Assembly: GCA_937900185.1 (NCBI GenBank) | Contig: CALCCW010000229.1 | Coordinates: 1 to 53,830, forward strand | From: an uncultured candidate division Zixibacteria bacterium | Lineage (GTDB): Bacteria > Zixibacteria > MSB-5A5 > GN15 > FEB-12 | Reading direction: 5' to 3' | DNA length: 53,830 nt | Shown here: positions 1 to 53,830 of the stretch, in pieces | Numbering within the stretch: the first letter of the stretch is position 1 | Layout: each line of letters begins with the position of its first letter | Program-made: the position numbers and the translations under genes | Notes under the pieces: model-generated | The model's input: only the letters and a program-made list of their open reading frames with translations | Database searches by the model: none | Told to the model about the DNA's origin: nothing

Positions 1-126
1 TACATATAATTTTTTTACTTGTTTTTTTGTTTATTTTATTTATGTGTTTTTTTTTTTTTTCAAGCAGAAGACGGCATACGAGATATATCAGTGTGACTGG
101 AGTTCAGACGTGTGCTCTTCCGATCT
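1..126. other. Non-biological sequence: T-rich low-complexity junk (1-60) plus Illumina P7 / 8-nt index / TruSeq Read-2 adapter (61-126)
   Basis: 61-84 CAAGCAGAAGACGGCATACGAGAT; 85-92 index ATATCAGT; 93-126 GTGACTGGAGTTCAGACGTGTGCTCTTCCGATCT. Confidence 0.97.
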
Positions 127-754
127 GAATGAAATCCTGTCCCAATTTCCGACCAAGGATAGCTTCACGAAGTGCCGCACCTTTATCTCCAACTTTTTCA
201 GCGGATATAAAAATCTCTGCATCAAGGAAGATTGTTTCAGCATCACTGGACAAACCAGTTGTACGAGGCTGAGGAGCGTTGTTATCATTATGGAACTGAT
301 TAAGTTTTAAACCATAAGATTTTACATTTGAACTTGTAAGTCCACCGAGACGACCAATGCTGTTTGCAAGGAATCCTGATATTGCTGTATATGCAAGGAC
401 TTTTTCAAATCCATAAGCAAGCCCTTCAATAGCAGGTTCGAGTGTTTCTTCAACTATTGTATCGAAAGATACAGTTAAATCACGGTCAGTCAATGCAAAA
501 GAATCATACAAGTGCTGATTCAGTTTAATAGGAATATTATTAAATTTAACATTACTACGCTGAATAGCATTTGTACCTTTTCTTTTCACACTGCGTTTAG
601 TACCTTTGTGAAAGTTTACTGTATCACCTTTTGACGAAGGTTCATCTTTAAACTGTGTAGAAACACGTTTAAGCATGACCATTTTTTCCCAGAATAAGGC
701 AAGTCCAAACTTGTTCCATAATTCCGGTTTGAGAGCATCTATTGAATTAGCCAT
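127..754 (-). CDS. Major capsid protein, N-terminal part (gene split by the contig break; continues at 53663..52958)
   Basis: ATG 754 preceded by AGGAG. It lies directly downstream of the scaffold gene. The N-terminal sequence pattern (PELW..., GDTVNF...) resembles HK97-fold/P22-coat-like capsid proteins. The frame runs into the adapter at 126; the track C-terminus IQIGRAHV is adapter-derived. Confidence 0.75.
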
Positions 755-771
755 TTTTTTTATCTCCTATA

Positions 772-1494
772 TTAAATAGCATTTTTCTTTCTTCTAGCTT
801 CGATAATCTGTTCTACTGACATATCAGCATAAGTATTAACATCACCAGGTTTATTATCACCGCCTTGACCAGGAGTCTTTTGCGTCTTAAATAAATTCCC
901 GTAATTATCTACATCTTCAACCATTGACTTGATGTAGTCTTTAATATTTTTAGCTTCTTCACCAGTACCAATCTTAAAGGAGTGTACGCCCTTATCATCA
1001 ATATCGATATTAACCTTATTAAGAATTAAATCCATAATCTGATTCGAGTGCAAAGCACCTGATTCTTCTGCAACAGTTATAATTTCACGTCCAATTTCAG
1101 CATCAAAGAATTTTTTCTTCCAAGTATCTTTTTCATCAGATAGTTTCCTTGTTGTGCTATTTAAACGCTCTGTTAATTCTGAGTGCTTACGCTTAGCTGA
1201 TTCTTCCTCCGTTTCAACCGTCTGATTCAACTCATCAATACGTGATTGAAGAGCCTGTCTTTCAGCTTCACTTGTGGAATTAAGCTCGGACTGTTTTTTC
1301 AAGTCAGTCGTTAGCTTATCAATTTTAGCTTTTTGAGAGCGTTTCTGCTCCGCTAAAAGTGAGTTCAGTTTATCTTGCGTAATAAGACTTTCCGTAGGCG
1401 GTTTTGGTGGTTCTGCCGGTGGCGGATTTGCCGGTGGCGTTCCACCACTGCTGTTGGTTGGTGCTTCGTAGAAAAATAAATTTCTCCTTTTCAT
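772..1494 (-). CDS. Scaffolding protein (putative)
   Basis: 240 aa with a Pro-rich N-terminus followed by long charged coiled-coil-like sequence (AERQALQSRIDELNQTVETEEESAKRK). Immediately upstream of the capsid gene; GGAG RBS. Confidence 0.6.
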   Translation of the reverse strand: MKRRNLFFYEAPTNSSGGTPPANPPPAEPPKPPTESLITQDKLNSLLAEQKRSQKAKIDKLTTDLKKQSELNSTSEAERQALQSRIDELNQTVETEEESAKRKHSELTERLNSTTRKLSDEKDTWKKKFFDAEIGREIITVAEESGALHSNQIMDLILNKVNIDIDDKGVHSFKIGTGEEAKNIKDYIKSMVEDVDNYGNLFKTQKTPGQGGDNKPGDVNTYADMSVEQIIEARRKKNAI

Positions 1495-1504
1495 AATAAC
1501 TCCT

Positions 1505-1945
1505 TTAACTTACCCTATCTAGTTCTATAACTTTTTCTGTGTTGACGAATTTCAACAACTTAACCCACGCATCATAAGAGGGTACACCATACAACACATG
1601 TTGTGGTGTGTTAAAAACTTCATAGGTTGTTTTACCTGATGCTAAACTGTCAGATTTAATCCGACCATTACCGAAATCCAATTCCGGTATTCGACCCTCA
1701 ATCAGTTTAAGAGCAATTAAACAATTCGCATCTTTAACTTCTTGAGGTACAGCTTCCTGATAATCTCTAGGAAACTCATTATTTTGGGTATCTAATAATT
1801 TTCCCCCTTTAAATTGAATAGAGTCAATTATTTGTTCACCTTTATTAATAGCTTTTTGCTGTTTCACAGGGTCAGCTGTGAGCCATGCTTCAGCCCATAA
1901 TTCAGTGCTAAGATACTCAGTACATTCTGATAATGTTAAATACAT
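1505..1945 (-). CDS. Head-tail connector/adaptor-like protein (gp6/DnaT-like family, putative)
   Basis: 146 aa; called on position in the head module and general sequence pattern. No search run. Confidence 0.4.
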   Translation of the reverse strand: MYLTLSECTEYLSTELWAEAWLTADPVKQQKAINKGEQIIDSIQFKGGKLLDTQNNEFPRDYQEAVPQEVKDANCLIALKLIEGRIPELDFGNGRIKSDSLASGKTTYEVFNTPQHVLYGVPSYDAWVKLLKFVNTEKVIELDRVS

Positions 1946-2277
1946 TTTTTAATCTCCCGTTCTAGTCTAGCAAAATCTATTTCGCCATTGATTGAATATT
2001 TAATCCTTTCATTCCTAATGAATTCTGCTAATTCGGGATAATCCAAAACACACTCATCTGCCGCTTCACTTAAAGAGCCTATAATTTTTAAACGCCTAGA
2101 GCCTTTTTCTTTTAAGATTTCTTTCAATCTTCGTATCATTTCTAAAACGTTATTTATAACACCTATGTGTTCTTCAGCTAAACTGATATGTTCAGGGTAA
2201 CCTTGTATAGACTCTAGCAATAATATATAAGCTACAGCTAAATGTTTTTCAGTACAATCTATACAAGTATCTCTCAT
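1936..2277 (-). CDS. Hypothetical protein
   Basis: 113-aa ORF, co-oriented, overlapping its neighbours by a few nt (translational coupling). Confidence 0.6.
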   Translation of the reverse strand: MRDTCIDCTEKHLAVAYILLLESIQGYPEHISLAEEHIGVINNVLEMIRRLKEILKEKGSRRLKIIGSLSEAADECVLDYPELAEFIRNERIKYSINGEIDFARLEREIKKCI

Positions 2278-2621
2278 TATTTCACCACTACGTTACCTGG
2301 TCCATCAATGTAAACGTTACCGCCAGATTCAGTATGTTTCACCCAATACTTGTATTTACCAACACTTAGTGTGTCAGTTTCAGTATCGGTAGGTGTAACA
2401 GTGAATGAACCTGCTGTCGCAACTACAATAGTTCCAGCTAGTGAAAGTGAAGGTGTTGCGAGACGCCCACTGGTTGGGTGGATTTCAACTACAACTGTAT
2501 CACCAGTAATATCTCTTGCTGAACCATCATCGTTCAGCACCATCAAATTAATTGCCATCTTATCCCCACCCTTTACGAGTGTGATTGTTTCAAGAGCAAT
2601 ACCATCTTTTAAAGACTTCAT
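2277..2621 (-). CDS. Beta-sandwich/Ig-like virion protein (possible decoration protein), putative
   Basis: 114 aa, T/V/G-rich with a beta-strand pattern (GSFTVTPTDTETDTLSVGKYKYWV). Confidence 0.35.
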   Translation of the reverse strand: MKSLKDGIALETITLVKGGDKMAINLMVLNDDGSARDITGDTVVVEIHPTSGRLATPSLSLAGTIVVATAGSFTVTPTDTETDTLSVGKYKYWVKHTESGGNVYIDGPGNVVVK

Positions 2622-2635
2622 AAGTCCTCCTTTTT

Positions 2636-3070
2636 TTATATAAGACCATTAATAGTCCTATATTGTTTTTTATCTATATACTTATTATATTCTGCTATTA
2701 CATCATCGCTAGACCTATCATCTATAAATGATGCGAAACCAAAATACTTAACGGCTAAATAATATTTCCATGCACGTCTTTTTCTCAACCACCGTAATAC
2801 TGATATTGAGTCTTTGTCAATAATCTTTTTCATATTACGGTAAAACCTATCATCAGCTATCTTTTTATTATAGAGTGTACGTTCAACTTTATAAGATGTG
2901 CGTAAATCTATTTTAGCTGGAGTAATATCTAAACCTAAAACTTTATTAGGTAATGCTTTACCAAACCAAGCTAATATTTTAAATTTATAATAATCACGCA
3001 ACTCTTTAGACGATGCTTTTTCAACATAATTACTTGTTTCTAAACCATATTTATTTATTATCTTTTTCAT
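2636..3070 (-). CDS. DUF1353-like protein, diverged paralog of 3051..3470
   Basis: Shares KYGLE..., ...IADD/ADL..., and a W/R-rich C-terminal ...YY.AVKYFG / WFVKEFGG pattern with its neighbour. The track start at 3103 is TTG; the first ATG is at 3070. Confidence 0.4.
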   Translation of the reverse strand: MKKIINKYGLETSNYVEKASSKELRDYYKFKILAWFGKALPNKVLGLDITPAKIDLRTSYKVERTLYNKKIADDRFYRNMKKIIDKDSISVLRWLRKRRAWKYYLAVKYFGFASFIDDRSSDDVIAEYNKYIDKKQYRTINGLI

Positions 3071-3470
3071 TCCAAAATGCTTTGCCTCCAAATTCTTTAA
3101 CAAACCAATAATTCTCTCTTGCTCGATGAATACGATATTTCAGTAAACAACGCTTATTTGTCCATATTCTAATCCACCGTATCAGATTACGTTTCATACG
3201 TAAATCAGCAATAATCTTATCTTCTAACGTTCTACCAAAAGTATACTCCACATCGTGATCTGCTGAAAGTAATTCCCAATTTAACCATCCAACCGTCTTT
3301 GGTATTAGGTAATTATACCAGCGTCCGCTTGCTCCAATACCATTCCATATTTCAAGTATTTCTTTCTGCGATAGTTGCCAGAATAATAAATCCGCTTCAA
3401 GTCCATATTTATGATACATAGACTTAATATCATAATTAAACCGATTCCTGAATTTCGGAAACTTAACCAT
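3051..3470 (-). CDS. DUF1353-family protein (putative)
   Basis: SADHDVEY...IADLRMKRNL...YWFVKEFGGKAFW matches my recollection of the DUF1353 HD...AD...fG pattern. Confidence 0.5.
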   Translation of the reverse strand: MVKFPKFRNRFNYDIKSMYHKYGLEADLLFWQLSQKEILEIWNGIGASGRWYNYLIPKTVGWLNWELLSADHDVEYTFGRTLEDKIIADLRMKRNLIRWIRIWTNKRCLLKYRIHRARENYWFVKEFGGKAFWNEKDNK

Positions 3471-3561
3471 TTCTCCATTCCTTTATAAGCCAGGCTATAA
3501 CAATTAGCATTATGATAACATTAGCACCGAGCATAACTACTGCAGGGTAGTCGATATTCAT
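3463..3561 (-). CDS. 32-aa single-pass membrane peptide
   Basis: Not in the ORF track (under 60 aa). The ATG overlaps the upstream TGA (ATGA) and the stop overlaps the next ATG. Sequence: MNIDYPAVVMLGANVIIMLIVIAWLIKEWRNG. Confidence 0.5.
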   Translation of the reverse strand: MNIDYPAVVMLGANVIIMLIVIAWLIKEWRNG

Positions 3562-3887
3562 TTATCTGTCCCAGTAAACGATTCCCTATCCACACTACCG
3601 AGATAAGTAATACTCTGTTTAACGTGGCTTGTAATCTTTGATTTATAGGTATGACCGTATTTAGTTTCAATCCAACCGAGTCGGACATTCACCACGTTTA
3701 CATTTTGAGCGAACGGCACAGGTATAGAAGCATCAAGCCCTAATACCCTGCATTCAATATCCCTTGCCTCACCTTGACGCAATGCGGTGCACCCCGTAAG
3801 CATCAATACCAGCATTACCATAACAATAAGCATTGTAATTTTCAGGCTCTTGTTTCGTGCTTCAATTTCCGCTGTTGTCTTTTCCAT
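3558..3887 (-). CDS. Lipoprotein (signal peptide with lipobox L-T-G-C)
   Basis: ...ITMLIVMVMLVLMLTGCTAL. The track start at 3893 is TTG; ATG 3887 is preceded by GGGGGATTGATT. Confidence 0.65.
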   Translation of the reverse strand: MEKTTAEIEARNKSLKITMLIVMVMLVLMLTGCTALRQGEARDIECRVLGLDASIPVPFAQNVNVVNVRLGWIETKYGHTYKSKITSHVKQSITYLGSVDRESFTGTDK

Positions 3888-3889
3888 AA

Positions 3890-4093
3890 TCAATCCCCCG
3901 TTAATATTTTATTTCTGTCGAATGTGGAGCATTCGCACACCCTGCAAACGGCACATTCGTTTTCCAGATTCAGGCAGTCTTCTTTGTCTCTATACTTACA
4001 CTTTCCACGATACTCACTAAATGCAGTCTCAAATGCAACGCAATCTCCGCAGTCTTGCTGTAAGTGACATAATGTTGTTAATTCAGTGCTCAT
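3890..4093 (-). CDS. Small Cys-rich protein
   Basis: 67 aa with 9 Cys, including CGDC and CAVCRVCEC. Confidence 0.5.
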   Translation of the reverse strand: MSTELTTLCHLQQDCGDCVAFETAFSEYRGKCKYRDKEDCLNLENECAVCRVCECSTFDRNKILTGD

Positions 4094-4340
4094 TGCATAC
4101 CTCTTTTACAAGTTTTTGTATTGTTGTGAAACAATCCTGTCTGTGATTTGCTATCGCTAATTCAATCATATTATTTAATTCACCATCTGATTTGATGCGT
4201 GAGGTATTCTGCTTCAGCTCTTGTAAATCCTTATCTAAAGGTGCAACCATTAATCTCATGATTAGATACATCAATCCTGCGATTGCGGTAATAGTAGTTA
4301 TCGCAAGTGCGGCGGCTGAAAGTGCTATTGTCCAATTCAT
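4083..4340 (-). CDS. N-terminally anchored membrane protein with coiled-coil ectodomain (holin/i-spanin-like, putative)
   Basis: N-terminal TM segment WTIALSAAALAITTITAIAGLMYLIM followed by a charged helical region. Confidence 0.4.
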   Translation of the reverse strand: MNWTIALSAAALAITTITAIAGLMYLIMRLMVAPLDKDLQELKQNTSRIKSDGELNNMIELAIANHRQDCFTTIQKLVKEVCNEH

Positions 4341-4705
4341 TATTCAAAATCTCCCATTGTTAAGCTCTGCCAAAGATTCTGACTGACGATATAAATTTTT
4401 ATGCCATTACCTATTAACCGTTGAAAATACTCAAGCGGAGTTTCTTTCGGGACAGCAGGTGTATTTTTTTCAGCCTGTGACATAAGCTCAAGTAACTGTT
4501 CGCCCTCAATCATCTTGTAAACGCCCTTAAGCATGCTGTACTCACCTTCTGCCACTTCGCTGTAAACATCAACCTTGACATATATTTCAGTCGTCCGCTT
4601 AATCTCAATCCTGTAACGGAACACCAACTTGCTTTTTTCGCTCAAGTTATCGAGGCTCGTTACAACCGCCCTTTTCGTCCGTATAATCATTTCATTTGTA
4701 AACAT
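4340..4705 (-). CDS. Hypothetical protein
   Basis: 121-aa ORF, co-oriented and tightly packed. Confidence 0.6.
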   Translation of the reverse strand: MFTNEMIIRTKRAVVTSLDNLSEKSKLVFRYRIEIKRTTEIYVKVDVYSEVAEGEYSMLKGVYKMIEGEQLLELMSQAEKNTPAVPKETPLEYFQRLIGNGIKIYIVSQNLWQSLTMGDFE

Positions 4706-4707
4706 AA

Positions 4708-5121
4708 TTATAATCCTAGTATTTGTTTTTTAACTTCACTAATATCAATATTAAGCGACTGCAACGCAGCCTGCGTATCCGCATCATTAAGTTCAATTTC
4801 TATCGCCACACTCCATAACAAACTAAACTTTGCGTTATTTGGATCATTCAGAAACTTAAGCAGTACGTCAAGCTGTCCCATAGCATCCAACGCCCTGACA
4901 ACATCAAGTTTCTTTACCGCCATTACAGCATCAAGCCTTTCCTGTAGCTTTTCGGTGTCTGTTTTCCAGCGGATAATTGCGTTCTCAAAGATTAATTGTG
5001 AAGGATTTCCGCTATTCAAAAATGCTTGATTATCTGCACACTCAATATTATAAAGTCCTGTCTCGTCCCCGTCTTTAAGCGGAACTATCTGCCCGTTCGT
5101 AATGTTAAAAAATCTTTTCAT
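4708..5121 (-). CDS. Hypothetical protein
   Basis: 137-aa ORF, co-oriented. Confidence 0.6.
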   Translation of the reverse strand: MKRFFNITNGQIVPLKDGDETGLYNIECADNQAFLNSGNPSQLIFENAIIRWKTDTEKLQERLDAVMAVKKLDVVRALDAMGQLDVLLKFLNDPNNAKFSLLWSVAIEIELNDADTQAALQSLNIDISEVKKQILGL

Positions 5122-5130
5122 GTTATCTCC

Positions 5131-6714
5131 TTATGTTAATGGTATTTTTTTAAGTTGGACGAAGCCTTTTATAGGTGTTGAATCAGATAAAAACGCCTTA
5201 ATACTTGTAATCTCATTGACGGTGTTTTTCCACAACATCGGAATAAACCCGACATGCCAAGTAGTACTCGCCGTCGCACAATAAATTCGCTGAATCAATA
5301 CCGGACGATACTTTCCACTCTTGGGGAATATCAGCATACGGGCGAATTGCGTGGTTTGCCCCTTCATAGCTCCACCGTACAAGACACTAACAGCCGCATT
5401 AGTGGCAGCAGTAACGGAAGTCCCATGCCCATTTATCATCTGATACTCGTAATTAGTTCCGGTGTCGCCATTTAATTGCACCTCGAACGTTCCGGCATCT
5501 GTTCCCTTGTCAGTAAGTACAGATATAATCTCATAAATCCCGTCTGTGTCGCCTGCTAATCCACTCCATGTTTTACCAGCCGACCAATCACCATCTATCG
5601 CCTCGCGCGAAACAAGCTGGCTCTCGGTGGACGCTCGCTTGTAAAGGACGGCTCTACCAGTCGTGCCACTGGGAATCGTAATATTTATGCTGGTTATCTC
5701 ACTTGCCGTGTTATTCCACCATTGAGCGATATATCGTTGCTGCGGGTCATCAACCGCACCTTGAGATATAACCGCTCGTTGTACGCCGCTTTCCGCCATA
5801 ATGTGATGTCTAGCATTATACGTCTTTCCGGCATCCGCACCTAACATCAGAATAGACGTTGTTGTATTAGCGCCAGCTGTCAATGTGCCAGCTGAATTAT
5901 TTAATAACTGATAAATATAATTGCTTCCGCTGTCGGAATTAAAACGCACAAGAGGATTAAACGCAGAAGCATTCGTCAACCCCTGCAACTCCAATATATA
6001 TTCCTTGTCGGTGTCACCAGCTAAACCAGTGAAGTCAATACTCGTATCGCCTGAAGCTATATCGACGGCAGAAACCTGTTCGTATCCGTCATTTGCTGTG
6101 GATGCTTTCAAACGTCTGAATAGATACGCCTCGAACGTGTAGTTACCGCCACCGCCATTATCAGAAAAATCAATACTCGTAATTTCATTTACTGTATTGT
6201 CCCATAGAAAATTATAAATCTCCGCATATCTTGTCGTATCATAACTACCAAACCCACGCTGTTCAACGCTTCGTTTAGAGCCACTTTTGCCAGTAATAAT
6301 AGTTTCCACTAGTGACATATAATTAGTATCAGTACCATTAAAAGATAAAAGAATAGGACTAGTGGCAGTATTATCCGCATTAACCGAAGTGCCATACCCG
6401 TACATATTCTCACGGGTATAATTAGCACCAGTGTCGCCGTTAAATTGAGCATAAAGATACAGATTAGTGCCAAGTGAAGCCTGAGCCGTAATTATCTTAT
6501 AGTCGTAGGTATCGCCCTCCAAACTATCGAACTTATCAGCAGATGTCAATGTGCGATTAGAAACAATTAATGAATTGCAAGGTCGCCACATTAATTCAGC
6601 AAGTGCAGCAATCTCTTTTTTCCGCATCTGGTATTCCCATTTCGCATTAGCAGGATTCCAGTCCGAAGTTTCTTTCTTCGGCAATATTAAACTGGCTGGA
6701 AGATGTCCCTGCAT
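5131..6714 (-). CDS. Virion-associated protein built from three tandem ~165-aa repeats (fibre/receptor-binding candidate)
   Basis: Each repeat carries GDT(D/Y).(E/D)Y, (F/L)N(G/S)D(T/S)G.NY and W.NT..EITSI motifs. GGAG RBS before ATG 6714. Confidence 0.55.
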   Translation of the reverse strand: MQGHLPASLILPKKETSDWNPANAKWEYQMRKKEIAALAELMWRPCNSLIVSNRTLTSADKFDSLEGDTYDYKIITAQASLGTNLYLYAQFNGDTGANYTRENMYGYGTSVNADNTATSPILLSFNGTDTNYMSLVETIITGKSGSKRSVEQRGFGSYDTTRYAEIYNFLWDNTVNEITSIDFSDNGGGGNYTFEAYLFRRLKASTANDGYEQVSAVDIASGDTSIDFTGLAGDTDKEYILELQGLTNASAFNPLVRFNSDSGSNYIYQLLNNSAGTLTAGANTTTSILMLGADAGKTYNARHHIMAESGVQRAVISQGAVDDPQQRYIAQWWNNTASEITSINITIPSGTTGRAVLYKRASTESQLVSREAIDGDWSAGKTWSGLAGDTDGIYEIISVLTDKGTDAGTFEVQLNGDTGTNYEYQMINGHGTSVTAATNAAVSVLYGGAMKGQTTQFARMLIFPKSGKYRPVLIQRIYCATASTTWHVGFIPMLWKNTVNEITSIKAFLSDSTPIKGFVQLKKIPLT

Positions 6715-6716
6715 AA

Positions 6717-7142
6717 TTAAACTCCGTAATTAGCACCAAACGCTGTGATTGTTAAAGTTTTCGCAGTTGTGACAGCTGATACAACAGAAGCCTGTAATTT
6801 CTGACCAGTTGCAAGCGTAAGAGCTTCATCATCTCTTTTCGCCAATCCCGGTATTACAGCGGGATCAAGCAGACTGACCGCAGGTTTCGCTGTATCATTC
6901 CCGGAACCGGCAGGTACAGAAATTTTACCTAACTGCCGTGAAGCACCGCCATCATAAATTGATAGAATTACTTCCATATTAGCTGAATCGTCGCTGACTA
7001 CATTAATGTCTGTAATCAATGACCCGTTAGTAGCACCATTCACAATATCTTGCGCAGTTGTCCCGTCAGCATTGACAAGAGTGTTTGCAATCTGCGTATT
7101 GTCCGATGTGTTAATCGGTGTTTGTGGATACTTCGCACTCAT
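6717..7142 (-). CDS. Hypothetical structural protein
   Basis: 141 aa, T/S/A/N-rich; lies between fibre-like genes. Confidence 0.5.
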   Translation of the reverse strand: MSAKYPQTPINTSDNTQIANTLVNADGTTAQDIVNGATNGSLITDINVVSDDSANMEVILSIYDGGASRQLGKISVPAGSGNDTAKPAVSLLDPAVIPGLAKRDDEALTLATGQKLQASVVSAVTTAKTLTITAFGANYGV

Positions 7143-8425
7143 TATAAACCTCCAAATAATACTTTATATGCTATATAATCTCCATCACCATCACTCGCAA
7201 TATCACTCATCATTGCATAAATGCCGTCTTTATCAGGATGCTGTTGAACACGAGTTGCACCTGTCGTAATAAGGCTGTAGTCTTCTGTGAGCTTCTTCGT
7301 GTTGTCCGTGTTGTCCATGTAGGTGTTGATAAATGTGCAGAGTTCATATTCGACATTATAAATATAAATAAACATATTATCTGTACCGACATTAGCACAA
7401 GCTCTAAATGCTTTATCTGTTGCCGCTATATAATTATTATTAAGCATATTACAGGAATTGAATGCAGTAGAAGCTCTTTCTGCTCTATTACCATAACACT
7501 GGTAGCAATATCCTACACCATTGTAAAACCATTTGAAATTATTGCCGATAAATGGATAACAACCCCACGCAAAATATTGACCACTCCAAGAATGGGAAGT
7601 TATTTCGCCTTTATTATAAAGTGATTGACAATTATTAAAACCTTTAGAATTTGCCACACTGTCATACAATCCGCAATATCGCACTATAGGATATGGACTG
7701 ATAGTATCATAACCCGTTACCGCATATCCCCTGACATTCAGAAACTTAATATTCTCAATTATCAAATCGTTACTTGAACACTTAATACAGTCGGTAATAC
7801 TCGTATTATTCGCACCGTCAAAATCCCATATAGTAGTTTCCCTGCTCTCACCGCTAATCAGTTTGACATTAGCGTGTGCCACGAGCGGATTCGCTTCGTT
7901 GTCAGTGCATTTGTATGTGCCTATTACTTTAATCGTACTATAAACACCGCTCTCGCAAACTGAGACAAGTTCATCCCAGCCACGTGTTACAGTGTATTCC
8001 AGTTCCCCTGTGGCAGTCCAGTTAGTAATATCAGCATCAGGAGCTGTCCCTATACTGCCTGTTAAATTCTTGTATTCCACCCCATTGTATATAATTCTAT
8101 CATCTGTATTAACTGAAGCCCCCGAAGCAACAAGCCCCGTCCAATCATTCACATTAACCAATGTAATAGCGTCTTCACTAATTTGTGATTGGAATTTACA
8201 CTGATTCCAGCTAGACCCGTCATAGATATAAAATCCTTTAGGATATTGATAATAATGCACAAGTGCAAATACACCACCACTTCCAATTCTTACATTATAG
8301 ATATCACCATCAGATGCAGATATAGCGGCAAAGTCAGAATAATAATCAACTACCCCCTTAACAGGTCCTGAACTTCCAGAATCTTTCAGTCTACCACGAT
8401 TTAAGATATAATCATATAAATACAT
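7142..8425 (-). CDS. Fibre/tailspike-like protein with probable right-handed beta-helix region (putative)
   Basis: 427 aa with a repetitive N/G/C-containing turn pattern (NVKLISGES..., IIENIKFLNVRGYAVTG..., NNCQS..., NSCNMLNNNYI). Confidence 0.35.
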   Translation of the reverse strand: MYLYDYILNRGRLKDSGSSGPVKGVVDYYSDFAAISASDGDIYNVRIGSGGVFALVHYYQYPKGFYIYDGSSWNQCKFQSQISEDAITLVNVNDWTGLVASGASVNTDDRIIYNGVEYKNLTGSIGTAPDADITNWTATGELEYTVTRGWDELVSVCESGVYSTIKVIGTYKCTDNEANPLVAHANVKLISGESRETTIWDFDGANNTSITDCIKCSSNDLIIENIKFLNVRGYAVTGYDTISPYPIVRYCGLYDSVANSKGFNNCQSLYNKGEITSHSWSGQYFAWGCYPFIGNNFKWFYNGVGYCYQCYGNRAERASTAFNSCNMLNNNYIAATDKAFRACANVGTDNMFIYIYNVEYELCTFINTYMDNTDNTKKLTEDYSLITTGATRVQQHPDKDGIYAMMSDIASDGDGDYIAYKVLFGGL

Positions 8426-8427
8426 AT

Positions 8428-8712
8428 TTACCTGTAAGTTAGTGATGTACGGTTTGTTGCAATATTATCATAATTACTATTACCATCAGCCCATATAATA
8501 GTAGTAATACCGGAATTAACTACAACTTTCATAATTTGCCAATAAGGTGAATCTAAACTTGTACCACAAGGAGCAGTACAAATATATGTTGTATTTGTAA
8601 CACTTTCATCTATTACTTTTTTCAAAGCAGGTACTACATCTATAGATTCAACTCTATGTTTGGTATATTTATTAAACTCATTAAAAGCATTATCTTTATT
8701 GTCATTAATCAT
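8428..8712 (-). CDS. Hypothetical protein
   Basis: 94-aa ORF overlapping the portal stop. Confidence 0.55.
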   Translation of the reverse strand: MINDNKDNAFNEFNKYTKHRVESIDVVPALKKVIDESVTNTTYICTAPCGTSLDSPYWQIMKVVVNSGITTIIWADGNSNYDNIATNRTSLTYR

Positions 8713-10303
8713 TTAATTTCTCCTTTTTCTGGTCACCACGCTTAGCAGTATTTACTTTGTCTTCCGCTGAAACATTTGTTGTTTGCGTATCTGGAACACC
8801 ACGTACTTGCTCTACTTGTGCCTTTGCTATTCTAGCTAATCTATCAGCATGTTCTTTTTCAGCTAGAGCAATTTCTTCTTCAGGATAATGTTTCAAAGTA
8901 CCAACTTTTTTCTTACTAATTAAACCTGCTTCTAAATCTGCTATAAGTATATCTTGATTTACAGTTACAATATCTAATTTATAAATTTCAGCTCTAATAA
9001 GAGATAATTGTTCTTCATCGATATTATGTGCAAGTAACAATGTTGTTATCTTATCCATTAAAGCACGTTGTGCATCTAATACCGGTATTGAAGGTATCAT
9101 CTTAAGCATTTTTGTACAACGCTCGATAGTTTTATCAAGATCTTTAATTTCATATCTTTCAGGATAGAATATAACTACTTCTCCCCCACTGCCCTCATAA
9201 CGATTCCATAAACTTGCTATATTTCTTTCACCTGTTTCCAGTACAGTTCCGATGGACGCTAAACCAGATTCTAGCCCTTCTAAATCAGCCTTTTTAGAAT
9301 CTGCTGATTCCATCTTAGCACGCATCGTTGAAACCGATAATGCGACAATTTGACGAAGCTCTTCTTTTAACTGGTCTTGTTTCTTAATAGAGGCTAATAA
9401 TGGGTCTGGTGATGGGTGAATATAACCAGGTCTATCTGAACCAATAGGATACTGACGACCATGGCGTACGCCAATTTTCTCTTTATCTACTACATCAGTT
9501 TCTTTCTTCATGAATTTATTCATTTCAGTGTTTTGATTTATCTGCTCAGTGTAGAGGGGAAAATTCGCTGAAATTAAATAATTAATATCGCTGGATGAAA
9601 TATTCATAAGTGCGATTTGGTATTTAGCTATATCCCGGAGTAGTCCATGATTTAATTCCAGTATTGTAAAAGGTACTAAACCTAATGCATTACTGACAGT
9701 ACCGCTTGGTGTTATTATTCTGTTAGGAAAAACAGTTATTTCTTCCTGTTTAGATTCAGTAATAATACCATCATTATCACGCTTATAAGAATTCCTATTT
9801 AATATAACATAGCGTAAGTTGCCATTAGTATCATAATCCCAATTCAATATGTCTTCACAACGGTAAACATAAAGATACGGTCTTGCGTCCTTGGTATCAT
9901 ATAATGTATTGCCTTCGAGTTTCGGCATATCGACAAATATTCCAACACGCCCCATACCCACTAATTCATTAAGAACTTTATTACCAATAAATGAATTCAT
10001 GGTACTACCGAAGTTGTCAACGCCACCAGATAAACCATCAATCGCAGTATTGTAAGATTGACCACCGCCGGTACGTTTAACTTCTGTAAAACGTTGGAAA
10101 ATTGCATCTTTAATATCATTAATTGCACCGCTAGCGAATGCAGGGTTTACAGTCATTGCTAAACGATATTTAAAGTCTTGTGCATCTTCCCTAGTAGAAT
10201 ATTGTTCAAGATACTTTTCAATATAAGAGTCACCACCGTTAAGTGTATCACGCCAAATACCGTACTCTGTTTTGTGTTTAATATATTCTGGATGTAAACT
10301 CAT
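8705..10303 (-). CDS. Portal protein
   Basis: 532 aa. ATGA overlap with the terL stop. The N-terminal pattern (W.D.L.GGDSY...YL......E....F..R) resembles DUF4055-type portals. Sits in the canonical position after the terminase. Confidence 0.8.
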   Translation of the reverse strand: MSLHPEYIKHKTEYGIWRDTLNGGDSYIEKYLEQYSTREDAQDFKYRLAMTVNPAFASGAINDIKDAIFQRFTEVKRTGGGQSYNTAIDGLSGGVDNFGSTMNSFIGNKVLNELVGMGRVGIFVDMPKLEGNTLYDTKDARPYLYVYRCEDILNWDYDTNGNLRYVILNRNSYKRDNDGIITESKQEEITVFPNRIITPSGTVSNALGLVPFTILELNHGLLRDIAKYQIALMNISSSDINYLISANFPLYTEQINQNTEMNKFMKKETDVVDKEKIGVRHGRQYPIGSDRPGYIHPSPDPLLASIKKQDQLKEELRQIVALSVSTMRAKMESADSKKADLEGLESGLASIGTVLETGERNIASLWNRYEGSGGEVVIFYPERYEIKDLDKTIERCTKMLKMIPSIPVLDAQRALMDKITTLLLAHNIDEEQLSLIRAEIYKLDIVTVNQDILIADLEAGLISKKKVGTLKHYPEEEIALAEKEHADRLARIAKAQVEQVRGVPDTQTTNVSAEDKVNTAKRGDQKKEKLND

Positions 10304-11982
10304 ACTCTATCTCCCATGTCTTCGTTCATACCACCATTCCATGCACATTTCAATGCAATTTCATTATAAGTACGTGTATGCATAAAATGGTCAGGTAAAC
10401 CTAAATTATCATAAATAAATATTATATTCCCCTGCTTATCTTCCTTAACAATCTTAACATTTGCTTTAAGGTGTGTTTGATATTCAATACTGATATTAGC
10501 AGGGAGCTTAATAGTTTCGTTCTTAAACTTCTTAATAACTAAATCCATCCACATGGCTCTGTTTACAGAGACCATCGGTTTCTCAATACTGGGATTAATA
10601 TCTCTGTCCATCTTAGCAACACCGTAAAAACAATAACGTACACGACCAGCGTGTCTTTTTGTAAAAGCTACAGACGCTCTCCGTTCCGGATTCGCATCAA
10701 TGACGCAATAATGTACCCCATACTGTTTCATAATGTCATCGAGTTCTTCAAAATGGTCAACACTGCCCGCATTTAAAATTTGTACTGGGTTATCATTAAT
10801 TTCACGTGAAGCTGAAAGCTCCCATGAGTCAACTTCCCAATGAATTTTTGTACCTACATCTATACCCATTGTAATAAATGTATTGAATGAATGTGCGTCC
10901 GGAAAAATGGAATAATTGCCTTTGCAAGATTCGATGTCTTCTTGACTGATTTGGTAAGATGATGGCACATGCGGTACACCCATTTTTGAGTTAAAGAATT
11001 CACGTTCTGCGTCATCATCTTCCAAACCCTTCAGAAAAGAAAGAGCGAGTTCAGCAGGAGTAATAGTAGAGGAATATAATTGATTGATATAGAAGCCACG
11101 ATTATCGCTGTCGCCGTCATTCGTTTTTTCAAATTTGCCGTCAGCTAAATATTCGTATTTGTTTTCTTGCGGAAGCGTCCCTTTACATTCACCACAGAAA
11201 ATGCGTGAACGCTTATAATCCATGTCATCTTGGTTGTCTCCGCAAATCTCGAGATTATCAAATGTTAATTCAATCTTGCGTGAACATAGTGGGCATGAGA
11301 AGAAATTGTGTTCTTGCGTCGTGTGCCTAAACATTTTATTTATTCCATAACCTTCAACTGTAGGTGTACTAATAGACCATGATTGTTTCTCGAATTGACC
11401 GCTCATACGTTCCCAAATTAATTCGATGTGTTCTTGAACCATTTGGTCAAGTTCATCAATCGCAATATTAGCTACTGGGATAGAAATTAGTTTGTTCTTT
11501 GCACGTGAACCACGAATATAAAGGTTAGCAATTCCTGCACGTTTATGACCCTTGTTCTTTGTATCAGTATATAAGTTGAGTAGGTGTGGACTGGTTTCGA
11601 TGGCGGGATCGAATCGTGATGCAGAGAAATCCCCGGCGTTGTCATCTGTTGGCAATACGTAAAGTACTGATTGTTTATGAACATCATTCTTATAGAATGT
11701 CCAATTTAATATGAGTTCGGTATAACCCATTTGAGCGGATTTCTGTCCGACATTCCTTGTAGCTAGCGAATCATGCATTTCACATAACCACGGATAATAC
11801 TGGAAGTTAAATGGTGCAGGTTCGATTGAACCACGTTTTGGCTGTATCATTCGGTATGACGTAGTCCATTCACTACAAGAGCTGATAGCACGGTGTTTTA
11901 CCGTTGCATTAAGTGTATCGGCAAATTGTGTAAAGAATGCCATACTAATTAAACCTATTGTATTTATCACTACCCATTTCAT
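10300..11982 (-). CDS. terL: Terminase large subunit, lambda GpA-like
   Basis: GQKSAQMGYTE (GpA-type Walker-A-like), VLPTDDNAGDFSASRFDPAIETSP, and an internal CPLC...CGEC zinc ribbon. Start set to ATG 11982, 1 nt after the upstream stop; the track ORF extends to 12087. Confidence 0.85.
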   Translation of the reverse strand: MKWVVINTIGLISMAFFTQFADTLNATVKHRAISSCSEWTTSYRMIQPKRGSIEPAPFNFQYYPWLCEMHDSLATRNVGQKSAQMGYTELILNWTFYKNDVHKQSVLYVLPTDDNAGDFSASRFDPAIETSPHLLNLYTDTKNKGHKRAGIANLYIRGSRAKNKLISIPVANIAIDELDQMVQEHIELIWERMSGQFEKQSWSISTPTVEGYGINKMFRHTTQEHNFFSCPLCSRKIELTFDNLEICGDNQDDMDYKRSRIFCGECKGTLPQENKYEYLADGKFEKTNDGDSDNRGFYINQLYSSTITPAELALSFLKGLEDDDAEREFFNSKMGVPHVPSSYQISQEDIESCKGNYSIFPDAHSFNTFITMGIDVGTKIHWEVDSWELSASREINDNPVQILNAGSVDHFEELDDIMKQYGVHYCVIDANPERRASVAFTKRHAGRVRYCFYGVAKMDRDINPSIEKPMVSVNRAMWMDLVIKKFKNETIKLPANISIEYQTHLKANVKIVKEDKQGNIIFIYDNLGLPDHFMHTRTYNEIALKCAWNGGMNEDMGDRV

Positions 11983-11983
11983 T

Positions 11984-12496
11984 TTACACCATATTATATT
12001 CAAGTTTCTTAATACCATTTGAAATACCAGTATTGATATTGTTAAGTAATTCCTTATCTGATATGTTATCAGATAAAACGATAGCAATCACATCTATAAT
12101 TGCTTTGATATTGTCTTCAGTAATTGCAACACGTAAATCCATACTGTGAATTGAAGAAACGATTTTTTCGATTTTCAACGCCAGTTCAGAAATGTTACCT
12201 GCCTCCATATTTAGTTCATAAGCATCGGCACATTGATTTAAACGTTCTTCCATTAATACCCGAAGTATTCCAAGTTCCTCTGCGAGGCTCTTTGTATTCG
12301 GTAAGGATGTTTTTTCATTTATACGTTCAGCCCATTTATTACGATAATATGCTTTGAGTGCTTTTTTCTTTTTATTGATATCAATTATGTTTCCACCGTG
12401 TCTGGCACAATACGGAGATTCTCCAGATTCACTTTTATAAGCAGGACGGTTGCAACCTTCCTTTTGACAAGTATTATCATTTTTAATAAATTCCAT
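11984..12496 (-). CDS. Terminase small subunit candidate (N-terminal zinc ribbon)
   Basis: 170 aa directly upstream of terL and the first gene after the large non-coding region. The call rests on position only. Confidence 0.4.
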   Translation of the reverse strand: MEFIKNDNTCQKEGCNRPAYKSESGESPYCARHGGNIIDINKKKKALKAYYRNKWAERINEKTSLPNTKSLAEELGILRVLMEERLNQCADAYELNMEAGNISELALKIEKIVSSIHSMDLRVAITEDNIKAIIDVIAIVLSDNISDKELLNNINTGISNGIKKLEYNMV

Positions 12497-12517
12497 TTTA
12501 ACCTCGTTATCTATTCC

Positions 12518-12523
12518 ATTATA
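12518..12523 (-). promoter_or_regulatory. Candidate -10 box (TATAAT on minus strand) of the late/packaging operon
   Basis: Perfect TATAAT about 22 nt upstream of ATG 12496. No good -35, so it is possibly activator-dependent. Confidence 0.3.
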
Positions 12524-12551
12524 TTAACTCTATATGTTATAAAATAAACAC

Positions 12552-12581
12552 TTTTGTTGTACAATGCGTTGTACAACAAAA
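12552..12581. promoter_or_regulatory. 13-bp perfect inverted repeat TTTTGTTGTACAA-tgcg-TTGTACAACAAAA (candidate activator/operator site)
   Basis: Centre lies about 45 bp upstream of the candidate -10. TGTACAA(C/G)TTGT-type motifs recur at 15241-15312. Confidence 0.4.
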
Positions 12582-12720
12582 CACCAATTTTCAACTAACG
12601 TTTCACAACGTAAACACTCTTTTTCTACTTAACGTTAATATATCACGTTTCAATGTAATTTCAAGCGATTTTATAAAAATAAATGCAAAATAGTTGTAAG
12701 TCGTTGTGGTGCAATGAGTA

Positions 12721-12762
12721 ACGAATGTTACTTAAACGAATGTTACTTAAACGAATGTTACC
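12721..12762. repeat. 15-bp tandem repeat ACGAATGTTACTTAA x2.8
   Basis: Copies at 12721-35, 12736-50 and 12751-62 (partial). Confidence 0.9.
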
Positions 12763-12800
12763 GGTAATGTGAGTAAACGTAAGTAATGCATTATTCTTAG

Positions 12801-12853
12801 TAACGTGAGTAAACGTAAACAGTTTAAACGTGTGTGAGTATAGGTTAAATTTA
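12801..12853 (+). repeat. Repeat element X, copy A (GTGAGTA...CAGTTTAAACG...GTGAGTA)
   Basis: About 80 percent identical, in direct orientation, to 32090-32145. A third GTGAGTAAACGTAA lies at 12769-12782. Confidence 0.85.
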
Positions 12854-12911
12854 TATGCTCTTAAACACGCTTAAAATCAATTTAAACGGTATCTGTTTAA
12901 ACGTTAGTAAT

Positions 12912-12942
12912 GATTAAACCAATATTTGATTAAACCAATATT
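12912..12942. repeat. GATTAAACCAATATT x2 (15-bp direct repeat, 1-nt spacer)
   Basis: Copies at 12912-26 and 12928-42. Confidence 0.9.
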
Positions 12943-12958
12943 AACAATTACTACTACT

Positions 12959-13040
12959 ACTTTTTCCTATACTCTATATATAAACATAACTAACAAATGT
13001 TTCCTATTGAAAAATATAAATAACAGTAGTAATAGTAAGG
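12959..13040 (+). repeat. Repeat element Y, copy A
   Basis: About 75-80 percent identical to the reverse complement of 31896-31975 (core TTTTTCCTAT(A)CTCTATATATAAACA). Confidence 0.8.
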
Positions 13041-13183
13041 CACAATATAAGTCATTGCAACACAATAACATAAGTCCATACCAATAGATATAATAGTAAT
13101 AATGAATGATAAGTCATTGCAAATCAAGCACTTGCAAGAACACGTATGCCGTGAAACCGGTATTTCGGTACATTCCAATGCTG

Positions 13184-13275
13184 ACGTTTCCAATCGTTAA
13201 CGCATAATCACTGATAACACATTGACGTTTGCTCAGAGCAATTTCGCCGTTTAACGTTTACGTTTCCAATCGTTA
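13184..13275. repeat. Two copies of ACGTTTCCAATCGTTA (13184-13199 and 13260-13275)
   Basis: Perfect 16-bp direct repeat. TAAGTCATTGCAA is also duplicated, at about 13049 and about 13109. Confidence 0.9.
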
Positions 13276-13490
13276 CTGAATCTCAAAAATGTCGGGGACA
13301 GATACCGATGAAACGCATTTTTTAACACTGGTATTATTGCGGTGTGAAACAGCGTTTAAATACGGTAAACAGCTATTTAGAGGTGAAATAGTGTTTAATA
13401 TCACCACGCTTGATACCAATATTACACTTGCTTGATACCGGTATTAACGTGGTTATATCATCGCTATAGGCACTCATATTAGGCACAGTC

Positions 13491-13628
13491 ATTATTATTA
13501 ATTAATACCAATATTAATACCAATATTAATTATTATTAATTATTATTAATTAATCTCAATATTAATTAATCTTAATATTAATCGCTATATTAATTAATTG
13601 CTATATTAATTAATCCCAATATTAATCG
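13491..13628. repeat. Extremely AT-rich degenerate tandem array (TAATACCAATAT x2, TAATTATTAT x2, then five units ending in ..ATAT, mostly TAATTAATCNCAATAT-like)
   Basis: About 140 bp with very few G/C. Candidate DNA-unwinding/iteron region. Confidence 0.85.
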
Positions 13629-13697
13629 TACTCCATGAATCCTGGTATTGCACGATACCCACATAGCTCTATCGTAAATTACCCAGCAAGATTAAGC

Positions 13698-13727
13698 GGA
13701 TCTAACTTCATTTCAGAAATTAGATCC
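13698..13727 (-). terminator. Hairpin (8-bp stem GGATCTAA/TTAGATCC, 14-nt loop) just after the stop of 13736..14563
   Basis: Called on position and stem. There is no clear U-run, so terminator function is uncertain. Confidence 0.3.
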
Positions 13728-13735
13728 ACCACGCC

Positions 13736-14563
13736 TTACTTGACAAACAACTTATCAAACTCTGAAACACTCATAACATAATCACTGTCAACCAATAGTT
13801 TCATAATTTGTTGACTGTTACTCGCTTTACTCTTATTAAGTAACGCAATAAGTGAAACAGTACTATAACTATCTACTACAGTACTTGGTAACCGATAATT
13901 GCCTTTATCGTCCTTAACGAGCTTGCCAGCAATAGCCTTAAGCTCTTTCTGATTGTCTTTGCTTTCGTGCAATTTATTAATAGACTTATTATCTATTTTC
14001 ATCAACGTGCAATCTTTCGGCAGGACATGTTCCAAAATCAAAAACCTATATTGTGTCTGAATTTGACTTTGCGTAACATTATTTAGCCGAGCTGTAACCG
14101 CTATTCCTTTACCAGATTCCACACACGGTCTTATGACTTCAAGAATTTTTAACCTGTTGAAATTCTCAATAGATAATTGCTGTGCTACATCTTTATTAAA
14201 CTGGACTAAATTCTGTATGCCAGCATACATGACATAAACATTTACGTCGACGATTTTTTTCTCCTCAATCGTTTTATCTGTTTTTTTACCGCTCCAGTTT
14301 TTACTATCGTAGTAAACTGTTTTCCCATAAAATTCTTTCAAACCGGTGAATGTTCTAGCTCCCTGACTAATATTAAGTATACTATCAACCATCCCCACAC
14401 GCAAAAAAACTGGCATCTCCATACACTCCATAGCCAGTTTAGCTTTAGGTTCGTAACGTTCCGGAGACTGATTGAACTGAATTTCTGTACTCAATGAGTC
14501 CATCAACTCACTAAATTTGACGACATTCATCCCGATCTTAAGATTCTTTACTAAATTCTTCAT
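13736..14563 (-). CDS. Hypothetical protein (last gene of the leftward early block)
   Basis: 275 aa. The N-terminal LKIGMNVVKFSELM is shared with 14666..14959 (LKIGLNEVKTSELL). Confidence 0.65.
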   Translation of the reverse strand: MKNLVKNLKIGMNVVKFSELMDSLSTEIQFNQSPERYEPKAKLAMECMEMPVFLRVGMVDSILNISQGARTFTGLKEFYGKTVYYDSKNWSGKKTDKTIEEKKIVDVNVYVMYAGIQNLVQFNKDVAQQLSIENFNRLKILEVIRPCVESGKGIAVTARLNNVTQSQIQTQYRFLILEHVLPKDCTLMKIDNKSINKLHESKDNQKELKAIAGKLVKDDKGNYRLPSTVVDSYSTVSLIALLNKSKASNSQQIMKLLVDSDYVMSVSEFDKLFVK

Positions 14564-14575
14564 TTTTAAATCCTT

Positions 14576-14650
14576 TATACGGTTTCCGTATAGTTTTGCG
14601 GTTCACTTGAACCATTATTATTTATTGTTAGCTATTCAACTATTGAATAG
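14576..14650. promoter_or_regulatory. Three consecutive short palindromes/hairpins in a 100-bp intergenic gap
   Basis: TATACGG-ttt-CCGTATA (14576-92), GGTTCA-ct-TGAACC (14600-13) and CTATTCAA-cta-TTGAATAG (14632-50). Confidence 0.5.
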
Positions 14651-14665
14651 GTTTAAGTCTCTTTG

Positions 14666-14959
14666 TTAGTCCTTATCCCTAACTATCCGAAACTTGTTTA
14701 AATTTTTTAGTCCATATTCTAAAAAATCCTGAAAATAATCTGTATATAATTTTCTCAAATTCTCTATTATTCCGATATAGTAGATTTCTGTAGAATCTAC
14801 ATTAAAAACCATATTCCTATTACCTAATATAATATCTTTATTATGATATTTTATAATAATAGGGCTGTTTAAGGGGAAAGAGTTTTTACTACAAATAATT
14901 TTTAAATTCAGTAATTCACTTGTCTTTACTTCGTTTAATCCGATTTTTAATTCTTTCAT
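14666..14959 (-). CDS. Hypothetical protein, N-terminal paralog of 13736..14563
   Basis: 97 aa. GAGG RBS upstream (AAAGAGGTGAAAAAATG). Confidence 0.6.
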   Translation of the reverse strand: MKELKIGLNEVKTSELLNLKIICSKNSFPLNSPIIIKYHNKDIILGNRNMVFNVDSTEIYYIGIIENLRKLYTDYFQDFLEYGLKNLNKFRIVRDKD

Positions 14960-15048
14960 TTTTTCACCTCTTTATTTATTGTTTTTCTCGCTGGTATAGA
15001 ATATAGTATATAGTACATAATTCAAGCCCATAAAATAATTAAATATTG

Positions 15049-15076
15049 ATATTATCTGTAAGTCATTGATAGTCAA
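15049..15076 (-). promoter_or_regulatory. Sigma70-like promoter TTGACT-16 nt-TAATAT (minus strand)
   Basis: Minus-strand read: ...ATGTTGACTATCAATGACTTACAGATAATATCAA..., about 90 nt upstream of ATG 14959. Confidence 0.5.
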
Positions 15077-15230
15077 CATATTATTTTTTGAAAAAAGTTT
15101 TAAAATTACTTGACAAAAAATAAATTATACCACAAATAGTAAACATAACCACAAAGAATTCTACAACATTTTACCGGAACAGCTAAAAACCATAAACTAT
15201 TACTATACAATTAGGGGGTTATGAACATAT

Positions 15231-15285
15231 CCTTAATTATACAACTTGTTCTTAAATGTACAACTTGTACAATTAAGGGTTTTTC
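15231..15285 (+). terminator. Imperfect 21-bp-arm hairpin followed by G-TTTTT on the plus strand (contains GTACAAcTTGTAC)
   Basis: 18 of 21 arm positions pair (15231-51 with 15258-78), followed by GTTTTTC. No plus-strand gene is known here. Confidence 0.3.
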
Positions 15286-15351
15286 TGGACAACACATTGT
15301 ACAAGTTGTTCAATTTTAAACAAACTGTTAAAAGCATACTGGTATTGCTTT

Positions 15352-16155
15352 TCAAAAACAGAGCTTTATAAACTCTATTTCTGAGTGCGATAAAGCCGTA
15401 ACGTTTTTTAACTGCCTTGAAACCTCTCTAATTTTCGCAAGTGTCCCACTTTTATCGGCTAAGCTACCGTAAAATTCCGCATATCGGCAGTTATTTATGC
15501 CATTGAACGCAAACTGGTGAATCATACCCGTATTGATATTAGTACATAAACTATATATATCTAACTGCACGCCCCAGCCTGTTCGGGAAAAATCAGTTTC
15601 TCTCTCAACGTGTTCACGTCCAGTCAAATCACCAGTTATGTAAGTAGGCATTTTACCAGTACTCACCCGCCTACCACTATAATAACCATTGACTTTCCAG
15701 TCCAATATTATCTTAGTCCCATCTTCATATAGTCCGAGAAAGTCCGGATAACCACCAACTATTATATCATTATGACCAACTTTAGCTGTAATTAACACTT
15801 CCATTGTTGCTTGAATCAACTTACCATGCTTATTACGAAGCACACGCTTCAGCATTCCTGCATCCACATACCCGCAAAACACTTTTTCAGCGGTTTCTTT
15901 CAGGTTCAGATGTGGTGCTACTTGATCATCGTAACATTCATCGAACGACTTATACGGGAAGATTACATCGCTAACAGCCTGACATATTTCCCATTTGACA
16001 AACGCATCGAACGCACTACCCAGCCCCATCGCTGGTGTTTGTTTCATTCGTGGTACGTTCATTATATAGCTTTTATACCAGTCTTCAACATTAGAATAAA
16101 AACTGTTAATACAACTCGGCGAAAGGAACTCTCTTTTCTTCTGTTCAATGCCCAT
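15352..16155 (-). CDS. RecB-family PD-(D/E)XK nuclease
   Basis: GGYPDF...ILDWK (D...DxK core) followed by QLDIY (QxxxY). The track start at 16185 was replaced by ATG 16155, which has an AGGAG RBS. Confidence 0.75.
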   Translation of the reverse strand: MGIEQKKREFLSPSCINSFYSNVEDWYKSYIMNVPRMKQTPAMGLGSAFDAFVKWEICQAVSDVIFPYKSFDECYDDQVAPHLNLKETAEKVFCGYVDAGMLKRVLRNKHGKLIQATMEVLITAKVGHNDIIVGGYPDFLGLYEDGTKIILDWKVNGYYSGRRVSTGKMPTYITGDLTGREHVERETDFSRTGWGVQLDIYSLCTNINTGMIHQFAFNGINNCRYAEFYGSLADKSGTLAKIREVSRQLKNVTALSHSEIEFIKLCF

Positions 16156-16170
16156 ATTATTTTCTCCTAT

Positions 16171-16246
16171 ATTATACAATGCCAATATTATACAATGCCA
16201 ATATTATACAATGCCAATATTATACAATGCCAATATTATACAATGC
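16171..16246. repeat. 16-bp tandem repeat ATTATACAATGCCAAT x4 plus one 12-nt partial copy
   Basis: Copies at 16171-86, 16187-202, 16203-18, 16219-34 and 16235-46. It fills the ligase-nuclease intergenic gap and contains the ligase stop codon. On the minus strand each unit reads ATTGGCATTGTATAAT. Confidence 0.95.
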
Positions 16247-17138
16247 GACCATCCTTAGGTACACCTGCATCTGTTAATTCACGGAACAATACCCGCACTG
16301 TTTCACCAATGCGATTAGATTCTCTGTCAGTATCTCCACGAGCGTTTACCTTAAACGCAACACCTGTTTCAATGTCCCGTACAATCCACGCTCCGACCTT
16401 TCCTTTATTACGACCTTTACCCTCTGTTTTGCCAGTAACTTCTACGTGGCAATCAAGAATGCCTTTCATTTTAAATATCTGTTTAGACCTCTCCGGAGAC
16501 CAAACCCACTGGGAATGTTTAAGCACAATGCCTTCACCGCCTTTTTTAATAACTGTATCACGGCGTTTCCATAGATTAGTTCCCGAATCAATGCGGATAT
16601 TGTCTATCACCGGTAGACCGTTTAGCATACTGTAAACAGTTTCCCACGGCAACAACCTCCCGCCATCTAAACAGAACTTTTCTGCCAGAAATGACATCTC
16701 CGGAATGACCCAATATTGCCCATTCGCTACACGTATCGCACGTTCGCTAAATACCATTCGATTCGGGGCGTCAAACACATTATAACTAATACATTCCCAT
16801 TCTTCCCCCGGCTCATTTTTTCTCACAATGCTCATTGTTGTTTGGAACTTACCTTTACCTGCATACAATTCACCGGTTACAGCAAATGGTGGCATCTTAT
16901 CAAGAAACCAATCAGGGGCATGAATAACTTTACCCATTCGTGACCACAATCCAGTACATTCAATATCAATATTCTTTACCTTATTTAAGTTTGCGAATGG
17001 TACGTTACTCAAGATCATTCCACGACTGTAACCGCCGTCCCAAAATGCCGACATACCATCTAATTTCTCACTCATCATCCATTGTCCAAGGATATGTTTA
17101 CTTTCATAAAAATATCCGCCTGCTAAAAATCTAGACAT
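16236..17138 (-). CDS. ATP-dependent DNA ligase
   Basis: Motif I SEKLDGM; also EGIVLK and FKMKG motifs. ATG 17138 is preceded by AGGAGG; the track start at 17174 was rejected. Confidence 0.85.
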   Translation of the reverse strand: MSRFLAGGYFYESKHILGQWMMSEKLDGMSAFWDGGYSRGMILSNVPFANLNKVKNIDIECTGLWSRMGKVIHAPDWFLDKMPPFAVTGELYAGKGKFQTTMSIVRKNEPGEEWECISYNVFDAPNRMVFSERAIRVANGQYWVIPEMSFLAEKFCLDGGRLLPWETVYSMLNGLPVIDNIRIDSGTNLWKRRDTVIKKGGEGIVLKHSQWVWSPERSKQIFKMKGILDCHVEVTGKTEGKGRNKGKVGAWIVRDIETGVAFKVNARGDTDRESNRIGETVRVLFRELTDAGVPKDGRIV

Positions 17139-17164
17139 TACTATTTCCTCCTGTGGCTTAGCCA

Positions 17165-17323
17165 CTACAACCATTCATCATCTATTAAGCCTTCGCTTAA
17201 TGAATCCATTACATCACACATCAACTCAATGCCACATTCCTCACATTTAATCAATCCTGCATCCGGCTCTAGTGCATAAACCGCTCCACAATTGGGACAT
17301 TCATAATCAATTACGGAATCCAT
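17165..17323 (-). CDS. 52-aa zinc-ribbon protein
   Basis: Not in the track. Sequence: MDSVIDYECPNCGAVYALEPDAGLIKCEECGIELMCDVMDSLSEGLIDDEWL. Confidence 0.5.
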   Translation of the reverse strand: MDSVIDYECPNCGAVYALEPDAGLIKCEECGIELMCDVMDSLSEGLIDDEWL

Positions 17324-17355
17324 TGGGTCACTTAAAAATCTTAGCTGTTTTCATT

Positions 17356-17583
17356 TTATTCAATACCCATATTGTTTATCAGCTCTTTGTAAGTCTGCGT
17401 AGGTTCATACCTACCATTTATATTTACATTTAAATGTAGACCAGATTCATAATGCTCTTGGAAACAAATATAATCTGCACCTATTTCCCGACAAAGTATT
17501 TTTTCAACTTTATCCCGTTTAGCCCGATAATGTAAAAACGTTTTTTCCAGACTTTCCACCAATGCCTTTTCTCTTTTATTCAT
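17356..17583 (-). CDS. Hypothetical protein
   Basis: 75 aa. ATGA overlap with the upstream small ORF. Confidence 0.6.
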   Translation of the reverse strand: MNKREKALVESLEKTFLHYRAKRDKVEKILCREIGADYICFQEHYESGLHLNVNINGRYEPTQTYKELINNMGIE

Positions 17584-17750
17584 TGTTCTAATGCCTTTTC
17601 ATAGATACTTAACATCTCAACTATAATGATGCTTCTAGCATTTATGACTGTTCTTAACTCTTTACAAAAACACGTATCATAAGCTTCTCTAGTTGCATTC
17701 AACTCCACTTCAAGCTTATCCATCTCAAATTTTATTTGCTTTTTAGTCAT
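17580..17750 (-). CDS. 56-aa hypothetical protein
   Basis: Not in the track. MTKKQIKFEMDKLEVELNATREAY...; its stop overlaps the next ATG. Confidence 0.45.
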   Translation of the reverse strand: MTKKQIKFEMDKLEVELNATREAYDTCFCKELRTVINARSIIIVEMLSIYEKALEQ

Positions 17751-17751
17751 T

Positions 17752-18078
17752 TTAACTACTCCTGTTTACAATATCAATATTGCTTATAACATTGATTTTA
17801 CTCATAATCCGACACGGAACTTCTTTAATGCCGAGTCTGATACATCTACTACCATTAAGGACATTTAAATGCTTATCAATTTCAATAGCTGATAAAAATG
17901 TCTCAGCTATAGAATTGATTAATCCCGCATCCGGTTTATCGTACTTTAGTACAGATATATCCAATACCCATATTATTTCTTCATCGCATTTATTGCAATA
18001 TCTATCTGGAAACTTAACAATGTTATTACAATATCGGCATTCCCAAATAGCTATTTTATTTAGTACCGTTACATCTAA
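17752..18078 (-). CDS. Small zinc-ribbon protein, start codon unresolved
   Basis: The track calls TTG 17964, but the frame is open from 18078 and encodes WECRYCNNIVKFPDRYCNKCDEE upstream of that TTG. There is no ATG/GTG in that stretch. Confidence 0.4.
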   Translation of the reverse strand, partial: LDVTVLNKIAIWECRYCNNIVKFPDRYCNKCDEEIIWVLDISVLKYDKPDAGLINSIAETFLSAIEIDKHLNVLNGSRCIRLGIKEVPCRIMSKINVISNIDIVNRSS

Positions 18079-18091
18079 TCAATTATCTGCA

Positions 18092-18325
18092 TTATTTACA
18101 CTCCTTATCCCAATATTTTGGGTTTGAACGAAACACTTCTTTACACGTTCTACCAGAATATAAGGTCTTACCATCACAAAATAATGAATCTTTTTCTCTT
18201 GGTTTACCACACATTATACACTTCTTCGGTGGTCCAGTTCTACGTTCATAGGGCATTCTTGTATCAAACCCATATACTGAACCTGCAAGAGCATGTGCCA
18301 ATATTTGATTAAACTGCTTATGCAT
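18092..18325 (-). CDS. Hypothetical Cys-containing protein
   Basis: 77 aa; AGGAG RBS; CIMCGKP...FCDG. Confidence 0.6.
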   Translation of the reverse strand: MHKQFNQILAHALAGSVYGFDTRMPYERRTGPPKKCIMCGKPREKDSLFCDGKTLYSGRTCKEVFRSNPKYWDKECK

Positions 18326-18339
18326 AATTTTATCTCCTA

Positions 18340-18570
18340 TTATTTATAACACCATACCAATATTGTACTATCCAACCAACCGCAAACCGTTGGAATTGGT
18401 AACTCATACTTATGGCAGAATGCTCTAACAGCATAATGCCATCTATCTGTTTCTATACCAACAATAGGTAAATCATTCATCGGTACAAATAATACTTTAC
18501 CCTTAGCTGACACTTTTATGCGGCTAGGACGATGATTAGTTGGACCGCAATATTTACATTTAATTCCTTT
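18340..18570 (-). CDS. Small zinc-ribbon-like ORF without canonical start, in frame with 18571..18975 across a single TGA
   Basis: Open frame (K)GIKCKYCGPTNHRPSRIKV...FCHKYELPIPTVCGWLDSTILVWCYK. The first in-frame ATG is at 18480, after the CxxC. Confidence 0.35.
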   Translation of the reverse strand, partial: KGIKCKYCGPTNHRPSRIKVSAKGKVLFVPMNDLPIVGIETDRWHYAVRAFCHKYELPIPTVCGWLDSTILVWCYK

Positions 18571-18975
18571 TCATAATAGCTCCTTAATATCTGTTACAAT
18601 ACCAATATTGTCATGGTACAAATCTGTCTCTTCAAATTCAGATCTTGTAATTCCGAATCTCATATAACCATCAAGATGAACTTTAATAATATTATCATCA
18701 AAACGGTTTCCAGTTTTAATGGATATAAATTTAGCACCGGTCGAATCGGCTAAAGCGAACATCCATTCACCATAGACAACTTGTCCAATCTTAATAAAAT
18801 GTTTATTATCCAATGCTTCTTCTCGGAGTTTAAGCCTTTTATTATACTCTATAATACGTTCTTTTAAATCTTTTATTATAGATTTATAATGTATTATATC
18901 ACGAATAATCCCTTCTGTATCTTCAATGATTGGCTCATCTTTAAGATAAGCGTCGAATTTATTTTCTCTTTTCAT
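18571..18975 (-). CDS. Hypothetical protein
   Basis: 134 aa. The RBS is preceded by the 17-bp repeat at 18983-18999. Confidence 0.65.
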   Translation of the reverse strand: MKRENKFDAYLKDEPIIEDTEGIIRDIIHYKSIIKDLKERIIEYNKRLKLREEALDNKHFIKIGQVVYGEWMFALADSTGAKFISIKTGNRFDDNIIKVHLDGYMRFGITRSEFEETDLYHDNIGIVTDIKELL

Positions 18976-19011
18976 AATAATTCTCCTGTGGCTTAGCCAA
19001 TATCAATATTA

Positions 19012-19344
19012 TTACCAAATATATTGATACCAATTGTATTTCTTAAATAGTTTCTTATACTCGAAATCAGTGGCGGCAGTTAATATCCACACGCCACTGC
19101 CATTTGCACAAAGCAACGGAAAATCTCTCATTTGAGACGGTTGCAATTTATAGTTTTTCGGTCTCTTAACTTCAATCCACCTCGGACCGAAACTGTAATG
19201 AGTTGCATACAAATCCGGAAAACCGGTCTGGTACATATTACCGTTGGTAACTTTTACAAACCATTCTTTTTCCCGAAGCATAGCAATTATCTCACGTTGT
19301 ATGACGCTCTCTAATTTCTCCTTTTTATTATTTAGTGGTTGCAT
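19012..19344 (-). CDS. VRR-NUC family nuclease
   Basis: GFPDLYA...RWIEVKRP (PD...ExK) in a 110-aa protein. Confidence 0.7.
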   Translation of the reverse strand: MQPLNNKKEKLESVIQREIIAMLREKEWFVKVTNGNMYQTGFPDLYATHYSFGPRWIEVKRPKNYKLQPSQMRDFPLLCANGSGVWILTAATDFEYKKLFKKYNWYQYIW

Positions 19345-19561
19345 GCCTGATAACCATACCTTTAAACACTATTACCGCTTCATCAATAAGCTGTGATTCT
19401 TGCGGAAACTGTTTTTTCAATGCCGATATTGTTCTATTGACTTCTGCTATTGCAGATCCTTTACCAAACTGCATATTACCCATTAAGACATTAAACAAAT
19501 CTTTAGCGAATGCATTTACACGTTTAGCATGACGTTCTTTTCTTTCTTTTCTGTTACACAT
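19328..19561 (-). CDS. Hypothetical protein
   Basis: The track start at 19567 is TTG. ATG 19561 is preceded by AAAGGAGAATTGATT. Confidence 0.55.
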   Translation of the reverse strand: MCNRKERKERHAKRVNAFAKDLFNVLMGNMQFGKGSAIAEVNRTISALKKQFPQESQLIDEAVIVFKGMVIRHATTK

Positions 19562-19563
19562 AA

Positions 19564-19863
19564 TCAATTCTCCTTTATTTCATCTGTGTTAATAATACGA
19601 ATATTGCTTTTCAATTCAAACTCCGGCTTAGCACAATGTAACAACCTGCCACATTTACCGATTCCATCCATTCCCAGCCATTCCTTAACAACTGCAATGT
19701 CCTGCGAACGTTGCAATTCTCCGTTTTTCCGGAGACGGTATTCTTCACCATGTTTCATTTTAATTACGGAAAAAGACCCGTCTTGCAATTTCCATCGAAT
19801 CATTGTACTCGATTGATAATTACGTTTACCTACATTATCAAGATGCTTTAATAATTCTTTCAT
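19564..19863 (-). CDS. Hypothetical protein, tandem paralog A
   Basis: MKELLKHLDNVGKRNY... Start at ATG 19863, in an ATGA overlap with the upstream paralog. Confidence 0.6.
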   Translation of the reverse strand: MKELLKHLDNVGKRNYQSSTMIRWKLQDGSFSVIKMKHGEEYRLRKNGELQRSQDIAVVKEWLGMDGIGKCGRLLHCAKPEFELKSNIRIINTDEIKEN

Positions 19864-20072
19864 TTTACAATCTCTGTATTGAACCATTTTATTGCTTCTG
19901 TAAAATCATAAGTCTTTTTAACTTCATTTTTAGTACGAAGTATAAAAACTTTTTTCCATCCAACTACTCTAACTATTGAGAAGAACCCTTCTTTTAAACT
20001 CCATTTATCCATAGACGGTGAATGATAATTACGTTTACCTACATTATCAAGATGCTTTAATAATTCTTTCAT
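19860..20072 (-). CDS. Hypothetical protein, tandem paralog B
   Basis: MKELLKHLDNVGKRNY... The first 16 residues are identical to paralog A. Confidence 0.6.
   Translation of the reverse strand: MKELLKHLDNVGKRNYHSPSMDKWSLKEGFFSIVRVVGWKKVFILRTKNEVKKTYDFTEAIKWFNTEIVK
19868..19881 (-). promoter_or_regulatory. Start-associated motif CAATACAGAGATTG (variant), 4 nt before ATG 19863
   Basis: Minus-strand read: CAATACAGAGATTGTAAAATG. Confidence 0.6.
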
Positions 20073-20076
20073 TTTA

Positions 20077-20090
20077 CAATCTCCGTATTG
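20077..20090 (-). promoter_or_regulatory. Start-associated motif CAATACGGAGATTG, 4 nt before ATG 20072
   Basis: Minus-strand read: CAATACGGAGATTGTAAAATG. Confidence 0.65.
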
Positions 20091-20336
20091 TTATGCTATT
20101 TCAAATTTACCGTCTTCATTAAAACGTAAAAGAGACATCTCAATATCAGTCCTGCTTGTAAGTACATAATACAATGGGTCAACATCAAAATATGCTACAC
20201 ATTTATGTTCCTGAAAAAGATTAACATTGTGTTCAATCTCTTCATAAGTTTCAGATTTTTTTACATATTTTACTTTTAATCCACTGATTAAAGTAATTTG
20301 CTCTTCATTCAATTTACTACTTGTAACTACTAACAT
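20091..20336 (-). CDS. Hypothetical protein
   Basis: 81 aa; GAGGAG RBS. Confidence 0.6.
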   Translation of the reverse strand: MLVVTSSKLNEEQITLISGLKVKYVKKSETYEEIEHNVNLFQEHKCVAYFDVDPLYYVLTSRTDIEMSLLRFNEDGKFEIA

Positions 20337-20521
20337 TTTTCAAACTCCTCTACAATGGAATAAATATCAATATTTATTCCATTGAGTTTATAAGTGATAT
20401 AAATTCTACCACGATAATTATTCATAATACATTCAACGATATTTTTACCAAAGACGGCTGAACCGTCATTCATATTCACACCGTTGAATTCTTCAACTAA
20501 ATCACTAAAACACATTACCAT
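20330..20521 (-). CDS. Hypothetical protein
   Basis: 63 aa; GAGGAGGG RBS. Confidence 0.55.
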   Translation of the reverse strand: MVMCFSDLVEEFNGVNMNDGSAVFGKNIVECIMNNYRGRIYITYKLNGINIDIYSIVEEFEKC

Positions 20522-20631
20522 TTTATTGCCCTCCTCAAAGATTTAATTCCGCACTGCCCCAGCAACCACAAAATCAATACGAATATTGTAAATGCTCCGC
20601 TAATCATTGTCCCTATTAATAATACTTCCAT
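20515..20631 (-). CDS. 38-aa membrane peptide
   Basis: Not in the track. MEVLLIGTMISGAFTIFVLILWLLGQCGIKSLRRAIKW, overlapping both neighbours. Confidence 0.45.
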   Translation of the reverse strand: MEVLLIGTMISGAFTIFVLILWLLGQCGIKSLRRAIKW

Positions 20632-20873
20632 TATAGAATTTCTCCTTGATAAAAGACATAACAAGGTATGTCATATTCAGATGCAAACTTCATGAGTACC
20701 GGACAATCTGTCTGGAAAAGGAAAACATTATATTTATTTTCAATACACAAATTTAATAATTCATGCCAATTCATATTGTTAATGTTTTCATAACGGTGTT
20801 TACGTTTACCAATAAAACCATTAACCATTTCCTGTCTTTCTTCGCCAGTTCCGTCATTGATTACGATAGTCAT
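20631..20873 (-). CDS. Hypothetical protein
   Basis: 80 aa; ATGA overlap with the upstream small ORF. Confidence 0.6.
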   Translation of the reverse strand: MTIVINDGTGEERQEMVNGFIGKRKHRYENINNMNWHELLNLCIENKYNVFLFQTDCPVLMKFASEYDIPCYVFYQGEIL

Positions 20874-21013
20874 TTTATCACCATAATATCATAGTCCAGA
20901 CAAAGAAGAATTATTCTGTCAAGCATTCTTCTTGCCTCGAAATTTCCACGTGCAATACCCATATTGCATTTCGTTACCAGACGTTCCAACCGACATTTTG
21001 TGTAACCGCTCAT
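20870..21013 (-). CDS. 47-aa hypothetical protein
   Basis: Not in the track. AGGAGG RBS; MSGYTKCRLERLVTKCNMGIARGNFEARRMLDRIILLCLDYDIMVIK. Confidence 0.5.
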   Translation of the reverse strand: MSGYTKCRLERLVTKCNMGIARGNFEARRMLDRIILLCLDYDIMVIK

Positions 21014-21053
21014 TTGATTACCTCCTGTGCATATCAATATCAATATTGAAAAT

Positions 21054-21097
21054 AAAAAAGGGTTAAACTATACATAGCATATAGTTTAACCCTTTTT
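21054..21097. terminator. Bidirectional intrinsic terminator (13-bp GC-containing core stem extended by A/T pairs, 7-nt loop)
   Basis: AAAAAAGGGTTAAACTATA-catagca-TATAGTTTAACCCTTTTT. An A-run precedes it and a T-run follows, so it works on either strand. Confidence 0.8.
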
Positions 21098-21120
21098 AAA
21101 ACTATATGCTTTTTATTTAG

Positions 21121-21188
21121 CATACTGATATTGATATACGATTTTGCAATATCAATATTGCAATACCGCATTGTCAATATCGCATTGA
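21121..21188. repeat. Array D1: five tandem ~14-bp CAATAY-N-RTATTG-type units
   Basis: CATACTGATATTGA / TATACGATTTTG / CAATATCAATATTG / CAATACCGCATTGT / CAATATCGCATTGA. Confidence 0.85.
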
Positions 21189-21218
21189 CAAACTGAACCT
21201 TTTTCTAGTTCATAAAAT

Positions 21219-21246
21219 AATATACAGCCCGCAATAATAAATTCAA
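21219..21246 (-). promoter_or_regulatory. Sigma70-like promoter TTGAAT-16 nt-TATATT (minus strand), reading into array D1 and the terminator
   Basis: Minus-strand read: GAGCTTGAATTTATTATTGCGGGCTGTATATTATTTT. Confidence 0.4.
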
Positions 21247-21303
21247 GCTCTAAACTAAAAATAATTGAATCTTTTTTTATATTATATATTGAATTTGCGT
21301 GTA
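21239..21303 (+). repeat. Conserved block Z, copy D
   Basis: AAATTCAAG...TAAAAATAATTGAAT...TTGAATTTGCGTGTA is similar, in the same orientation, to 31718-31784. Confidence 0.75.
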
Positions 21304-21332
21304 GCATAAATCGTGCCAACTAATATTGGGAT

Positions 21333-21360
21333 TAATACCGTATTCACAATACCGTATTGC
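21333..21360. repeat. Array D2: TAATACCGTATTCA + CAATACCGTATTGC
   Basis: Two tandem 14-bp units overlapping the last codons and stop of 21344..21814. Confidence 0.85.
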
Positions 21361-21814
21361 GAAAATGTAGCAACACAAACATATCATTTAGTTGTAATAT
21401 TGGTATTGCTTTTATAGCTGTATCTATACACAAGAACTCTTCTTTAATATATGCTTTACAAATCATATACAATTCATTGTTTGAATCTATTGCACGTTCA
21501 GCAAGTTTCTTAATATTGATATTGTTTACCGCTCCGGAAAAATAATTTACATCTATATCTCTATGTAATAACCACGCTACACTTTCCCACGCCTCACTGT
21601 AAACAAGAAATTTAACTAATATATCAACATTCTCTATCTCTCTGGGAAAGTCTGCTATCTTATAACCGAGCCGGTAATAGAGATACTGAAATAATAAAAC
21701 TTCTGCACTCCGATACATTCTATTACCAATAAATGAGTAGAAGAGCGGGTAAAAATTCTCTGCTCTAATATCTCTTTTACTCGCCATCTTTTTAATTCGT
21801 TTTATTTTTATCAT
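21344..21814 (-). CDS. Hypothetical protein
   Basis: 156-aa ORF; no motif recognised. Confidence 0.6.
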   Translation of the reverse strand: MIKIKRIKKMASKRDIRAENFYPLFYSFIGNRMYRSAEVLLFQYLYYRLGYKIADFPREIENVDILVKFLVYSEAWESVAWLLHRDIDVNYFSGAVNNINIKKLAERAIDSNNELYMICKAYIKEEFLCIDTAIKAIPILQLNDMFVLLHFRNTVL

Positions 21815-21838
21815 TTGTAAACCTTACTGGTTTTATCA

Positions 21839-22252
21839 CTAACTGTTAAGTGCCTCATAAACACCTTTAACTTTTTCACATTTAGTGCCTTCAACATTAA
21901 AGTGTTTAGCCAGTGCATTTAGTCTTAGCGGTAGTTCACGGTCTCTAGCAACTTCCATTATATCTATGAATTTACTGATTCTGACTCCTGCGTTAAGCAA
22001 GAATTTAGCAGTAAATTTACCACAGTGAAACACTGCTATATCATCCTCAAGTATTCCACCATATTGTTGTTTAAACTCTTCACGCTCCATACCGGTATTG
22101 CAGTCTAAGCCATTAAATTTCATAGCCTTTTCATCCGGCTCTTTTATTGCCTTAATATTTATTGTTGTCATATCACCATCTAGTATATTTAACTGAATCA
22201 GTTCATGGTCTTGTCCTCTTAAGCCCGTTGATTCAATACTTACGAATTTCAT
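21839..22252 (-). CDS. DnaQ-like 3'-5' exonuclease fold protein, possibly degenerate (putative)
   Basis: MKFVSIESTGL resembles the ExoI DxETTGL motif but lacks the Asp. ATG 22252 is preceded by GGAGCAATT; the track start at 22318 is TTG. Confidence 0.4.
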   Translation of the reverse strand: MKFVSIESTGLRGQDHELIQLNILDGDMTTINIKAIKEPDEKAMKFNGLDCNTGMEREEFKQQYGGILEDDIAVFHCGKFTAKFLLNAGVRISKFIDIMEVARDRELPLRLNALAKHFNVEGTKCEKVKGVYEALNS

Positions 22253-22478
22253 AATTGCTCCTTTTTTAAATTTAACTTTACAAATATAATACTCACCAAA
22301 TTGTGTTTTACTGTGCAATTCCAGTACTTCTGTTACTGATAAATCATCCAGTATTTCTACTAATGCTTTATGTGTTGGATATTTTGAAACAATGCCAATA
22401 TTATTTCATCATCTTCACAGTTACTATGATCTCTATCATAAAGTATATACATAATTGCTCCTTGCGGTAATACCGCGA

Positions 22479-24554
22479 TTAATGTGTGTCAATCCATGAT
22501 GACATTTCTTGTTTCCATGTAATGCCAAAATGCTTAATCAATTTACGTGTCTCACTTACATAGGTTTTAACAATGCCATCAACATCTGCCGGAACTGAGT
22601 TATAACAGAGAATTTCATCATGAATATTCATAGGCATAACTACTGGTTTACTTACACCGTAGAGTTGCAATGCCCATATTTCTGCTTGTAACATCTTCAT
22701 CAATTCCGCACCGGTTGATTGCACAACATGATTAACTGCCTGCCTACCGCAACGTGATTGCATCCCATAGATTGCACCCCACAATGCTGATATTGTCGCA
22801 TTTTTCGCAGTCTGTTTACCTTTATTTGTTGTCCTAATTACCATAATCCCATCATTTAAATTATCTATTTCCTGCAATGCCTCCTTATACTCTTTAATTA
22901 TTTTCTCTTCTAATGTAAAATACCGTCTATGACCTAATAGACTGGCAACATAGTTCCGTCTAAACTCTTCCCTATCCTCATGCGTTGTAAAATCTTCCAT
23001 AATCTCAGCACGGTTTTTAGCAAATCCATCATATCTAATATGGAACTTTTTCTCTATAGTTGTTGCAATGCTCTCTTTTACACCCATTCGGAATGTAAGA
23101 GTATGAGCATTTCCACCATAGAACAATGCGTATGTTCCGTTTTTACCTAATACATATAAATCATTCTGACTACCTTTAGTTGCTACAACTTCATCATAGC
23201 TTTTACCAAATGCTTCAGCCGCAAGGAATACCGGTATTTTATAACCATTAGTTAAATCAATGTCCATCTGTTTATCTTTATGCACTGCTTGAGCAATACT
23301 AATCTCGAAAACATCTGCATCACCTCCCGATAAAACATAATTATCAGACTTATCATTGAATGTAAATATCTTCCTAATTGTTTCTTCTCTCGCAATGCCT
23401 TGCGGATTGATTTTACCGCCACCACTCATTCTGTTAGTGAGTGTACCGCAAATGCGGAATTCCGGATAAAACCTTTTAGCATGGAGCAATTTCTCCATAA
23501 GTTTACAGCGTGATTGTGCCTTCCTTGCCTTGATAACGAGTTTAGCCCTTTCCGCCGGTTCGCCGTCCATAAGTTTCGCAATATTTTGCAATGTCAATGC
23601 CTTAGTATCCTGAATCATTACAGCATCTAATTCTTCCATAGGCTCTGTTACATATTCCAATACTGCTCTTGGTGCTGTCGGTGCTAATCTTTTATCGTTA
23701 TTATACTGGTCATACTGTCTTTGTACTTCATCAATATCAATAGCAAAACCTTTACATTTAACATTTGCCGCCATTATTGCAAGTTCATTATCATAATGCC
23801 CGCATTGTAAATTAAAATCTGCTTTTAAGTTACGGAGATACTGGATATCATTTTTAGCATATTGTATAGCTATATCATTAAACATCCAATGGTCTATCGA
23901 ACGTTCAAGTTTATGTTTCTCCATGCGATTTTCCCAATGACAATATCCGCCTTCATCTTCCCAATACATATCTAAGTCAATAGTACCTTCACCATAGATT
24001 TTCCTAATTAAACGTTTCAACGGCAATCCCGGTTTCCATGCAAAATAAACATTGACAAATCCATCAATATCACCATCGCTTATCTTCCAGAACTCTTTTT
24101 TATCTCCTATTTGTATGTCGCTGAAACATTCATTCAATATCAGTATTACGTCATCAACCATCGAGCCGGGAATCTTATAAATCGTTGGTCGTTTACGAGC
24201 CATTAAATCTTGGAAATGAGTTTTACGGAACTCAAGCATAATATCCAATGCCCCTTGCGGACGCAGAAACCAATCAGTTTGGAATGTCTGATTTATTGCA
24301 TCGAACTGGTCTAACAACATTTCATAAGGCTCTATCTGTTTACAAATGTTATATAATTTAACAAGCATGAACCAGTCAAATGTTAAATTATAGGCACAGA
24401 TTTCATGCTCGCAAAACATTTCAATCAATGCCATAATTGTTTTAGGTGTTTCATACCATAAATTCATAATCTCGATATTGCCATCATCTATAGCATATTG
24501 TATAGTTATTGGCAATGTATTAAGACTATATGTTTCTGTATCTAGGTAAATCAT
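22479..24554 (-). CDS. Family A DNA polymerase with N-terminal 3'-5' exonuclease
   Basis: IYLDTETYSL (ExoI), GGDADVFEISIAQ (motif A-like) and NIHDEILCY (motif C). Start set to ATG 24554, which has an AAGGAG RBS. Confidence 0.9.
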   Translation of the reverse strand: MIYLDTETYSLNTLPITIQYAIDDGNIEIMNLWYETPKTIMALIEMFCEHEICAYNLTFDWFMLVKLYNICKQIEPYEMLLDQFDAINQTFQTDWFLRPQGALDIMLEFRKTHFQDLMARKRPTIYKIPGSMVDDVILILNECFSDIQIGDKKEFWKISDGDIDGFVNVYFAWKPGLPLKRLIRKIYGEGTIDLDMYWEDEGGYCHWENRMEKHKLERSIDHWMFNDIAIQYAKNDIQYLRNLKADFNLQCGHYDNELAIMAANVKCKGFAIDIDEVQRQYDQYNNDKRLAPTAPRAVLEYVTEPMEELDAVMIQDTKALTLQNIAKLMDGEPAERAKLVIKARKAQSRCKLMEKLLHAKRFYPEFRICGTLTNRMSGGGKINPQGIAREETIRKIFTFNDKSDNYVLSGGDADVFEISIAQAVHKDKQMDIDLTNGYKIPVFLAAEAFGKSYDEVVATKGSQNDLYVLGKNGTYALFYGGNAHTLTFRMGVKESIATTIEKKFHIRYDGFAKNRAEIMEDFTTHEDREEFRRNYVASLLGHRRYFTLEEKIIKEYKEALQEIDNLNDGIMVIRTTNKGKQTAKNATISALWGAIYGMQSRCGRQAVNHVVQSTGAELMKMLQAEIWALQLYGVSKPVVMPMNIHDEILCYNSVPADVDGIVKTYVSETRKLIKHFGITWKQEMSSWIDTH

Positions 24555-24583
24555 ATTGACTCCTTTAGAACTCTTCATCCTGA

Positions 24584-24844
24584 CTATATTCGTCTTGAAT
24601 TTAATGCTCCCTTTACACGTTTACACTCCCGTAATGTTATTTCTGTTTTTGCGTTAAAATACATTAATACTGATGCTTGATTACCGCAATAGGGGCACTT
24701 TCTTGTGAGATTATTAACAGGACAATAACCATGTGTACTTACTTTCTCACAGGTATTACATTTAGCATCCACGCTCTTACATGTATACCTATATGGTAAT
24801 TGCCCTGTTGCTTTATAATGTAAATGTTCAATAAATGTCATCAT
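24584..24844 (-). CDS. Zinc-ribbon protein
   Basis: 86 aa; CNTC...CPYC. Confidence 0.55.
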   Translation of the reverse strand: MMTFIEHLHYKATGQLPYRYTCKSVDAKCNTCEKVSTHGYCPVNNLTRKCPYCGNQASVLMYFNAKTEITLRECKRVKGALNSRRI

Positions 24845-24911
24845 AATTAACCTTTTTATATTATGCTTTATGTATTCTCCCGCACGGCTGGCAATAACCT
24901 GTTCGATATTT

Positions 24912-25277
24912 TCATACAGTAGGGTTATTATTTTTTAAGATTTTCCGGAGTTGTTTAACCTCTTTTAATGCTTCAAGATATTTCTCCTGATAAGGTACTA
25001 GATTTGCTGGTGTTCCGTTACGTACACGCTTAAAGATAATATTAGTTTTATCCTTTCGGGCAGCAGCACGACAAGCCCCGAAAAAACATGGTATTACTCT
25101 TGTTATTCGTAATAAACCACAATTATGCATGCTGCATGACGCTCTCAAGTAACCTTCATCATGGAAATAGCAGCCATGACATCTTAAATAATGGTCTTCT
25201 CTTTTCTGGTCAACCACTTTGAATTTCTGATCAAATAATGCCAGTATTGTCCCAATCTCATGTGTTTTACATCTCAT
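24912..25277 (-). CDS. Cys-rich hypothetical protein
   Basis: The track start at 25283 is TTG. ATG 25277 is preceded by CAATACGGAGATTGACA. Confidence 0.55.
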   Translation of the reverse strand: MRCKTHEIGTILALFDQKFKVVDQKREDHYLRCHGCYFHDEGYLRASCSMHNCGLLRITRVIPCFFGACRAAARKDKTNIIFKRVRNGTPANLVPYQEKYLEALKEVKQLRKILKNNNPTV

Positions 25278-25280
25278 TGT

Positions 25281-25294
25281 CAATCTCCGTATTG
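25281..25294 (-). promoter_or_regulatory. Start-associated motif CAATACGGAGATTG, 3 nt before ATG 25277
   Basis: Minus-strand read: CAATACGGAGATTGACAATG. It overlaps the CCA end of the tRNA-like element. Confidence 0.65.
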
Positions 25295-25410
25295 GTGGGA
25301 GCGGTAGGGATTTGCACCCTACATGGTTATTCTATGAGTACCCTAGTTACTTAGTTCACCAGCCAGCAACCTCTTCTCTTGTTAACGTCTACCTATTCCG
25401 CCACACTCCC
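25293..25410 (-). ncRNA. 118-nt tRNA-like element: tRNA-Leu-like acceptor stem, D-arm, T-arm and encoded CCA, but a non-canonical 62-nt core
   Basis: 5' GGGAGUG pairs with CGCUCCC, followed by A-CCA. UGGCGGAAUAGGUAGACG closely resembles the bacterial tRNA-Leu D-arm. The T-arm is GUAGGG-UGCAAAU-CCCUAC. No 5-bp/7-nt anticodon arm could be found between positions 27 and 88. Confidence 0.45.
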
Positions 25411-25448
25411 GTATTGTTATTTATATCTCTTATATGTTATTTTAACTT

Positions 25449-25817
25449 TCATTGTTTAATCTCCTTAACGTGTATCGTCCCAACTACTTCGCACTTTGCT
25501 ATATCAATCCACTTCTGATATAACGGCATACCGGTTTTCCATTCTTTTGTATTTTCGTTTTTAATCCACCAACGAGATTCCTCTTCGTTCCATAATACAG
25601 AGAATATCCTTCCCATTCTGCCTTTGATTTTATCGCCATCGGAAATCAGAGTTCCATTACAGTCTTTAATGCCCGTGCAAAATTCAATAACTCGCCCTTT
25701 TGTGTGCGGACGATTATTATGCCAGAGATTACCTGAGGTATCAATTTTCATTATGTCTTTTTCATAATTAGAATGATATTCACACCATACTCTGAATCTT
25801 AATCTATCGTTATTCAT
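25449..25817 (-). CDS. YopX-family protein
   Basis: RFRVW..., FCTGIKDCNGTLISDGDKI, VVGTIH; typical YopX pattern. Confidence 0.65.
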   Translation of the reverse strand: MNNDRLRFRVWCEYHSNYEKDIMKIDTSGNLWHNNRPHTKGRVIEFCTGIKDCNGTLISDGDKIKGRMGRIFSVLWNEEESRWWIKNENTKEWKTGMPLYQKWIDIAKCEVVGTIHVKEIKQ

Positions 25818-25821
25818 CGCT

Positions 25822-25835
25822 CAATCTCCGTATTA
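25822..25835 (-). promoter_or_regulatory. Start-associated motif TAATACGGAGATTG, 4 nt before ATG 25817
   Basis: Minus-strand read: TAATACGGAGATTGAGCGATG. Confidence 0.65.
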
Positions 25836-25928
25836 TTTACCTAACCATTGTTCTATTGATATTACTGCACAAAGAAGTATAAATAATAATATTGCTATTC
25901 CGATAGACAATAAAAAATCAATAAACAT
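25833..25928 (-). CDS. 31-aa membrane peptide
   Basis: Not in the track. MFIDFLLSIGIAILLFILLCAVISIEQWLGK, preceded by GACGGAGATTAAAG. Confidence 0.45.
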   Translation of the reverse strand: MFIDFLLSIGIAILLFILLCAVISIEQWLGK

Positions 25929-25945
25929 CTTTAATCTCCGTCTTA

Positions 25946-26140
25946 TTACTCGTAACGCTCACTCTTAAGATATTCAGCAATGCTTTTAATATCTTTCTTA
26001 CCCCAATTATCTGCTGACTTAACTGTTGCACCTGCCGCATCAAGTATAGCACAAACACGACAATATGGGCATCCGTCACAATCAGTATCACATCTATTAT
26101 AGATTTCTCTTAATTCTTTCTGTTGTATAAATATTCTCAT
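25946..26140 (-). CDS. Small Cys-rich protein
   Basis: 64 aa; CDTDCDGCPYCRVC. Confidence 0.55.
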   Translation of the reverse strand: MRIFIQQKELREIYNRCDTDCDGCPYCRVCAILDAAGATVKSADNWGKKDIKSIAEYLKSERYE

Positions 26141-26496
26141 TTTTTATCTCCTATAGTAATTAATTTCATTGCTTCTTTTTTGGTTGCAATACGAGCATTG
26201 TCCCACCAGTGTCCATTAGCATAATATTGAGAACTGCAATGTTCAGTTACCACAAAAATACTACCTTCATCTTTATCATATACCATGCATAATTTACCTA
26301 CAAGCTCTTCACCTATAGGTTTGTCCCATTCGGGACACCAGTAAGCATTACTATTATGCATAGGTTGAGGTGTTAAGATCTCAACCCACCCTTCTACAGG
26401 TGTATACATAATAAGTGTTTTACAATTATATAAAATCTTTCGTTCTTCAGGAGTTGTCATTCCAAACACAACACCTTTTCTGTTTTTGTCAATCAT
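26137..26496 (-). CDS. Hypothetical protein
   Basis: The track start at 26502 is TTG. ATG 26496 is preceded by AATACGGAGATTGATT. Confidence 0.6.
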   Translation of the reverse strand: MIDKNRKGVVFGMTTPEERKILYNCKTLIMYTPVEGWVEILTPQPMHNSNAYWCPEWDKPIGEELVGKLCMVYDKDEGSIFVVTEHCSSQYYANGHWWDNARIATKKEAMKLITIGDKK

Positions 26497-26499
26497 AAT

Positions 26500-26513
26500 C
26501 AATCTCCGTATTA
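26500..26513 (-). promoter_or_regulatory. Start-associated motif TAATACGGAGATTG, 3 nt before ATG 26496
   Basis: Minus-strand read: TAATACGGAGATTGATTATG. Confidence 0.65.
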
Positions 26514-26524
26514 TTTAAATGACA

Positions 26525-27376
26525 TTATGCAAAATCCGGTACAGTATAAGGTATATCATAAATGTCAAGTTCTTTCTGGATTGCTTGGTGAAATTCCAAA
26601 TCCGAAACTTCAGCATTAACCCAACCTAAAGTTACATTTATAATATTAGGTCCGAGTAAACCATGTAACATTTCCTGTATGTCATGTATTTCTCCAGGTC
26701 TACGTAACTTCTTTTTACTCTTGGGTTTAGAGTCTTTAAACTTATCAATATTAACCTTTTTATCGCCCTTATTAGTCTTAATAACACGACATAATTCATA
26801 CTGTTTCTCAGGCTCTTTACGAAGAGTATATAAATCTCTAATATTATTTGTTGTAAATTTACAACGCAATACCTCTTCCTGTATATCTTCAGGAATTGTC
26901 GTAAACATGTTGCGTACTTGACACCAACCGAAACTCATGCCAATTTTATCTGCAATCTGTTGTAAACTCATACCAGTATTGCGTAGAGTTTCAACACCTT
27001 TAGCTTCTTGAGCAATGTTTAAATCTTCTCTTTGAACATTCTCTGTTAAGTTAGTGAGAATCATTTGTGTTAATGATAAGTCTTTCAATATACAATCAAA
27101 CTCTTTATCACCGTTTACTAACAATGCTGTATAACGTCTATGTCCTGCTACAAGCTGGTATTGGAAACCATTCTCTGTAGCGACCTCACTTCTACTAACA
27201 ATAAGCGGATTCTGTAAGCCGTTTTCAGCTATATCAGCGGCTAATGCCAGTGTTTTTGGTGCTGAGGGATTTACCTTACCACGACAGTTAAAATCCCAAT
27301 CTACGAATAATTCCTTTTTCTTGACTTTAATCAGTTGCATTCCTTTAACTTTTTCCATTACTTTAACTTTTTCCAT
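26525..27376 (-). CDS. ParB/Srx-domain protein with HTH (ParB-like 2)
   Basis: NPLIVSR...YQLVAGHRRYTAL, LTENVQREDLN, and the HTH MSLQQIADKIGMS. AAGGAG RBS. Confidence 0.8.
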   Translation of the reverse strand: MEKVKVMEKVKGMQLIKVKKKELFVDWDFNCRGKVNPSAPKTLALAADIAENGLQNPLIVSRSEVATENGFQYQLVAGHRRYTALLVNGDKEFDCILKDLSLTQMILTNLTENVQREDLNIAQEAKGVETLRNTGMSLQQIADKIGMSFGWCQVRNMFTTIPEDIQEEVLRCKFTTNNIRDLYTLRKEPEKQYELCRVIKTNKGDKKVNIDKFKDSKPKSKKKLRRPGEIHDIQEMLHGLLGPNIINVTLGWVNAEVSDLEFHQAIQKELDIYDIPYTVPDFA

Positions 27377-27415
27377 TTTCTTGCTCCTTTATAGCTTTTA
27401 ATACATACACTACAA

Positions 27416-27625
27416 TTAAATTAAACCTAACCTTTCTTTCATCATTTTACGTTTACCTTGTGGACTCTTACAGAAATCAATTTTCTTCTGTTTAGACTCT
27501 TGTAATTCTTCCAAAGCAATATCAGTATCTGTTGTATAACCACAATACCGACATTGTATATGGTTGTCATTAACTACTGCTTTTTTACCACACTTTTCAC
27601 ATCTGATATTAAAATTATATATCAT
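27416..27625 (-). CDS. Zinc-ribbon protein
   Basis: 69 aa; CEKCGKK...CRYCGY. Confidence 0.55.
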   Translation of the reverse strand: MIYNFNIRCEKCGKKAVVNDNHIQCRYCGYTTDTDIALEELQESKQKKIDFCKSPQGKRKMMKERLGLI

Positions 27626-27906
27626 GACAACTCCTTCACATATTTTTCAGACTCTAATATCAATGCATGTTTACCGTCATACCAAGCAGTATTTACCCAC
27701 TTATAAAATATATCATAAGTTCCTGCACCTATATCATTAGGATCACATTCATGCAGTTTTGTCTTTTTAGTATAGACTTGAATTATTTTAACTTTCTCTA
27801 ACCACCTTAATTCATTATCTATAATTAGTGGCAATATCAAAAACTTCTCTTTAACTCTAACTGTATTTTCAGCAATAACCTTTATTTTTTTAAATCTGTA
27901 TTTCAT
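27622..27906 (-). CDS. Hypothetical protein
   Basis: 94 aa, preceded by CAATACGGAGATTAAAA. Confidence 0.6.
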   Translation of the reverse strand: MKYRFKKIKVIAENTVRVKEKFLILPLIIDNELRWLEKVKIIQVYTKKTKLHECDPNDIGAGTYDIFYKWVNTAWYDGKHALILESEKYVKELS

Positions 27907-27909
27907 TTT

Positions 27910-27923
27910 TAATCTCCGTATTG
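27910..27923 (-). promoter_or_regulatory. Start-associated motif CAATACGGAGATTA, 3 nt before ATG 27906
   Basis: Minus-strand read: CAATACGGAGATTAAAAATG. It starts right after the SNF2 stop codon. Confidence 0.65.
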
Positions 27924-29453
27924 TTATGACCTATTCCATTCTATTTTTTCAAGCTCTAACATCATTTCCTGCATAGTAACTTTCTGTAATTTTTTCTTAT
28001 TCTCTAAATTACAGCGTACATACTTATCTGTAGGTAAATGATATAAGTCAATGATATTTGCTCCTAAACATCCTGGTCTGTGAATACGGTCTTCACTTTG
28101 CATACGTGATTCACCATCAAAATCATTACTGTAATAAATGATAGTGTCACTAGCAGTTAAGTTCAAGCCCGTGCCACCGGATTTAGGGTGATTAACGAAC
28201 GCTATTTTCTCATCAATACTGGTATCCATAAACTTCTTAAGTGTTTCTGCGATATCAGCATCAGCGGCATTAATTGTCATCCAACCTAAACTGGTCATTC
28301 TCTCACGAACCCATTTCACAGACTCAATATATCCTGCAAATATCACAACACGGTTTTTTCCAGTAACTAATTCTTCTAATATCTCAATCTTAGGATTATC
28401 AGTAACACGAATTGCTTTACCATCGCTATAAATAAATCCATCAGATAGTTGCCTACATTTATTTAATGCTTCAATAGTAGTACCCGCATTCTTCAATAAG
28501 AAGTTATAACGTTGATACACTTTACCGGTCATCGGTAACACATATTCCGTATATACTTTCTCCGGTAAATCGAGACATTTATCTTTGTCAATGAATATGG
28601 TTATTTTATCTTCCAACGATTCACGGAATTTATTTAATTCATCTTCTTTCCATGATTCGACCTTACTGTAAGAATGACTCTGTTCCGTGCCATCATCCTC
28701 ACTTAAATCTACTGTTACTACATTTGCTACTCGTTCACGGAATTTGTAAATATCGCCTTCAGGGATAAATCCGGGACACAATGTTTCAATTTGATTCCAC
28801 CAATCTAATGGGTCTTTCGGTGCAGGAGTACCTGTCATTGCAATAATGAATGGGTTATCATGTTCTTCTCTCATAGCATCAGTTAAGTGCATAGCCGATT
28901 GACTGCGAATACTGGTATTATTTTTAATCTTATGTGACTCATCAAATATCACTCCCAACGGGGCTACACCATCATAATTCTTTAAGTGTCTTGTTAAGCC
29001 TTCATAAGTCTGGAAGAATGGATATACATGACAATCCCATTTTTCCATTTCCATCTTAACAGATAATAATGCTGAACGTGGTGCTATATACCACCAATCG
29101 CTGACACCGCTATGTTCCATTATTTCTATTGCAGAGAGAGTTTTACCGACACCCATTGTAGCCGCTATAAAACAAATATGCTTATTTAAAGCGAATTTAA
29201 CTATATCAGCTTGGTGTTGATAAATTGGTCTTGTAAAAGTTATATCAATATTGGTATCATTTTCCCATTGTTCATAGACATTAATACCCTGTATAGCTGA
29301 TAATACAAAACGATTGTGTGGGTTGTCAAGAACTTCCCATACTTTAATTTCAGGTTTCCATCTTGCACTTTTAAGTTTCTTGACTTTTTCAATTAGGCTT
29401 GGAGAATAACCGAATTTAAGAATAAGGTTAGTTCCTTTTTTGAAGATATTCAT
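27924..29453 (-). CDS. SNF2-family (SF2) helicase/ATPase
   Basis: ATMGVGKT (Walker A), IFDESHKIKN (DExH) and GGTGLNLTASDTIIYY...QSEDRIHRPG (motifs V-VI). The track start at 29486 is TTG; ATG 29453 follows GAGGA. Confidence 0.9.
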   Translation of the reverse strand: MNIFKKGTNLILKFGYSPSLIEKVKKLKSARWKPEIKVWEVLDNPHNRFVLSAIQGINVYEQWENDTNIDITFTRPIYQHQADIVKFALNKHICFIAATMGVGKTLSAIEIMEHSGVSDWWYIAPRSALLSVKMEMEKWDCHVYPFFQTYEGLTRHLKNYDGVAPLGVIFDESHKIKNNTSIRSQSAMHLTDAMREEHDNPFIIAMTGTPAPKDPLDWWNQIETLCPGFIPEGDIYKFRERVANVVTVDLSEDDGTEQSHSYSKVESWKEDELNKFRESLEDKITIFIDKDKCLDLPEKVYTEYVLPMTGKVYQRYNFLLKNAGTTIEALNKCRQLSDGFIYSDGKAIRVTDNPKIEILEELVTGKNRVVIFAGYIESVKWVRERMTSLGWMTINAADADIAETLKKFMDTSIDEKIAFVNHPKSGGTGLNLTASDTIIYYSNDFDGESRMQSEDRIHRPGCLGANIIDLYHLPTDKYVRCNLENKKKLQKVTMQEMMLELEKIEWNRS

Positions 29454-29483
29454 TGCCTGTTCCTCATTTTTATTATTGGTAAT

Positions 29484-29497
29484 CAATACGAGTATTG
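29484..29497. promoter_or_regulatory. Single palindromic unit CAATAC-GA-GTATTG upstream of the SNF2 gene
   Basis: Perfect 6+6 inverted repeat, same family as the arrays at 21.1, 31.6 and 32.2 kb. Confidence 0.6.
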
Positions 29498-29620
29498 AAA
29501 AAGCAGTTTAACGTGATACTTAGCACGTTACGTTATAGTCGTAATAGACTGCAATGGAATGTTTCCACACCATCTAAGTATTATAGCTACTCACGGTCAG
29601 TTTAACCTGCACGATAGCTA

Positions 29621-30217
29621 TTAATCTTCTTCGTCCGGCAAAACGTTTTCAGCGTTTTTAAAATCACCTACGACATCATTTGTGTCATCAGGCAAATCTA
29701 TAGTTTTCGCTGTACCTTCGCTTTTGTAAGAAAACCATTTAAATTTATCATTACTACACTGGTCAACTTTCAAATGAGAGCAAGCACCCATATGTTTTGC
29801 AATGCTTTTACCACGTCTTTTTGCCGTTGTACTTTTCAGATAAAACGTGCAGAATCCGTGTTCAGTATAAAAGATAAATTCAGGTCCGCTTGTTGCATAA
29901 TCTTCCTCTTTTGCTTCTTCAGCAATCTTTGCAAATTCGGCATGATTCTGGTCATAAACAATACGGAGTTTAGGTTCAAATGCTAATGCTTTTGCTCTCA
30001 TTGCAAGAACCATTACATCAATTTCAGTACCTAAATCTATAGACTCTTCACCATCTTTCAGATAGAAGTGTCCTACCGATATAGAACCATCTTGACAACA
30101 TGCACTGTTACCACAGCTGATTTCCAATCTCGGCATTGTATCATAACCTGCGAACAGGTCATTGAAATTTTCAAGAGCCGAAGCATCTTGAACCATCAGT
30201 TCGTTCTTTTTAGCCAT
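29621..30217 (-). CDS. Hypothetical protein with acidic C-terminal tail (possible ssDNA-binding protein)
   Basis: 198 aa ending ...NVLPDEED. Located in the replication module. The functional call is weak. Confidence 0.3.
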   Translation of the reverse strand: MAKKNELMVQDASALENFNDLFAGYDTMPRLEISCGNSACCQDGSISVGHFYLKDGEESIDLGTEIDVMVLAMRAKALAFEPKLRIVYDQNHAEFAKIAEEAKEEDYATSGPEFIFYTEHGFCTFYLKSTTAKRRGKSIAKHMGACSHLKVDQCSNDKFKWFSYKSEGTAKTIDLPDDTNDVVGDFKNAENVLPDEED

Positions 30218-30252
30218 TTTGACTTTTTCTCCTTGCCCTTTCGGGGCTTAAA

Positions 30253-30424
30253 AATCCTAGTATTGTAATTGGTCCTTTACCTGACGAGCAGTAATGCTAC
30301 AGCCCCGTTTAACACGTAACTGATGGCTCACCGTCATGCCACTTAAATTAGAAACTACTCTAACTGCATTTTATTTAAATTTACATTTAGTAAGTCTGTA
30401 AAGGACCAATACAATACTAGGATT
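30253..30424. repeat. Long inverted repeat (28/27-bp arms, one indel) enclosing 117 nt; candidate structured RNA or DNA cruciform
   Basis: Arms are AATCCTAGTATTGTAATTGGTCCTTTAC (30253-80) and GTAAAGGACCAATACAATACTAGGATT (30398-424). They contain CAATAC/GTATTG half-sites. Confidence 0.85.
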
Positions 30425-30477
30425 GTGTTTAATTAATTACCGAATGTAATTAATATACTGTTACAGAACCTAAAAGG

Positions 30478-31416
30478 TTATTTTGTATTTGCTTCGTCAA
30501 GAAGTGCTTGAGCTTTGGCTCTTTTAGCTTCTTCACGTTTCTTAGCCGCAATAGCTTGACGCTCATCTTTTTCTTTCTTGAGCTGTTCAAATTTAGCTCT
30601 GCCAGCATCAATACTGAGATCATCCATCTGAACAATCCATTTGATTACAGCCTGTCCGCCTTCAACAGCGTTTTTGCAATCTGCAACAATTTCTTTCACA
30701 ACAGACATATCTGCATACAGGTCTTTAATCTCTGTATTTTTACGAACTTTAGGTTCGGGCATAAATTCAGTAACAGTCTGTCCACGTTTTTCTTTCTTAA
30801 TATCATTAAGACGTGCTTTAACTGTAGGACCAAATTCACTTGCAGGTTCTGTAAGTGCGGCTGACAAGTAATTAGCTTGTTCATCAGACGGAAGTTTAGC
30901 AAGACTAAAAGCATTACTAAGCCCAATATCTCCGTTGTCAACTTTCTTCTGAATATCAGCATTGAGTTTCAACAAACCTATGCGTTCATTCAGCCATTGT
31001 TCAGTACAACAAAGCATTCCACACAATTCTTTAAATGTCATTGTAGGACGTTCACCGAAGATTTTAATAATCTGACGGGTGTACTCAATAGGTTTAGTTT
31101 TGACTCTGCGTGAGTTACTGATAATCTGAGCAATCGCCATTTCTTCATCGCCCATTTCAACGATATTACATGGAATCCCTTCAAGACCAAGTTCTTTACT
31201 TGATGTGTAACGTTGCAAACCATTAACAAGTACATACTTGCCTTTTTCTTCAGTCTTCTTAACACAAATAGAATCTGTAACACCGATCTTAGCGATTGAA
31301 TCTCTCAACTGCTTGTAATCTTCACCCTCGGTGTTTACTGAACGCAATGCAATTTCACTTGTTTCGATGTTTTCAAGTTTTACTACAGCGACTTCAATCT
31401 TTCTTTTCTCTGACAT
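30478..31416 (-). CDS. ParB-like protein 1
   Basis: KYVLVNGLQRYTSSKELGLEGIPCNIV..., ISNSRRVKTKPIEY (ParB box-like), with a Lys/Glu-rich C-terminus. AGGAG RBS. Confidence 0.7.
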   Translation of the reverse strand: MSEKRKIEVAVVKLENIETSEIALRSVNTEGEDYKQLRDSIAKIGVTDSICVKKTEEKGKYVLVNGLQRYTSSKELGLEGIPCNIVEMGDEEMAIAQIISNSRRVKTKPIEYTRQIIKIFGERPTMTFKELCGMLCCTEQWLNERIGLLKLNADIQKKVDNGDIGLSNAFSLAKLPSDEQANYLSAALTEPASEFGPTVKARLNDIKKEKRGQTVTEFMPEPKVRKNTEIKDLYADMSVVKEIVADCKNAVEGGQAVIKWIVQMDDLSIDAGRAKFEQLKKEKDERQAIAAKKREEAKRAKAQALLDEANTK

Positions 31417-31510
31417 GATAATGTCTCCTGTTACCTAAGTTACTTTCCAATATCAGTATTCCTTAAACTTGACGGTGTACTTCGCACGGTCTCTTAACAA
31501 TACCAGTATT

Positions 31511-31552
31511 AAAAAAAGGGTTACATTATGACAGACAAGCATAATGTAACCC
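31511..31552 (-). terminator. Intrinsic terminator oriented for the minus strand, with no upstream minus-strand gene
   Basis: Minus-strand read: GGGTTACATTATG-cttgtctgt-CATAATGTAACCC followed by TTTTTTT. Confidence 0.75.
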
Positions 31553-31593
31553 ATAACCTTAAAGGTTTAAATTAAATGTTGTGTCTGTGATCA

Positions 31594-31649
31594 CAATACC
31601 AATATTGCAATATCCATATTACAATACCGTATTGACAATACCGTATTAA
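31594..31649. repeat. Array F1: four exact-phase tandem 14-bp units
   Basis: CAATACCAATATTG / CAATATCCATATTA / CAATACCGTATTGA / CAATACCGTATTAA. Confidence 0.9.
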
Positions 31650-31717
31650 TTTTGTGAGCGTAATTAAAAATCACACTCAAAAATCTAACTCAAATATAAG
31701 TTACCATTCATTATTAA

Positions 31718-31784
31718 AAAGTCAAGTGTTATTAGTAAAATAATTCAATATTTTTTCCTTTATAATATAATGAATTTGCGTGTA
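31718..31784 (+). repeat. Conserved block Z, copy F
   Basis: AAAGTCAAG...TAAAATAATTCAAT...TATAATATAATGAATTTGCGTGTA is similar to 21239-21303. It contains TTCAAT-16 nt-TATAAT on the plus strand. Confidence 0.75.
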
Positions 31785-31895
31785 ACACGTTAAACTTAAA
31801 AGTCAAGTCAATTACTGAAAATACTGTTTTATTTTTTCAGTAAGGAAAAACAGTAAATTGATAAAACGTTTAAACAGAATAACTTATACCGGAAA

Positions 31896-31975
31896 TTACT
31901 AATATACTGTTCTTTATATTTATTACTTATAGAACATAATCAAGTTAGTGTTTATATATAGAGATAGGAAAAAAC
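31896..31975 (-). repeat. Repeat element Y, copy F (inverted relative to 12959-13040)
   Basis: The reverse complement reads TTTTTTCCTATCTCTATATATAAACACTAAC...AACAGTATATTAGTAA. Confidence 0.8.
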
Positions 31976-32089
31976 AGTAAAATAGTATGAATAAGACTTG
32001 AAATATGTTTTTCCGGTGTTAAATTAAATTATATGCGGAATATATCGTTTAATCATTAACGTTTAAACTATTAAATTAAGCTATTCCGC

Positions 32090-32145
32090 TAACGTGAGTA
32101 CGTTGAAAACAGTTTAAACGTATATGAGTATAGATTAGGTTTAAG
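32090..32145 (+). repeat. Repeat element X, copy F
   Basis: TAACGTGAGTACGTTGAAAACAGTTTAAACGTATATGAGTATAGATTAGGTTTAAG, compared with 12801-12853. Confidence 0.85.
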
Positions 32146-32165
32146 ATTGCTTAGAATTGTTTAGT

Positions 32166-32220
32166 TAATACCGTATTGACAATACCGTATTGTAATTGTT
32201 CTAAGACAATACTGGTATTA
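32166..32220. promoter_or_regulatory. Array F2: TAATACCGTATTGA / CAATACCGTATTGT / (13 nt) / CAATACTGGTATTA, overlapping the probable rightward early promoter
   Basis: Contains TTGACA (32176-81) and TTGTTC-17 nt-TATTAA candidates. It lies 35-90 nt upstream of ATG 32254. Confidence 0.6.
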
Positions 32221-32253
32221 TTAACTGATGTTTGGAAACGTCAAGGAGAAATC

Positions 32254-32565
32254 ATGCTAAATAAGATTTTATCGGATAAGCGAGTTTTAACAGATGAAAC
32301 AAACTTTAATATTGGACAATACGGGGATTGTAAAATGATAAATATCCCAGCTAGTTATTTATGTAAGCTGTGGAAAAAGGTTTACAATAAACCGTGTCCA
32401 TTACATTATTACATAGCAGATGCTTTACCAATACTGAGATTGGAGCATAAACATATTTGGGCTGAACCAGATTTAAGTGATTATAATTTAGATATTTTTA
32501 GTAATTGGAAACCAGATTTAAGTGATTATATATTTGAGCCGGATGTAGATAAATTTGAACCTTAA
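32254..32565 (+). CDS. Small protein, DUF3820-like (putative)
   Basis: FNIGQYGDCKMINIPASYLCKLW resembles the DUF3820 fGKYkG..l.diP..YL.W pattern. ATG 32254 has an AAGGAG RBS; the track start TTG 32176 lies in the operator array. Confidence 0.4.
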   Translation: MLNKILSDKRVLTDETNFNIGQYGDCKMINIPASYLCKLWKKVYNKPCPLHYYIADALPILRLEHKHIWAEPDLSDYNLDIFSNWKPDLSDYIFEPDVDKFEP

Positions 32566-32619
32566 ATTAGCGATTGGATACATATTAGTGAAGAGAAGAT
32601 TTAACACACAGGAGCAATT

Positions 32620-34983
32620 ATGAAAAAATATGAGTCAAGTTTAGATGAGATAATTAAGTTATCGCCATTAGCAGAATTATATGAAGATGGGATGGAGATA
32701 CAGATACTTACAGAAACAGATGCTTTCCGGATAACAGATAAAATTCCACAAATAGATAAAGATAAAATTGTTGCAATAGGTTTAACTGGTTGGAACGCTA
32801 TAGAAAAAACAACTAAATATGTTACATTTGATATAGATAGTTTCAGTAATCATAAAAATGGTTTAAGCGACCTTGAAATGAATGATTTACTTCTTAAACT
32901 AGAAGAAATTGATTTTATTACAATTTACCGTAGTACCAGTGGCAAGGGTTATCATTTATATGTTACATTCACTGACCCGATACCAGCATTGACTAGGAAA
33001 GAGCATATCAATATTAGTAAATATATCCGGAATAAGATAAACATCTTATTAGGAGGCGGATTTAACAAAAAAGTTGATATTTCCGGTTTAGTATCTTGGA
33101 TATGGCATAGAGAAAAAATGACTGACCTATCATTTAAACTGATACAGGAAGGTAATACGTTGGAAATGGATATTTATTCCATTCTTAAATATGAAGAAGT
33201 ATCTAACCCAATTACTAAAATTAAAATTAATATTGAACTTGACGGTGAACACAGAGCATTGATAGATTATTTAAATGATAATAAGTTTAATTGGTGGTGG
33301 GAAGAAGCTAAACAATTATTAGTAACACATACATTATCATTAGTTAAAGCACATAAAGCATTAGGATTAAAAGGTGAATTCAATACCAATACTACTGGTT
33401 CAACTAAACATAATTGTTTTTTAGTGCCTTTACCAAACGGAGCATGGATTGTTCGGCGATTCGGTAATGTCGAAGAAAAAACTTGGTCTCAGAAAAATGA
33501 TTATTATTTTACTTATCTCAACAAAGCACTAACACTTAAAGAAGCAATGGATAAAATGAATGGTGTTGAAACGCCGTCAGGTGCTTATATGTTTATGGAA
33601 TTGGAACACGCTATTAAAGCATTAGAATATGTTAATATCAGTATTGACGTCCCGGCGTGGTCAGCAATTCGTGAAGCTAAAATACGCAAGAAAAATGGAC
33701 GCATAATACTTGAATTCCGGAGTGAGGGGAACGACAGAATCGATCAATTAAATGGTTGGATAAAGGAAGGCGGGTATTGGAAAAAGATAATTGGTGAAGA
33801 TGACCATGAAGAAGAAAAAATTGATTTAGCCAATGTCGATGATTTCTGCCGGTATTTACTTAATCCAGATTTATCAGATTTAGGTTGGTTTATCAATATC
33901 GATGGTCAATGGTCACGTCAGAGTTTAGTAAATGTTAAGCATCGTTTATTTACACGTTTTATGAAAGATAATATGGTTAAAAGTATTGTCGGTAATATGA
34001 TTGAACACGCTTGGCATAAAGTTGTTAAACCGTTCCAACCGGAATACACTGGAAACCGTGAATGGAACTTCGGCTCACGTCTTAATTATGTTGTCGGCGA
34101 AGACCATGGTGATACCCCTGCATGGGATGCAATTTTTACACATTTAGGTGAGTCTATAGATATAGAGGCTAGGGCTGATCTCGGTATTAGTGGTAAACAA
34201 TACCTTTTATATTGGGTGGTTGCTATGCTTCGTAATCCCGGCGAACCACTTTCTTACCTCTTTTTCCACGGTCCACAGAACAGCGGTAAAAGTATGTTTC
34301 ACGAAGCACTGGGAATACTGTTTCATCGGGGCTATGTTAAAGCAGATAAAGCATTAACTAATCCACAGGGTTTCAATGGTGAGTTGGAGAATGCTGTTTT
34401 ATGTGTAATTGAAGAAACTGATTTATCAAAAACCAATGCCTATAATAGAATTAAGGAATGGGTTACAGCTAAAGATATTTCTATACATAGAAAAGGTGAT
34501 ACACCATTTATGTCAAAGAACTACACGCACTGGATTCAAGCCTCAAATTCATATAAGGAATTACCTATGTTTTCCGGCGATACACGTATTACTGTAATAC
34601 CTGTTAGACCACTAGAGCATATAATAAATAAACGCGATTTTATGAAATCCCTATATAATGAGGCACAATATTTCATTAATAAAATTTATTATCTTACAAT
34701 ACCTGAGTATAATGATAGATTATTAATACCAGCATTGATGAGTACTGATAAACTTAAAATTGAGTCTCAGAATGATGACACTGTAACGACATTTATAAAT
34801 GAATATTGTGAAGTAGGTGATTATGAAGAATTGTTTAGTGTAGCGTATATTAAATTTTGTAATGAATATGGAGGTGATATGAGTAAAATCAGTTTCGGTA
34901 AACAAATCCCATTGGAATTTGAAAAATGTAAACGTAAGTCTGATAATCAAACGGTTATTAAAGGTCTTAAATTAAAACAATAG
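32620..34983 (+). CDS. Primase-polymerase (AEP) fused to SF3/D5-type helicase
   Basis: FDIDS...IYRSTSGKGYHLYVTF (AEP motifs), FHGPQNSGKSMF (Walker A) and VLCVIEETD (Walker B). AGGAGCAATT RBS. Confidence 0.85.
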   Translation: MKKYESSLDEIIKLSPLAELYEDGMEIQILTETDAFRITDKIPQIDKDKIVAIGLTGWNAIEKTTKYVTFDIDSFSNHKNGLSDLEMNDLLLKLEEIDFITIYRSTSGKGYHLYVTFTDPIPALTRKEHINISKYIRNKINILLGGGFNKKVDISGLVSWIWHREKMTDLSFKLIQEGNTLEMDIYSILKYEEVSNPITKIKINIELDGEHRALIDYLNDNKFNWWWEEAKQLLVTHTLSLVKAHKALGLKGEFNTNTTGSTKHNCFLVPLPNGAWIVRRFGNVEEKTWSQKNDYYFTYLNKALTLKEAMDKMNGVETPSGAYMFMELEHAIKALEYVNISIDVPAWSAIREAKIRKKNGRIILEFRSEGNDRIDQLNGWIKEGGYWKKIIGEDDHEEEKIDLANVDDFCRYLLNPDLSDLGWFINIDGQWSRQSLVNVKHRLFTRFMKDNMVKSIVGNMIEHAWHKVVKPFQPEYTGNREWNFGSRLNYVVGEDHGDTPAWDAIFTHLGESIDIEARADLGISGKQYLLYWVVAMLRNPGEPLSYLFFHGPQNSGKSMFHEALGILFHRGYVKADKALTNPQGFNGELENAVLCVIEETDLSKTNAYNRIKEWVTAKDISIHRKGDTPFMSKNYTHWIQASNSYKELPMFSGDTRITVIPVRPLEHIINKRDFMKSLYNEAQYFINKIYYLTIPEYNDRLLIPALMSTDKLKIESQNDDTVTTFINEYCEVGDYEELFSVAYIKFCNEYGGDMSKISFGKQIPLEFEKCKRKSDNQTVIKGLKLKQ

Positions 34984-35003
34984 TTATTAACAGGAGCAAT
35001 AAT

Positions 35004-35177
35004 ATGAATACACGTATTATGGAAAAGATGGGTTACAAGAATGAAGTGAGGTTAATCATGGAAGGCAAATGTCCGAAATGTAAAGATATCATCACTAAAT
35101 TTAGAGATGAATTATCACTTAAAGAGTATAAAATCTCAGGGCTATGTCAAGAGTGTCAAGATGAGGTGTACAGATGA
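35004..35177 (+). CDS. 57-aa zinc-ribbon protein
   Basis: Not in the track. AGGAGCAATAAT RBS; CPKC...CQEC; ATGA overlap with the next gene. Confidence 0.5.
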   Translation: MNTRIMEKMGYKNEVRLIMEGKCPKCKDIITKFRDELSLKEYKISGLCQECQDEVYR

Positions 35178-35458
35178 AATATTCATGTGAATCATGTAAT
35201 AAAGATATGGTTATTAGCAAGACGGTCGAAGGCAATATTCCGGAAATAATGCCATGCCCATTTTGTGGCGGTCTAACACATTTTATTAACAGTTATGACA
35301 TCGAACCTAAATTTGAGTTTTATAAACCGGAGACCAATGCTGAGATTAAAAAACTTTGTAGTTCTCGTAAACAGTTTGATATAATTAGTAGATATGTTAG
35401 ACAAGGAAATTTGTTAATTAAACCATTGATAGGAGAAACAGATGAAGATTTACATTAG
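35174..35458 (+). CDS. Zinc-ribbon protein
   Basis: 94 aa; CESC...CPFCGG. Confidence 0.55.
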   Translation: MKYSCESCNKDMVISKTVEGNIPEIMPCPFCGGLTHFINSYDIEPKFEFYKPETNAEIKKLCSSRKQFDIISRYVRQGNLLIKPLIGETDEDLH

Positions 35459-35735
35459 TGGAAAAATCACCGGTGATGACAATGCCATATATAAATTCAC
35501 AAGAGCGGAACAACGTTTAAAAGGTCAGTATCCCAATGCTGTAATTGTAAACCCGCTCAAACCGTATTTACCGGAGGTGTGTTGGCTCGATTTCATTATA
35601 CTTGATATAATGAAATTGTCTACATGCACACATATTTGTTTATTGCCAGATTATAGTGAAAGTACTGGAGCAATAATAGAATCATTAATAGCTGATAAAC
35701 TTGGTTTAGAAACTGTTTTTATATTGCCTAACTAG
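35442..35735 (+). CDS. DUF4406 / nucleoside 2-deoxyribosyltransferase-like protein
   Basis: MKIYISGKITGD...NP...CLLPDYSESTGAIIE matches the DUF4406 pattern as I recall it. Confidence 0.65.
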   Translation: MKIYISGKITGDDNAIYKFTRAEQRLKGQYPNAVIVNPLKPYLPEVCWLDFIILDIMKLSTCTHICLLPDYSESTGAIIESLIADKLGLETVFILPN

Positions 35736-35744
35736 GAGTGATAA

Positions 35745-35951
35745 ATGTTTGAATTATTTAAAGATGTAATACTGGTATTAAATGATGAATATGGCATTAA
35801 GGTAGAAAACTGGACACTTTATTTTAATAATGGTTCATGGGTTTTTACTGTCAATAAAAAAATTACACTTATAATACCGATATTAGAATTAGACGTAAAT
35901 GAAATTGCAATAGATATTGTAGTAGCAATGGAGGAATTAGAAAATGGATAA
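35745..35951 (+). CDS. Hypothetical protein
   Basis: 68 aa; GGAG RBS. Confidence 0.55.
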   Translation: MFELFKDVILVLNDEYGIKVENWTLYFNNGSWVFTVNKKITLIIPILELDVNEIAIDIVVAMEELENG

Positions 35952-36126
35952 CTTAACAACATTAGCTGACAAAACTGAATACAAAGAATGGTTATTAGAA
36001 AAGGCTAAAGAGGAATGTAAGAAATGTAAGTATGATTGTAAGTTGAAGAATGTTAAAAGTCATTGTTTAAATTATGAGGAGAAGAAAAATGAGTTTAGTA
36101 GACACACTTTTAAGTATGGACGATAG
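35944..36126 (+). CDS. Hypothetical Lys/Cys-rich protein
   Basis: 60 aa; overlaps the start of the methylase gene. Confidence 0.45.
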   Translation: MDNLTTLADKTEYKEWLLEKAKEECKKCKYDCKLKNVKSHCLNYEEKKNEFSRHTFKYGR

Positions 36127-36910
36127 TGAAAATGTCGATGAACATAAAACTATTATTAAAGCACCATTTGGTTGGTTAGGTGGTAAAGCATTTATGTGTG
36201 ACCAAATAAATGAGATAATGCCTTTAAGGAAAATTTATGTTGAACCATTCGGTGGCAGTGGTATAACATTGCTTAAACGTAGACAAAGTGATATAGAAGT
36301 TTTTAATGACCGCAATTCCGGTATTACTGATTTTTATCTTACAATACAAGATGACCCACAATATATCATTGATGGTATTAATGATATGATTTATAGTAAA
36401 GAATTATTTTACTACTACAAAAATAATTGGCAAACCATAACTGATAGGAAACAACGTGCATTGATATGGTATTATGTTATACGTACTAGCTGGGGCGGTA
36501 AAGGATTATACTTTGGCTTAGAAAAGACTAAAAACGTAACTAATCGTTTATATACAAATCTAAAGTATTTCGCAGAAATTAATAAACGGTTGCGTAATGT
36601 CATAATTGAAAATCACGATTATAAGTCATTACTTAAATATTATGATTCGCCGGATACAGTATTTTACCTTGACCCACCATATACCGGTTGTGATAATCAT
36701 TATGAATACCAAATAAATCACACTGAATTTTTAGAGCTAGTTTTTAGTTTATCCGGATATGTGTTAGTTAGTAATTTTGAATCAACAGAATACTTAGCTT
36801 GTGATTGGAATGAAACTATAATGGTTAAGCAACGTTACTCAATGCATAAAGAAGGTAAAAATAATAACGATAGAGTAGAAATGCTCTATATTAAGGAATC
36901 TAACAGTTAA
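36089..36910 (+). CDS. DNA N6-adenine methyltransferase, D12 (Dam) class
   Basis: PFGWLGGK, YVEPFGGSG (SAM binding) and FYLDPPYTG (DPPY). ATG 36089 follows GAGGAG; the track start at 36074 has no RBS. Confidence 0.85.
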   Translation: MSLVDTLLSMDDSENVDEHKTIIKAPFGWLGGKAFMCDQINEIMPLRKIYVEPFGGSGITLLKRRQSDIEVFNDRNSGITDFYLTIQDDPQYIIDGINDMIYSKELFYYYKNNWQTITDRKQRALIWYYVIRTSWGGKGLYFGLEKTKNVTNRLYTNLKYFAEINKRLRNVIIENHDYKSLLKYYDSPDTVFYLDPPYTGCDNHYEYQINHTEFLELVFSLSGYVLVSNFESTEYLACDWNETIMVKQRYSMHKEGKNNNDRVEMLYIKESNS

Positions 36911-36928
36911 TAAAAAGGAGACTAGATA

Positions 36929-37258
36929 ATGTCTGAATTTAAAAAATTTAAAAAAGAGTGTAAAAGATTAATTAAAGTATTCGGCTTAAGTGATTGGTCT
37001 GTTAAATACTCATATTTAAAAATGGATGTAAATGGTAGGGCTACATTTAATAATGATCATTTATGGTGTGAATTAAAATTATCTAAAACACCATGTAATA
37101 ATTATAAAGGTGCTATATGGACTGCTAGACATGAAGTAGGTCATATTTTATTTGCTGAAATTTCAGAATATGCCTATACTGGTGCATCTGAAAGAATTAT
37201 CGATTTAGAGTGTGAAAGATTTGCTAATAGGTTTGCTAACGGTTTGGAGGTGAAATAA
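36929..37258 (+). CDS. Small HExxH protein (putative zinc metallopeptidase, SprT/ImmA-like)
   Basis: 109 aa with ARHEVGHILF. Confidence 0.4.
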   Translation: MSEFKKFKKECKRLIKVFGLSDWSVKYSYLKMDVNGRATFNNDHLWCELKLSKTPCNNYKGAIWTARHEVGHILFAEISEYAYTGASERIIDLECERFANRFANGLEVK

Positions 37259-37725
37259 TGTATTGTGCAGTATATCATGATAATAAGAAATTATGTCTGT
37301 TAGCATTAGACCAATCATACACGCCGGATAAAACCATAATGCCGGTATTGATTCCGTTCAATGAAATGTTTACATCTAACTTATGTGAGTGGTATGAGAA
37401 ACACGTTCACGATGAACACAAAATACAGATAATTACTTATGACTTCTTATATGTATATCAAGGAATAGCTAATCATATTGAAGTACCATATCACTATATA
37501 TTCAATAATTTATTTGTTGATGTCTATAGCGTATGTCATTTAATAAATAGGCGTACTAAAATTATGAGTGAATATAACAGGATTAGACCTCCCAAAAGTC
37601 TAACAATGCTGTTTAATTATTTCCAAATGAATAAAGTATTATATGATACTAAAAAGGATTTAGCTAAAAACACGCTTAAAATTAGTCAGTGTTATATTAA
37701 AACAATTACAATGAATATGGTATAG
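37258..37725 (+). CDS. Hypothetical protein
   Basis: 155-aa ORF with an ATAATG overlap-type junction. Confidence 0.55.
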   Translation: MYCAVYHDNKKLCLLALDQSYTPDKTIMPVLIPFNEMFTSNLCEWYEKHVHDEHKIQIITYDFLYVYQGIANHIEVPYHYIFNNLFVDVYSVCHLINRRTKIMSEYNRIRPPKSLTMLFNYFQMNKVLYDTKKDLAKNTLKISQCYIKTITMNMV

Positions 37726-37745
37726 CAATAGCTAAAAGGGATATT

Positions 37746-37967
37746 ATGAAAGAACAGTTATCTAAAATATTATGGGATAAGAGTATTAGTATTAATAGAA
37801 TAGTTGATGTAATGGGTATTCATCGTCATACTGCTCACAGAATGTTAGAAAACCCTGAACAAGTATCATTAGAATTATTTATAGATACAATACTGAGATT
37901 AGGAATTGAGTTTGAAGTTAAAAATGGTAAGTTTATCTTATCAGCTAAAAATAAGGATTTATTATGA
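37746..37967 (+). CDS. Helix-turn-helix DNA-binding protein
   Basis: 73 aa; SINRIVDVMGIHRHTAHRML is HTH-like. Confidence 0.5.
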   Translation: MKEQLSKILWDKSISINRIVDVMGIHRHTAHRMLENPEQVSLELFIDTILRLGIEFEVKNGKFILSAKNKDLL

Positions 37968-37981
37968 GAGAAGGTGAAATA

Positions 37982-38332
37982 ATGTATAAAGATTACGGTA
38001 ATTGTAGTAGTGAACAAGAGATAATAGATAATGATAAAATGGTAACAGAGGCTAGTGGAGGTAAAAAAGCAGACGGTGGTAAGATTCGGTGGAGCTTGCT
38101 CTTGTGGGATTCGCTAATACCGGTAGTACGAGTGCTTATGTTTGGTGCTAGTAAATACGGTGAAGAGAATTGGCAAAAAGTATCATCGAGACGTTATCGG
38201 GATGCATTATTGCGTCATATTTTAACAGATGAAGAAATTGATAGTGAAACTGGTGAGCCACATTATGCTCATGCTATATGTTGTCTATTGTTTCTATTAT
38301 GGTTAAAAAAGCATACCGGCAACAGGAGCTGA
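37982..38332 (+). CDS. DUF5664-type protein (dATP/dGTP pyrophosphohydrolase-like)
   Basis: GGKIRWSLL...VLMFGASKYGEENW...YRDALLRHIL...ETGEPHYAHAICCLLFL. ATG 37982 follows AAGGTG. Confidence 0.55.
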   Translation: MYKDYGNCSSEQEIIDNDKMVTEASGGKKADGGKIRWSLLLWDSLIPVVRVLMFGASKYGEENWQKVSSRRYRDALLRHILTDEEIDSETGEPHYAHAICCLLFLLWLKKHTGNRS

Positions 38333-38361
38333 TTACCGGTATGAGAAAACTTACGTTTTTA

Positions 38362-38766
38362 CTATTTTTTAGCAATTCGTTTACGTGGCGTTTTAACCTG
38401 TGGTGTTTTCACCTCCGGAAAATCCCATTTTTCCGGTACTTCATCTAGCAGAATATCAGTATTACAGACTATATCTCTGATGATATTCATACGTTTTCTA
38501 AACTGACATTTAAGGCAACGTCCTACACCGTCATAATATTCCAATGTTTCTTTAAACTGTTGGATTATCATTGTACGGTGTTTAAGTAAGAATTGGTTGT
38601 GATATAATAGTTTCCTATAATCACATACCAATTCTTCTTCTGTTTTATAACGACACCTTAAATGTGCGAATGAAAGGTGTGGAAATAAATACCTTTTATA
38701 CAGTACTTGCTCCATACTCATTTTTCCGAATCTCGATGTATCAACATCTTTACTTACTCTTAACAT
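38362..38766 (-). CDS. Hypothetical protein (last gene of the late block)
   Basis: 134 aa, basic C-terminus. Convergent with the plus block, with only a 29-bp gap. Confidence 0.6.
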   Translation of the reverse strand: MLRVSKDVDTSRFGKMSMEQVLYKRYLFPHLSFAHLRCRYKTEEELVCDYRKLLYHNQFLLKHRTMIIQQFKETLEYYDGVGRCLKCQFRKRMNIIRDIVCNTDILLDEVPEKWDFPEVKTPQVKTPRKRIAKK

Positions 38767-38792
38767 AAAAACCTCCTTTGTTAGGTACTTTA

Positions 38793-39812
38793 TTATTCAC
38801 CGAATGCATCATATACAATATATGATTCAAATTCACAACGACAATCTATTGGTATTTGACTTGCCATATCAGGGTAAATATCATAAAAATAATTATCTAA
38901 TAATTTATAACTGTTTCCAAGATTACTGACGAATGTATTTTTAATAATGTTATAAGATATAGGGAAATTATTTAAATCCCATACTCTAGTTGATGCCGGT
39001 ATTGTACTTTCAACAATTATACTATAAGGTGTATCTGTAGTATAACTATATTCATAATCATCACCACTTTCATACCCATCTGAAGCAGTACCACTAGGCT
39101 TAAAACCGTAGTTAGTGTAATTATATTTAGTTATTGTGACTTTAGTTAATATCTTAACACTTTTAGGCATCATTGGGAAATAAACTTTAGGGTCTTTATA
39201 TTTACAACCACCTAAACCAAATGTAGTAGTACCGGTTCTAACATAAGTAGCTTCTGATATTATACCACCACTTTTTAAAAAACTACGGAAATAATTATAA
39301 CCTTGAAAGTAATCATCTGTTGCATTAAATAAATTAGCATCAATAACTGATAGGTTCACATCTCTTATATATTTAATATCTATATTATTAAATTGCGAAC
39401 CATCCCACTTATAATAATAACCCCATATTTCACATTTACCTGCTGGGAATGGGTTAGGTGCATGAAATACTTTTGCGTAATCACAAGGTGTCTTTGTATT
39501 ATTTTGTAAAAAAATATATTTATGAGCACCAGATAATGTTGTATCAGGATTTGCAATCCAGTAAGCTAAATCATCTTTACTAATTATATAATCATTATAT
39601 AATCCATCATAAGAGCTTGTAATTAAGTTAATATCTGGTATCAAATTATTTGTTAATTCTGGCATAATCATTTTATAAATTAAACCAGAATTTACTTCAT
39701 TATCTGAACTCAAATATAAACAACTTGAATTTGTAGGTAATACCTTTTTTAAAAATTCTACTTCATGAAAAGTTTTATCTTTAGTATCTATATATGGACC
39801 ACTGTAATACAT
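38793..39812 (-). CDS. Tyr/Asn/Asp-rich tail-distal protein (fibre/receptor-binding candidate)
   Basis: 339 aa in a very AT-rich segment at the distal end of the tail module. Confidence 0.4.
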   Translation of the reverse strand: MYYSGPYIDTKDKTFHEVEFLKKVLPTNSSCLYLSSDNEVNSGLIYKMIMPELTNNLIPDINLITSSYDGLYNDYIISKDDLAYWIANPDTTLSGAHKYIFLQNNTKTPCDYAKVFHAPNPFPAGKCEIWGYYYKWDGSQFNNIDIKYIRDVNLSVIDANLFNATDDYFQGYNYFRSFLKSGGIISEATYVRTGTTTFGLGGCKYKDPKVYFPMMPKSVKILTKVTITKYNYTNYGFKPSGTASDGYESGDDYEYSYTTDTPYSIIVESTIPASTRVWDLNNFPISYNIIKNTFVSNLGNSYKLLDNYFYDIYPDMASQIPIDCRCEFESYIVYDAFGE

Positions 39813-41695
39813 TATACACCACTATATAATTTATATGTTAAAGTTTCTTCAGGATAAAGGAAGGGTACAGTTATAATATCATCTTTCCAATAATAAAATC
39901 TTTCAATACCACCTTCCACATCCATAAATTTCCAAGAACCATCAATATATTGATATTGTTTTTCAGAATATCTACCTTCATAAAATTTATTCTGGTCAGC
40001 ACCTAAATATTCATCATGATATATATTTTTATATTCAACATATGCTCTAGCACCTAAATAAACAGTTTCATTTATTTCTGAACAAATCCATATGTTATCA
40101 TCTTCATAAGCTAAAAATAAATTATCATTATTATCTTTAATTGCAGGTAATGGTATACCATAAATATCTTCATATAAGACATAATATGTTTTATTTAAAT
40201 CATAAGCTGTATCACTATGATTATATAATACATAATTACGATTAGGTTTAACAATACTCATATCAAACCAATATGTATCTTTATTAACTATAAAATAATC
40301 TTCATTATTTATATTAAAATATCTATTTAAACCTAATATAATTTTATGCACACCAATATTATCACCGCTTAATATTTTTATATAGCAAGGTCTAATATCA
40401 AGATTAAGATAATTATAAGTTTCACCAACAACGCATTGTGAATCAATAAAACAATCAACTTCTTTATCATCTATTTTTGCCTTAGAATAACCACTCTGAT
40501 TAAACTCTATTAGTTCAGCAGTACCTTTTTTTAATCCATTAAAATAATTTAAGTAATCATCATACATATAGATATTAAATTGTTTATTATCATTTAATTT
40601 TGTTATGGTTTCTTGTATAGATGATTGTGTATCAATAAAATTAGCAATACCATTAATACCATAATTATCAGTATCAACGTATTCATATTTACCTTCATAA
40701 AAAACTATATATTCTGAATCTGCAGTTTCTTTCTGTTCATATTTACAAGTAAAATTATAAAAATCTATTTTAATTTTTATTGAGTATACTTTAAAATCAT
40801 AATTTTCACCATAATCCGGCATATCAAATAATTCATCCTCATAAACATAATTTTCAGATAATTTATCAATGTCATTAGTATATGTATGCGTATAAGTATC
40901 GAAATACTCTTGACCAGTAGGTACATAAATAAAACGTATTCTACATTTAAATGTACCATTTATTTTATAATCTGTTGCTAACCCTTTTACAAGTGTATTA
41001 AATGCAAAATAATTATTATTTTTATAATATGAAGCATTTATTATTAAGTAAGATTCTATAATTTTATTAGTACCCAAATATGATGAACCAATATCTTTAT
41101 AAATATCTAAAGCATCATTTTTATCAATATCGGCATTTTGATAAAAATCATCTATTGAATAATCATTTTCTAAAACAGCATTGGTGTTATTATATTCAAA
41201 ACCTTTCCAAAAATCTGGATAGTAACTTCTTGTTTCTTTATCATATAAGTGTTCTCTAACTAAAGCTAAATTATCTGTTAATCCATATGTCTGTATAAAA
41301 ATTTCAGATTTTAATTTACTCTGGTCTAACAAATAACCGTTTAATTTAGAACCAGAATAATAGTAAGATATTTGTTTATCACCGAGATTTGGGGAATATT
41401 TTTGAAAAAGTGTAATAGGCAAATAAAATGCCATAAAACTTTTTAATTGCTCAACACTCAATATATCTTTAAATGTAATAAGGCTATAATCTTCACCACC
41501 TCTAAAAATATCAATACTAAATTGATCACCAATAAATCTTTTAAAAAGATCAATTTTTTTATTAGGAAAGCAATGATTAAATATCCATGGTTCTGTAAAC
41601 CCAATAAGAACTAAATCATCTAGTATTTTTCCTAATGCATGCATATCAGCTCTGTAGCTTGCAATACCATTCATTCTTGTCGGGGCATTCTTCAT
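39812..41695 (-). CDS. Tyr/Asn/Asp/Ile-rich tail-distal protein (fibre/receptor-binding candidate)
   Basis: 627 aa in the most AT-rich coding stretch of the window. ATGA-type overlaps with both neighbours. Confidence 0.4.
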   Translation of the reverse strand: MKNAPTRMNGIASYRADMHALGKILDDLVLIGFTEPWIFNHCFPNKKIDLFKRFIGDQFSIDIFRGGEDYSLITFKDILSVEQLKSFMAFYLPITLFQKYSPNLGDKQISYYYSGSKLNGYLLDQSKLKSEIFIQTYGLTDNLALVREHLYDKETRSYYPDFWKGFEYNNTNAVLENDYSIDDFYQNADIDKNDALDIYKDIGSSYLGTNKIIESYLIINASYYKNNNYFAFNTLVKGLATDYKINGTFKCRIRFIYVPTGQEYFDTYTHTYTNDIDKLSENYVYEDELFDMPDYGENYDFKVYSIKIKIDFYNFTCKYEQKETADSEYIVFYEGKYEYVDTDNYGINGIANFIDTQSSIQETITKLNDNKQFNIYMYDDYLNYFNGLKKGTAELIEFNQSGYSKAKIDDKEVDCFIDSQCVVGETYNYLNLDIRPCYIKILSGDNIGVHKIILGLNRYFNINNEDYFIVNKDTYWFDMSIVKPNRNYVLYNHSDTAYDLNKTYYVLYEDIYGIPLPAIKDNNDNLFLAYEDDNIWICSEINETVYLGARAYVEYKNIYHDEYLGADQNKFYEGRYSEKQYQYIDGSWKFMDVEGGIERFYYWKDDIITVPFLYPEETLTYKLYSGV

Positions 41696-44385
41696 ACAAT
41701 CTCACCTGTTGAATCAGTAATATCAGCATTGTCATCACGGCTGAATGCTAAATACTGTGTATCAATTTGGAAGTTAGAAAGCGTCTTTTTATCACTGTTT
41801 GTGTAATCCTCCAATGGTACTAAGAAACCACCTGGATTAAATAATACAGAGATTACATCATCTTTTCTTATTGTTGGTGTTAAGAAGTAACGATAACCTT
41901 TAGTAGTAATATATGCTTGATTATATTCATTGAAGTAAACACTATCAATATCATCATCGTCTCTCTGTAACTCTTTTTGAAAACCCTCGTAACCCATCTT
42001 TTCGGGGAACGCACATATGAAATTACAGCCTAAAATACTCTTACCAAATTTCTCAGTATATTGGTGTAATGGTTTCTCATGGATTATTTGTATCACAATC
42101 GCTTGTTGATAAACAGCTATAACCGTTGCTTTAATATTTGATTTCTGTTGCATAAATTGATAGAATACTTGTACACCTTCTTCCGGTACTAGAGCAGGTA
42201 AAAAATCACGTGTAACATAATCTTTATCTGGTAAATCATTCCGTGCATCTTCTAAACGAATAAAATCATTATCTAATGCTGTAAGTGTATATGAACCATC
42301 GAACCCCGATGAGTCTATAAATCCCGCTCCACCAGTAATACTGCGTCCGGTGAATAACTGTAGTTTCGTAGAGAACTGTTTAATATCAAAATCGAATTCA
42401 GTTATAATACCGGAATTGACACCGATTTCAGGCATATCTGCCGTCACACGGTCATAGAGATACATATTCATTCCGTTTAGAAAACAACGTAAATATACAT
42501 TCTCCCAGACATTGCTTCGTTTATCAAGATAATATGTAATTGCACGTTTAATACCGCCTTCAGCATGATACATTGGGAAATCCATATTTGAATGTATTTC
42601 ACCGAATAAAGCTATATTATTACTTGCCTCATAATACTCATTTATATGATTAGGGTATTCAGTTTCACTCCAAGTACCTTTAAGTACTGTAGCTAAATCT
42701 TTACTGCGACTTGTCTTCCAAGATACACTTCCAATCTCTAATTGACTCTTATCTAGTGTAAGTGAATTAGTAATATCCGGCTTACTTGTAGCATCTTTAA
42801 GCATAAAAACACCACCGTAAATAGTATATTCTAAACAAGCCTGTCGGCAAATGTCTTTAATTACAGCACCTACAATTACATCATCAGGATAATATAAACC
42901 GATAGGGAAATTCTCATGTAATAAATGTAATGCCGTATAATTACTTGTATTAAATGATAGCTCTGTATAATTCTCAATTATATATTTAATTATATCTATT
43001 ACATTCGGTCCTACACTACTTGATACACTGCACCAAACAGACTCAATACCTTCCCTTGTAATTGTCGTTTGCGGGCTTAACTGTATACTGTACTCACTGG
43101 TTAATTGTAAATTCATGCTATTATCAAAGACGTTTAAAACACTGTTTGATGGTAATACCGATATTATAGTCTCACGCTCATAATTGATAAAATTGATTTT
43201 AGCATTATCTGCTGTTGACCATTGTTCAGCATAATCATTATACATATCACCAGTTTTCTGTAAAGGATATTTCCCATAAACACCCACTATTTGACCATTT
43301 GTATTGTCTAATAAAACTGGTTCGCCGTAGGCATTATGAGGTGCTTTATCAATAGTAACTTTACCTGTTGTTGAATCATAAGATGAACATTTACATATAT
43401 AGCGGAAAGATTCTTTTTTCTTTTCAGGTATAATACTAGTATCTAGTCCACTACCTTCGCTCACTAAAAACGTAGATTGTAAGAATACTTCTTCATCCAT
43501 GTAACTAGGGCGTTCATCAGATATAAAAATATCATATTCAAGCGTAACTAAAATACGTAAATAGTTACCATCCATATTTTCAAGACCTGGTAATGTCCAA
43601 AAAGTGTTATTAGATTGTTTATCTTTATCAACTGTTTGTCTTGATGTAATACCTGCCATACCATAAGAATCATTTACAAAAGTACAGTGGAATAATCTAC
43701 TATTTTTAAAATAACCTTTTACAACAATATTATCAACTATTAAAGAATAACCTATAGGTACTGTAACATTATTGACAACATGTTCACGCATATCTATAGG
43801 AATATCAATATTAATATAGAAAAAGTTATTATGTTCGACAAAGTTTAAGCGGTCTCTGCGTCTCTTACCATGACTTTTACAATAGAGTGGTGAAACCATC
43901 ATTAGACCGTCTAAATCATCACGTACATGAACGCCAGGCATGTCGCCAAAAACAATCGGTCCCGGAATCAACCCCTCCAATGCGTAAGGTAAGATGTTAA
44001 ATTGAACAATCCTAGTATTCTCATCCCATTTAAAAGGTGTTTCAATTCTGCCACTAAAAACTAATACTCTGTCATCCCATGTTAAATCTTCAAATATAAC
44101 AAATGCATTTGCTTCACACATCATTAGATTTTTAGTCTGAATTATTTCACGTAATGAACTATCATAATCAACAATATTTACAGGTAATGAACCGGTTTGT
44201 CCTGAACTATTTAAAAGCTCTAGTGCTTTACTACCAATTTTTAAACCTTTCTTAGCATTAAATAATGGCAATGTAGAATATCGGTATTCTGTTCCATTGA
44301 TAAAGAATTGTATTAACAGTGTTAAAGATACACCATCAATACTATCAATTTTATTTTGTGCATCAGTTGTTAAAGGGTAAGGCAT
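41692..44385 (-). CDS. Tail tip / baseplate hub protein (gpJ/Tal-like, putative)
   Basis: 897 aa, the largest post-tape-measure protein. The N-terminal pattern is typical of phage tail tip proteins. Confidence 0.5.
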   Translation of the reverse strand: MPYPLTTDAQNKIDSIDGVSLTLLIQFFINGTEYRYSTLPLFNAKKGLKIGSKALELLNSSGQTGSLPVNIVDYDSSLREIIQTKNLMMCEANAFVIFEDLTWDDRVLVFSGRIETPFKWDENTRIVQFNILPYALEGLIPGPIVFGDMPGVHVRDDLDGLMMVSPLYCKSHGKRRRDRLNFVEHNNFFYINIDIPIDMREHVVNNVTVPIGYSLIVDNIVVKGYFKNSRLFHCTFVNDSYGMAGITSRQTVDKDKQSNNTFWTLPGLENMDGNYLRILVTLEYDIFISDERPSYMDEEVFLQSTFLVSEGSGLDTSIIPEKKKESFRYICKCSSYDSTTGKVTIDKAPHNAYGEPVLLDNTNGQIVGVYGKYPLQKTGDMYNDYAEQWSTADNAKINFINYERETIISVLPSNSVLNVFDNSMNLQLTSEYSIQLSPQTTITREGIESVWCSVSSSVGPNVIDIIKYIIENYTELSFNTSNYTALHLLHENFPIGLYYPDDVIVGAVIKDICRQACLEYTIYGGVFMLKDATSKPDITNSLTLDKSQLEIGSVSWKTSRSKDLATVLKGTWSETEYPNHINEYYEASNNIALFGEIHSNMDFPMYHAEGGIKRAITYYLDKRSNVWENVYLRCFLNGMNMYLYDRVTADMPEIGVNSGIITEFDFDIKQFSTKLQLFTGRSITGGAGFIDSSGFDGSYTLTALDNDFIRLEDARNDLPDKDYVTRDFLPALVPEEGVQVFYQFMQQKSNIKATVIAVYQQAIVIQIIHEKPLHQYTEKFGKSILGCNFICAFPEKMGYEGFQKELQRDDDDIDSVYFNEYNQAYITTKGYRYFLTPTIRKDDVISVLFNPGGFLVPLEDYTNSDKKTLSNFQIDTQYLAFSRDDNADITDSTGEIV

Positions 44386-44735
44386 TAGATTATCTCCAAT
44401 TTAATTTTAAAACTATAATACTCACCTATCACATCTGCTGAACCTTCTAAATTATTATCACGTATATATGCTTGATGACCGACATTGCTCCAATCAATAA
44501 AAAGTATTTGCTCATGATTATATAAAGCTATAAATTCACGTAATCTATCATAATGCGAACGAGGCACTTCAGTAAATTCAAGTTTAAGCATACGTTTATC
44601 ATCTAAATGTTTAAAAGCATGAATGTTATATTCATAATCTTTAATATATTTAACAGTTGCGAAATAATCATCTGCGTCCTTAAACTCAGGGTTTTTAACA
44701 ATTACAAGTAAATCATTTTTCTGAAATGTTATCAT
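44385..44735 (-). CDS. Small tail component, similar to the C-terminal domain of 44732..45646
   Basis: 116 aa. ...LREFIALYNHEQILFIDWSN... and ...YSFKIKLE compare with ...FYNASRGLRVLFTDQYDN... and ...YGFTLIFE. Confidence 0.4.
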   Translation of the reverse strand: MITFQKNDLLVIVKNPEFKDADDYFATVKYIKDYEYNIHAFKHLDDKRMLKLEFTEVPRSHYDRLREFIALYNHEQILFIDWSNVGHQAYIRDNNLEGSADVIGEYYSFKIKLEII

Positions 44736-45646
44736 AGCATTTTACCTTCAAATATAAGTGTGAAACCATAATCATCACAAGTGTCTTCAAATACCGTTTT
44801 AACGGATAATTGATTTGTCAAATACCCTAAAAACTCATTATCATATTGGTCTGTGAATAAAACTCTTAAACCTCTACTAGCATTATAAAAATCAATTATA
44901 TACTGTTTATCTGTTACAGCAGAAAAGTCCATAATAATTTTATCATCATATAAATCCCGTTTAATATAAATATGTTCCTGTGTAATAATACTTGTTTGTA
45001 AAGTATGTTTATCTTTAAACTCTGGTAATTTAATATCAATATTAACAGACGCATCACTATATAATTCAATATGTATATGATCGTTGATTACGGTTGGACA
45101 TGTATCTAGCGTATTCAATGTTGCACTAACATAATCACTAATATTAATCCCCGAATCGATGGCTCTATTTGCTTCTATCTCACGACTGAGAATTACAGCA
45201 AATAAACTAGCCTCACTAAGCGTTTTTCCGGCTGTTGCAATCACGGTATTGAGTATTTTCATAGCTTCAATTACAGTGCCACCGAATGCATCGACAGCAT
45301 CAACTGCATTAACTGCTTCTGTAAGTGATGTGTATGTTTCTTTACCTACTTCTTCTAATACTGTGATTGCTTCTGTCATATTTTCTGTATAAATATTACC
45401 AAGCAGAATGCCGGAGACAGTATCTACAGCCCACAAGTACTCACCCACATTTTGAGTGTGTACTGTGGAGTTAGTCCAATTCATTATTACTTCATCTAAT
45501 AAGCTAGTAGCTTCACTTAAAGATTTATGTGCTAGAGATTGGTTTGCATTGGTTTCATCTAATACTGACATTGATTCCCATAATGGGTTCTTATCAATAT
45601 CTGATGCATCCATGCTTTCTTCTAAACTTACTGTAAATATTGCCAT
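44732..45646 (-). CDS. Tail component (distal-tail-protein-like C-terminal domain, putative)
   Basis: 304 aa, two ORFs downstream of the tape measure gene (after 45652..46128). Confidence 0.35.
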   Translation of the reverse strand: MAIFTVSLEESMDASDIDKNPLWESMSVLDETNANQSLAHKSLSEATSLLDEVIMNWTNSTVHTQNVGEYLWAVDTVSGILLGNIYTENMTEAITVLEEVGKETYTSLTEAVNAVDAVDAFGGTVIEAMKILNTVIATAGKTLSEASLFAVILSREIEANRAIDSGINISDYVSATLNTLDTCPTVINDHIHIELYSDASVNIDIKLPEFKDKHTLQTSIITQEHIYIKRDLYDDKIIMDFSAVTDKQYIIDFYNASRGLRVLFTDQYDNEFLGYLTNQLSVKTVFEDTCDDYGFTLIFEGKML

Positions 45647-45651
45647 ATCAA

Positions 45652-46128
45652 TTACGCCTGACTAACTGTTACTGTATAATAGACTCTAACCACATCTGTA
45701 CTTACAACAGATATAGCGGCACTAAAAGCTTTTTCACACCATAATGTACCACTTGTACCTGTAGCTACAGACCCAATAAATGCACCATAGATACTTTCAG
45801 TTGCACTCATTGTAAATTCTGCGGCAGTGCTATTTGTAATACTGCCTCCGCTCGATGCTCCAGTAACCCATGCTTTTCTGTTACCTGCATAATTAGCTGA
45901 TTCAGTCCAGCCTGCATGCGATGCTAATGTATCAGCTACAGCAAATGTCGGTGAGTTGTTTACCAATCCAATATACCAGTTTGATATTTTACTGTCACTG
46001 TAAAACATTACATCCAACAGTTTGGCAAACCCTTCTGTTACTATAATATTTTTACCTTCTCTACTCTCGATTACCTTTCCGTCTCTTACAACTTCAAGCC
46101 TCATTTTACCTTCAATCTTAAACCTCAT
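45652..46128 (-). CDS. Hypothetical tail protein
   Basis: 158 aa, directly after the tape measure gene. Confidence 0.5.
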   Translation of the reverse strand: MRFKIEGKMRLEVVRDGKVIESREGKNIIVTEGFAKLLDVMFYSDSKISNWYIGLVNNSPTFAVADTLASHAGWTESANYAGNRKAWVTGASSGGSITNSTAAEFTMSATESIYGAFIGSVATGTSGTLWCEKAFSAAISVVSTDVVRVYYTVTVSQA

Positions 46129-46140
46129 TATATACCTCCT

Positions 46141-49100
46141 TTAAGCATAAACTAATGGTGGTTGTTCAAACATTATTTTCTGTACTGAACGAGCCAATAC
46201 AGCTTCATCTAATTGTACATTTACATTTACACTCCTTTGGTCATCAATCTTGATATTAACATTTTTATCAATTTGTGTTGTATCTGGTCTAGGTGCATTT
46301 ACACCTGTTGAGAAATTCTCTTTAAACACCTGAGTTTTATTCTCAATTTTTACTGGTTCACCTTTTAAAAATTTCTCAGCATTACCTTGATTATTTATAT
46401 TCTGTCTTAGAATATTAGTTGCTTTTTGTATACTCTCATTTATAGCATTATTTTCAGCACTACTTTTTATTTGTAATTTTTCAATAACATTGCTATAATT
46501 AATAGTTAATGAATCAAGGTCTTTAAGTGCTTTTAATAAATCAGCATTTATATCATTCGTTTTTTCCAACTCTTTAAAATTATCTTTTAATACTTCCCTT
46601 GTCATAGGGTCTTTTGCTTTTTCTTGTAATGCTTTGATTGCTTCAACATTATTTACTAATGCCTTAGCAATTAAATCGCCATTTTCTACTTGACTTAAAC
46701 CTAATTTTGAAATATCAAGTCTATCAAACCAATCTGACAAACCCATAAAATTAGGTGTCAATGCTGATTTTTCAACATAGTTAGCAATATTCTGTGTATT
46801 CTGATTTGTTACTTCTTTAGAAGATATTTTCTGTTCCTCAGTAACTTTAGCTTGCTTAGTTTTTATTTTACTTAATTTTAATTCAGCTAATATCTGTTGC
46901 TGTACTGATGTACGTATTTGAGCTAGTCTAATAATTAACTCACTCTTTTCTAAATTAACAACAATCTCCAATGCTTTTTCTTTAAATAGTGTAAGGTCTT
47001 TTCCGGATAAAACATCTTTAGCTTGCTTAATAATATCTCGTAGTTTACTAGCATCTTTACTGTTGTAAGCTTTATTAAACTTATCCTTAATTAAAAGTAG
47101 TTTAGCTTGTTTATCTTCTTCAGCCTTGACTTCAATTTTGAGTAAGTCCCTCTGCTGTTTAGTAAAATCTCTTAAATGTTGCTTAGTTTCTTTCCTGCTA
47201 GCTTCTAATCCCTTAACCGGCAATCCTGTTTTTTGTGCTAATGAAATTAGTTTATCGTAATTTTTAAGATTATAATTTATTTCTTCAAGTTTTACCTTGT
47301 AATCTTCTGCTTTTTTAATATCGAGATTGTTTTGTTTATTATTTTTTATCTCATTATATGATTTACTGACCAGTGCATTAAATTCTCTATATTTAGCAAT
47401 AGTTTCATTAAGTTTAAGTCCTTCATAAATAGCAGGTACTTTTTTTGTATCAAATAGCTTACGTTTAGCAATCTCTGTTTTTAGTTTTTTACGTTTCTCA
47501 GCTAAATCTTTCAACGAAGCATCTAGTGTTGTTTTAACAACTTGAATTTCTCTCTGTATCTGACCGACATTAGCACCAGATTTAATTTTACGTTTATTTA
47601 ACGATGTAATTCTTTTATCGGCACGTAACTGTATCTTAGTTTCTTCATCACCTAATTTATATAATTGTTTTCTTACATCAGCTAAAGAACGTTTATTTAC
47701 AATTAGTTTAATACTGTACTGTATGGAATTATATGCACTTGTAATCCTCTCTATAAAATTACGCTTGAGTTCTCTTAATTTTTCATTTAATTTCTCAATC
47801 TGACTCTTGCTTTTAGTAATAAATTTAGCGATTACTTTAGATGCACTATCAAATGTTTTATTTATAATAGCTAGTGCTTTCTTATTTGCTTTAGCTATAT
47901 TCTTAGAATAAGTTTTGAAATCAACGTTATGAGTTAATCTCAGTATTCTATCATTTAATTCATTAATTGTACCTGAGAATGATTTACGTATTTCTTCTGC
48001 TGATTTAGTTCCTGCATTTGCTAATCTTTCCATATTGAGTTCAGCTTGGTCTTTAAACTTCTGAAACTCTCTAACAGAATCTTCACGCATTTTTCTTACA
48101 CGACCAGATACAACATCTAACTGTTCAACGAGTTTTTGTAAACTATAAATAATACCTAATATTACAGCACCAATAATTGATTGTATTATTGCCGCCTTAA
48201 TAGTTGCACCTAATGCTCTAACAGAAAAGATTAAACCTTTAATGGCTAAACGCCCTTTTCTAGCTACAGCACTCATTGTTGAACCAAAATTAACGAATGC
48301 CATCTTAGCTGAAACTAAACGTGCTTTTAAACCACTCGTAATATTATTATAACCTACTCTTAATTTACGTGTTAGTAAATAAGTAGTACTTAATCTTGTA
48401 GCCATTCCTGCTTGAACTGCTTTTTGAGACTTATTTGACGTATCAGTAGCTAGAGCTAATTTTTTCTCATAAGCAACCATTAATTCTTGATATCTTGTAG
48501 TACTACGTATTGTATCACGCATATGTAAAAATGCTCCACCTATTTTACTAAGAGCATAATACGTACCACCAATTATTAAGAAGTATTTACCTAAAATAAA
48601 TGCAGATTTAACTAATGGCTGAATAGAACGTTGCATTCCAACTACAGCATCAATAAATGGCTGTGTAAATGCTTGTTCAAAACTTCTACGTAATGATTCA
48701 ACAGCCTTATCAAATTCCTTAGCCTGTGTTTTCATTGGGTTATCACGGACTTTAAGATAATTCTCAAGGGCATCTTTACCTGCATTTATTGCTTCTGAAT
48801 ATTCTTTAAAAGCATTAGCACTCACTGACATAAATGCTGTGATTGAACGTTGACGCCCCAGTGCTTTTGCTAATCCGGCAGAATTGTCAGCATAGTACTC
48901 ATTTAATTTCTTCAATACTTCGCTTAACCCTTCGACCTTAATAGCCTGTTCACCGGATGCCCAACCTAATGCTTCGTAAGTTTTCTGTAATGTAGAACTA
49001 GGTTTAAGTAATGATATAAATAATGAGCGTATTTGAGTACCTGCTTTACTAGCAGAAAGACCTTTAATCGTAAACGTTGCAAACAGTGCGTTTACTTCAT

Positions 49101-50307
49101 CAAGACTAATACCAAGATTCTTTGCAACTGGTAATATAGAACCCATTATATTTTTAAGTTCTTTCATACGTACTTTACCTAACTGAATAGTACGGTGAAA
49201 TTTAGACATAATTAAATCTGTATTTCCTACTTCTTTACCATAGTTATTGTAAGTAGCAGCAACAAGTTCAACGACATCTGACAATTCTGTTTTTAGTGCG
49301 ATAGCACCTTTTATCATATCTTCCATTATTGCAAGTGAAGTATTTGCTTTAGCATATCTTAATGATATTAATTGATAAACAGATTCAGCTATTTCACCTT
49401 TAACAATACCAAATGCTTTAGATAATCTCAGTATTCCAGACTTCAATTTATCTATATTTGCGTCGCCACCGGCAACAACAAATATTTCTGCAAGTGCTTT
49501 TCCGAAATCATTTAAGTCTTTAACAGACTGTCTTATATAAACTGATAATCTTGTAAAAATCTTATAAACTGCCATATGTAATAGAATACGGGTATTAGAT
49601 ATACTACCATTTATGTGTTTATTAAAGGCTGTAAGCTGTTTATTAGCTTTACTTATATTCTTATTTGCATTAACAAATGTATCAAGCCCTGATGACCTAC
49701 GTAAATTACCTAAACTATTTACAGTATTATTTACTTCTTTTGTAAAGAAACCTAATGAGCGTTTAAGAGCCTTAAGTTTCTTATCGAGGTCGAAACCCTT
49801 AAAAGCATTATTAAGTGTCTTAGCAAAATTATTTGCTGCATCTTTTGACAACTTTAATGCATCATTTAACTTACCTGAATTATTCGCAATATTTAAAAAT
49901 TTACGTGCAATAACAGTCATACTTGCTTCACTACCTTCAAGTTTAGTTAATAGCCTACCAAACATCGTAGCTAAACCTTTAATAGGTGCTTTATTTGCCA
50001 CTACTGTATCTATTAAACTCGCAAATGAGCGTACAAGCATTCTTGTTGAAATACGCATTGTAGCATTATTAGTTTTAACTTTTTCAGTATAATCATCCAT
50101 CTTGCTAGTCATAGATTCAAAGGACTTAGCTAATCCCGATATTGCAGGTGTCGCCGAAGTAAAAGATTCTTTAAGTGTGTCAATATTAACAGCACTAAAA
50201 GTTTGCTTAACACTTTCTAAACCTTTATTAAGTGTTTCAAGATTTTTAACTAATTGTTCTACACCGCTATTAAACGATGAAAAATCACTCTGTATTTCAA
50301 CTGACAT
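46141..50307 (-). CDS. Tape measure protein
   Basis: 1388 aa, largely alpha-helical/coiled-coil, with a central hydrophobic segment (IIQSIIGAVILGIIYSL). Position is consistent with a tape measure, although one extra ORF (50308..50859) lies between it and the tail chaperone. Confidence 0.85.
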   Translation of the reverse strand: MSVEIQSDFSSFNSGVEQLVKNLETLNKGLESVKQTFSAVNIDTLKESFTSATPAISGLAKSFESMTSKMDDYTEKVKTNNATMRISTRMLVRSFASLIDTVVANKAPIKGLATMFGRLLTKLEGSEASMTVIARKFLNIANNSGKLNDALKLSKDAANNFAKTLNNAFKGFDLDKKLKALKRSLGFFTKEVNNTVNSLGNLRRSSGLDTFVNANKNISKANKQLTAFNKHINGSISNTRILLHMAVYKIFTRLSVYIRQSVKDLNDFGKALAEIFVVAGGDANIDKLKSGILRLSKAFGIVKGEIAESVYQLISLRYAKANTSLAIMEDMIKGAIALKTELSDVVELVAATYNNYGKEVGNTDLIMSKFHRTIQLGKVRMKELKNIMGSILPVAKNLGISLDEVNALFATFTIKGLSASKAGTQIRSLFISLLKPSSTLQKTYEALGWASGEQAIKVEGLSEVLKKLNEYYADNSAGLAKALGRQRSITAFMSVSANAFKEYSEAINAGKDALENYLKVRDNPMKTQAKEFDKAVESLRRSFEQAFTQPFIDAVVGMQRSIQPLVKSAFILGKYFLIIGGTYYALSKIGGAFLHMRDTIRSTTRYQELMVAYEKKLALATDTSNKSQKAVQAGMATRLSTTYLLTRKLRVGYNNITSGLKARLVSAKMAFVNFGSTMSAVARKGRLAIKGLIFSVRALGATIKAAIIQSIIGAVILGIIYSLQKLVEQLDVVSGRVRKMREDSVREFQKFKDQAELNMERLANAGTKSAEEIRKSFSGTINELNDRILRLTHNVDFKTYSKNIAKANKKALAIINKTFDSASKVIAKFITKSKSQIEKLNEKLRELKRNFIERITSAYNSIQYSIKLIVNKRSLADVRKQLYKLGDEETKIQLRADKRITSLNKRKIKSGANVGQIQREIQVVKTTLDASLKDLAEKRKKLKTEIAKRKLFDTKKVPAIYEGLKLNETIAKYREFNALVSKSYNEIKNNKQNNLDIKKAEDYKVKLEEINYNLKNYDKLISLAQKTGLPVKGLEASRKETKQHLRDFTKQQRDLLKIEVKAEEDKQAKLLLIKDKFNKAYNSKDASKLRDIIKQAKDVLSGKDLTLFKEKALEIVVNLEKSELIIRLAQIRTSVQQQILAELKLSKIKTKQAKVTEEQKISSKEVTNQNTQNIANYVEKSALTPNFMGLSDWFDRLDISKLGLSQVENGDLIAKALVNNVEAIKALQEKAKDPMTREVLKDNFKELEKTNDINADLLKALKDLDSLTINYSNVIEKLQIKSSAENNAINESIQKATNILRQNINNQGNAEKFLKGEPVKIENKTQVFKENFSTGVNAPRPDTTQIDKNVNIKIDDQRSVNVNVQLDEAVLARSVQKIMFEQPPLVYA

Positions 50308-50859
50308 TTAAACACCTCTTAAATATGAACCGGTAATTTTACGATATAATCTACCCAGTTTCTGTTCAAAACTTTTCTTATTGCTTTTAATATAATCTAA
50401 CATTTCTTCTCTCCCATGAGCCAATGCATGTTGTTCGATTTCCCAGAAATTCATTTGGAAAACTTTAATACCAAAATGAAAGAAAAAGTCTTGGTCGTTT
50501 AAAGTTGTCCAAATGAGCCTATAAGCTTTTCTACCTGCTATCATACCTTCTGCAATACCTCTAAATTTATTTTTTCTATATTCACCAGTAAAAGTCATTA
50601 AACCTTTCTTAGAACCGCGTTTCCTGTTACTGTTAATATAGTTTTCTACCTCAGCTACATAATTTACTTTACCAGCAAGTGAGAGTAGTGATGCAATGGA
50701 CATACCTGTATCAATCTTAGTATTCTCCATTACACCACTTATAAAATGTCTAACAGCCTCAGCATAAAACTCATTAGATAAATCACGAGTAACTTTTTGC
50801 ATCTGACTCTTAACTTTATCTAATTTACCAAATTTAAACTTGAAGTTTATTGTTGACAT
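50308..50859 (-). CDS. Hypothetical protein between chaperone and tape measure genes
   Basis: 183-aa ORF. Its first 26 nt overlap the frameshift extension. Confidence 0.55.
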   Translation of the reverse strand: MSTINFKFKFGKLDKVKSQMQKVTRDLSNEFYAEAVRHFISGVMENTKIDTGMSIASLLSLAGKVNYVAEVENYINSNRKRGSKKGLMTFTGEYRKNKFRGIAEGMIAGRKAYRLIWTTLNDQDFFFHFGIKVFQMNFWEIEQHALAHGREEMLDYIKSNKKSFEQKLGRLYRKITGSYLRGV

Positions 50860-51489
50860 TTATTAACTCCATTTCCTCATGTTGCCTAATTTCTTCATAT
50901 GCGAGGAACTTTGTTTGTGTCCAGAAATCAATATTATCCCAATTTAAAGGGCTAATAGCAAATCTCTCACATGAACGATAAACACTATACTCAAATTTAC
51001 GCCCACGTGGGATATGCCTTTTTATGCCTTCTTGGACTGAGAAGCTAAAAAACGTTCTCTAGCCTCTTTATATTTTCTGTCATCAAGTGAGTTTGCAACT
51101 AAAACAATATTAACAATCATATTGATTTCAGCCATACTTAAACCTGACTCCTGTAATTCATCTTCATAATTAGACCATGTTTCCGGTTTACTAATATCGA
51201 TATTATCCCACTCAAGTCCATCAGTAGATTCAAGTGATTTAATAATCATATAATTCATTCGAGCCGTTGCATGTTCTTCGACTAACTGTTCATAGTCTTT
51301 ACCCTTAATCATTTTCACGCTTCCGGTTTTGACATTTTTCTGTCTCTTCATTTCCGGTTCAGGGCATAGTTTATCAAACTCCGTAAAATCCAATACAGCT
51401 TCTGCTTTAAAAACTATATCACCTGTTTCACGAGGTATAACACAAATTTCTGCACTGGGTTTGTCAATCTTTTTTCCATTAATCTTCAT
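50834..51489 (-). CDS. Tail assembly chaperone, -1 frameshift product (gpGT-like)
   Basis: After a -1 slip at 51046-51052 the frame stays open for 72 more codons (FFSFSVQEGIKRHIPRGRKFEY...NKLQV) up to TAA at 50834-36. Confidence 0.6.
51022..51489 (-). CDS. Tail assembly chaperone (gpG-like)
   Basis: 155 aa, acidic; lies between the major tail and tape measure genes, with a slippery site near its 3' end. Confidence 0.7.
   Translation of the reverse strand: MKINGKKIDKPSAEICVIPRETGDIVFKAEAVLDFTEFDKLCPEPEMKRQKNVKTGSVKMIKGKDYEQLVEEHATARMNYMIIKSLESTDGLEWDNIDISKPETWSNYEDELQESGLSMAEINMIVNIVLVANSLDDRKYKEARERFLASQSKKA
51046..51052 (-). promoter_or_regulatory. Programmed -1 ribosomal frameshift slippery heptamer U_UUU_UUA
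   Basis: The zero frame reads CGT TTT TTA GCT, 7 codons before the chaperone stop. Confidence 0.6.
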
Positions 51490-51513
51490 AATAAGTTGCT
51501 CCTTAAATAGTGT

Positions 51514-51546
51514 GCAATCTCGGTATCATTATAATACCGAGATTGC
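51514..51546 (-). promoter_or_regulatory. 13-bp perfect hairpin between the major tail and chaperone genes
   Basis: GCAATCTCGGTAT-cattata-ATACCGAGATTGC. The arm sequence resembles the CAATACGGAGATTG motif family. Confidence 0.6.
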
Positions 51547-51554
51547 AAGTTTTG

Positions 51555-52049
51555 TTACGGTATGTAACGTACTGCAGTAATATCTGTTACGTTACATTTT
51601 CCCGGAATTGAAATCTGACCAGAACCTACATCGTAGTCTCTGTTATCAGGTCTAAAATCAGTAAATGTAATACGTTCAGCTTCTGTACCATCATCACAAT
51701 CCGGAACGAATTCAATGATAATATCTACTGCATATGGTTCACAAGCATCTGTTGATGTCGTAAGCCAAGTCGATGCCGCACCTGCTTTAGTTAGTGCTTC
51801 AGTTACAGTAACATCTTCTGAACCGGAAGAAATAATATTATCGAATTCTGCTTCGATAGTTACTTCAACAGGTTCTTCATCTGCCGCTCTAACAGAACCG
51901 AGTTTTCCACGGTTCTTGCGATACTCAAGAGGGTTCTTAACTGACCACGTTACATTACCTTCTCCTACTGTTACTACAATAGAATTAGGAGTAGTCGGCG
52001 TACCATCCTGAATTGTTATGGTTGCGTTTTTTAAATCTTTAGCCGCCAT
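51555..52049 (-). CDS. Major tail (tube) protein
   Basis: 164 aa, T/V/E-rich beta-type protein immediately upstream of the chaperone. GGAGG RBS. Confidence 0.65.
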   Translation of the reverse strand: MAAKDLKNATITIQDGTPTTPNSIVVTVGEGNVTWSVKNPLEYRKNRGKLGSVRAADEEPVEVTIEAEFDNIISSGSEDVTVTEALTKAGAASTWLTTSTDACEPYAVDIIIEFVPDCDDGTEAERITFTDFRPDNRDYDVGSGQISIPGKCNVTDITAVRYIP

Positions 52050-52067
52050 GATAATCCTCCTTATGGA

Positions 52068-52529
52068 TTAAAAGTTTTTAAGCTTAGTGTGATAATGACC
52101 TTCAATATCAGACACTGTTAATTTATCGTTACCCTCTACAAATCCAAAATTTGCAACATCTAAACTGTGCTTATCAGAATTATTAAGTGTTAAACAGAAA
52201 AGATAGCTTTTATCATCTTCTGGTTTATTACCTAACTTGAATACTGATATTGAGTCAGTAAAGAGTTCTAAACCTTTTCCTTGCAATTCTTGATTACTGT
52301 AAAGATAATCCCTTTGTTGAATTGAATAAATTTGTAAATCTACTTCAATCTTAATATCCCAGTAATCTTTAGATAAGTTATGTAAATATGGTCCATCTAT
52401 TTTCAATTCATACCAATTATCCCAATCAGATGTTTTTCTAATTTCACCTGATATATGTAAATGAGGTAATGAATTAAAATGTTTTGCTATTGAAGCAAAT
52501 ATCCATTTTGTTACGTTTGCCCTATCCAT
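52068..52529 (-). CDS. Tail completion/terminator-like protein (putative)
   Basis: 153 aa; called on position between the head-closure and tube genes. Confidence 0.4.
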   Translation of the reverse strand: MDRANVTKWIFASIAKHFNSLPHLHISGEIRKTSDWDNWYELKIDGPYLHNLSKDYWDIKIEVDLQIYSIQQRDYLYSNQELQGKGLELFTDSISVFKLGNKPEDDKSYLFCLTLNNSDKHSLDVANFGFVEGNDKLTVSDIEGHYHTKLKNF

Positions 52530-52953
52530 TTGTTACCGCCTTAAGATGTAGTATAAGAGCGATTTCCATTGCATAGTATTCTCTTCTGGCTACTTCATAA
52601 GTATCACCATTTTGAAGCCTAACAAGTTCCTCGCTCAATTTATCAAAATCTCTAAAAGGTATATCCCTTAAATCAATGAGAATACCGAGATTAGATTCCT
52701 CATACATACCATCGTAAACAAAGTTTTTATTAGATGCTAGATAAGTAATAGAATATTTTGCTTTCTGTAACATATTAATAGGCAATACTATTGCTTTATT
52801 AATAGGATACTCACGCAAGTTTTCTACCATTTCACCAGTATCTACATTAAGAGATGAGCTTGTACGGGCAATCCAAACGATTGGTTCGCCCATTTCAAAC
52901 TTTAATCTATAAATAGATTCACTTAATTGTTGCTTTGCACGACTTGTAAACAT
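52522..52953 (-). CDS. Head closure / head-tail joining protein (putative)
   Basis: 143 aa, directly after the capsid gene. Confidence 0.4.
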   Translation of the reverse strand: MFTSRAKQQLSESIYRLKFEMGEPIVWIARTSSSLNVDTGEMVENLREYPINKAIVLPINMLQKAKYSITYLASNKNFVYDGMYEESNLGILIDLRDIPFRDFDKLSEELVRLQNGDTYEVARREYYAMEIALILHLKAVTNG

Positions 52954-52957
52954 GATT

Positions 52958-53663
52958 TTATCCTAACAGTATAGTTGCAAGTGAAGAATCAATTACTTTT
53001 GCACCCATAAGCATATCTATGGTAACGATATTTTCTTGTTCGTCCATATCATAACCTATAGTAGTACGCATTCCGATACCATCATAAACACCAACGGCTG
53101 AGTCAACACCTTTTGCCAAAGGTTTAGCAAGAGGACGAGAAACAACACCTATTGCATCAGCAATAAATGATGGGTTGTAAGAACCGGCAGGTCCAAGATT
53201 GATTATATCATTGTTAGCAACGGCATTATCTAATGGACGGTCAAGAAGCATGCTTCCACTGTCATAAGACATAACGCAATATACTGCACTAGCAATAGCT
53301 ACAAGCTGACCTACGAGCGGATCATTTGTAAAACCATCAACAACGATTTCTTCTTCCCAACCTGCTACATAACCGGCTGTAAGATTTACTGCACCAGAAT
53401 CTACAACACTGAAAGCAGAACCATCAGTAATAGCATCTTTAAGTGCTGTTGCGAGAGTAATCTCAGTAGTCGTTGCAGAATCAACTCTATATGGAAATGC
53501 TGATTCAGCAAATGTGATATAGCTTCCTACAGCAGCAGCAGCAGTCATAGTATCAACTGTAATTACAGTATCACCTATTGCATACCCTGCGGTTTCATTA
53601 ACTGTTCCTGCAACTGTAGCAACAGATGATACCGGTATTGATGGGAATGCAGAACCACGAATG
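52958..53663 (-). CDS. Major capsid protein, C-terminal part (continuation of 754..127)
   Basis: The frame is open from the adapter boundary (RGSAFPSIPVSS...). The track shows only the part from the internal Met (196 aa). The C-terminus ...IGYDMDEQENIVTIDMLMGAKVIDSSLATILLG is capsid-like. Confidence 0.75.
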
Positions 53664-53830
53664 AGATCGGAAGAGCGTCGTGTAGGGAAAGAGTGTAGAT
53701 CTCGGTGGTCGCCGTATCATTAAAAAAAAAAAAACAAACAAACAAGCCAGATCGGAAGAGCACAGAACTCCAGTCACACTGACACCACCGACACTCAGAT
53801 GATCCACAGTATAGTCCGTATAGTAAACAG
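53664..53830. other. Non-biological sequence: TruSeq universal adapter reverse complement (53664-53721), poly-A junk, then a second partial adapter from 53749
   Basis: AGATCGGAAGAGCGTCGTGTAGGGAAAGAGTGTAGATCTCGGTGGTCGCCGTATCATT, then A13, then AGATCGGAAGAGCACAG.AACTCCAGTCAC. Confidence 0.97.

Follow-up and report, generated by a model that had tools for sequence, protein, structure and literature searches.

A Shine-Dalgarno-bearing motif at phage gene starts is a member of a dispersed family of 14-bp DNA palindromes

The unclassified, marine, siphovirus-like phage genome studied here, a stretch of 53,830 nt that was analysed as a whole (the window), matches no phage in GenBank. Several of its minus-strand genes are preceded by the same 14-nt sequence, in which the Shine-Dalgarno (SD) core GGAG is enclosed by conserved flanks. 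The question is what keeps the flanks constant. The initial annotation called them unexplained and suggested either a translational operator for a phage RNA-binding protein or a junction for the shuffling of gene cassettes.

Exact matches to YAATACGGAGATTR number five in the window against an expectation of zero. All are on the minus strand, and none was found in 100 shuffled sequences. Each of the five is followed by an ATG after 3–4 nt (Table 1), as originally described. The two variants placed before ATGs 19863 and 25928 were also recovered, as CAATACAGAGATTG and AAGACGGAGATT. The CAATACAGAGATTG copy lies within the 3′ end of the coding sequence (CDS) of the upstream paralogue and is still a member of the palindrome family described below. 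The AAGACGGAGATT copy has a T-to-G change at a palindrome position whose variants occur at chance level. The supposed relatives before 19561 and 3887 have only ATTGATT downstream of the SD in common with the motif and do not fit it, and they were treated as ordinary starts. Because the genes starting at 20072 and 19863 are tandem paralogues (81% over 121 nt and 97% over the first 71 nt), they were counted once, which gives five independent good copies and one degenerate copy. Of the three contacts with an upstream stop codon that had been reported, those at 25822 and 27910 are present, while the copy at 25281 touches no stop and instead shares bases with a tRNA-like element at its CCA end. A further contact was observed at the copy before ATG 20072. 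The motif is non-random, is associated with gene starts, and frequently touches the upstream stop codon. The sequence CAATACGGAGATTC, however, lies antisense within a CDS and has no start codon downstream; the motif sequence thus also occurs off gene starts, as an ordinary member of the palindrome family.

Table 1. Positions of motif copies, tandem palindrome arrays, and ParB-like genes in the window.
Feature	Position	Strand	Context
SD-type copy CAATACGGAGATTA	27910–27923	−	ATG 27906, 94-aa ORFan; TAA stop of SNF2 helicase gene (27924–27926) adjoins
SD-type copy TAATACGGAGATTG	26500–26513	−	ATG 26496, 119-aa ORFan; ParB-283 stop 11 nt before copy
SD-type copy TAATACGGAGATTG	25822–25835	−	ATG 25817, YopX-like, 122 aa; TAA stop of 31-codon ORF forms first 3 bases (25833–25835)
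SD-type copy CAATACGGAGATTG	25281–25294	−	ATG 25277, 121-aa ORFan; overlaps encoded CCA end of tRNA-like element
SD-type copy CAATACGGAGATTG	20077–20090	−	ATG 20072, 70 aa; TAA stop 20091–20093 adjoins
Paralogous copy CAATACAGAGATTG	19868–19881	−	before ATG 19863; GGAG changed to AGAG
Degenerate copy AAGACGGAGATT	25933–25944	−	before ATG 25928, start of 31-codon membrane-like ORF
CAATACGGAGATTC	12408–12421	+	antisense in CDS 11984–12496; no start codon downstream
Four tandem palindromes, 14-bp period	31594–31650		downstream of early promoter-like repeat; about 180–235 bp upstream of ParB-312 start
Two tandem 13-bp palindromes and one 14-bp site	32165–32220		immediately before first plus-strand gene (ATG 32254)
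Second early promoter-like repeat (21258–21306) with tandem palindromes on both sides (21332–21360, 21133–21191)	21133–21360
Five tandem 16-bp units, one family site CAATGCCAATATTA per unit	16145–16246		before gene 15352–16155
ParB/Noc-like protein, 312 aa (ParB-312)	30478–31416	−	ParB_N and HTH_ParB; adjoins palindrome-rich divergent region
ParB/Noc-like protein, 283 aa (ParB-283)	26525–27376	−	GHRRYTA and ENVQRE boxes and HTH; amid SD-type copies

The flanks do not reflect a sequence context common to SDs. They are not shared by 40 other GGAG-type starts used for comparison, in which the base preceding GGAG was A in 80% of cases and C in 2%, with no preference for AATAC. The C of the motif therefore overrides the SD optimum, as expected from a constraint on the DNA. 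The initial annotation had proposed that the RNA folds as CAAU-ACGGAG-AUUG, a 4-bp stem with the SD in its loop. The calculated minimum free energy of the 14-mer was 0 kcal/mol, with no 4-bp stem. The motif contexts folded at 0 to −3.8 kcal/mol into structures that differ among the copies, and the closing pair of the putative stem is not kept (T..G, C..A). A hairpin acting as a translational operator was rejected because there is neither a stable stem-loop nor compensatory change, and the proposed control by an RNA-binding protein is unsupported.

As DNA, the motif is one of many. The extended palindrome AAT-V-Y-NN-R-B-ATT occurs 114 times in 53.8 kb, whereas 8.9 copies are expected and the largest count in a shuffle was 17. 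The sites are often flanked by C...G, giving the full 14-bp form C-AAT-V-Y-NN-R-B-ATT-G, and they are found over the whole genome at about one per 470 bp, on either strand, within coding as well as non-coding DNA. The strict form AATAY-NN-RTATT is present in 49 copies (2.1–2.4 expected). When single positions were relaxed, a change was tolerated solely at half-site position 4 (C, 36 vs 1.9 expected; G, 22 vs 2.4), and the extended pattern with a spacer of 0, 1, or 3 nt stayed at chance level. Both half-sites are perfect in 49 sites (2.3 expected), one is perfect and one variant in 58 (4.9 expected), and both are variant in 7 (2.4 expected). Variant half-sites show no significant bias in orientation (33 vs 19). 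The CC/GG centre ranks third among the family centres, with 16 sites. Of the 114 copies, 82 are in CDS; in the comparison with null models that preserve codon structure, 79 CDS copies stood against 7.9 after permutation of codons and 19.3 after resampling of synonymous codons. Intergenic DNA holds 32 of the 114 sites while making up 9.4% of the genome, an approximately threefold enrichment in short gaps, and 26 sites lie 0–60 nt upstream of a start (10.9 expected). The intergenic enrichment could in part stem from weaker coding constraint rather than from function.

The SD-type 12-mer agrees with the consensus AATVY-NN-RBATT at all specified positions. Therefore, although its relation to a palindrome had been recognized correctly, it is not a half-degenerate 13-bp CAATAC-N-GTATTG site but a regular member of the 14-bp family, with a 2-nt spacer. 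The flanks are accordingly explained on the DNA level: they are the positions held constant in a palindrome that occurs 114 times, on both strands. Where stop and start are only about 17–28 nt apart, palindrome and SD have to share bases. GGAG fits the palindrome in one register only, where it takes up the degenerate centre of four bases (N N R B). With GGAG at the centre, the 3′ half-site becomes the tolerated variant AGATT, and the 5′ half-site must then be a perfect AATAY. Since T at the last of these positions would make a new ATG, AATAC remains. An enumeration of sequences with GGAG and one perfect half-site gave AATACGGAGATT and AATATGGAGATT only, and AATATGGAGATT contains an ATG. The two overlapping constraints thus fix all bases of (Y)AATACGGAGATT(R), and the motif is the sole form of the dispersed palindrome that is able to carry a GGAG SD.

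The search of relatives for the motif at gene boundaries that differ in content, a check suggested in the initial annotation, succeeded in the phage L010, whose ParB and polymerase are 69% and 64% identical in amino-acid sequence to those of the window. L010 has AATACGGAGATTG twice, each copy 2 nt before the ATG of a gene without a homologue in the window, and five family sites in all (2 SD-type and 3 other; 0.38 expected). The seven independent SD-type copies of the window and L010 are all identical over 12 nt. The two constraints suffice for this identity; copying or additional selection at the RNA level would produce it as well. In L011, L013, and L137 the palindrome family is enriched and no SD-type copy was found, and none of the 40 gene starts that were inspected in further AATAC-type relatives has the motif. 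In other lineages the palindromes keep this geometry, or one close to it, with different half-sites: TCAG-N4-CTGA in L006 (26 copies vs 0.25 expected, several immediately following stop codons), GGTA-N4-TACC in L003 (23 vs 0.48), and GATT-N5-AATC in L001 (11 vs 1.2). In each of these three phages and in L015, two ParB-like ORFs lie upstream of the polymerase gene. The site sequence co-varies with the lineage and the two ParB genes are kept, although no enriched palindrome was detected in L014/L015, where two ParBs are also present. The recognition helices of the AATAC-type phages differ from those of L006, as they would under general divergence.

Candidate binding proteins are encoded in the window itself. 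Both ParB-like proteins (283 and 312 aa) have ParB_N and HTH_ParB domains, and they match the PDB chains of Spo0J, Noc, and ParB with E-values of 2e-16 and 4e-9 in alignments that span the CTPase and HTH domains. Palindromes of 13 and 14 bp cluster near parB: six of them fall in the roughly 235 bp that precede the ParB-312 start. Array sites of 13 bp read CAATAC-S-GTATTG. Both occurrences of a conserved early promoter-like repeat are also bracketed by tandem arrays; promoter predictions there did not exceed chance. The early-region proteins screened with Pfam include no ParA-type domain; a ParA partner ATPase is required in partition systems only. If the ParBs do bind the sites, Noc or KorB is a closer parallel than a partition system. 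The link between ParBs and palindromes is circumstantial, and the two proteins are candidates only.

On balance, we favor the reading that the palindromes, including the motif, are bound as DNA by a dimeric phage protein, probably ParB/Noc/KorB-like, and are not a separate translation element; we infer both the binder and its effect. The protein would bind the palindromes on double-stranded DNA, and the two orphan ParB/Noc/KorB-like HTH proteins are its best candidates. CAATAYNNRTATTG and CAATACGGAGATTG are putative target sites of ParB-283, ParB-312, or another phage protein. Binding would act at the arrays bracketing the early promoter-like repeats and at the many single sites, and arrays and single sites alike would serve as operators or for clamp loading or marking. 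The SD-embedded copies would be ordinary members of the set, overlapping the SD in narrow intergenic gaps, and the mRNA would use the palindrome centre as a ribosome-binding site.

It is unlikely that the motif is instead a cassette-shuffling junction, a 14-mer at gene boundaries that offers microhomology for swapping small accessory genes among related phages. Between ParB and polymerase, the window and L010 do differ entirely in their small genes, and both have the motif at gene boundaries there. The tRNA-like element lies between 8-nt direct repeats, CAATACGG, and the homology of run X1 contigs stops exactly at the start codons 25277 and 24847. However, the homology between the window and L010 stops at the 3′ end of ParB and the start of polymerase, not at motif copies, and there is no motif at the break point of the X1 relative. 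Moreover, 14 bp is short for homologous exchange, and about 100 intragenic copies would be left unexplained. Shuffling may be an incidental consequence of the palindromes and not their function.

We give still less credence to a dedicated start-associated RNA element, in which the flanks would be recognized by an RNA-binding factor of the phage or host or would adjust ribosome loading on a set of early accessory genes. The location of the motif 3–4 nt before the ATGs of non-structural genes, on one strand, is that of the start-associated sequences (SAS) as defined in mycobacteriophages (PMC3203893), and the 12-nt identity extends to both L010 copies. Against this, the hairpin is unstable and its stem lacks compensatory change. 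The flanks add no pairing with the usual anti-SD and put C where 80% of other starts have A. The 12-mer also fits a palindrome with 114 copies on both strands, one motif copy is antisense within a CDS, the 40 starts in other AATAC-type relatives lack it, and in run X1 a homologue of the 121-aa gene is preceded by an ordinary SD, GAGGAGG, instead.

That the copies are functionless relics, spread with duplicated genes or intergenic segments, is very improbable: the copies at 20090 and 19881 do belong to a tandem paralogue duplication, but the others have only the 14-mer and an A-rich start region in common, with no extended flanking homology found, their associated proteins are unrelated ORFans, and the same 13-mer stands amid unrelated DNA in L010. 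T4 RegB cuts within GGAG of the SD sequences of early genes, and by analogy a motif centred on GGAG before early genes might be an RNA cleavage site; this is scarcely credible, as the screened early proteins include no RegB-like or other ribonuclease domain and the palindrome family would remain unexplained.

The likeness to the SAS of cluster K mycobacteriophages that had been pointed out holds by position. The SAS is about 13 bp long, contains the SD core, and lies 3–7 bp upstream of start codons; its sequence, GGGATAGGAGCCC, is described as non-palindromic and essentially limited to gene starts (PMC3203893). Like the SAS, the motif of the window holds the SD core a few bases before the ATGs of non-structural genes in one orientation, sometimes overlaps the upstream stop codon, and is kept in a related phage before different genes. 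Both also have symmetric outer bases (GGG..CCC in the SAS, CAAT..ATTG here). However, only GGAG is common to the two sequences, which have no sequence similarity, and the phage is outside the cluster K lineage. Unlike the SAS, the motif belongs to a true palindrome family, with about 100 copies elsewhere, on both strands and within genes. No 17-bp inverted repeats of the ESAS type were found beside the motif.

The many dispersed sites, often in short gaps between stop and start, are reminiscent of stoperators, the P1 C1 operators, and the conserved inverted repeats of phiC31. The stoperators bound by the L5 repressor in cluster A mycobacteriophages are asymmetric 13-bp sites, oriented with transcription, mostly intergenic and present in a few dozen copies. 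In contrast, the phage sites are symmetric, lack a significant orientation bias, and are 72% in CDS, and stoperator-type repressor sites were rejected on these grounds.

The KorB operators of plasmid RK2, the Noc sites on the B. subtilis chromosome, and parS are dispersed palindromic sites of 13–16 bp. Like them, the phage sites are palindromes, of 13–14 bp, that go with HTH proteins of the ParB family, here with no detectable ParA. The phage sites likewise cluster by parB and promoter-like regions, and others are far from promoters. There are about 12 KorB operators on RK2 and about 70 Noc sites on a 4-Mb chromosome. The density of the predicted phage sites is far higher (114 in 54 kb), and they differ further in having two spacing classes and in lying mostly in CDS. 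To our knowledge, no described operator or parS set comes near the number seen here, over 100 sites in 54 kb. In KorB operators the core, TTTAGCGGCTAAA, has a 6-N1-6 geometry with a central C/G (PMC11790492), and the 13-bp array sites CAATAC-S-GTATTG are built in the same way.

The start-associated motif described in the initial annotation is real. The exact sequence YAATACGGAGATTR occurs five times, always on the minus strand and ending 3–4 nt before an ATG, and shuffled sequences gave no matches. The two variants named in that annotation are both present in the window. The copies at 20072 and 19863 were counted once because they precede tandem paralogues and the motif lies inside the duplication. 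At 27923, 25835, and 20090, a TAA stop codon adjoins the motif or overlaps it.

GGAG is found 3–13 nt upstream of 45 of the 81 gene starts in the window, indicating that the host uses Shine-Dalgarno (SD) sequences. In 40 other GGAG starts, A precedes GGAG in 80% and C in 2%, with no preference for AATAC; therefore, the flanks of the motif are not a general start context, an explanation that the annotation had set against its own proposal and that this start-region profile rules out. The RNA hairpin proposed to present the SD does not fold, and the accompanying interpretation as a translational operator is not supported. The shared 14-mer may also play a minor part in gene exchange. In contigs of a related phage from a public marine DNA run, genes 24584..24844 and 24912..25277 are matched at ~90–95% identity, and the homology ends at start codons 24847 and 25277, with ordinary GGAGG-type SDs upstream.

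The annotation had also linked the motif to a palindrome, and this link proved to be the explanation: the motif belongs to a dispersed palindrome family. In an unbiased word count, CAATAC/GTATTG, CAATAT/ATATTG, and palindromes made of them were strongly over-represented. The strict form AATAY-NN-RTATT was observed 49 times (~2.2 expected). When the half-site was relaxed position by position, a change was tolerated only at position 4 (C, 36 versus 1.9 expected; G, 22 versus 2.4). The resulting family, AAT-V-Y-NN-R-B-ATT, has 114 copies, compared with 8.9 expected and a maximum of 17 in shuffles, which corresponds to ~1 per 470 bp. Half-sites separated by 0, 1, or 3 nt occur at chance level. The flanking bases are mostly C/T on the 5′ side and G/A on the 3′ side. 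Asymmetric members showed no significant bias in their orientation to transcription (33 versus 19).

Within genes, on either strand, lie 82 of the sites, and 32 are intergenic (28% of the family versus 9.4% of the genome). Codon usage as the source of the palindromes was ruled out by two codon-structure-preserving nulls, with 79 in-gene sites observed, compared with 7.9 under codon permutation and 19.3 under synonymous resampling. The 60 nt upstream of starts contain 26 sites (10.9 expected). In gaps of 17–28 nt the palindrome overlaps the SD, and longer gaps place it 14–35 nt upstream of a standard AGGAG, as seen ahead of 17750, 18975, 21013, 29453, and 31416.

Membership in this family accounts for the identity of the SD-type copies. 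The 12-mer AATACGGAGATT fits the family at all specified positions; it is also present once as a regular family member in the antisense orientation within a gene, with no start after it. GGAG can occupy only the positions N N R B, and this placement makes the 3′ half the variant AGATT; the 5′ half must then be a perfect AATAY. Sites with one perfect half (58 versus 4.9 expected) or two (49 versus 2.3) are strongly enriched, while those with two variant halves (7 versus 2.4) are barely above chance. Enumeration leaves two sequences, one of which, AATATGGAGATT, contains an ATG. The outer Y and R of the motif are the usual flanks of the family, and the CC/GG centre ranks third commonest among its members. 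The palindrome and SD constraints thus fix the motif, and all 14 bases are explained without an RNA-level function. The interval 24136–28908 is devoid of strict palindromes, and most SD-type copies fall in it. When IMG/VR was scanned for exact matches to the motif together with ATG, >119 single matches were returned. We took them as chance because no locus came near the family density of the window (2.1 per kb); the highest was 1.7 per kb, from two sites in a locus of 1.2 kb.

Related phages carry either the same family or palindromes of their own. The SD-type motif is conserved in one relative, L010, where one copy overlaps a TAA stop; in this locus, the interval from ParB to the polymerase holds seven small genes without homologues in the window. 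The motif was found at none of the 40 starts examined in L005, L011, L013, L136, and L137. The palindromes of L006, L003, L001, and L016 (the last carrying GATAGCGTTATC, also dispersed) have the same or similar geometry as those of the window. The L006 sites extend over 11.8 kb, several beginning directly after TAA stops (3977, 9061, 9429), and upstream of its ParB, TCAGCGGCTGA recurs in tandem pairs with 14-bp periodicity. L003 also carries seven copies whose spacer is shorter by one base, for 30 sites over 22 kb in all.

Palindromic sites in loci of phages related to the window
Locus	Amino-acid identity	Sites observed versus expected	SD-type copies
L010	ParB 69%, polymerase 64%	family, 5 versus 0.38	2, each 2 nt before ATG
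L011	ParB 66%	family, 3 versus 0.37	none
L013	ParB 57%	family, 5 versus 0.44	none
L137	helicase 67%	family, 4 versus 0.45	none
L005	polymerase 61%	family, 4 versus 0.70	none
L006	polymerase 47%	TCAG-N4-CTGA, 26 versus 0.25	none
L003	polymerase 31%	GGTA-N4-TACC, 23 versus 0.48	
L001	polymerase 33%	GATT-N5-AATC, 11 versus 1.2	

Some sites are clustered. Each of the two copies of a conserved early promoter-like repeat of ~50 nt (ACACGCAAATTCA..TATAT) is bracketed by palindromes arranged in tandem with a period of 14 bp; the repeat is also present in L005 (3077–3131; polymerase identity 61%). One tandem array is just upstream of the gene for the 312-aa ParB-like protein. A five-unit 16-bp array is located at 16.2 kb, each TATAATATTGGCATTG unit holding one family site and one TATAAT hexamer, and an AT-rich field of sites at 13.5 kb. 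Sigma-70 promoter scans of these regions were not above chance, so the arrays are only putative operators. The field lies in a gene-poor gap of ~1.2 kb that separates the early from the late module and also holds the repeat AACGATTGGAAACGT; the gap could be an origin or packaging region.

Several other elements were noted in the window. In a 118-nt tRNA-Leu-like element, the acceptor stem is 7 bp long, the D arm is of the Leu type, the T arm carries an odd loop (UGCAAAU), and the CCA is encoded, but one long arm takes the place of the anticodon and variable arms. The element was not called by ARAGORN, including the intron and tmRNA modes, or by Rfam; neither gave anything credible (Rfam at the gathering threshold for the whole window and at E up to 10 for 25200–25520). 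TAAACGT-type words, such as GTAAACGTAA, are over-represented genome-wide (32 versus 11.5 expected), and these words or TTGGAAACGT may represent another regulatory motif.

Coordinates of arrays, repeats, and neighbouring elements
Feature	Position (strand)	Remarks
Tandem array, 16-bp unit x5 (TATAATATTGGCATTG)	16145-16246	immediately before the SD of gene 15352..16155
Promoter-like repeat	21258-21306; 31737-31787	
Gene-poor gap	13150-13700	six family sites at 13496-13650
Start-adjacent repeat GGCTAAGCCACAGGAG	17148-17163; 18983-18998 (minus)	before starts 17138 and 18975; small GGCTAAGCC hairpin plus SD
tRNA-Leu-like element	25293-25410 (minus)	flanked by 8-nt direct repeat CAATACGG
Right copy of CAATACGG		5′ part of SD-type motif 25281-25294
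20-mer AAATAACAWTACGGGAGTGT, two copies (0 expected)	24623-24642; 25403-25422 (minus)	one at the 5′ junction of the tRNA-like element, the other within ORF 24584..24844
11-codon mini-ORF MKVKITYKRYK	25416-25451 (minus)	SD AAGGAGATTAAACA; between a YopX-like gene and the tRNA-like element
TTGGAAACGT, three copies (0.14 expected)	13184, 13260 (minus); 32232 (plus)	
DUF4406 protein	35442-35735 (plus)	
D12-class adenine methyltransferase	36089-36910 (plus)	
dATP/dGTP diphosphohydrolase N-terminal-domain protein	37964-38332 (plus)	

The window spans an entire contig of 53.8 kb, which comes from marine metagenomes and belongs to an unclassified siphovirus-like phage. Genes for a terminase, a portal protein, and a tape-measure protein are present, and the early region encodes a family A DNA polymerase, an SNF2 helicase, a primase-helicase, a ligase, a D12-class methyltransferase, and two ParB-like proteins. 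The DUF4406, methyltransferase, and diphosphohydrolase-domain genes, which lie together on the plus strand, suggest that the phage may manipulate nucleotide pools or modify DNA. Three other marine assemblies carry an identical sequence. Among the public data, which include no RNA run, the sequence was found in a single marine DNA run at low depth. No close relative was found among GenBank phages by DNA or polymerase protein. Protein searches of IMG/VR gave polymerase relatives at 30–33% only and no match to the two ParB queries, and polymerase scans of species genomes and JGI metagenomes gave no match.

A dimeric protein would be expected to bind the palindromes, and one or both ParB-like proteins, the only recognizable sequence-specific DNA-binding proteins found, are candidates. 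Both align with solved ParB, Spo0J, and Noc structures over the CTPase and HTH domains, and the 283-aa protein has GxxRxxA and ENxQRE boxes. Screening of the early proteins detected no ParA-like domain. Candidate ParB sites include CAATACCAATATTG, CAATACCGTATTG, and CAATACGGAGATTG. In each of L001, L003, L006, and L015, a pair of ParB-like ORFs lies upstream of the polymerase gene; L014/L015 have two ParBs, yet no enriched palindrome was detected there. The recognition helix is conserved across the AATAC-type phages and different in L006, a pattern that overall divergence would also give. The KorB operator is TTTAGCGGCTAAA (PMC11790492); the 13-bp array sites of the window have its geometry, and the L006 sites share its central AGCGGCT. 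These observations provide a lead to a possible ParB-palindrome link. ParB-dependent thymine dioxygenase systems were set aside: their ParBs have no DNA-binding domain (PMC13229309), and the proteins screened showed no dioxygenase domain. A literature search for phage ParBs with dispersed sites found nothing relevant among the papers covered.

We tentatively propose, while judging it rather doubtful, that a group of marine siphovirus-like phages mark their whole genomes with >100 lineage-specific palindromes of 12–14 bp, which are read by two orphan ParB/Noc-like CTPase paralogues. The half-sites observed are AATAY, TCAGN, GGTAN, and GATT, in two spacing classes, and the sites would be selected even in coding sequence, at synonymous and non-synonymous positions. 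They would serve in loading or marking, for genome-wide silencing, organization, or self-recognition of phage DNA. The SD-embedded copies may represent this system squeezed into minimal gene junctions. Related phages, all of which keep two orphan ParB-like genes, differ in the sequence of their sites. If the ParBs bind the sites, ParB/Noc/KorB-type biology would be extended to whole-genome coverage of a phage chromosome.

The motif provides a worked explanation of a start-associated sequence, in which two overlapping constraints, palindrome and SD, fix every base; conserved SD flanks do not necessarily indicate translation control, which calls for caution in annotation. The start-associated sequence of cluster K mycobacteriophages is non-palindromic and confined to starts (PMC3203893). 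The motif resembles it in position, but is palindromic and not confined to starts. The two-constraint test could be tried on the cluster K sequence, which is still unexplained and whose outer bases are also symmetric. The palindrome set as a whole is most similar to dispersed ParB-family sites (KorB operators and Noc-binding sites) and phage repressor sites (stoperators). It differs from them in symmetry, in density, which is higher than in the described systems, and in its mostly in-gene location, where the sites are kept against coding constraint.

Follow-up and report, generated by a model that had tools for sequence, protein, structure and literature searches.

Arrayed palindromes in the early region of a phage as candidate sites for orphan ParB-family proteins

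The control regions of the early genes of a phage, contained in a stretch of DNA of 53,830 nucleotides that we analysed as a whole (the window), carry the same short palindrome in head-to-tail arrays, which raises the question of whether these are operators, centromere-like sites or signals at the RNA level, and of which protein would read them. The first-pass annotation, made from the sequence alone, described the unit and set two readings side by side, an operator of some regulator and a parS-like site.

The palindromic unit and its arrays

The unit has the consensus CAATA(C/T)-N1-2-(G/A)TATTG, is 13 or 14 bp long, occurs in the window in two spacings (6+1+6 and 6+2+6) and is found at 5 to 40 times its frequency in shuffled sequence. 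With at most one mismatch, CAATAYCNNTATTG has 54 matches in the window against 1.41 ± 1.2 in dinucleotide shuffles, and CAATA-N3/4-TATTG has 69 against an expected 14.4 ± 3.7; the shuffled-sequence control proposed earlier thus speaks for an enriched unit. All 12 perfect sites lie within 17.3-32.2 kb, and 49 of the 69 CAATA-N3/4-TATTG matches fall in 12.5-38.4 kb. Intergenic enrichment is seen as well, 24 of these 49 sites being non-coding while the non-coding share of that DNA is 23%. Besides the arrays there are about 30 single palindromic sites, nearly all in the early/replication half and often just 5′ of gene starts.

Arrays in 14-bp phase are indeed present at 21.1, 21.3, 31.6 and 32.2 kb (Table 1). 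Direct reading gives the unit counts first reported for 21333-21360 (two), 31594-31649 (four) and 32166-32220 (three), and the perfect lone copy at 29484-29497 is confirmed; at 21121-21188 the array is present, but only three of the supposed five units are clear and the other two are degenerate. The 31594-31649 array consists of CAATACCAATATTG, CAATATCCATATTA, CAATACCGTATTG followed by A, and CAATACCGTATTA followed by A, and has homologous arrays in the related loci L001-L003 and L006, while counterparts of the 32166-32220 array stand at the same position in L003 (7478-7560) and L002 (540-600). Some units include TTGACA or TGnTATTGn. In the inverted repeat at 30253/30398, where motif sequence had already been noticed, each arm holds a site, and the arms surround about 117 nt between the gene for ParB-A, one of two ParB-family proteins of the phage, and the next gene.

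The earlier list of sites stands as regards the arrays, the 29484 copy and the inverted-repeat sites, but it overlooked about 15 single sites in the block of small leftward genes (at 16589, 16961, 17361, 17769, 17962, 18352, 18597, 18998, 19418, 19593, 19868, 20077, 20575, 20953 and 21035), 11 of which, by eye, lie 5-40 nt 5′ of a ribosome-binding site or start codon. Four single-site copies have GGAG at their centre, and four near-identical start cassettes read CAATAC-GGAG-ATTG-taaa-ATG, two of them preceding paralogous genes. Two further repeats had been counted as related units: the 16-bp repeat is related only loosely, with 2 of 10 core positions differing from the consensus, and the repeats at 13.4-13.6 kb are of a variant TAATA-N4-TATTA type that may make the cluster a variant array, its kinship to the main motif being plausible. 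Between the 31.6 and 32.2 kb arrays lies an AT-rich non-coding region of 500 bp with repeats of its own, CGTTTAAAC and AACAGTAAA.

Table 1. Sites, control elements and ParB-family genes in the window (., no strand assigned)
Feature	Position	Strand	Context
AT-rich cluster, ~9 TAATA-N4-TATTA-type units, 12/16-bp phase	13405..13626	.	early/late boundary
4.9 perfect copies of 16-bp unit CAATGCCAATATTATA	16169..16246	.	between ligase stop and next gene
~15 single sites	16589..21048	.	in block of small leftward genes
Intrinsic terminator, 19-bp stem with A and T runs on its flanks	21050..21097	-	between array and small-gene block; -22.5 kcal/mol, z = -6.3
Array, 3 clear units (21147, 21161, 21175) and 2 degenerate	21120..21188	.	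between leftward promoter-like site and terminator
Sigma-A-like promoter candidate TTGAAT-16-TATATT	21219..21246	-	~25 nt 5′ of array
2 units, 14-bp phase	21333..21359	.	5′ of conserved box and promoter; overlap stop codon of gene 21344-21814
ParB-B, second ParB-family protein, with HTH	26525..27376	-	in same leftward gene block as ParB-A
Single perfect site	29484..29497	.	~25 nt 5′ of SNF2 helicase gene ribosome-binding site
28-nt inverted-repeat arms (30253-30280, 30398-30426)	30253..30426	.	one motif site per arm
ParB-A, orphan ParB-family protein (ParB_N + HTH, Lys-rich C-terminus)	30478..31416	-	first gene past array and terminator
2 single sites (31448-31461, 31498-31511)	31448..31511	.	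between terminator and ParB-A start; flank conserved GACCG..CCGTCA block
Intrinsic terminator, 13-bp stem and U run	31511..31552	-	between array and ParB-A; -19.3 kcal/mol, z = -5.6
Array, 4 abutting units, exact 14-bp phase	31594..31649	.	leader between leftward promoter and terminator, 5′ of ParB-A
Sigma-A-like promoter candidate TTGACT-16-TAACTT	31698..31725	-	~40 nt 5′ of array
Array, 3 units (32166, 32180, 32207)	32166..32220	.	35-90 nt 5′ of first rightward gene (ATG 32254)

The arrays at 21.1 and 31.6 kb share one order of elements, namely promoter, array, intrinsic terminator, one or two single sites and first gene, and alignment shows the same order 5′ of ParB-A in L001-L003. The promoter-like sequence TTGA(C/A)T-16-TATATT is conserved across five aligned loci, and we infer that the 31698-31725 element would serve as the promoter here. 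Equivalent terminator hairpins of different sequence occur in L001, L002, L003 and L006, where the changes are compensatory. The 32166-32220 array, which has no terminator, shares bases with a TTGACA hexamer and with an extended −10-like element, TGgTATTAT; the first-pass annotation had placed the likely rightward early promoter here. That the sites are themselves promoters in general was rejected, as the base at position 6 of the −10 element is not conserved and promoter scans score no higher than shuffles. Together, the sequence features support the earlier view that the units act as protein-binding DNA sites of control regions.

The two ParB-family proteins and their relatives

The first-pass annotation pointed to two ParB-like proteins and one small HTH protein as possible readers. 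No evidence supports the small HTH protein at 37746-37967, whereas ParB-A and ParB-B, to judge from their domains, remain the best candidates. Both score 35-40 bits with PF02195 (ParB_N; cut-off 26.3) and 20.8-22.4 bits with PF17762 (ParB-type HTH), slightly under its 22.6 cut-off, and this HTH is found in most relatives. A ParB-A profile matches structures of Spo0J, ParB, Noc and KorB across the N-domain and HTH (E 1e-22 to 1e-13; about 1e-22 for Spo0J, ParB and Noc, 1.5e-13 for KorB), and ParB-B exceeds the TIGR00180 cut-off. The CTP-pocket motifs of ParB-B are canonical (GHRRYTA in box II, ENVQREDL in box III), and the corresponding motifs of ParB-A are GLQRYTS and SNSRRVKT. The recognition helices differ by clade; those of the CAATA clade have the signature xC..W in ParB-A and MSFGW in ParB-B. 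The ParB-A family alone comprises about 970 clusters at 50% identity.

We favour, with modest confidence, the reading in which an orphan KorB/Noc-like ParB, be it ParB-A, ParB-B or both, would use the units as operators or as loading sites. A dimeric phage-encoded ParB-family protein would bind the units in the manner of KorB at OB (RK2) or of Noc at NBS, not as a partition centromere, with the tandem arrays as high-occupancy operator or loading clusters. The arrays at 31.6 and 32.2 kb would enclose the divergent early control region and those at 21.1 and 21.3 kb an internal early promoter, and occupancy would spread along the operons by way of the single sites in the early/replication half. 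Early transcription would thereby probably come under feedback control and temporal control, through promoter occlusion at 32.2 kb and a leader roadblock at 21.1 and 31.6 kb, and possibly through CTP-dependent sliding from the sites. Which protein binds, whether the effect is repression or anti-silencing, and any CTP clamping are matters of inference within this scheme. Several points count against it. Of the residues of the CTP pocket, ParB-A retains an arginine, the asparagine and a second arginine, while the catalytic glutamate of box III and one arginine are missing; two arrays are located in transcribed leaders, ahead of terminators, which also fits a role at the RNA level or in attenuation; and neither abutting 14-bp arrays nor mixed 13/14-bp spacing is known among ParB, Noc or KorB sites.

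Comparison with 80 metagenomic relatives, 43 of whose loci are at least 6 kb long, argues for a link between the palindromes and the ParB-A locus. In the comparison of homologous phages that the first-pass annotation proposed, relatives found through ParB-A bear the same type of array directly 5′ of its gene, and the motif shifts with lineage: 13/14-bp palindromes are found at this place in the window, in L001-L003, in L006 and in more than 20 further loci, and the 100 bp 5′ of ParB-A hold 35 sites in 32 loci, nine times denser than the background of 1.27 per kb. In L006, whose ParB-A is 41% identical, the layout is the same and the palindrome is another one, CTCAGC-G-GCTGAG, which is arrayed in 14-bp phase and has 23 sites where 0.5 would be expected. 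Among the 43 longer relatives, about half have some 5+N3/4+5 palindrome at a count above the best of any simulated sequence, with half-sites TGATT, TGATA, TGTTA and TGGTA. These dense, scattered palindromes, such as TGATT-N4-AATCA, cluster 5′ of ParB-A; L051 has 23 perfect copies of the latter in 10 kb against 0.01 expected. If the ParBs are the readers, the L006 proteins should favour CTCAGCGGCTGAG and the L051 proteins TGATT-N4-AATCA. In INPHARED there was no DNA match and no PolA-protein match, and ParB-A had only six distant tblastn matches (25-29% identity); IMG/VR gave nothing by protein pattern or array sequence.

The comparison also bears on the idea that the arrays co-vary with one protein. 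The motif does change by lineage, but motif class follows phylogeny, and co-variation therefore separates neither ParB-A from ParB-B nor either of them from other co-inherited proteins. Also against the favoured reading, the ParB-A recognition helix is highly variable among loci that share TGATT, and the ParB-B helix is constant, yet L005, L022, L046 and L068 have the common helix without TGATT enrichment; among CAATA-clade relatives the contigs with ParB-B are too short to hold arrays.

A wider role is possible, though rather doubtful. The pair, with ParB-B as a canonical CTPase clamp and ParB-A with a degenerate pocket, may load from arrays and evenly spaced sites in a widespread phage lineage and coat all of the early/replication half of the incoming genome as a virus-encoded, chromatin-like layer. 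Such a layer would silence, anti-silence (VirB-like) or shield phage DNA in lytic growth, its specificity code switching between lineages.

Rather unlikely, in our judgement, is that the sites are operators of another DNA-binding dimer, a small phage regulator or a host factor, with the ParBs as co-inherited bystanders. Ten early proteins have no Pfam, PHROG or NCBIfam match; any lineage-specific protein would fit a motif class that tracks phylogeny equally well, and the variability of the ParB-A helix inside one class points the same way. The 198-aa protein after ParB-A has no family in Pfam, PHROGs or NCBIfam, and that it is SSB-like, from its acidic C-terminal tail, is a guess. Nevertheless, no conserved sequence-specific DNA binders other than ParB-A and ParB-B were recognised in the full set of 80-plus loci, the sites cluster at the promoter of the block that encodes both, and the switching of the motif between phages (CAATA, CTCAG, TGATT, TGATA, TGTTA) argues against a single conserved host factor. 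TGATT-N4-AATCA may bear some likeness to FNR, Fur or Cheo (LexA) boxes, whose spacings differ. Ribbon-helix-helix (RHH) proteins read short direct or inverted repeats of 7-11 bp, as in omega heptads and ParR/ParG iterons; the present units could be divided into pairs of 7-mers, but in the 13-bp form the register is off by one, and no RHH protein appeared in Pfam scans, which covered part of the small proteins.

Readings based on RNA, replication and recombination

The position of two arrays 3′ of a conserved promoter and 5′ of a conserved terminator, here and in L001-L003 and L006, would also suit arrays that act as RNA, as leader hairpins of the nut/boxB antitermination type or as a decoy, with the sites near ribosome-binding sites as translational operators; many single sites do lie 5-40 nt before a Shine-Dalgarno sequence, four of them with the central GGAG. 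We consider this improbable and rejected a hairpin reading, given strand-symmetric mismatches and variable loop bases. Mismatched pairs are G·U and A·C equally often in the window (14 and 14) and nearly so in relatives (27 and 31), so the sense strand has no G·U excess; the central base changes from array to array and from locus to locus (one leader has G, another C) and is independent of the direction of transcription, with no orientation bias of the palindromic sites. Furthermore, the 32.2 kb array lacks a terminator, relatives have sites evenly spaced inside long coding regions, L051 and L011 having sites within long genes, a 5-bp A/U stem with a loop of 3-4 nt is weak, and no Rfam families or tRNAs were found. 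Since the mismatches show no strand-specific G·U bias, the sites are most readily understood as recognised in double-stranded DNA.

Equally hard to credit is a set of replication-origin iterons of the kind seen in lambda, where four palindromic O sites adjoin an AT-rich stretch. The two arrays do bracket the AT-rich region with its repeats, and as iterons they would flank the central 31.8-32.16 kb, beside a DUF5906 primase-helicase gene, with replication genes adjoining. Arrays and the single sites nevertheless recur up to 15 kb away, relatives have 15-23 evenly spaced sites, and the conserved context is that of promoter and terminator. Least likely of all are recombination or module-junction sequences that shuffle small early genes, as PeSL cassettes do in T4-type phages, which would account for sites at junctions of the small-gene block and for the four start cassettes but leave tandem promoter arrays, sites inside conserved long genes and the lineage-wide switch of palindrome in a kept layout unexplained.

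Comparison with known systems

The parS-like reading fares poorly. Neither the 30 window proteins scanned against Pfam nor the precomputed Pfam lists for L004-L006 (±10 kb) contain a match to ParA, CbiA or AAA_31, and direct reading of ParB-A and ParB-B finds no LG[KR]GL or, more generally, (L/F/I)G(K/R)G(L/F/I) sequence, which defines the N-terminal ParA-binding motif (PMC12704722). Because no ParA was found among the proteins scanned, the arrays are probably not a partition centromere. We also rejected a likeness to the ParB-activated thymine dioxygenase system, whose ParBs have no DNA-binding domain (PMC13229309), and no dioxygenase was seen among the proteins scanned here.

The stoperators of Cluster A mycobacteriophages (L5 gp71; cited in PMC4351075) are similar in lying as many copies in short operon gaps with operator copies at the early promoter, but they are asymmetric sites that follow the direction of transcription, and the monomeric immunity repressor of a temperate phage binds them. 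The phage sites are palindromic without orientation bias, and among the proteins scanned none was recognised as a repressor or an integrase; several proteins are without annotation. Cluster O mycobacteriophages, which are not obviously temperate and encode a protein with a ParB-like domain, have scattered 17-bp dyads, TGTTCGG-N3-CCGAACA, in more than 30 copies, many of them at gene junctions (PMC4351075). Their sequence and 7+3+7 geometry differ, and the same report describes no tandem arrays and does not link the dyads to the ParB-like protein (PMC4351075).

Noc of Bacillus subtilis, an orphan ParB paralog without ParA, reads a 14-bp palindrome (NBS) scattered over the replicon and is the closest NCBIfam similarity of both ParB-A and ParB-B, although their scores (71-75 bits) lie far below the Noc cut-off of 315, and Noc serves division-site selection while the phage sites relate to control regions. 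In the plasmid-prophage N15 the ParB-family protein SopB has several inverted-repeat centromere sites scattered over the genome, some of them in promoter regions, with effects on expression. N15, however, has a ParA (SopA) and is a plasmid prophage, whereas here no ParA and no sign of lysogeny were found among the proteins scanned.

Phages commonly encode orphan ParB-fold proteins, but for hardly any of these is a role or a DNA target known (survey PMC12704722); scattered phage palindromes, those of Cluster O among them, have lacked an explanation since 2015 (PMC4351075). Explicit candidate sites, with natural specificity variants (CAATAC, CTCAGC, TGATT, TGATA, TGTTA) and a conserved promoter-array-terminator layout, can now be set beside a large family of phage ParBs that are full-length and bear an HTH, and a small number of proteins and oligonucleotides would therefore suffice to test the role of phage ParBs directly.

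KorB and its operator OB, from the IncP plasmid RK2, offer a further parallel, a ParB-family protein with an HTH that reads a 13-bp palindrome at promoter-near and distant sites (PMC11790492, PMC13584720). RK2 has 12 OB operators, at which KorA and TrbA lock the KorB clamp (PMC11790492, PMC13584720). KorB differs in working beside a ParA (IncC) and serving partition, whereas no ParA was found among the proteins scanned here, and in having a KorA-like partner, of which none was identified; OB sites are single, whereas the phage has abutting 14-bp arrays and a far higher site density, and the setting is a plasmid there and a probably lytic-type phage here. Autoregulation and a global role in transcription are features of KorB that the phage ParBs would share, and, if binding is confirmed, KorB-type DNA-clamp regulation would extend from plasmids to lytic viruses.

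Palindrome arrays and scattered sites

The tandem arrays reported by the first-pass annotation are present, on direct reading, at all four places. Their unit is a palindrome with the 6-nt half-site CAATA(C/T) and occurs in two spacings, 6+1+6 (CAATACCGTATTG) and 6+2+6 (CAATACCAATATTG). The array described as five units at 21121-21188 spans 21120-21188 and comprises three clear and two degenerate units. Against dinucleotide shuffles the unit is enriched, with 54 matches to CAATAYCNNTATTG at one mismatch or fewer versus 1.41, and the looser pattern CAATA-N3/4-TATTG is found at 69 sites versus 14.4 ± 3.7 expected. The 12 perfect copies are confined to 17.3-32.2 kb, and 49 of the 69 looser sites fall in 12.5-38.4 kb, about half of them in non-coding DNA, which makes up 23% of that region. 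The first-pass list lacked about 15 single sites at 16.6-21.05 kb, in a block of small leftward genes; 11 of these, read on the sense strand, lie 5-40 nt 5′ of a Shine-Dalgarno sequence or start codon. The supposedly related units at 16169-16246 (a 16-bp repeat with perfect copies) and at 13.4-13.6 kb (AT-rich repeats) resemble the motif only loosely.

Positions of gene blocks, arrays, boxes and recurrent sites
Feature	Position	Strand or direction	Remark
Late and structural genes	0.1-12.5 and 38.4-53.7 kb	minus	
Early/replication block	13.7-31.4 kb	leftward	
Rightward block	32.25-38.3 kb	rightward	
Array, 2 units	21333-21359		
Array, 4 abutting units	31594-31649		exact 14-bp phase
Array, 3 units	32166-32220		
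Conserved box TAC(A/G)CGCAAAT.C.(T/A)TATAT	21283-21306 and 31760-31789		~60 bp upstream of leader promoter
Box TATATAGAG(N)ATAGGAAAAA	12961-12980	(−)	faces downstream late genes
Box TATATAGAG(N)ATAGGAAAAA	about 31956-31975	(+)	faces downstream primase operon
Perfect TGATT-N4-AATCA, relative L051	421-10105		about every 440 bp
Perfect TGATT-N4-AATCA, relative L011	1227-13130		about every 850 bp

Four near-identical start cassettes, CAATAC-GGAG-ATTG-taaa-ATG (20077-20090, 19868-19881, 25281-25294 (−) and 32317-32330 (+)), place the Shine-Dalgarno sequence at the centre of a motif-like palindrome, and two of them precede paralogous small genes beginning MKELLKHLDNVGKRNY. Other elements occupy the control regions. 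CGTTTAAAC occurs five times versus 0.53 expected, always within non-coding control regions (12822-12903 and 31867-32120), and may mark where a second regulator or a replication initiator binds. The relatives L002 and L003 have boxes resembling TATATAGAG(N)ATAGGAAAAA in their central regions; this box may act as an origin element or a phage-specific promoter.

The phage-like genome has a G+C content of 33.8%. Both window ends are sequencing artefacts, leaving genuine phage sequence at ~126-53663: positions 1-125 are poly-T junk followed by an Illumina P7 index adapter (61-125), and the artefact end 53664-53830 carries poly-A together with the universal and TruSeq adapters (53664-53722, 53750-53777). 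The end-touching ORFs 44-310, 104-754 and 53575-53807 are partly artefactual, and the adapters found at either end could indicate that the genome has fixed physical termini. Two (+) genes retained in the rightward operon of the relatives, for a D12-class N6-adenine methyltransferase (36074-36910) and a dATP/dGTP diphosphohydrolase N-domain protein (37964-38332), raise the possibility of DNA modification or nucleotide-pool editing.

Leader modules and their conservation in relatives

The arrays at 21.1 and 31.6 kb form a pair of paralogous modules. Both follow one order on the minus strand, from the conserved box through a sigma-A-like promoter candidate (TTGA(C/A)T-16-TATATT), a 25-45 nt spacer and the array to a strong intrinsic terminator (−19 to −22 kcal/mol, z about −6), followed by one or two single sites and the ribosome-binding site of the first gene, which in the 31.6 kb module is ParB-A (30478-31416), one of two encoded ParB-like proteins. 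The box is kept in 5/5 aligned loci (L001 ~85-110, L002 ~1105-1130, L003 ~7995-8020 and twice in the window). The 32.2 kb array lies across a 500-bp AT-rich central region from the 31.6 kb array. Promoter-like hexamers overlap it, and the first rightward gene follows at 35-90 nt. Immediately before the leader terminators of the 31.6 kb module (31553-31575 (−)) and of L001-L003 is a small conserved hairpin with the motif AAACC...GGTTATGG, which may act in attenuation by offering an alternative pairing partner. In the gap separating ParB-A from the following gene, 28-nt inverted-repeat arms enclose ~117 nt (30253-30426); this element, for which Rfam gave no match, could act as a structured RNA or by looping of the DNA.

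Relatives were collected by ParB-A protein search (13) and then by a metagenome scan (80 loci). Cultured-phage and IMG/VR collections contained no close relative; they gave no DNA or PolA-protein match, and ParB-A tblastn there returned only six distant matches (25-29% identity). The relatives keep the gene order DUF5906 primase-helicase operon, divergent region, ParB-A, ~200-aa protein, SNF2 helicase, ParB-B (the other ParB-like protein), PolA. The 198-aa protein (29621-30217 (−)), directly downstream of ParB-A here and in six of the relatives examined (L001-L006), has no family match; the acidic tail at its C-terminus, LPDEED, would fit a replication protein resembling SSB.

In three relatives whose ParB-A is 56-72% identical, motif and layout are shared, and the terminator stems have changed in sequence with pairing retained. 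In L006 (ParB-A 41% identical) the layout and 14-bp phase are kept and the palindrome is swapped to CTCAGC-G-GCTGAG, whose core occurs at 23 sites versus 0.5 expected, in arrays and scattered single sites. About half of the distant loci of at least 6 kb have a significantly enriched 5+N3/4+5 palindrome, with half-sites TGATT (~20 loci), TGATA, TGTTA or TGGTA. L051 has 23 perfect TGATT-N4-AATCA sites in 10 kb (50% G+C) versus 0.01 expected, spaced more evenly than random (CV 0.51 versus 0.94, P = 0.0008), and in L051 and L011 many such sites lie inside long genes. In 32 loci combined, 35 sites fall within 100 bp upstream of ParB-A, nine times background density; enrichment upstream of ParB-B is about twofold. 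A second palindrome, TCTCAAAAATGAGA, is paired just upstream of the TGATT pair preceding ParB-A (L011 4262-4303, L007 97-130, L010 603-638) and may be bound by the other ParB paralog or by a different regulator.

Recognition of the sites

Because two arrays are transcribed leaders, reading of the sites as RNA was tested. Among one-mismatch sites on the sense strand, G·U and A·C are at parity (14 versus 14 in the window, 27 versus 31 in relatives). The sense-strand central base reads G in one array and C in a second and also varies from locus to locus, and Rfam gave no match. Together with the sites in relatives' coding regions, these observations point to recognition as duplex DNA by a symmetric dimer.

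ParB-A and ParB-B each have ParB_N and a ParB-type HTH, and the ParB-A profile matched structures of Spo0J, ParB, Noc and KorB across both domains (E 1e-22 to 1e-13). ParB-B passes the TIGR00180 cut-off and has canonical motifs (GHRR, ENVQREDL); ParB-A falls just below it, with GLQR and without the box III glutamate. Neither the 30 scanned window proteins nor the precomputed Pfam lists of the relatives include a ParA match, and both paralogs lack a ParA-binding motif. Recognition helices vary by motif class in both. Within the CAATA clade (the window and relatives sharing its motif) ParB-A retains xC...W and ParB-B MSFGW(V/C)QVR; in the TGATT class ParB-B has an almost invariant helix, SRGWVQVR, and the ParB-A helix is widely variable. 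Four loci with SRGWVQVR, however, lack TGATT enrichment. Both genes lie in the block whose promoter bears the site cluster. Together, these patterns point to the ParB pair, with the data not separating ParB-A from ParB-B, and on balance we lean slightly towards a ParB paralog as the reader of the sites.

Proposed role and known systems

We propose that the arrays would serve an orphan ParB as operator or loading clusters with high occupancy, and that the single sites would carry this occupancy further across the early/replication half of the genome. Most simply, early transcription would be subject to negative feedback and temporal shut-down, presumably through occlusion at 32.2 kb and, at 21.1 and 31.6 kb, a roadblock ahead of the leader terminators. 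A sliding clamp like that of KorB or VirB-like anti-silencing may be alternative modes; none of the proposed readings accounts for the role of the conserved leader terminators.

Orphan phage ParBs are numerous in surveys, with DNA targets recorded for none (PMC12704722), and the ParB-A family comprises 969 clusters at 50% identity (E <= 1e-30). The closest systems include KorB with OB sites (PMC11790492), Noc with NBS sites, L5 stoperators, and the Cluster O mycobacteriophages, which have unexplained 17-bp dyad repeats and encode a ParB-like protein (PMC4351075). The system described here differs from all four in its abutting 14-bp arrays, its mixed 13/14-bp spacing, its two ParB paralogs without ParA and its setting in a lytic-type phage.

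Follow-up and report, generated by a model that had tools for sequence, protein, structure and literature searches.

The minus-strand element at positions 25293-25410 of the DNA analyzed here (the window, a stretch of 53,830 nt) is probably, at a rough probability of 55% and judging from sequence comparison, a non-decoding and modular mimic of tRNA-Leu, composed of a constant elbow and acceptor module and a variable arm, that would be transcribed and recognized by a tRNA-binding machine. More than 150 distinct sequences from phages and prophages share this architecture, and this family is apparently an undescribed, large class of phage RNAs. The original prediction, made from the letters of the window, had considered an intron-containing tRNA, a decayed tRNA gene, or a tRNA mimic, and the last of these options is the one favored by the evidence from the family.

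Sequence and folding of the element in the window

Direct reading of the minus strand between 25293 and 25410 gives exactly the letters described in the original prediction, including a 7-bp acceptor stem with one G-U pair, a Leu-type D arm, and a terminal ACCA. From 5' to 3' of the element, the features are the following.

25411..25416, minus strand: CAATAC immediately 5' of nucleotide 1, recurring on the 3' side as a direct repeat (read from the sequence)
25404..25410, minus strand: 5' strand of the acceptor-like closing stem, GGGAGUG (nucleotides 1-7), pairing 7/7 with 25297-25303
25402..25403, minus strand: connector U8 G9, invariant among 79 diverse members of the family
25385..25401, minus strand: D arm GCGGAAUAGGUAGACGU of tRNA-Leu type, with A14, A15, G18, and G19
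25372..25384, minus strand: purine-rich, single-stranded linker UAACAAGAGAAGA that replaces the anticodon arm, unpaired in the MFE and centroid folds
25325..25371, minus strand: long irregular hairpin (nucleotides 40-86) at the position of the class II variable arm, predicted only, from the MFE and centroid folds
25323..25324, minus strand: AU dinucleotide preceding the T stem, with a U at the place of U48 (T88, invariant in family alignment A3)
25304..25322, minus strand: T arm GUAGGG-UGCAAAU-CCCUAC, with a 6-bp stem and G at position 55 (read from the sequence)
25297..25303, minus strand: 3' strand of the closing stem, CGCUCCC (read from the sequence; covarying in the family)
25293..25296, minus strand: A at the discriminator position, then CCA (read from the sequence)
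25281..25294, minus strand: CAATACGGAGATTG, the gene-start (extended ribosome-binding) motif of the downstream ORF, an exact match that overlaps the CCA

The closing stem (GGGAGUG/CGCUCCC) comprises 7 bp with a single wobble pair, U6-G67, and the D stem of this copy is closed by a G10-U pair. The acceptor end corresponds to that of a tRNA, with a 7-bp stem, a single-stranded discriminator (position -1 does not pair with 73), and the CCA, although these features are not conserved in the relatives. Also, the D arm carries the marks of the Leu type (A14, A15, G18G19, and a stem of 3-4 bp). The T arm departs from that of a canonical tRNA, with 6 bp and G55 instead of a 5-bp stem and U55; this 6-bp stem and the loop with UGC for UUC had been pointed out in the original prediction, and the loop is typical of the family (at least 120 matches). 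As for the anticodon arm, a 5-bp stem with a 7-nt loop and U33 is absent from the window copy, where the middle region spans 62 nt and the MFE and centroid folds give a 13-nt linker and an irregular hairpin.

In agreement with this, ARAGORN called neither a tRNA nor a tmRNA in the whole window, also when introns were allowed or the threshold was lowered (the calls of its mitochondrial mode were spurious and were disregarded). Rfam 15 gave no match at the element at the gathering score, and at E<=10 in the local region there was a chance FMN match alone, without even a weak match of the tRNA model. Both runs had been proposed along with the original prediction; they reveal no conventional cloverleaf at the element and, together with the folds, confirm its claim of a missing anticodon arm. 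The folding of the whole element gave z = -0.76 and that of the middle alone z = -0.08 with respect to shuffles; z being near zero, the long arm of the window copy is a prediction only. By analogy with tRNA-Leu (PMC9976931), the U before the T stem would be the equivalent of U48, the Levitt partner of A15.

The two boundary observations of the original prediction, CAATAC on the 5' side and the overlap of the CCA with the motif of the next gene, hold as well. This motif has 62 matches in the window at up to 3 mismatches, compared with 4.7 expected, and the CA of the encoded CCA is part of the CAATAC that it contains.

The first 25 nt of the window copy occur without any difference in 29 genuine phage tRNA-Leu(UAA) genes, and the comparison of sequences shows a family derived from tRNA-Leu. 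For the window copy itself, searches with its own closing stem in IMG/VR and with its 3' 26-mer in metagenomes returned genuine tRNA-Leu genes or nothing, and the search for the downstream protein gave no close relative. Moreover, neither BLASTN of the 1.1 kb around the element nor TBLASTN of the DNA polymerase of the window matched any cultured phage, so that this phage has no sequenced relative among them. A consistent match between the closing stems and the co-resident tRNA-Leu is absent, except in the marine case of the window.

A beginning shared with a real tRNA-Leu(UAA), the encoded ACCA, and a middle no stabler than shuffles would also suit a decayed tRNA-Leu pseudogene specific to this phage, or a tRNA-Leu interrupted by an intron. 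Nonetheless, this explanation is hardly tenable, being contradicted by the data from the family: more than 66 lineages retain the same anticodon-less design and T-loop variant through numerous compensatory changes, as under purifying selection. Intron-aware ARAGORN is negative in the window copy and makes no call in 79 relatives, and the 83-nt members cannot build an anticodon stem-loop. Also, the introns known from bacterial tRNAs belong to group I and, with a length of at least about 200 nt, greatly exceed the 62 nt of this middle.

The constant module and the exchangeable arm

Members of the family range from 83 to about 218 nt and are found in phages and prophages of Lactobacillaceae, Leuconostoc, Listeria, Paenibacillus, and Clostridia, with further members in environmental phages. 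The pattern of D arm, 50-80 nt, and T arm is matched exactly at least 120 times in IMG/VR and 20 times in species-representative genomes, mostly of Bacillota, and the element is present in 43 records of cultured phages. Carriers in culture include the L. plantarum phages LP65, 8014-B2, Sha1, and phiJL-1 and the Leuconostoc phage LN34. The family was defined (model R1) by a sequence-variable closing stem of at least 7 bp followed by UG, a D arm G[CU]GGAAUAGGUAGAC[GA]N, and AU with a 6-bp T stem NNNGGG and the loop UGCAAAU, all three parts being present in the window copy. That the D and T loops are invariant is in part a product of the search patterns, a bias that a scan with the T arm alone and relaxed patterns lessened but did not remove. 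As for the T loop, at least 120 matches with TGCAAAT stand against 4 with T[ACT]C[AG]AAT, and the real tRNAs in the same loci have TTC loops in all cases.

Pairing in the module is supported by compensatory changes. The closing stem has 7/7 pairs in 87 of 100 unique copies, over 55 different stem sequences, and in 79 diverse members 98.4% of the scaffold cells are paired, compared with 36-44% for slid partners. Double changes occur at 11 pairs in these members (all 7 of the closing stem, one of the D stem, and three of the T stem), a degree of covariation reached by 0 of 500 shuffles. For example, pair 11-24 changes between C-G and U-A, and is A-U in the Leuconostoc phage LN34; in the T stem the three outer pairs covary, the sixth pair being G-C, A-U, or C-G. 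G7-C66 in the closing stem is nearly fixed across the family. The original prediction had asked whether the acceptor and T-arm pairs of related phages covary or drift at random, and in these 79 members they covary. A covariance model built from the same members gives 56-81 bits to non-seed members, including the 83-nt and ~215-nt variants and LN34; the window copy scores 83.4 bits, being itself part of the seed.

These comparisons show a constant module that comprises the closing stem, U8 G9, the Leu D arm, an invariant U, and the 6-bp T stem with UGCAAAU. It should fold into the upper half of a tRNA with a D-loop/T-loop elbow and, with the anticodon arm replaced, decoding of a codon is impossible. 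In 19 related loci, Rfam at gathering and E-value thresholds found only true tRNAs, tmRNA, ROOL, and DUF3800-VII, and never the element. The full-text literature searches gave no published description of the family, and the element is unannotated in the GenBank records examined. At such elements spurious small ORFs may be annotated, as exemplified by orf80 of LP65.

The region between the D and T arms is of a different nature, as its length varies from 31 to about 165 nt and it falls into many unrelated classes (87 among 139 unique copies). The linker of the relatives commonly has about 7-16 nt, and in 38/79 members (48%, compared with 12% of shuffles) exactly 2 nt separate the end of the last helix from the T stem; in the type A subfamily there is also covariation within the arm. 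The predicted arm of the window copy closes at the same 2 nt, its stability not being above that of shuffles, and by analogy with this behavior of the family a long arm is predicted here as well. The family shows that a variable, structured arm leaves the module at the site that the long variable arm occupies in class II tRNAs, a topology like that of the tRNA-like domain of tmRNA. Moreover, inspection of the sequences indicates that several arm classes recur beneath different closing stems, and in L. plantarum phages at least 12 unrelated arms are found on a single closing stem, GUGCUUG.

Structured arms so numerous and so different in length, of which an identical class may appear beneath different closing stems, in elements that can lie within tRNA arrays, could suggest that the arm is the sole effector (an aptamer, a protein-binding RNA, or an sRNA) and that the tRNA part would only provide excision out of polycistronic transcripts and protection from nucleases, as a natural counterpart of engineered tRNA scaffolds. 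This reading is rather doubtful because any tRNA frame should then do, yet the Leu-type D arm, UGCAAAU, and the 6-bp T stem are always found. Also, in the minimal members of 83 nt the arm is a mere 7-bp hairpin, no k-mer is common to the arms above shuffles, and the middle has no antisense target within the window, where two 11-mers correspond to about chance.

Ends, genomic setting, and candidate functions

The encoded CCA noted in the original prediction is present in the window copy but is not a trait of the family, since it is found in 3 of 66 lineages. Of the same 66 lineages, 52% have A as the discriminator, 50% have U at position -1, and 48% have U at position 74, while in 30 of them the closing stem continues for 2 bp or more past 1/72 (null 13.7 +/- 3). 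Such an extension occurs in 3 of 211 real tRNAs of the same loci, and it argues against a uniform maturation of the ends as in tRNAs. Taken together, the long stems, the rare CCA, and an A in only 52% are arguments against both a uniform 3' end of the tRNA type and a common function in leucylation.

Some of these traits could be explained by an element acting in cis, in which a tRNA shape within a phage mRNA directs cleavage by RNase P or RNase Z, or blocks exonucleases, and thereby separates or stabilizes messages with no function in trans. Every copy is intergenic and on the coding strand, the window copy abuts the ribosome-binding motif of the next gene, U is enriched at -1 and 74, and terminator-like hairpins are frequent downstream (23/62 lineages, vs 7/62 upstream). 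Also, a stem often longer than 7 bp and a missing CCA imply that a free aminoacylatable end is unnecessary. However, the next ORF lies at very different distances and the neighbors are unrelated; a processing signal needs no covarying arm of 31 to 165 nt, and there would be no need for an invariant Leu-type D loop or for tandem copies. We thus consider a role purely in cis unlikely.

With respect to the genomic setting, a real tRNA lies at most 500 nt away in 26 of 100 unique copies, in all 26 with the same orientation, and in phages LP65 and 8014-B2 the tRNA array itself contains the element. One tandem pair of copies was found, 1 nt apart by coordinates. This setting, the U at -1 and 74, and the terminator-like hairpins downstream resemble the behavior of tRNA genes and also favor the tRNA mimic. 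No conserved neighbor protein emerged from clustering of the flanking ORFs and from a scan of 147 of them against Pfam; the neighboring genes are of varied kinds (replication, YopX, HNH, helicase, and terminase), and none is common to the loci.

This lack of synteny, and the identical scaffolds with unrelated middles in phages of one host, would also be expected if a small mobile cassette used the conserved halves as sites for its recombination or insertion, with the stems as a by-product of this DNA-level role. Flanking direct repeats of at least 6 nt point in the same direction, occurring in 9/59 lineages, including the CAATAC of the window, compared with about 2 for shifted windows. Nonetheless, terminal repeats are expected to be conserved in sequence, whereas here 55 different stems keep their complementarity through double changes, the retained G-U pairs make sense in RNA only, and the strand bias relative to the neighboring tRNAs is strict (26/26 co-oriented). 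An explanation at the level of DNA is therefore very improbable.

For the non-decoding tRNA-Leu mimic, the preferred reading, the element would be transcribed on the coding strand along with the neighboring genes or tRNA arrays, the tRNA-like module would confer stability and serve as a handle for a tRNA-binding machine, and the exchangeable arm would provide a lineage-specific function or specificity. Candidate readers of the handle would be RNase P, RNase Z, LeuRS, another reader of the elbow, or a host tRNA-targeting factor. The roles put forward in the original prediction, a decoy for anticodon nucleases or a substrate of RNase P or the CCA-adding enzyme, are likewise candidates. Phage tRNA genes counter host defenses that cleave tRNAs. 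A more tentative proposal is that the family may be a new modular class of phage ncRNA, in which the Leu-derived handle, distinguished by G55 and a 13-bp stack, would bind either a conserved tRNA-binding machine or a host defense that targets tRNAs, and the rapidly swapped arm would set the specificity of each lineage, as in a small tmRNA-like or decoy-like RNA that is mobile between genomes and widespread among phages of lactic acid bacteria and of other hosts. Regarding LeuRS, its identity set comprises A73, A15-U48, G18G19, U8-A14, U54-A58, G19-C56, and G18-U55, along with a 3' CCA (PMC9976931), and by sequence all these elements are in the window copy save U55, replaced by G. The contact G18:U55, important for leucylation (PMC9976931), would be disrupted by this change, which counts against reading by LeuRS.

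Comparison with known tRNA-like RNAs

Among the closest known structures is that of class II tRNA-Leu, with which the element has in common the 7-bp acceptor stem, U8, an identical or nearly identical D arm, A14, A15, G18G19, a U at the position of U48, U54, C56, A58, and a hairpin at the site of the variable arm; the window copy also has the discriminator A followed by CCA. In contrast, the element lacks an anticodon stem-loop, has a T stem of 6 instead of 5 bp and G55 instead of U55, and carries a far longer and variable arm; its relatives often have an extended stem and no CCA, and tRNA detectors miss it. For E. coli LeuRS, the anticodon and variable arms are dispensable, while A73 and the tertiary contacts of the D and T loops are required (PMC9976931). 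In line with this, minimalist tRNA-Leu constructs with acceptor, D, and T regions are substrates of LeuRS if A73 and the D/T-loop contacts are intact, according to the work of Larkin et al. 2002 as presented in PMC9976931. These constructs follow the same idea as the element but are laboratory-made and have neither anticodon nor variable arm, whereas the natural elements carry G55, which should alter G18:55, have A73 in about half of the cases, and few of them encode CCA.

Another RNA of this kind is YrlA (bacterial Y RNA-like), a non-coding RNA also found in phages, with a module that mimics the acceptor, D, and T arms of tRNA. Its ends lie in the Ro-binding stem, its acceptor is closed by a loop (a permuted topology), and its T loops are canonical, whereas the ends of the element lie in the acceptor-like stem. 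Identity with YrlA was discarded, as Rfam gave no YrlA match at the element and the ends are placed differently. The tRNA gene cluster of phage T4 also encodes species 1 and 2, small stable RNAs of unknown function that mature with the tRNAs, a likeness of general description and not of compared sequences. On the other hand, ROOL and GOLLD are large RNAs of phages or prophages that have no explained function and, like the element, group with tRNA genes (PMC5737381). ROOL shares arrays with the element in LP65, L133, and L173, but these RNAs are 5 to 8 times larger and have no relation to it in sequence or structure.

The element would represent a class of phage RNA missed by the standard tRNA finders and by Rfam. 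It occurs in dozens of cultured Lactiplantibacillus, Leuconostoc, and Lacticaseibacillus phages as well as in many uncultured ones, and dairy and fermentation phages offer ready experimental systems. It marks intergenic gaps and spurious small ORFs that are due for re-annotation, could reveal uses of the tRNA elbow beyond translation, and would be a natural instance of a "tRNA scaffold plus cargo" design.

Finally, tmRNA is present in some phages, and its tRNA-like domain is also a mimic of the upper half of tRNA without an anticodon arm, in which the body branches off after the D region and ahead of the T arm. Identity with tmRNA was rejected because there is no ARAGORN or Rfam tmRNA match, pair 3-70 is G-C, and the middle has only 62 nt. 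Unlike tmRNA, the element has an intact Leu-type D stem-loop and G3-C70 instead of G3-U70, lacks pseudoknots, a tag reading frame, and a resume codon, and with 83 to about 218 nt is much smaller. The rest of tmRNA exits in the direction of the long variable arm of class II tRNAs, as reported by Bessho et al. 2007 in the account cited in PMC3022190. The likeness between the two RNAs is then one of design and not of membership.

The window copy and its surroundings

Read on the minus strand from 25410 to 25293, the tRNA-Leu-like element of the window (the window copy) is GGGAGUG-UG-GCGGAAUAGGUAGACGU-(62 nt)-GUAGGG-UGCAAAU-CCCUAC-CGCUCCC-A-CCA, in agreement with the original prediction as to its sequence, the 7-bp closing stem with one U-G, the 6-bp T stem and the CCA. 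The proposed flanks are also present, with CAATAC at the 5' side and the exact CAATACGGAGATTG, start motif of the next ORF, overlapping the CCA, and the element lies between genes on their coding strand, as had been described.

Features of the window copy and its neighbourhood
Minus strand: closing stem, GGGAGUG/CGCUCCC, 7/7 paired, one U-G
Minus strand: T stem, GUAGGG/CCCUAC, 6 bp, loop UGCAAAU
25411-25416, minus: CAATAC, directly 5' of element nt 1
25449-25817, strand as element: YopX-like ORF, neighbour of the element
Other neighbour, strand as element: Cys-rich ORF, family unassigned
25281-25294, 25822-25835, 26500-26513, 27910-27923 and 20077-20090, minus: examples of the gene-start motif
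32317-32330 and 32429-32442, plus: further examples of this motif
25411-25416 and 25289-25294: flanking direct repeat

ARAGORN calls no tRNA or tmRNA across the whole window, and the cloverleaf search with introns that had been proposed, or one with a relaxed threshold, again gives no call for the element. Rfam 15, also named beforehand as a check, has no family matching it at the gathering score, and at E<=10 a chance FMN match is the only one, the tRNA model being silent. Folding energy is ordinary (z = -0.76 for the whole element and -0.08 for the middle), and on stability alone the element would have gone unnoticed. The contig is of marine metagenomic origin, and no relative of it was found among cultured phages; the gene block of the element also encodes ParB, an SNF2-type helicase and a family A DNA polymerase.

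The gene-start motif YAATACGGAGATTG, which contains an SD GGAG and lies a few nt before start codons, occurs 62 times in the window at <=3 mismatches (expected, 4.7); it may be a ribosome-binding site alone or double as a processing or promoter signal. CAATAC is its first half. The CA of the CCA is part of this recurrent hexamer, a further copy of which directly precedes nt 1, so the CCA encoded in the window copy may be incidental.

A conserved RNA structure derived from tRNA-Leu

The pattern GGCGGAATAGGTAGAC-N50-80-GGGTGCAAATCCC is matched exactly at least 120 times in IMG/VR and 20 times in bacterial and archaeal contigs (one genome per species), the latter mostly in Levilactobacillus, Lacticaseibacillus, Lactiplantibacillus, Listeria, Paenibacillus and Clostridia, with a few MAGs. 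The architecture of the window copy is common to all matches listed. The 100 unique copies carry 55 different closing stems, paired 7/7 in 87 of the copies and 6/7 in nine; these are the unfiltered figures, because the 79 members chosen for dissimilar middles to form the alignment A3 were pre-filtered at >=6/7 closing-stem pairs. In A3, 98.4% of the cells in the three scaffold helices are paired; with partners shifted by 1-3 columns as a control, this falls to 36-44%. Moreover, both sides change at 11 of 16 pairs (301 cells), a covariation reached by none of 500 shuffles. The covariation in homologous regions that the original prediction had named as a check is found in all seven closing-stem pairs, in the D-stem 11-24 pair (C-G, U-A, and A-U in Leuconostoc phage LN34) and in the three outer T-stem pairs, the sixth included (G-C, A-U, C-G). 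R1, the covariance model built from A3, detects a single copy in the window at 83.4 bits, this copy being a seed member, and scores members outside the seed at 56-81 bits, among them an 83-nt form (locus L173), ~215-nt forms (phage LP65, locus L174) and that of phage LN34. The family is thus a conserved RNA structure with the upper half of tRNA-Leu, no anticodon arm and a variable arm at the variable-arm position. Also, positions 37988-38108 of OP650937.1 (Hujiaoplasma phage zrk29-2) are 100% identical over 121 nt to an L. plantarum prophage version, which is surprising for a host assigned as Tenericutes.

Over its first 25 nt, including the D region originally noted as of tRNA-Leu type, the window copy is identical to 29 genuine 83-89-nt phage tRNA-Leu(UAA) genes from IMG/VR, in which the anticodon arm and variable arm are normal and the T loop is UUCAAGU. 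Across the family U8, A14, A15, G18G19, U54, C56 and A58 are kept, together with the U just before the T stem (the U48 position). The family therefore derives from tRNA-Leu, yet is not a tRNA. In contrast to real tRNAs, it has no anticodon arm, as first noted for the window copy, and a single-stranded linker after the D stem leads to one long, often irregular arm. In 38/79 members, against 12% of shuffled middles, exactly two nucleotides (AU) separate the 3' strand of this arm from the T stem, an exit point that corresponds to the class II variable arm, not the anticodon arm; in 83-nt members the middle is only an 8-nt linker and a 7-bp hairpin. That the element is a decayed or intron-containing tRNA, as first considered, is highly improbable given one covarying, anticodon-less family and the negative ARAGORN search with introns.

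The T arm also departs from that of real tRNAs, the 6-bp stem giving a 13-bp acceptor/T stack and the loop UGCAAAU having G as base 55. When T[ACT]C[AG]AAT takes the place of TGCAAAT in the search pattern, 4 matches are left against at least 120, and TTC-type T loops are found in 76/76 real tRNAs of family-selected loci. In a T-arm-only scan most structured cases carry the same D arm upstream, and a few odd tRNA genes (CAU; one Tyr-like) share the loop. Apparently complete phage tRNA genes with UGCAAAU, mostly of anticodon CAU, were met in this IMG/VR scan at L193, L194, L215, L246, L169/L217 and L171, several of them without G18G19; G55 is thus not exclusive to the anticodon-less family. The Tyr(GUA)-like gene (L173 1992-2075, minus), whose D loop also has no GG, lies between a ROOL RNA and the 83-nt element and scores 37.9 bits with the Rfam tRNA model, with no ARAGORN call. 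An unrelated conserved region in L205, L214, L220, L250 and L197, CCGGCGAGCCTTTCGGCTCCCC...CCACCATAATTC followed by a terminal CCGGGGTGCAAATCCCGGCACC, looks like another structured RNA sharing the hairpin loop alone.

Variable arms, ends and genomic setting

The middle ranges from 31 to about 165 nt; by BLAST, the middles of 139 unique copies form 87 classes, with no shared k-mers beyond chance. The type A class shows structure plus some covariation in the arm. By inspection, homologous arms stand under different closing stems (L002/L006, L065/L106, L033/L133, L094/L138, LP65/L174), and, conversely, at least 12 unrelated arms are found on a single closing stem, GUGCUUG, in L. plantarum phages. 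The arm of the window copy matches none of the classes found and has no antisense target within the window. A constant part acting as scaffold only, on which such arms are exchanged, is an unlikely reading beside the Leu-type D arm, the UGCAAAU loop and the 6-bp T stem kept throughout. In L230, L258, L260 and L147 the variable arm itself contains a canonical T-arm-like hairpin (GGGTTCGATTCCC), resembling a fragment of a second tRNA nested within it.

With each distinct closing stem counted once (n=66), the base at the discriminator position is A in 52% of lineages, U occupies position 74 in 48% and position -1 in 50%, and G is uncommon at 73-75. Just 3/66 lineages encode a CCA, in one of which close relatives are without it, so the CCA noted originally stands for the window copy and not as a family trait. 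The closing stem runs at least two pairs further in 30/66 lineages, whereas randomly re-paired leaders and trailers give 13.7 +/- 3.0 (maximum 26 in 2000 trials) and real tRNAs of the same loci 3/211. Extended stems, rare CCA and a variable discriminator make a free NCCA end improbable for many members; the window and L071 copies are the tRNA-like extreme of the family, with less tRNA-like ends elsewhere.

A real tRNA lies within 500 nt of 26/100 unique copies, on the same strand in 26/26, and the family is thus linked with tRNA genes in position and strand. In phages 8014-B2 and LP65 the element sits between tRNA-Arg(UCU) and tRNA-Arg(CCU), within tRNA arrays. Tandem members at L033 (2808-2921 and 2923-3031, minus), 1 nt apart by coordinates, differ in closing stem and arm and are spaced like genes of a tRNA array, an arrangement repeated in L163. 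Flanking proteins are unrelated between lineages (YopX, HNH endonucleases, helicases, recombinases, DUF1492, terminases). A terminator-like hairpin is found within 250 nt downstream in 23/62 lineages against 7/62 upstream; a cis-acting processing or stability element, to which such a setting would be suited, is still doubtful, rather more so than the scaffold. The element stands between direct repeats of 6-9 nt in 9/59 lineages (for example L145, L151, L135 and L240) against ~2 for shifted control windows, a hint of a possible trace of insertion (target-site duplication). A cassette acting at the DNA level, which these repeats would fit, is very unlikely beside the covarying helices.

Other RNAs share these loci. 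ROOL (RF03087, 123-305 bits) shares tRNA arrays or prophage regions with the element, and a DUF3800-VII RNA (RF02967, 62.6 bits) lies ~650 nt from the element in L094. In the LP65 record (NC_006565.1, L143 2209-4820) tRNA genes are annotated opposite to the strand found by ARAGORN and Rfam, and the annotated orf80, probably spurious, overlaps the 5' half of the 218-nt element.

Neighbouring RNAs and annotation
L143 (phage LP65) 3687-4261; L133 263-937; L173 2067-2606: ROOL
L094 1719-1808, minus: DUF3800-VII RNA
L143 2294-2434: annotated orf80

A probable modular tRNA mimic and its parallels

Among the options first raised, a tRNA mimic is favoured, and we give the modular form of this reading a probability of about 0.55. 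The element would be transcribed together with its neighbours, the tRNA-like module would confer stability and possibly excision, a tRNA-binding partner would recognise this module, the element acting through such recognition, and the variable arm would supply a lineage-specific function. E. coli LeuRS ignores the anticodon and variable arm and still charges constructs without both (PMC9976931); LeuRS is a candidate reader of the module. Leucylation as the shared function is disfavoured by G55, the variable base 73, the rare encoded CCA and the extended stems. In view of recent phage-tRNA work, a decoy for tRNA-directed host defences is an attractive conjecture.

The family is absent from Rfam 15, none of whose families covers the element in 19 related loci, and no annotation lies under it in the regions inspected or in the BLAST match tables of 43 cultured-phage records. 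Full-text literature searches, exact sequence strings among them, gave no mention of the family; it may be hidden among the 10,006 unnamed candidates of PMC10690425.

Finally, tRNA mimics are a known kind, represented by tmRNA, YrlA and viral tRNA-like structures, and by their defining features the family falls outside each of them. A parallel design is seen in the tRNA-like domain of tmRNA, its body leaving in the direction of the class II variable arm according to Bessho et al. 2007, as cited in PMC3022190.

Follow-up and report, generated by a model that had tools for sequence, protein, structure and literature searches.

Leader terminators with competing helices are a textbook arrangement. 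In leaders of the LicT/SacY-RAT, PyrR, TRAP and ANTAR types, a strong terminator separates the promoter from the first gene, its 5' half has a possible pairing partner upstream, and a small conserved hairpin forms the apex; these features recur at two loci of the phage genome described here, where the apex hairpin could be a recognition element. The lambda units PR'-qut-tR' (6S RNA) and pL/pR-nut-tL1/tR1 and the put system of HK022 share with these loci a promoter, a terminator after 100-200 nt and a long operon, and here too a short terminated leader RNA is expected and the operon is punctuated by terminators in relatives. The P4 CI, N15 CA and P1 c4 systems are similar in that same-strand complementary segments lie in a leader with a Rho-independent terminator upstream of the controlled genes. 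At the protein level, KorB acting at OB of plasmid RK2 (PMC11790492) and the dispersed SopB sites of N15 offer a parallel, namely a ParB-family protein that has N-terminal and HTH domains but lacks a ParA partner. The KorB sites resemble the phage palindromes in being 13 bp long with a central C/G, dispersed, and concentrated at promoters that include the protein's own (PMC11790492). Finally, PMC11658703 describes a comparable layout on mobile elements, Tn916 (terminator and canT) and ICEBs1 (conAn), in which a terminator near the promoter holds back genes and an RNA element governs read-through.

How does the phage compare with these systems? The window (the whole 53,830-nt stretch of DNA analysed) is a 53.8-kb phage genome or near-genome of 33.8% G+C, in which two terminator modules stand at the entries to the first two minus-strand gene blocks. 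On balance, we think it probable that both loci are paralogous, operator-flanked leader attenuators that gate two operons, and not genes. One module most likely gates the parB-replication operon and the other the next operon. The gene blocks are arranged as follows:

From 32254, plus strand: plus-strand block that encodes a 103-aa protein (32254-32565), a 787-aa primase/helicase (DUF5906), a Dam-like methyltransferase, a 73-aa Cro-like HTH protein (37746-37967) and a protein with a dATP/dGTP diphosphohydrolase domain
31416 to 21344, minus strand: first minus-strand block with a ParB-family gene, the 198-aa gene X (29621-30217), an SNF2 helicase, a second ParB-family gene (ParB2, 26525-27376), a family-A DNA polymerase and an RNase H-like protein
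30478..31416, minus strand: ParB1, the ParB-family gene that comes first behind terminator T1, with RBS AGGAG at 31429-31425 and Pfam domains ParB_N and HTH_ParB
21013 to 13736, minus strand: second minus-strand block with about 20 small unknown genes, an endonuclease and a DNA ligase
20876..21013, minus strand: first gene behind terminator T2, 46 aa, with RBS AGGAGG at 21026-21021 and a homologous 49-aa gene in the relative L089
12.5-13.7 kb: ORF-free 1.2-kb region
Beyond the 12.5-13.7 kb region, minus strand: terminase and portal genes

No integrase, ParA or lysogeny gene was seen among the annotated window genes, and a search for homologues of the 156-aa gene upstream of module 2 found none. 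The 840-bp intergenic region between the primase/helicase and parB genes has repeat blocks in common with the ORF-free 12.5-13.7 kb region. INPHARED and IMG/VR yielded no close relatives of the window phage, and a sequence-run search for RNA-seq support matched a single DNA metagenome run and no RNA run; an identical copy of the ParB protein of the window is encoded on a contig of an ENA marine metagenome assembly. Both the RNA motif and the phage lineage of these cassettes are undescribed.

Read in the minus direction, the cassette consists of block Z, a sigma70-type promoter, a 55-100-nt stretch with an operator array, a small hairpin, the terminator, an operator at the U-run and the RBS. 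Its elements, with the operator groups nearby, are:

32166..32220, no strand: far operator array, in the intergenic region of module 1 but at its other end, next to the plus-strand (primase) operon
31713..31787, minus strand: block Z of module 1, core ACACGCAAATTCATTATATTATA at 31783-31761
31698..31725, minus strand: P_L1, predicted leader promoter, -35 TTGACT (31725-31720), 16-nt spacer, -10 TAACTT (31703-31698)
31594..31648, no strand: operator array 1, four palindromes with a 14-bp period, position kept in the relatives L002-L004
31582..31588, minus strand: segment 'a' (ACAGACA), complementary to T1 loop bases 31537-31531 (TGTCTGT)
31555..31567, minus strand: hairpin P1 of module 1, AACCT-TTA-AGGTT, apex of the alternative fold, with AAACC..GGTTAKGG conserved in L002-L004
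31511..31552, minus strand: T1, intrinsic terminator of module 1, 13-bp stem, 9-nt loop, U7
31448..31511, no strand: post-T1 leader, with operator TAATACTGGTATTG (31511-31498) adjoining the U-run, box GACCGTGCGAAGTACACCGTC (31491-31471) and operator GAATACTGATATTG (31461-31448)
21333..21359, no strand: operator pair at the stop codon of the gene upstream of module 2, with an equivalent pair in L089 at 3003-3030
21234..21306, minus strand: block Z of module 2, core 21302-21280
21219..21246, minus strand: P_L2, predicted leader promoter, TTGAAT-16-TATATT
21147..21188, no strand: operator array 2, three units
21099..21124, minus strand: hairpin P1 of module 2, TATGCT-AAATAAAA-AGCATA (21124-21105), overlapping the antiterminator 5' strand AGCATATAGTTT (21110-21099)
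21049..21092, minus strand: T2, intrinsic terminator of module 2, 13-bp stem extendable by A/U pairs, 7-nt loop, U-run, bidirectional
21035..21048, no strand: operator CAATATCAATATTG, adjoining the T2 U-run

The first-pass annotation had noticed the minus-strand hairpin with its 13-bp stem and U7 at 31511-31552, which can be read directly in the sequence and ends 94 nt before the parB-like ATG at 31416. It had also claimed that the module recurs at 21 kb in the same order. The recurrence is borne out by blastn (block Z, 31713-31787 versus 21234-21306, 75% over 75 bp; arrays, 31602-31647 versus 21141-21186, 85% over 46 bp), and the order by its return in L002, L003 and L004 for module 1 and in L089 for module 2. 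The promoter TTGAAT-16-TATATT that it read at 21246-21219 is present, as is the strong hairpin with a U-run at 21 kb, with the correction that this hairpin is bidirectional. At 31 kb, no minus-strand gene lies upstream of the terminator, as had been stated, and the region 31417-32253 has no ORFs of at least 60 aa. The terminator was nevertheless wrongly taken for an orphan, for it has its own conserved promoter, P_L1.

How far is the cassette conserved? In a search with the ParB1 protein, three relatives stood out as close (72, 60 and 56% identity) among more distant ones, and their contigs (L002, L003 and L004) all carry module 1 ahead of parB. The order in these three is block Z, TTGACT, TTGAAT or TTGCAT followed by 16 nt and TATATT, four palindromes, a small hairpin, the terminator, the U-run, a palindrome, the box GACCG..CCGTCA, another palindrome and the RBS, and the terminator stems differ in sequence from that of the window. 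L089, which was found via its DNA polymerase (61% identity) and whose contig shares its metagenome with L004, has module 2 at the corresponding place with the elements in unchanged order, and a homologue of the 46-aa first gene behind it. Because block Z and both promoter hexamers contain invariant columns in the alignment of the six instances (the window copies WIN31 and WIN21, L089, L002, L003 and L004), the cassette is conserved between paralogues and orthologues. Apart from the operator palindromes, P1 and the terminator, the transcribed leader is poorly conserved between relatives.

Block Z has the invariant columns TAC.C.CAAAT.C..TAT in the six-instance alignment, and the 23-mer ACACGCAAATTCANTATATWATA within it occurs exactly twice in the window (21280-21302 and 31761-31783, both minus strand) versus 0.01 expected. 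It may serve as an activator site, as an atypical promoter or in an architectural role. A sigma70 promoter was rejected since the -35 position is not conserved, and a sigma54 promoter since the match to TGGCAC-N5-ATGC is found in the 21-kb copy only. A conserved TTGAC lies at 31811-31801, about 30 nt further upstream of the module-1 block Z.

ParB relatives, at least 194 of them, come from marine, sediment, soil and sludge samples. Upstream sequence of 300 nt or more was available for 79 loci, and among these a strong leader terminator precedes parB in the close clade only. The leader device is clade-specific, because most distant relatives (35-41% ParB identity) have no terminator upstream of parB, and a family-wide leader terminator was accordingly rejected. 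The P1 consensus AACC..GGTTAKGG, sought in 89 loci, matched only the known four relatives. In L005, the terminator is two-part. Many distant relatives carry a strong terminator directly after parB or after gene X, and an operon punctuated by terminators across the family fits a read-through-dependent programme.

Within the attenuator reading, we are highly confident that both elements are real terminators. T1 reads, in the minus sense, GGGTTACATTATG (31552-31540), loop CTTGTCTGT (31539-31531), CATAATGTAACCC (31530-31518) and T7 (31517-31511), with a stem that is perfect over 13 bp. The stems of T1 and T2 begin GGG/CCC and are followed by U7 or U6AU4, as is the form of intrinsic terminators. 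A genome-wide custom scan of the window found only seven minus-strand hairpin and T-run sites at or below -9 kcal/mol. The strongest two are 21099-21053 (-22.5 kcal/mol) and 31554-31516 (-19.3 kcal/mol), and the third-strongest, 38343-38312, ends an operon in the ordinary way, where two operons converge at 38.3 kb. The folding z-scores of the two terminators are -4.7 and -8.2 against dinucleotide shuffles. A stock terminator scan recovered T2 and missed T1 because its loop limit is 8 nt; the 9-nt loop of T1 is conserved in length among the module-1 relatives.

Pairing is maintained in both stems while the sequence changes. In module 1 (WIN31, L002, L003 and L004), all 13 pairs are kept (100% paired) and 10 of them are changed on both sides, values that were reached by none of 500 shuffles. 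In module 2, the stem is 100% paired between the window and L089, and four of its 14 pairs are compensatory. Actual termination at T1 and T2 and the transcription starts are predictions from sequence.

Each terminator stands between its predicted promoter and the first gene. The sigma70-like hexamers and their 16-nt spacer occupy matching columns in all six instances, and the relatives have TATATT as the -10 element. These predicted promoters are matches to the sigma70 consensus. No promoter-like site scoring at least 9/12 was listed between either terminator and its gene, and in module 2 just 35 nt separate the U-run from the ATG; the genes behind T1 and T2 therefore depend on read-through. 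A promoter inside the array (TTGTCA-18-GATATT) was discarded because its -10 element and spacing are not conserved in relatives.

The second fold is a competing helix. Its two strands in module 1 are the terminator loop and a stretch of 7-8 nt about 45 nt upstream, in the variants ACAGACA/TGTCTGT, ACCAGAT/ATCTGGT and CACGGCA/TGCCGTG. The helix is 93.5% paired across the four phages, and five of its eight pairs are changed on both sides. In shuffles, the 70 nt upstream contain 7 nt or more of perfect complementarity to the 9-nt loop with a frequency of 0.0007-0.009 per sequence. For the whole module-1 structure, all five measures exceed all 500 shuffles, and pairing stands at 98% versus 34-41% in slid controls. 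In module 2, AGCATATAGTTT (21110-21099), which comprises the P1 3' arm and six further bases, is the perfect complement of AAACTATATGCT (21087-21076), the antiterminator 3' strand, which comprises the T2 distal 5' arm and four loop bases. This complement is 12 nt long in the window (4 of 20000 shuffles) and 9 nt long in L089 (192 of 20000). L089 retains nine of the 12 helix pairs with three compensatory changes, of which two touch columns that covary in the terminator too. When the nascent RNA is folded to the end of the loop, the long-range helix around P1 is the minimum-energy structure in all six leaders.

The first-pass annotation had proposed a covariance analysis of the leaders, and compensatory changes are indeed found in the terminator stems and the competing helices of both modules. 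The sample behind these counts (for the alternative helix, five of eight pairs in module 1 and three of 12 in module 2) is small, with four sequences for module 1 and two for module 2, and the alignments were built by hand to fit the structures; a hand-padded leader alignment was used because automatic MAFFT misaligned the stems. What the sequences show directly is which elements are present, in what order and how well conserved, and that both folds covary. Within the attenuator reading, the competing helix is quite likely to be functional.

Can the two folds coexist? In module 2, the helix uses eight bases of the T2 5' arm, so that the shared bases make the folds exclusive. In module 1, it uses seven to eight of the nine loop bases and leaves linkers of 0-1 nt to the terminator 3' arm. 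Two helices with linkers of 0-1 nt cannot both be complete in an H-type pseudoknot. Given this geometry, the module-1 helix would be a competitor and not a tertiary brace, and helix and terminator are presumed to exclude each other. The alternative helix of L003 reaches the terminator 5' arm as well and pairs with it directly, and whole-leader folding prefers the helix over the terminator. In energy, the terminator state has an advantage of 2-14 kcal/mol over the alternative fold. Because of this difference, read-through needs a kinetic trap or a stabilising factor, and the alternative fold could be irrelevant without such a factor.

We propose that transcripts from the leader promoter would either stop at the terminator, yielding a leader RNA of about 160-190 nt, or read into the operon, and that RNA folding would make the choice. 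Before the terminator 3' arm is made, the upstream segment would pair with the loop (module 1) or with the loop and the distal 5' arm (module 2). The resulting antiterminator-like helix, around or beside P1, would be incompatible with the full terminator, and read-through would ensue where the alternative fold is kinetically trapped or stabilised by a factor. In addition, a dimeric phage protein bound to the operators may set promoter output, RNA polymerase progress or both, the candidates being the two ParB-family proteins and the 73-aa Cro-like HTH protein. What we put forward about the default state and about the identities of the effector and the operator binder is conjectural. The two modules provide a testable regulatory map for phages of about 50-55 kb that are known only from metagenomes, and add a covariation-supported RNA switch motif that is absent from Rfam. 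Furthermore, the cassette is a compact promoter-operator-terminator unit that lends itself to tests in reporter constructs.

The leaders differ from the known systems in their sequences and in the proteins encoded nearby. Rfam gave no family at threshold on the whole window, and permissive scans of both leaders (including C4/CI and riboswitches) gave best scores of 13-25 bits versus thresholds of 33-195. Unlike the LicT/SacY, PyrR, TRAP and ANTAR systems, the phage leaders do not resemble RAT, PyrR-binding loops, GAG/UAG repeats or ANTAR hexaloops in sequence, and no cognate RNA-binding protein was recognised among about 50 window proteins. The module-1 helix, moreover, uses the terminator loop and not the 5' arm as in LicT/PyrR-type leaders, and operators flank the switch. 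As for the lambda and HK022 systems, no N-, Q-, sigma- or RNA-binding antiterminator family was recognised in the roughly 50 proteins scanned, and PHROGs and Pfam gave no N-family hits. The leaders contain no boxA-like CGCTCTT, no boxB and no put-like double stem-loop directly after the start. A Q-family protein gave no hit in the searched proteins, and the palindromes lie downstream of the promoter, not inside it. Control would appear to be local via the alternative fold, unlike the processive change of RNA polymerase in lambda and HK022. The RNAs of Tn916 and ICEBs1 are processive cis-antiterminators (PMC11658703) that act on many terminators, whereas each phage terminator has its own competing helix.

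No conserved leader peptide was found in either module across relatives. A leader peptide was rejected for module 1, where the ATG in GGTTATGG is absent in L002 and the ORFs have 3, 15 and 33 codons, and for module 2, where the ATGs stand in different places in the window and L089. The short ORFs that overlap the leaders are not conserved, in agreement with the earlier remark that ORFs explain none of the arrangement.

The first-pass annotation had offered three readings, namely paralogous small RNAs, leader/attenuator elements of lambda nut or HK022 put logic, and insulating terminators. The leader/attenuator option is the most supported of them, with a terminator between promoter and first gene and a covarying competing pairing; its nut or put logic finds no counterpart in boxA/boxB, an N/Q protein or an Rfam match. 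The plain insulator is the weakest of the three, since module 1 has no upstream gene and both promoters lie upstream of the terminator. The rivals weighed below are not mutually exclusive with the attenuator reading.

Constitutive terminators could dampen expression or insulate the operons against read-in from promoters of the ori region or the upstream operon, in which case no switch would exist and the pairings would be incidental. Such a role would suit the large stability advantage of the terminator over the alternative fold, the position of T2 behind the replication operon and its bidirectionality, and the terminators that relatives place between genes of the parB operon. A terminator that acts as an insulator is documented for Tn916 (PMC11658703). 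Nevertheless, T2 is separated from the upstream gene by a conserved promoter, no alternative promoter serves the downstream genes, and the competing helix is maintained by compensatory changes in three independent variants. We regard constitutive termination without a switch as unlikely.

Two paralogous small-RNA genes would instead make trans-acting RNAs of 160-190 nt, with the pairing between loop and upstream segment as part of the mature fold. Short phage transcripts have precedents in the 6S and oop RNAs of lambda. A conserved promoter and a strong terminator belong to each unit, the folds are stable with low z-scores, and the 9-nt loop is conserved in length. However, the transcribed sequence is so poorly conserved that no seed-like block is visible, Rfam gives no match, both units lie directly ahead of operons that have no promoter of their own, and the covarying pairing competes with the terminator, as is typical of cis switches. 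Dedicated small-RNA genes are thus distinctly unlikely. A terminated leader RNA of 160-190 nt is an expected by-product of the attenuators, and could act in trans too.

The pairing itself could alternatively operate in trans, as in P4 or N15: the loop of the terminated leader RNA would pair with segment 'a' and block the antiterminator, giving negative feedback or an immunity-like effect. The P4 CI, N15 CA and P1 c4 RNAs act through sense-strand complementarities, the same-strand complementarity within our leaders covaries, and a large 9-nt loop sits on a very stable stem. However, nothing separates trans from cis pairing, and the complementary bases of module 2 lie largely inside the T2 5' arm and are not exposed. 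Unlike the P4, N15 and P1 systems, the leaders match no C4/CI-type family of Rfam and show no sign of processing, and no integrase or lysogeny genes are seen, which leaves trans control improbable. Structures acting at the DNA level, such as a replication origin or centromere-like ParB-loading sites beside coincidental U-runs, would suit the placement of the 840-bp region with its shared repeats, the two ParB paralogues and the palindromes dispersed through the genome, but they are very improbable, because the stems vary freely while pairing, a GC-rich base and a strand-specific U-run persist in every relative, the signature of an RNA terminator and not of a protein-binding site, and because the promoter-terminator-RBS order is conserved.

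In the attenuator reading, what is the role of the flanking repeats? The CAATAC unit array of the first-pass annotation is real, but its units are 13/14-bp palindromic operators, CAATAC-N1-2-GTATTG (13-mer CAATACCGTATTG, 14-mer CAATACTGGTATTG), which have a 14-bp period and are also found downstream of the terminators. At a threshold of 11/12 arm matches, the window contains 54 sites versus 3.9 +/- 2.1 expected in first-order Markov random sequences, and 41 of the 54 fall within the 16.5-33.7 kb stretch. The central base of the 13-mer has no consistent orientation relative to transcription in the window, L003 and L004, and the palindromes also precede the oppositely transcribed operon. Therefore, the palindromes behave as symmetric DNA sites for a dimer, and nut- or RAT-like RNA hairpins were rejected on the same grounds. 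The post-T1 leader segment is conserved in L002 and L004 and degenerate in L003. L005 (ParB 41% identical) keeps the architecture with another palindrome, CTCAGCGGCTGAG, and in distant relatives the parB/primase intergenic region has, at each end, 14-bp palindromes that are specific to the lineage. A scan of GTDB genomes for the operator pair found nothing.

A dimeric phage DNA-binding protein probably occupies the operators, and ParB1, ParB2 and the 73-aa Cro-like HTH protein are candidate binders that are not told apart. ParB1 and ParB2 both align with Spo0J/Noc/KorB over the N-terminal and HTH domains, the ParB1 family profile matches the structures of these proteins across the same domains, and the GxxR motif (G66, R69) is invariant in the ParB alignment, so that an N-terminal CTPase-fold domain and an HTH DNA-binding domain are both present. 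The Cro-like protein appears an equally good candidate; its putative recognition helix IHRHTA is conserved in L004, which shares the operator. Unlike the KorB sites, the phage sites, to which a ParB-family protein may bind, come in 13- and 14-bp versions, form tandem arrays and adjoin terminators, which is not described for KorB. If the flanking palindromes are ParB-family sites, KorB-like transcriptional control would extend to lytic phages and be linked to termination control.

Does the bound protein take part in the fold choice? Within the attenuator reading, an influence of operator occupancy on the outcome is plausible, though somewhat doubtful. A more specific version is speculative and rather unlikely: a ParB-family clamp or a Cro-like dimer on the U-run palindrome and the upstream array would slow or block RNA polymerase during the fold choice. 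Such an operator-coupled attenuator would, at similarly long odds, read DNA occupancy out as termination efficiency and recur at two or three operon entries in a widespread lineage of uncultivated phages. The interest would be considerably higher if the adjacency of operator and U-run were functional. We know of no precedent for operators that adjoin the U-run at both terminators and at a third hairpin. This third, weaker hairpin lies at 29530-29484, and its U-run also has an adjoining operator.

Across the whole window, the palindrome CAATAY-N1-2-RTATTG, which covers the putative protein-binding operator of the two minus-strand leader cassettes, occurs in 54 copies against approximately 4 expected (threshold, at least 11 of 12 positions matching). 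The copies are densest at 16.5-33.7 kb, and many lie within genes or at gene junctions. The pattern resembles a small set of operators less than it does a dispersed network of the parS/OB type. Operator-like elements also occur in a tandem repeat and at start codons:

16169-16246: perfect tandem repeat, 16 bp x 4.9, unit ATATTATACAATGCCA, separating the ligase gene from the one that follows
19868, 20077, 25281, 25822, 26500 and 27910 (plus-strand coordinates): 14-nt cassette, read in the minus sense as CAATACGGAGATTR

Every unit of the tandem repeat contains the operator-like CAATGCCAATATTA. The near-identical 14-nt cassettes appear to stand just 5' of the start codon of up to six minus-strand genes. 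In three genes (starts 20072, 25817 and 27906) the cassette is cleanly placed, 5-18 nt before the start; each of the remaining three copies overlaps the start in the ORF list, and the total of six presumes re-called starts. In the middle of this operator-like palindrome lies the Shine-Dalgarno sequence GGAG. Translation initiation could be coupled through the cassette to DNA binding or to an RNA hairpin.

What protein could bind these sites? The window offers the following candidates:

30478-31416 and 26525-27376: two ParB-family paralogues
37746-37967, plus strand: 73-aa protein with a Cro/C1-type HTH (weak match, E 0.0013, which misses the Pfam cut-off)

No ParA was found alongside the two ParB paralogues, an arrangement that is kept among relatives at 35-41% identity. 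The two ParB proteins could each match one operator spacing, the 13-mer or the 14-mer. The 73-aa protein, kept in the close-relative contig L004 with 38% identity, helix IHRHTA included, is an alternative candidate for operator binding.

Predicted terminators punctuate the parB operon throughout the family, and in the window a weak hairpin at one gene junction is accompanied by an operator:

29484-29530, minus strand: weak hairpin, U5 and operator CAATACTCGTATTG, between gene X (198 aa) and the SNF2 helicase gene
L004 10290-10365: 8-bp unit CAGTACGA, approximately 9 copies, directly 3' of the post-gene-X terminator

The same junction holds strong terminators in L004 (10256-10285) and in the more distant locus L005 (3991-4023). 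Many distant relatives have a strong terminator directly behind parB, among them approximately seven distant loci, roughly 1 kb past the parB start.

A second large ORF-free region overlaps a further leader:

12497-13735: repeat-packed ORF-free region (15-bp x 2.8, 16-bp x 2, AT-rich arrays)
12664-12630, minus strand: promoter TTGAAA-16-TATATT, upstream of the terminase operon
12581-12552, minus strand: hairpin TTTTGTTGTACAAC-GCAT-TGTACAACAAAA, then a broken U-run

Two blocks of the parB/primase intergenic region recur in this ORF-free region, one inverted (31878-31979 versus 13056-12955, 75% over 104 bp) and the other at 32090-32143 versus 12801-12853 (81% over 54 bp). The two regions may represent two origins, or an origin and a packaging region. 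The promoter and hairpin constitute a third leader (12552-12664, minus strand) that precedes the terminase operon, and the gene behind it starts at 12496.

Two neighbouring genes may bear on nucleotide metabolism:

36074-36910: Dam-like methyltransferase
37964-38332, plus strand: dATP/dGTP diphosphohydrolase N-terminal domain protein (MazZ/DatZ-like), also in L004 at 1701-2222

Their juxtaposition hints at modified nucleotide metabolism.
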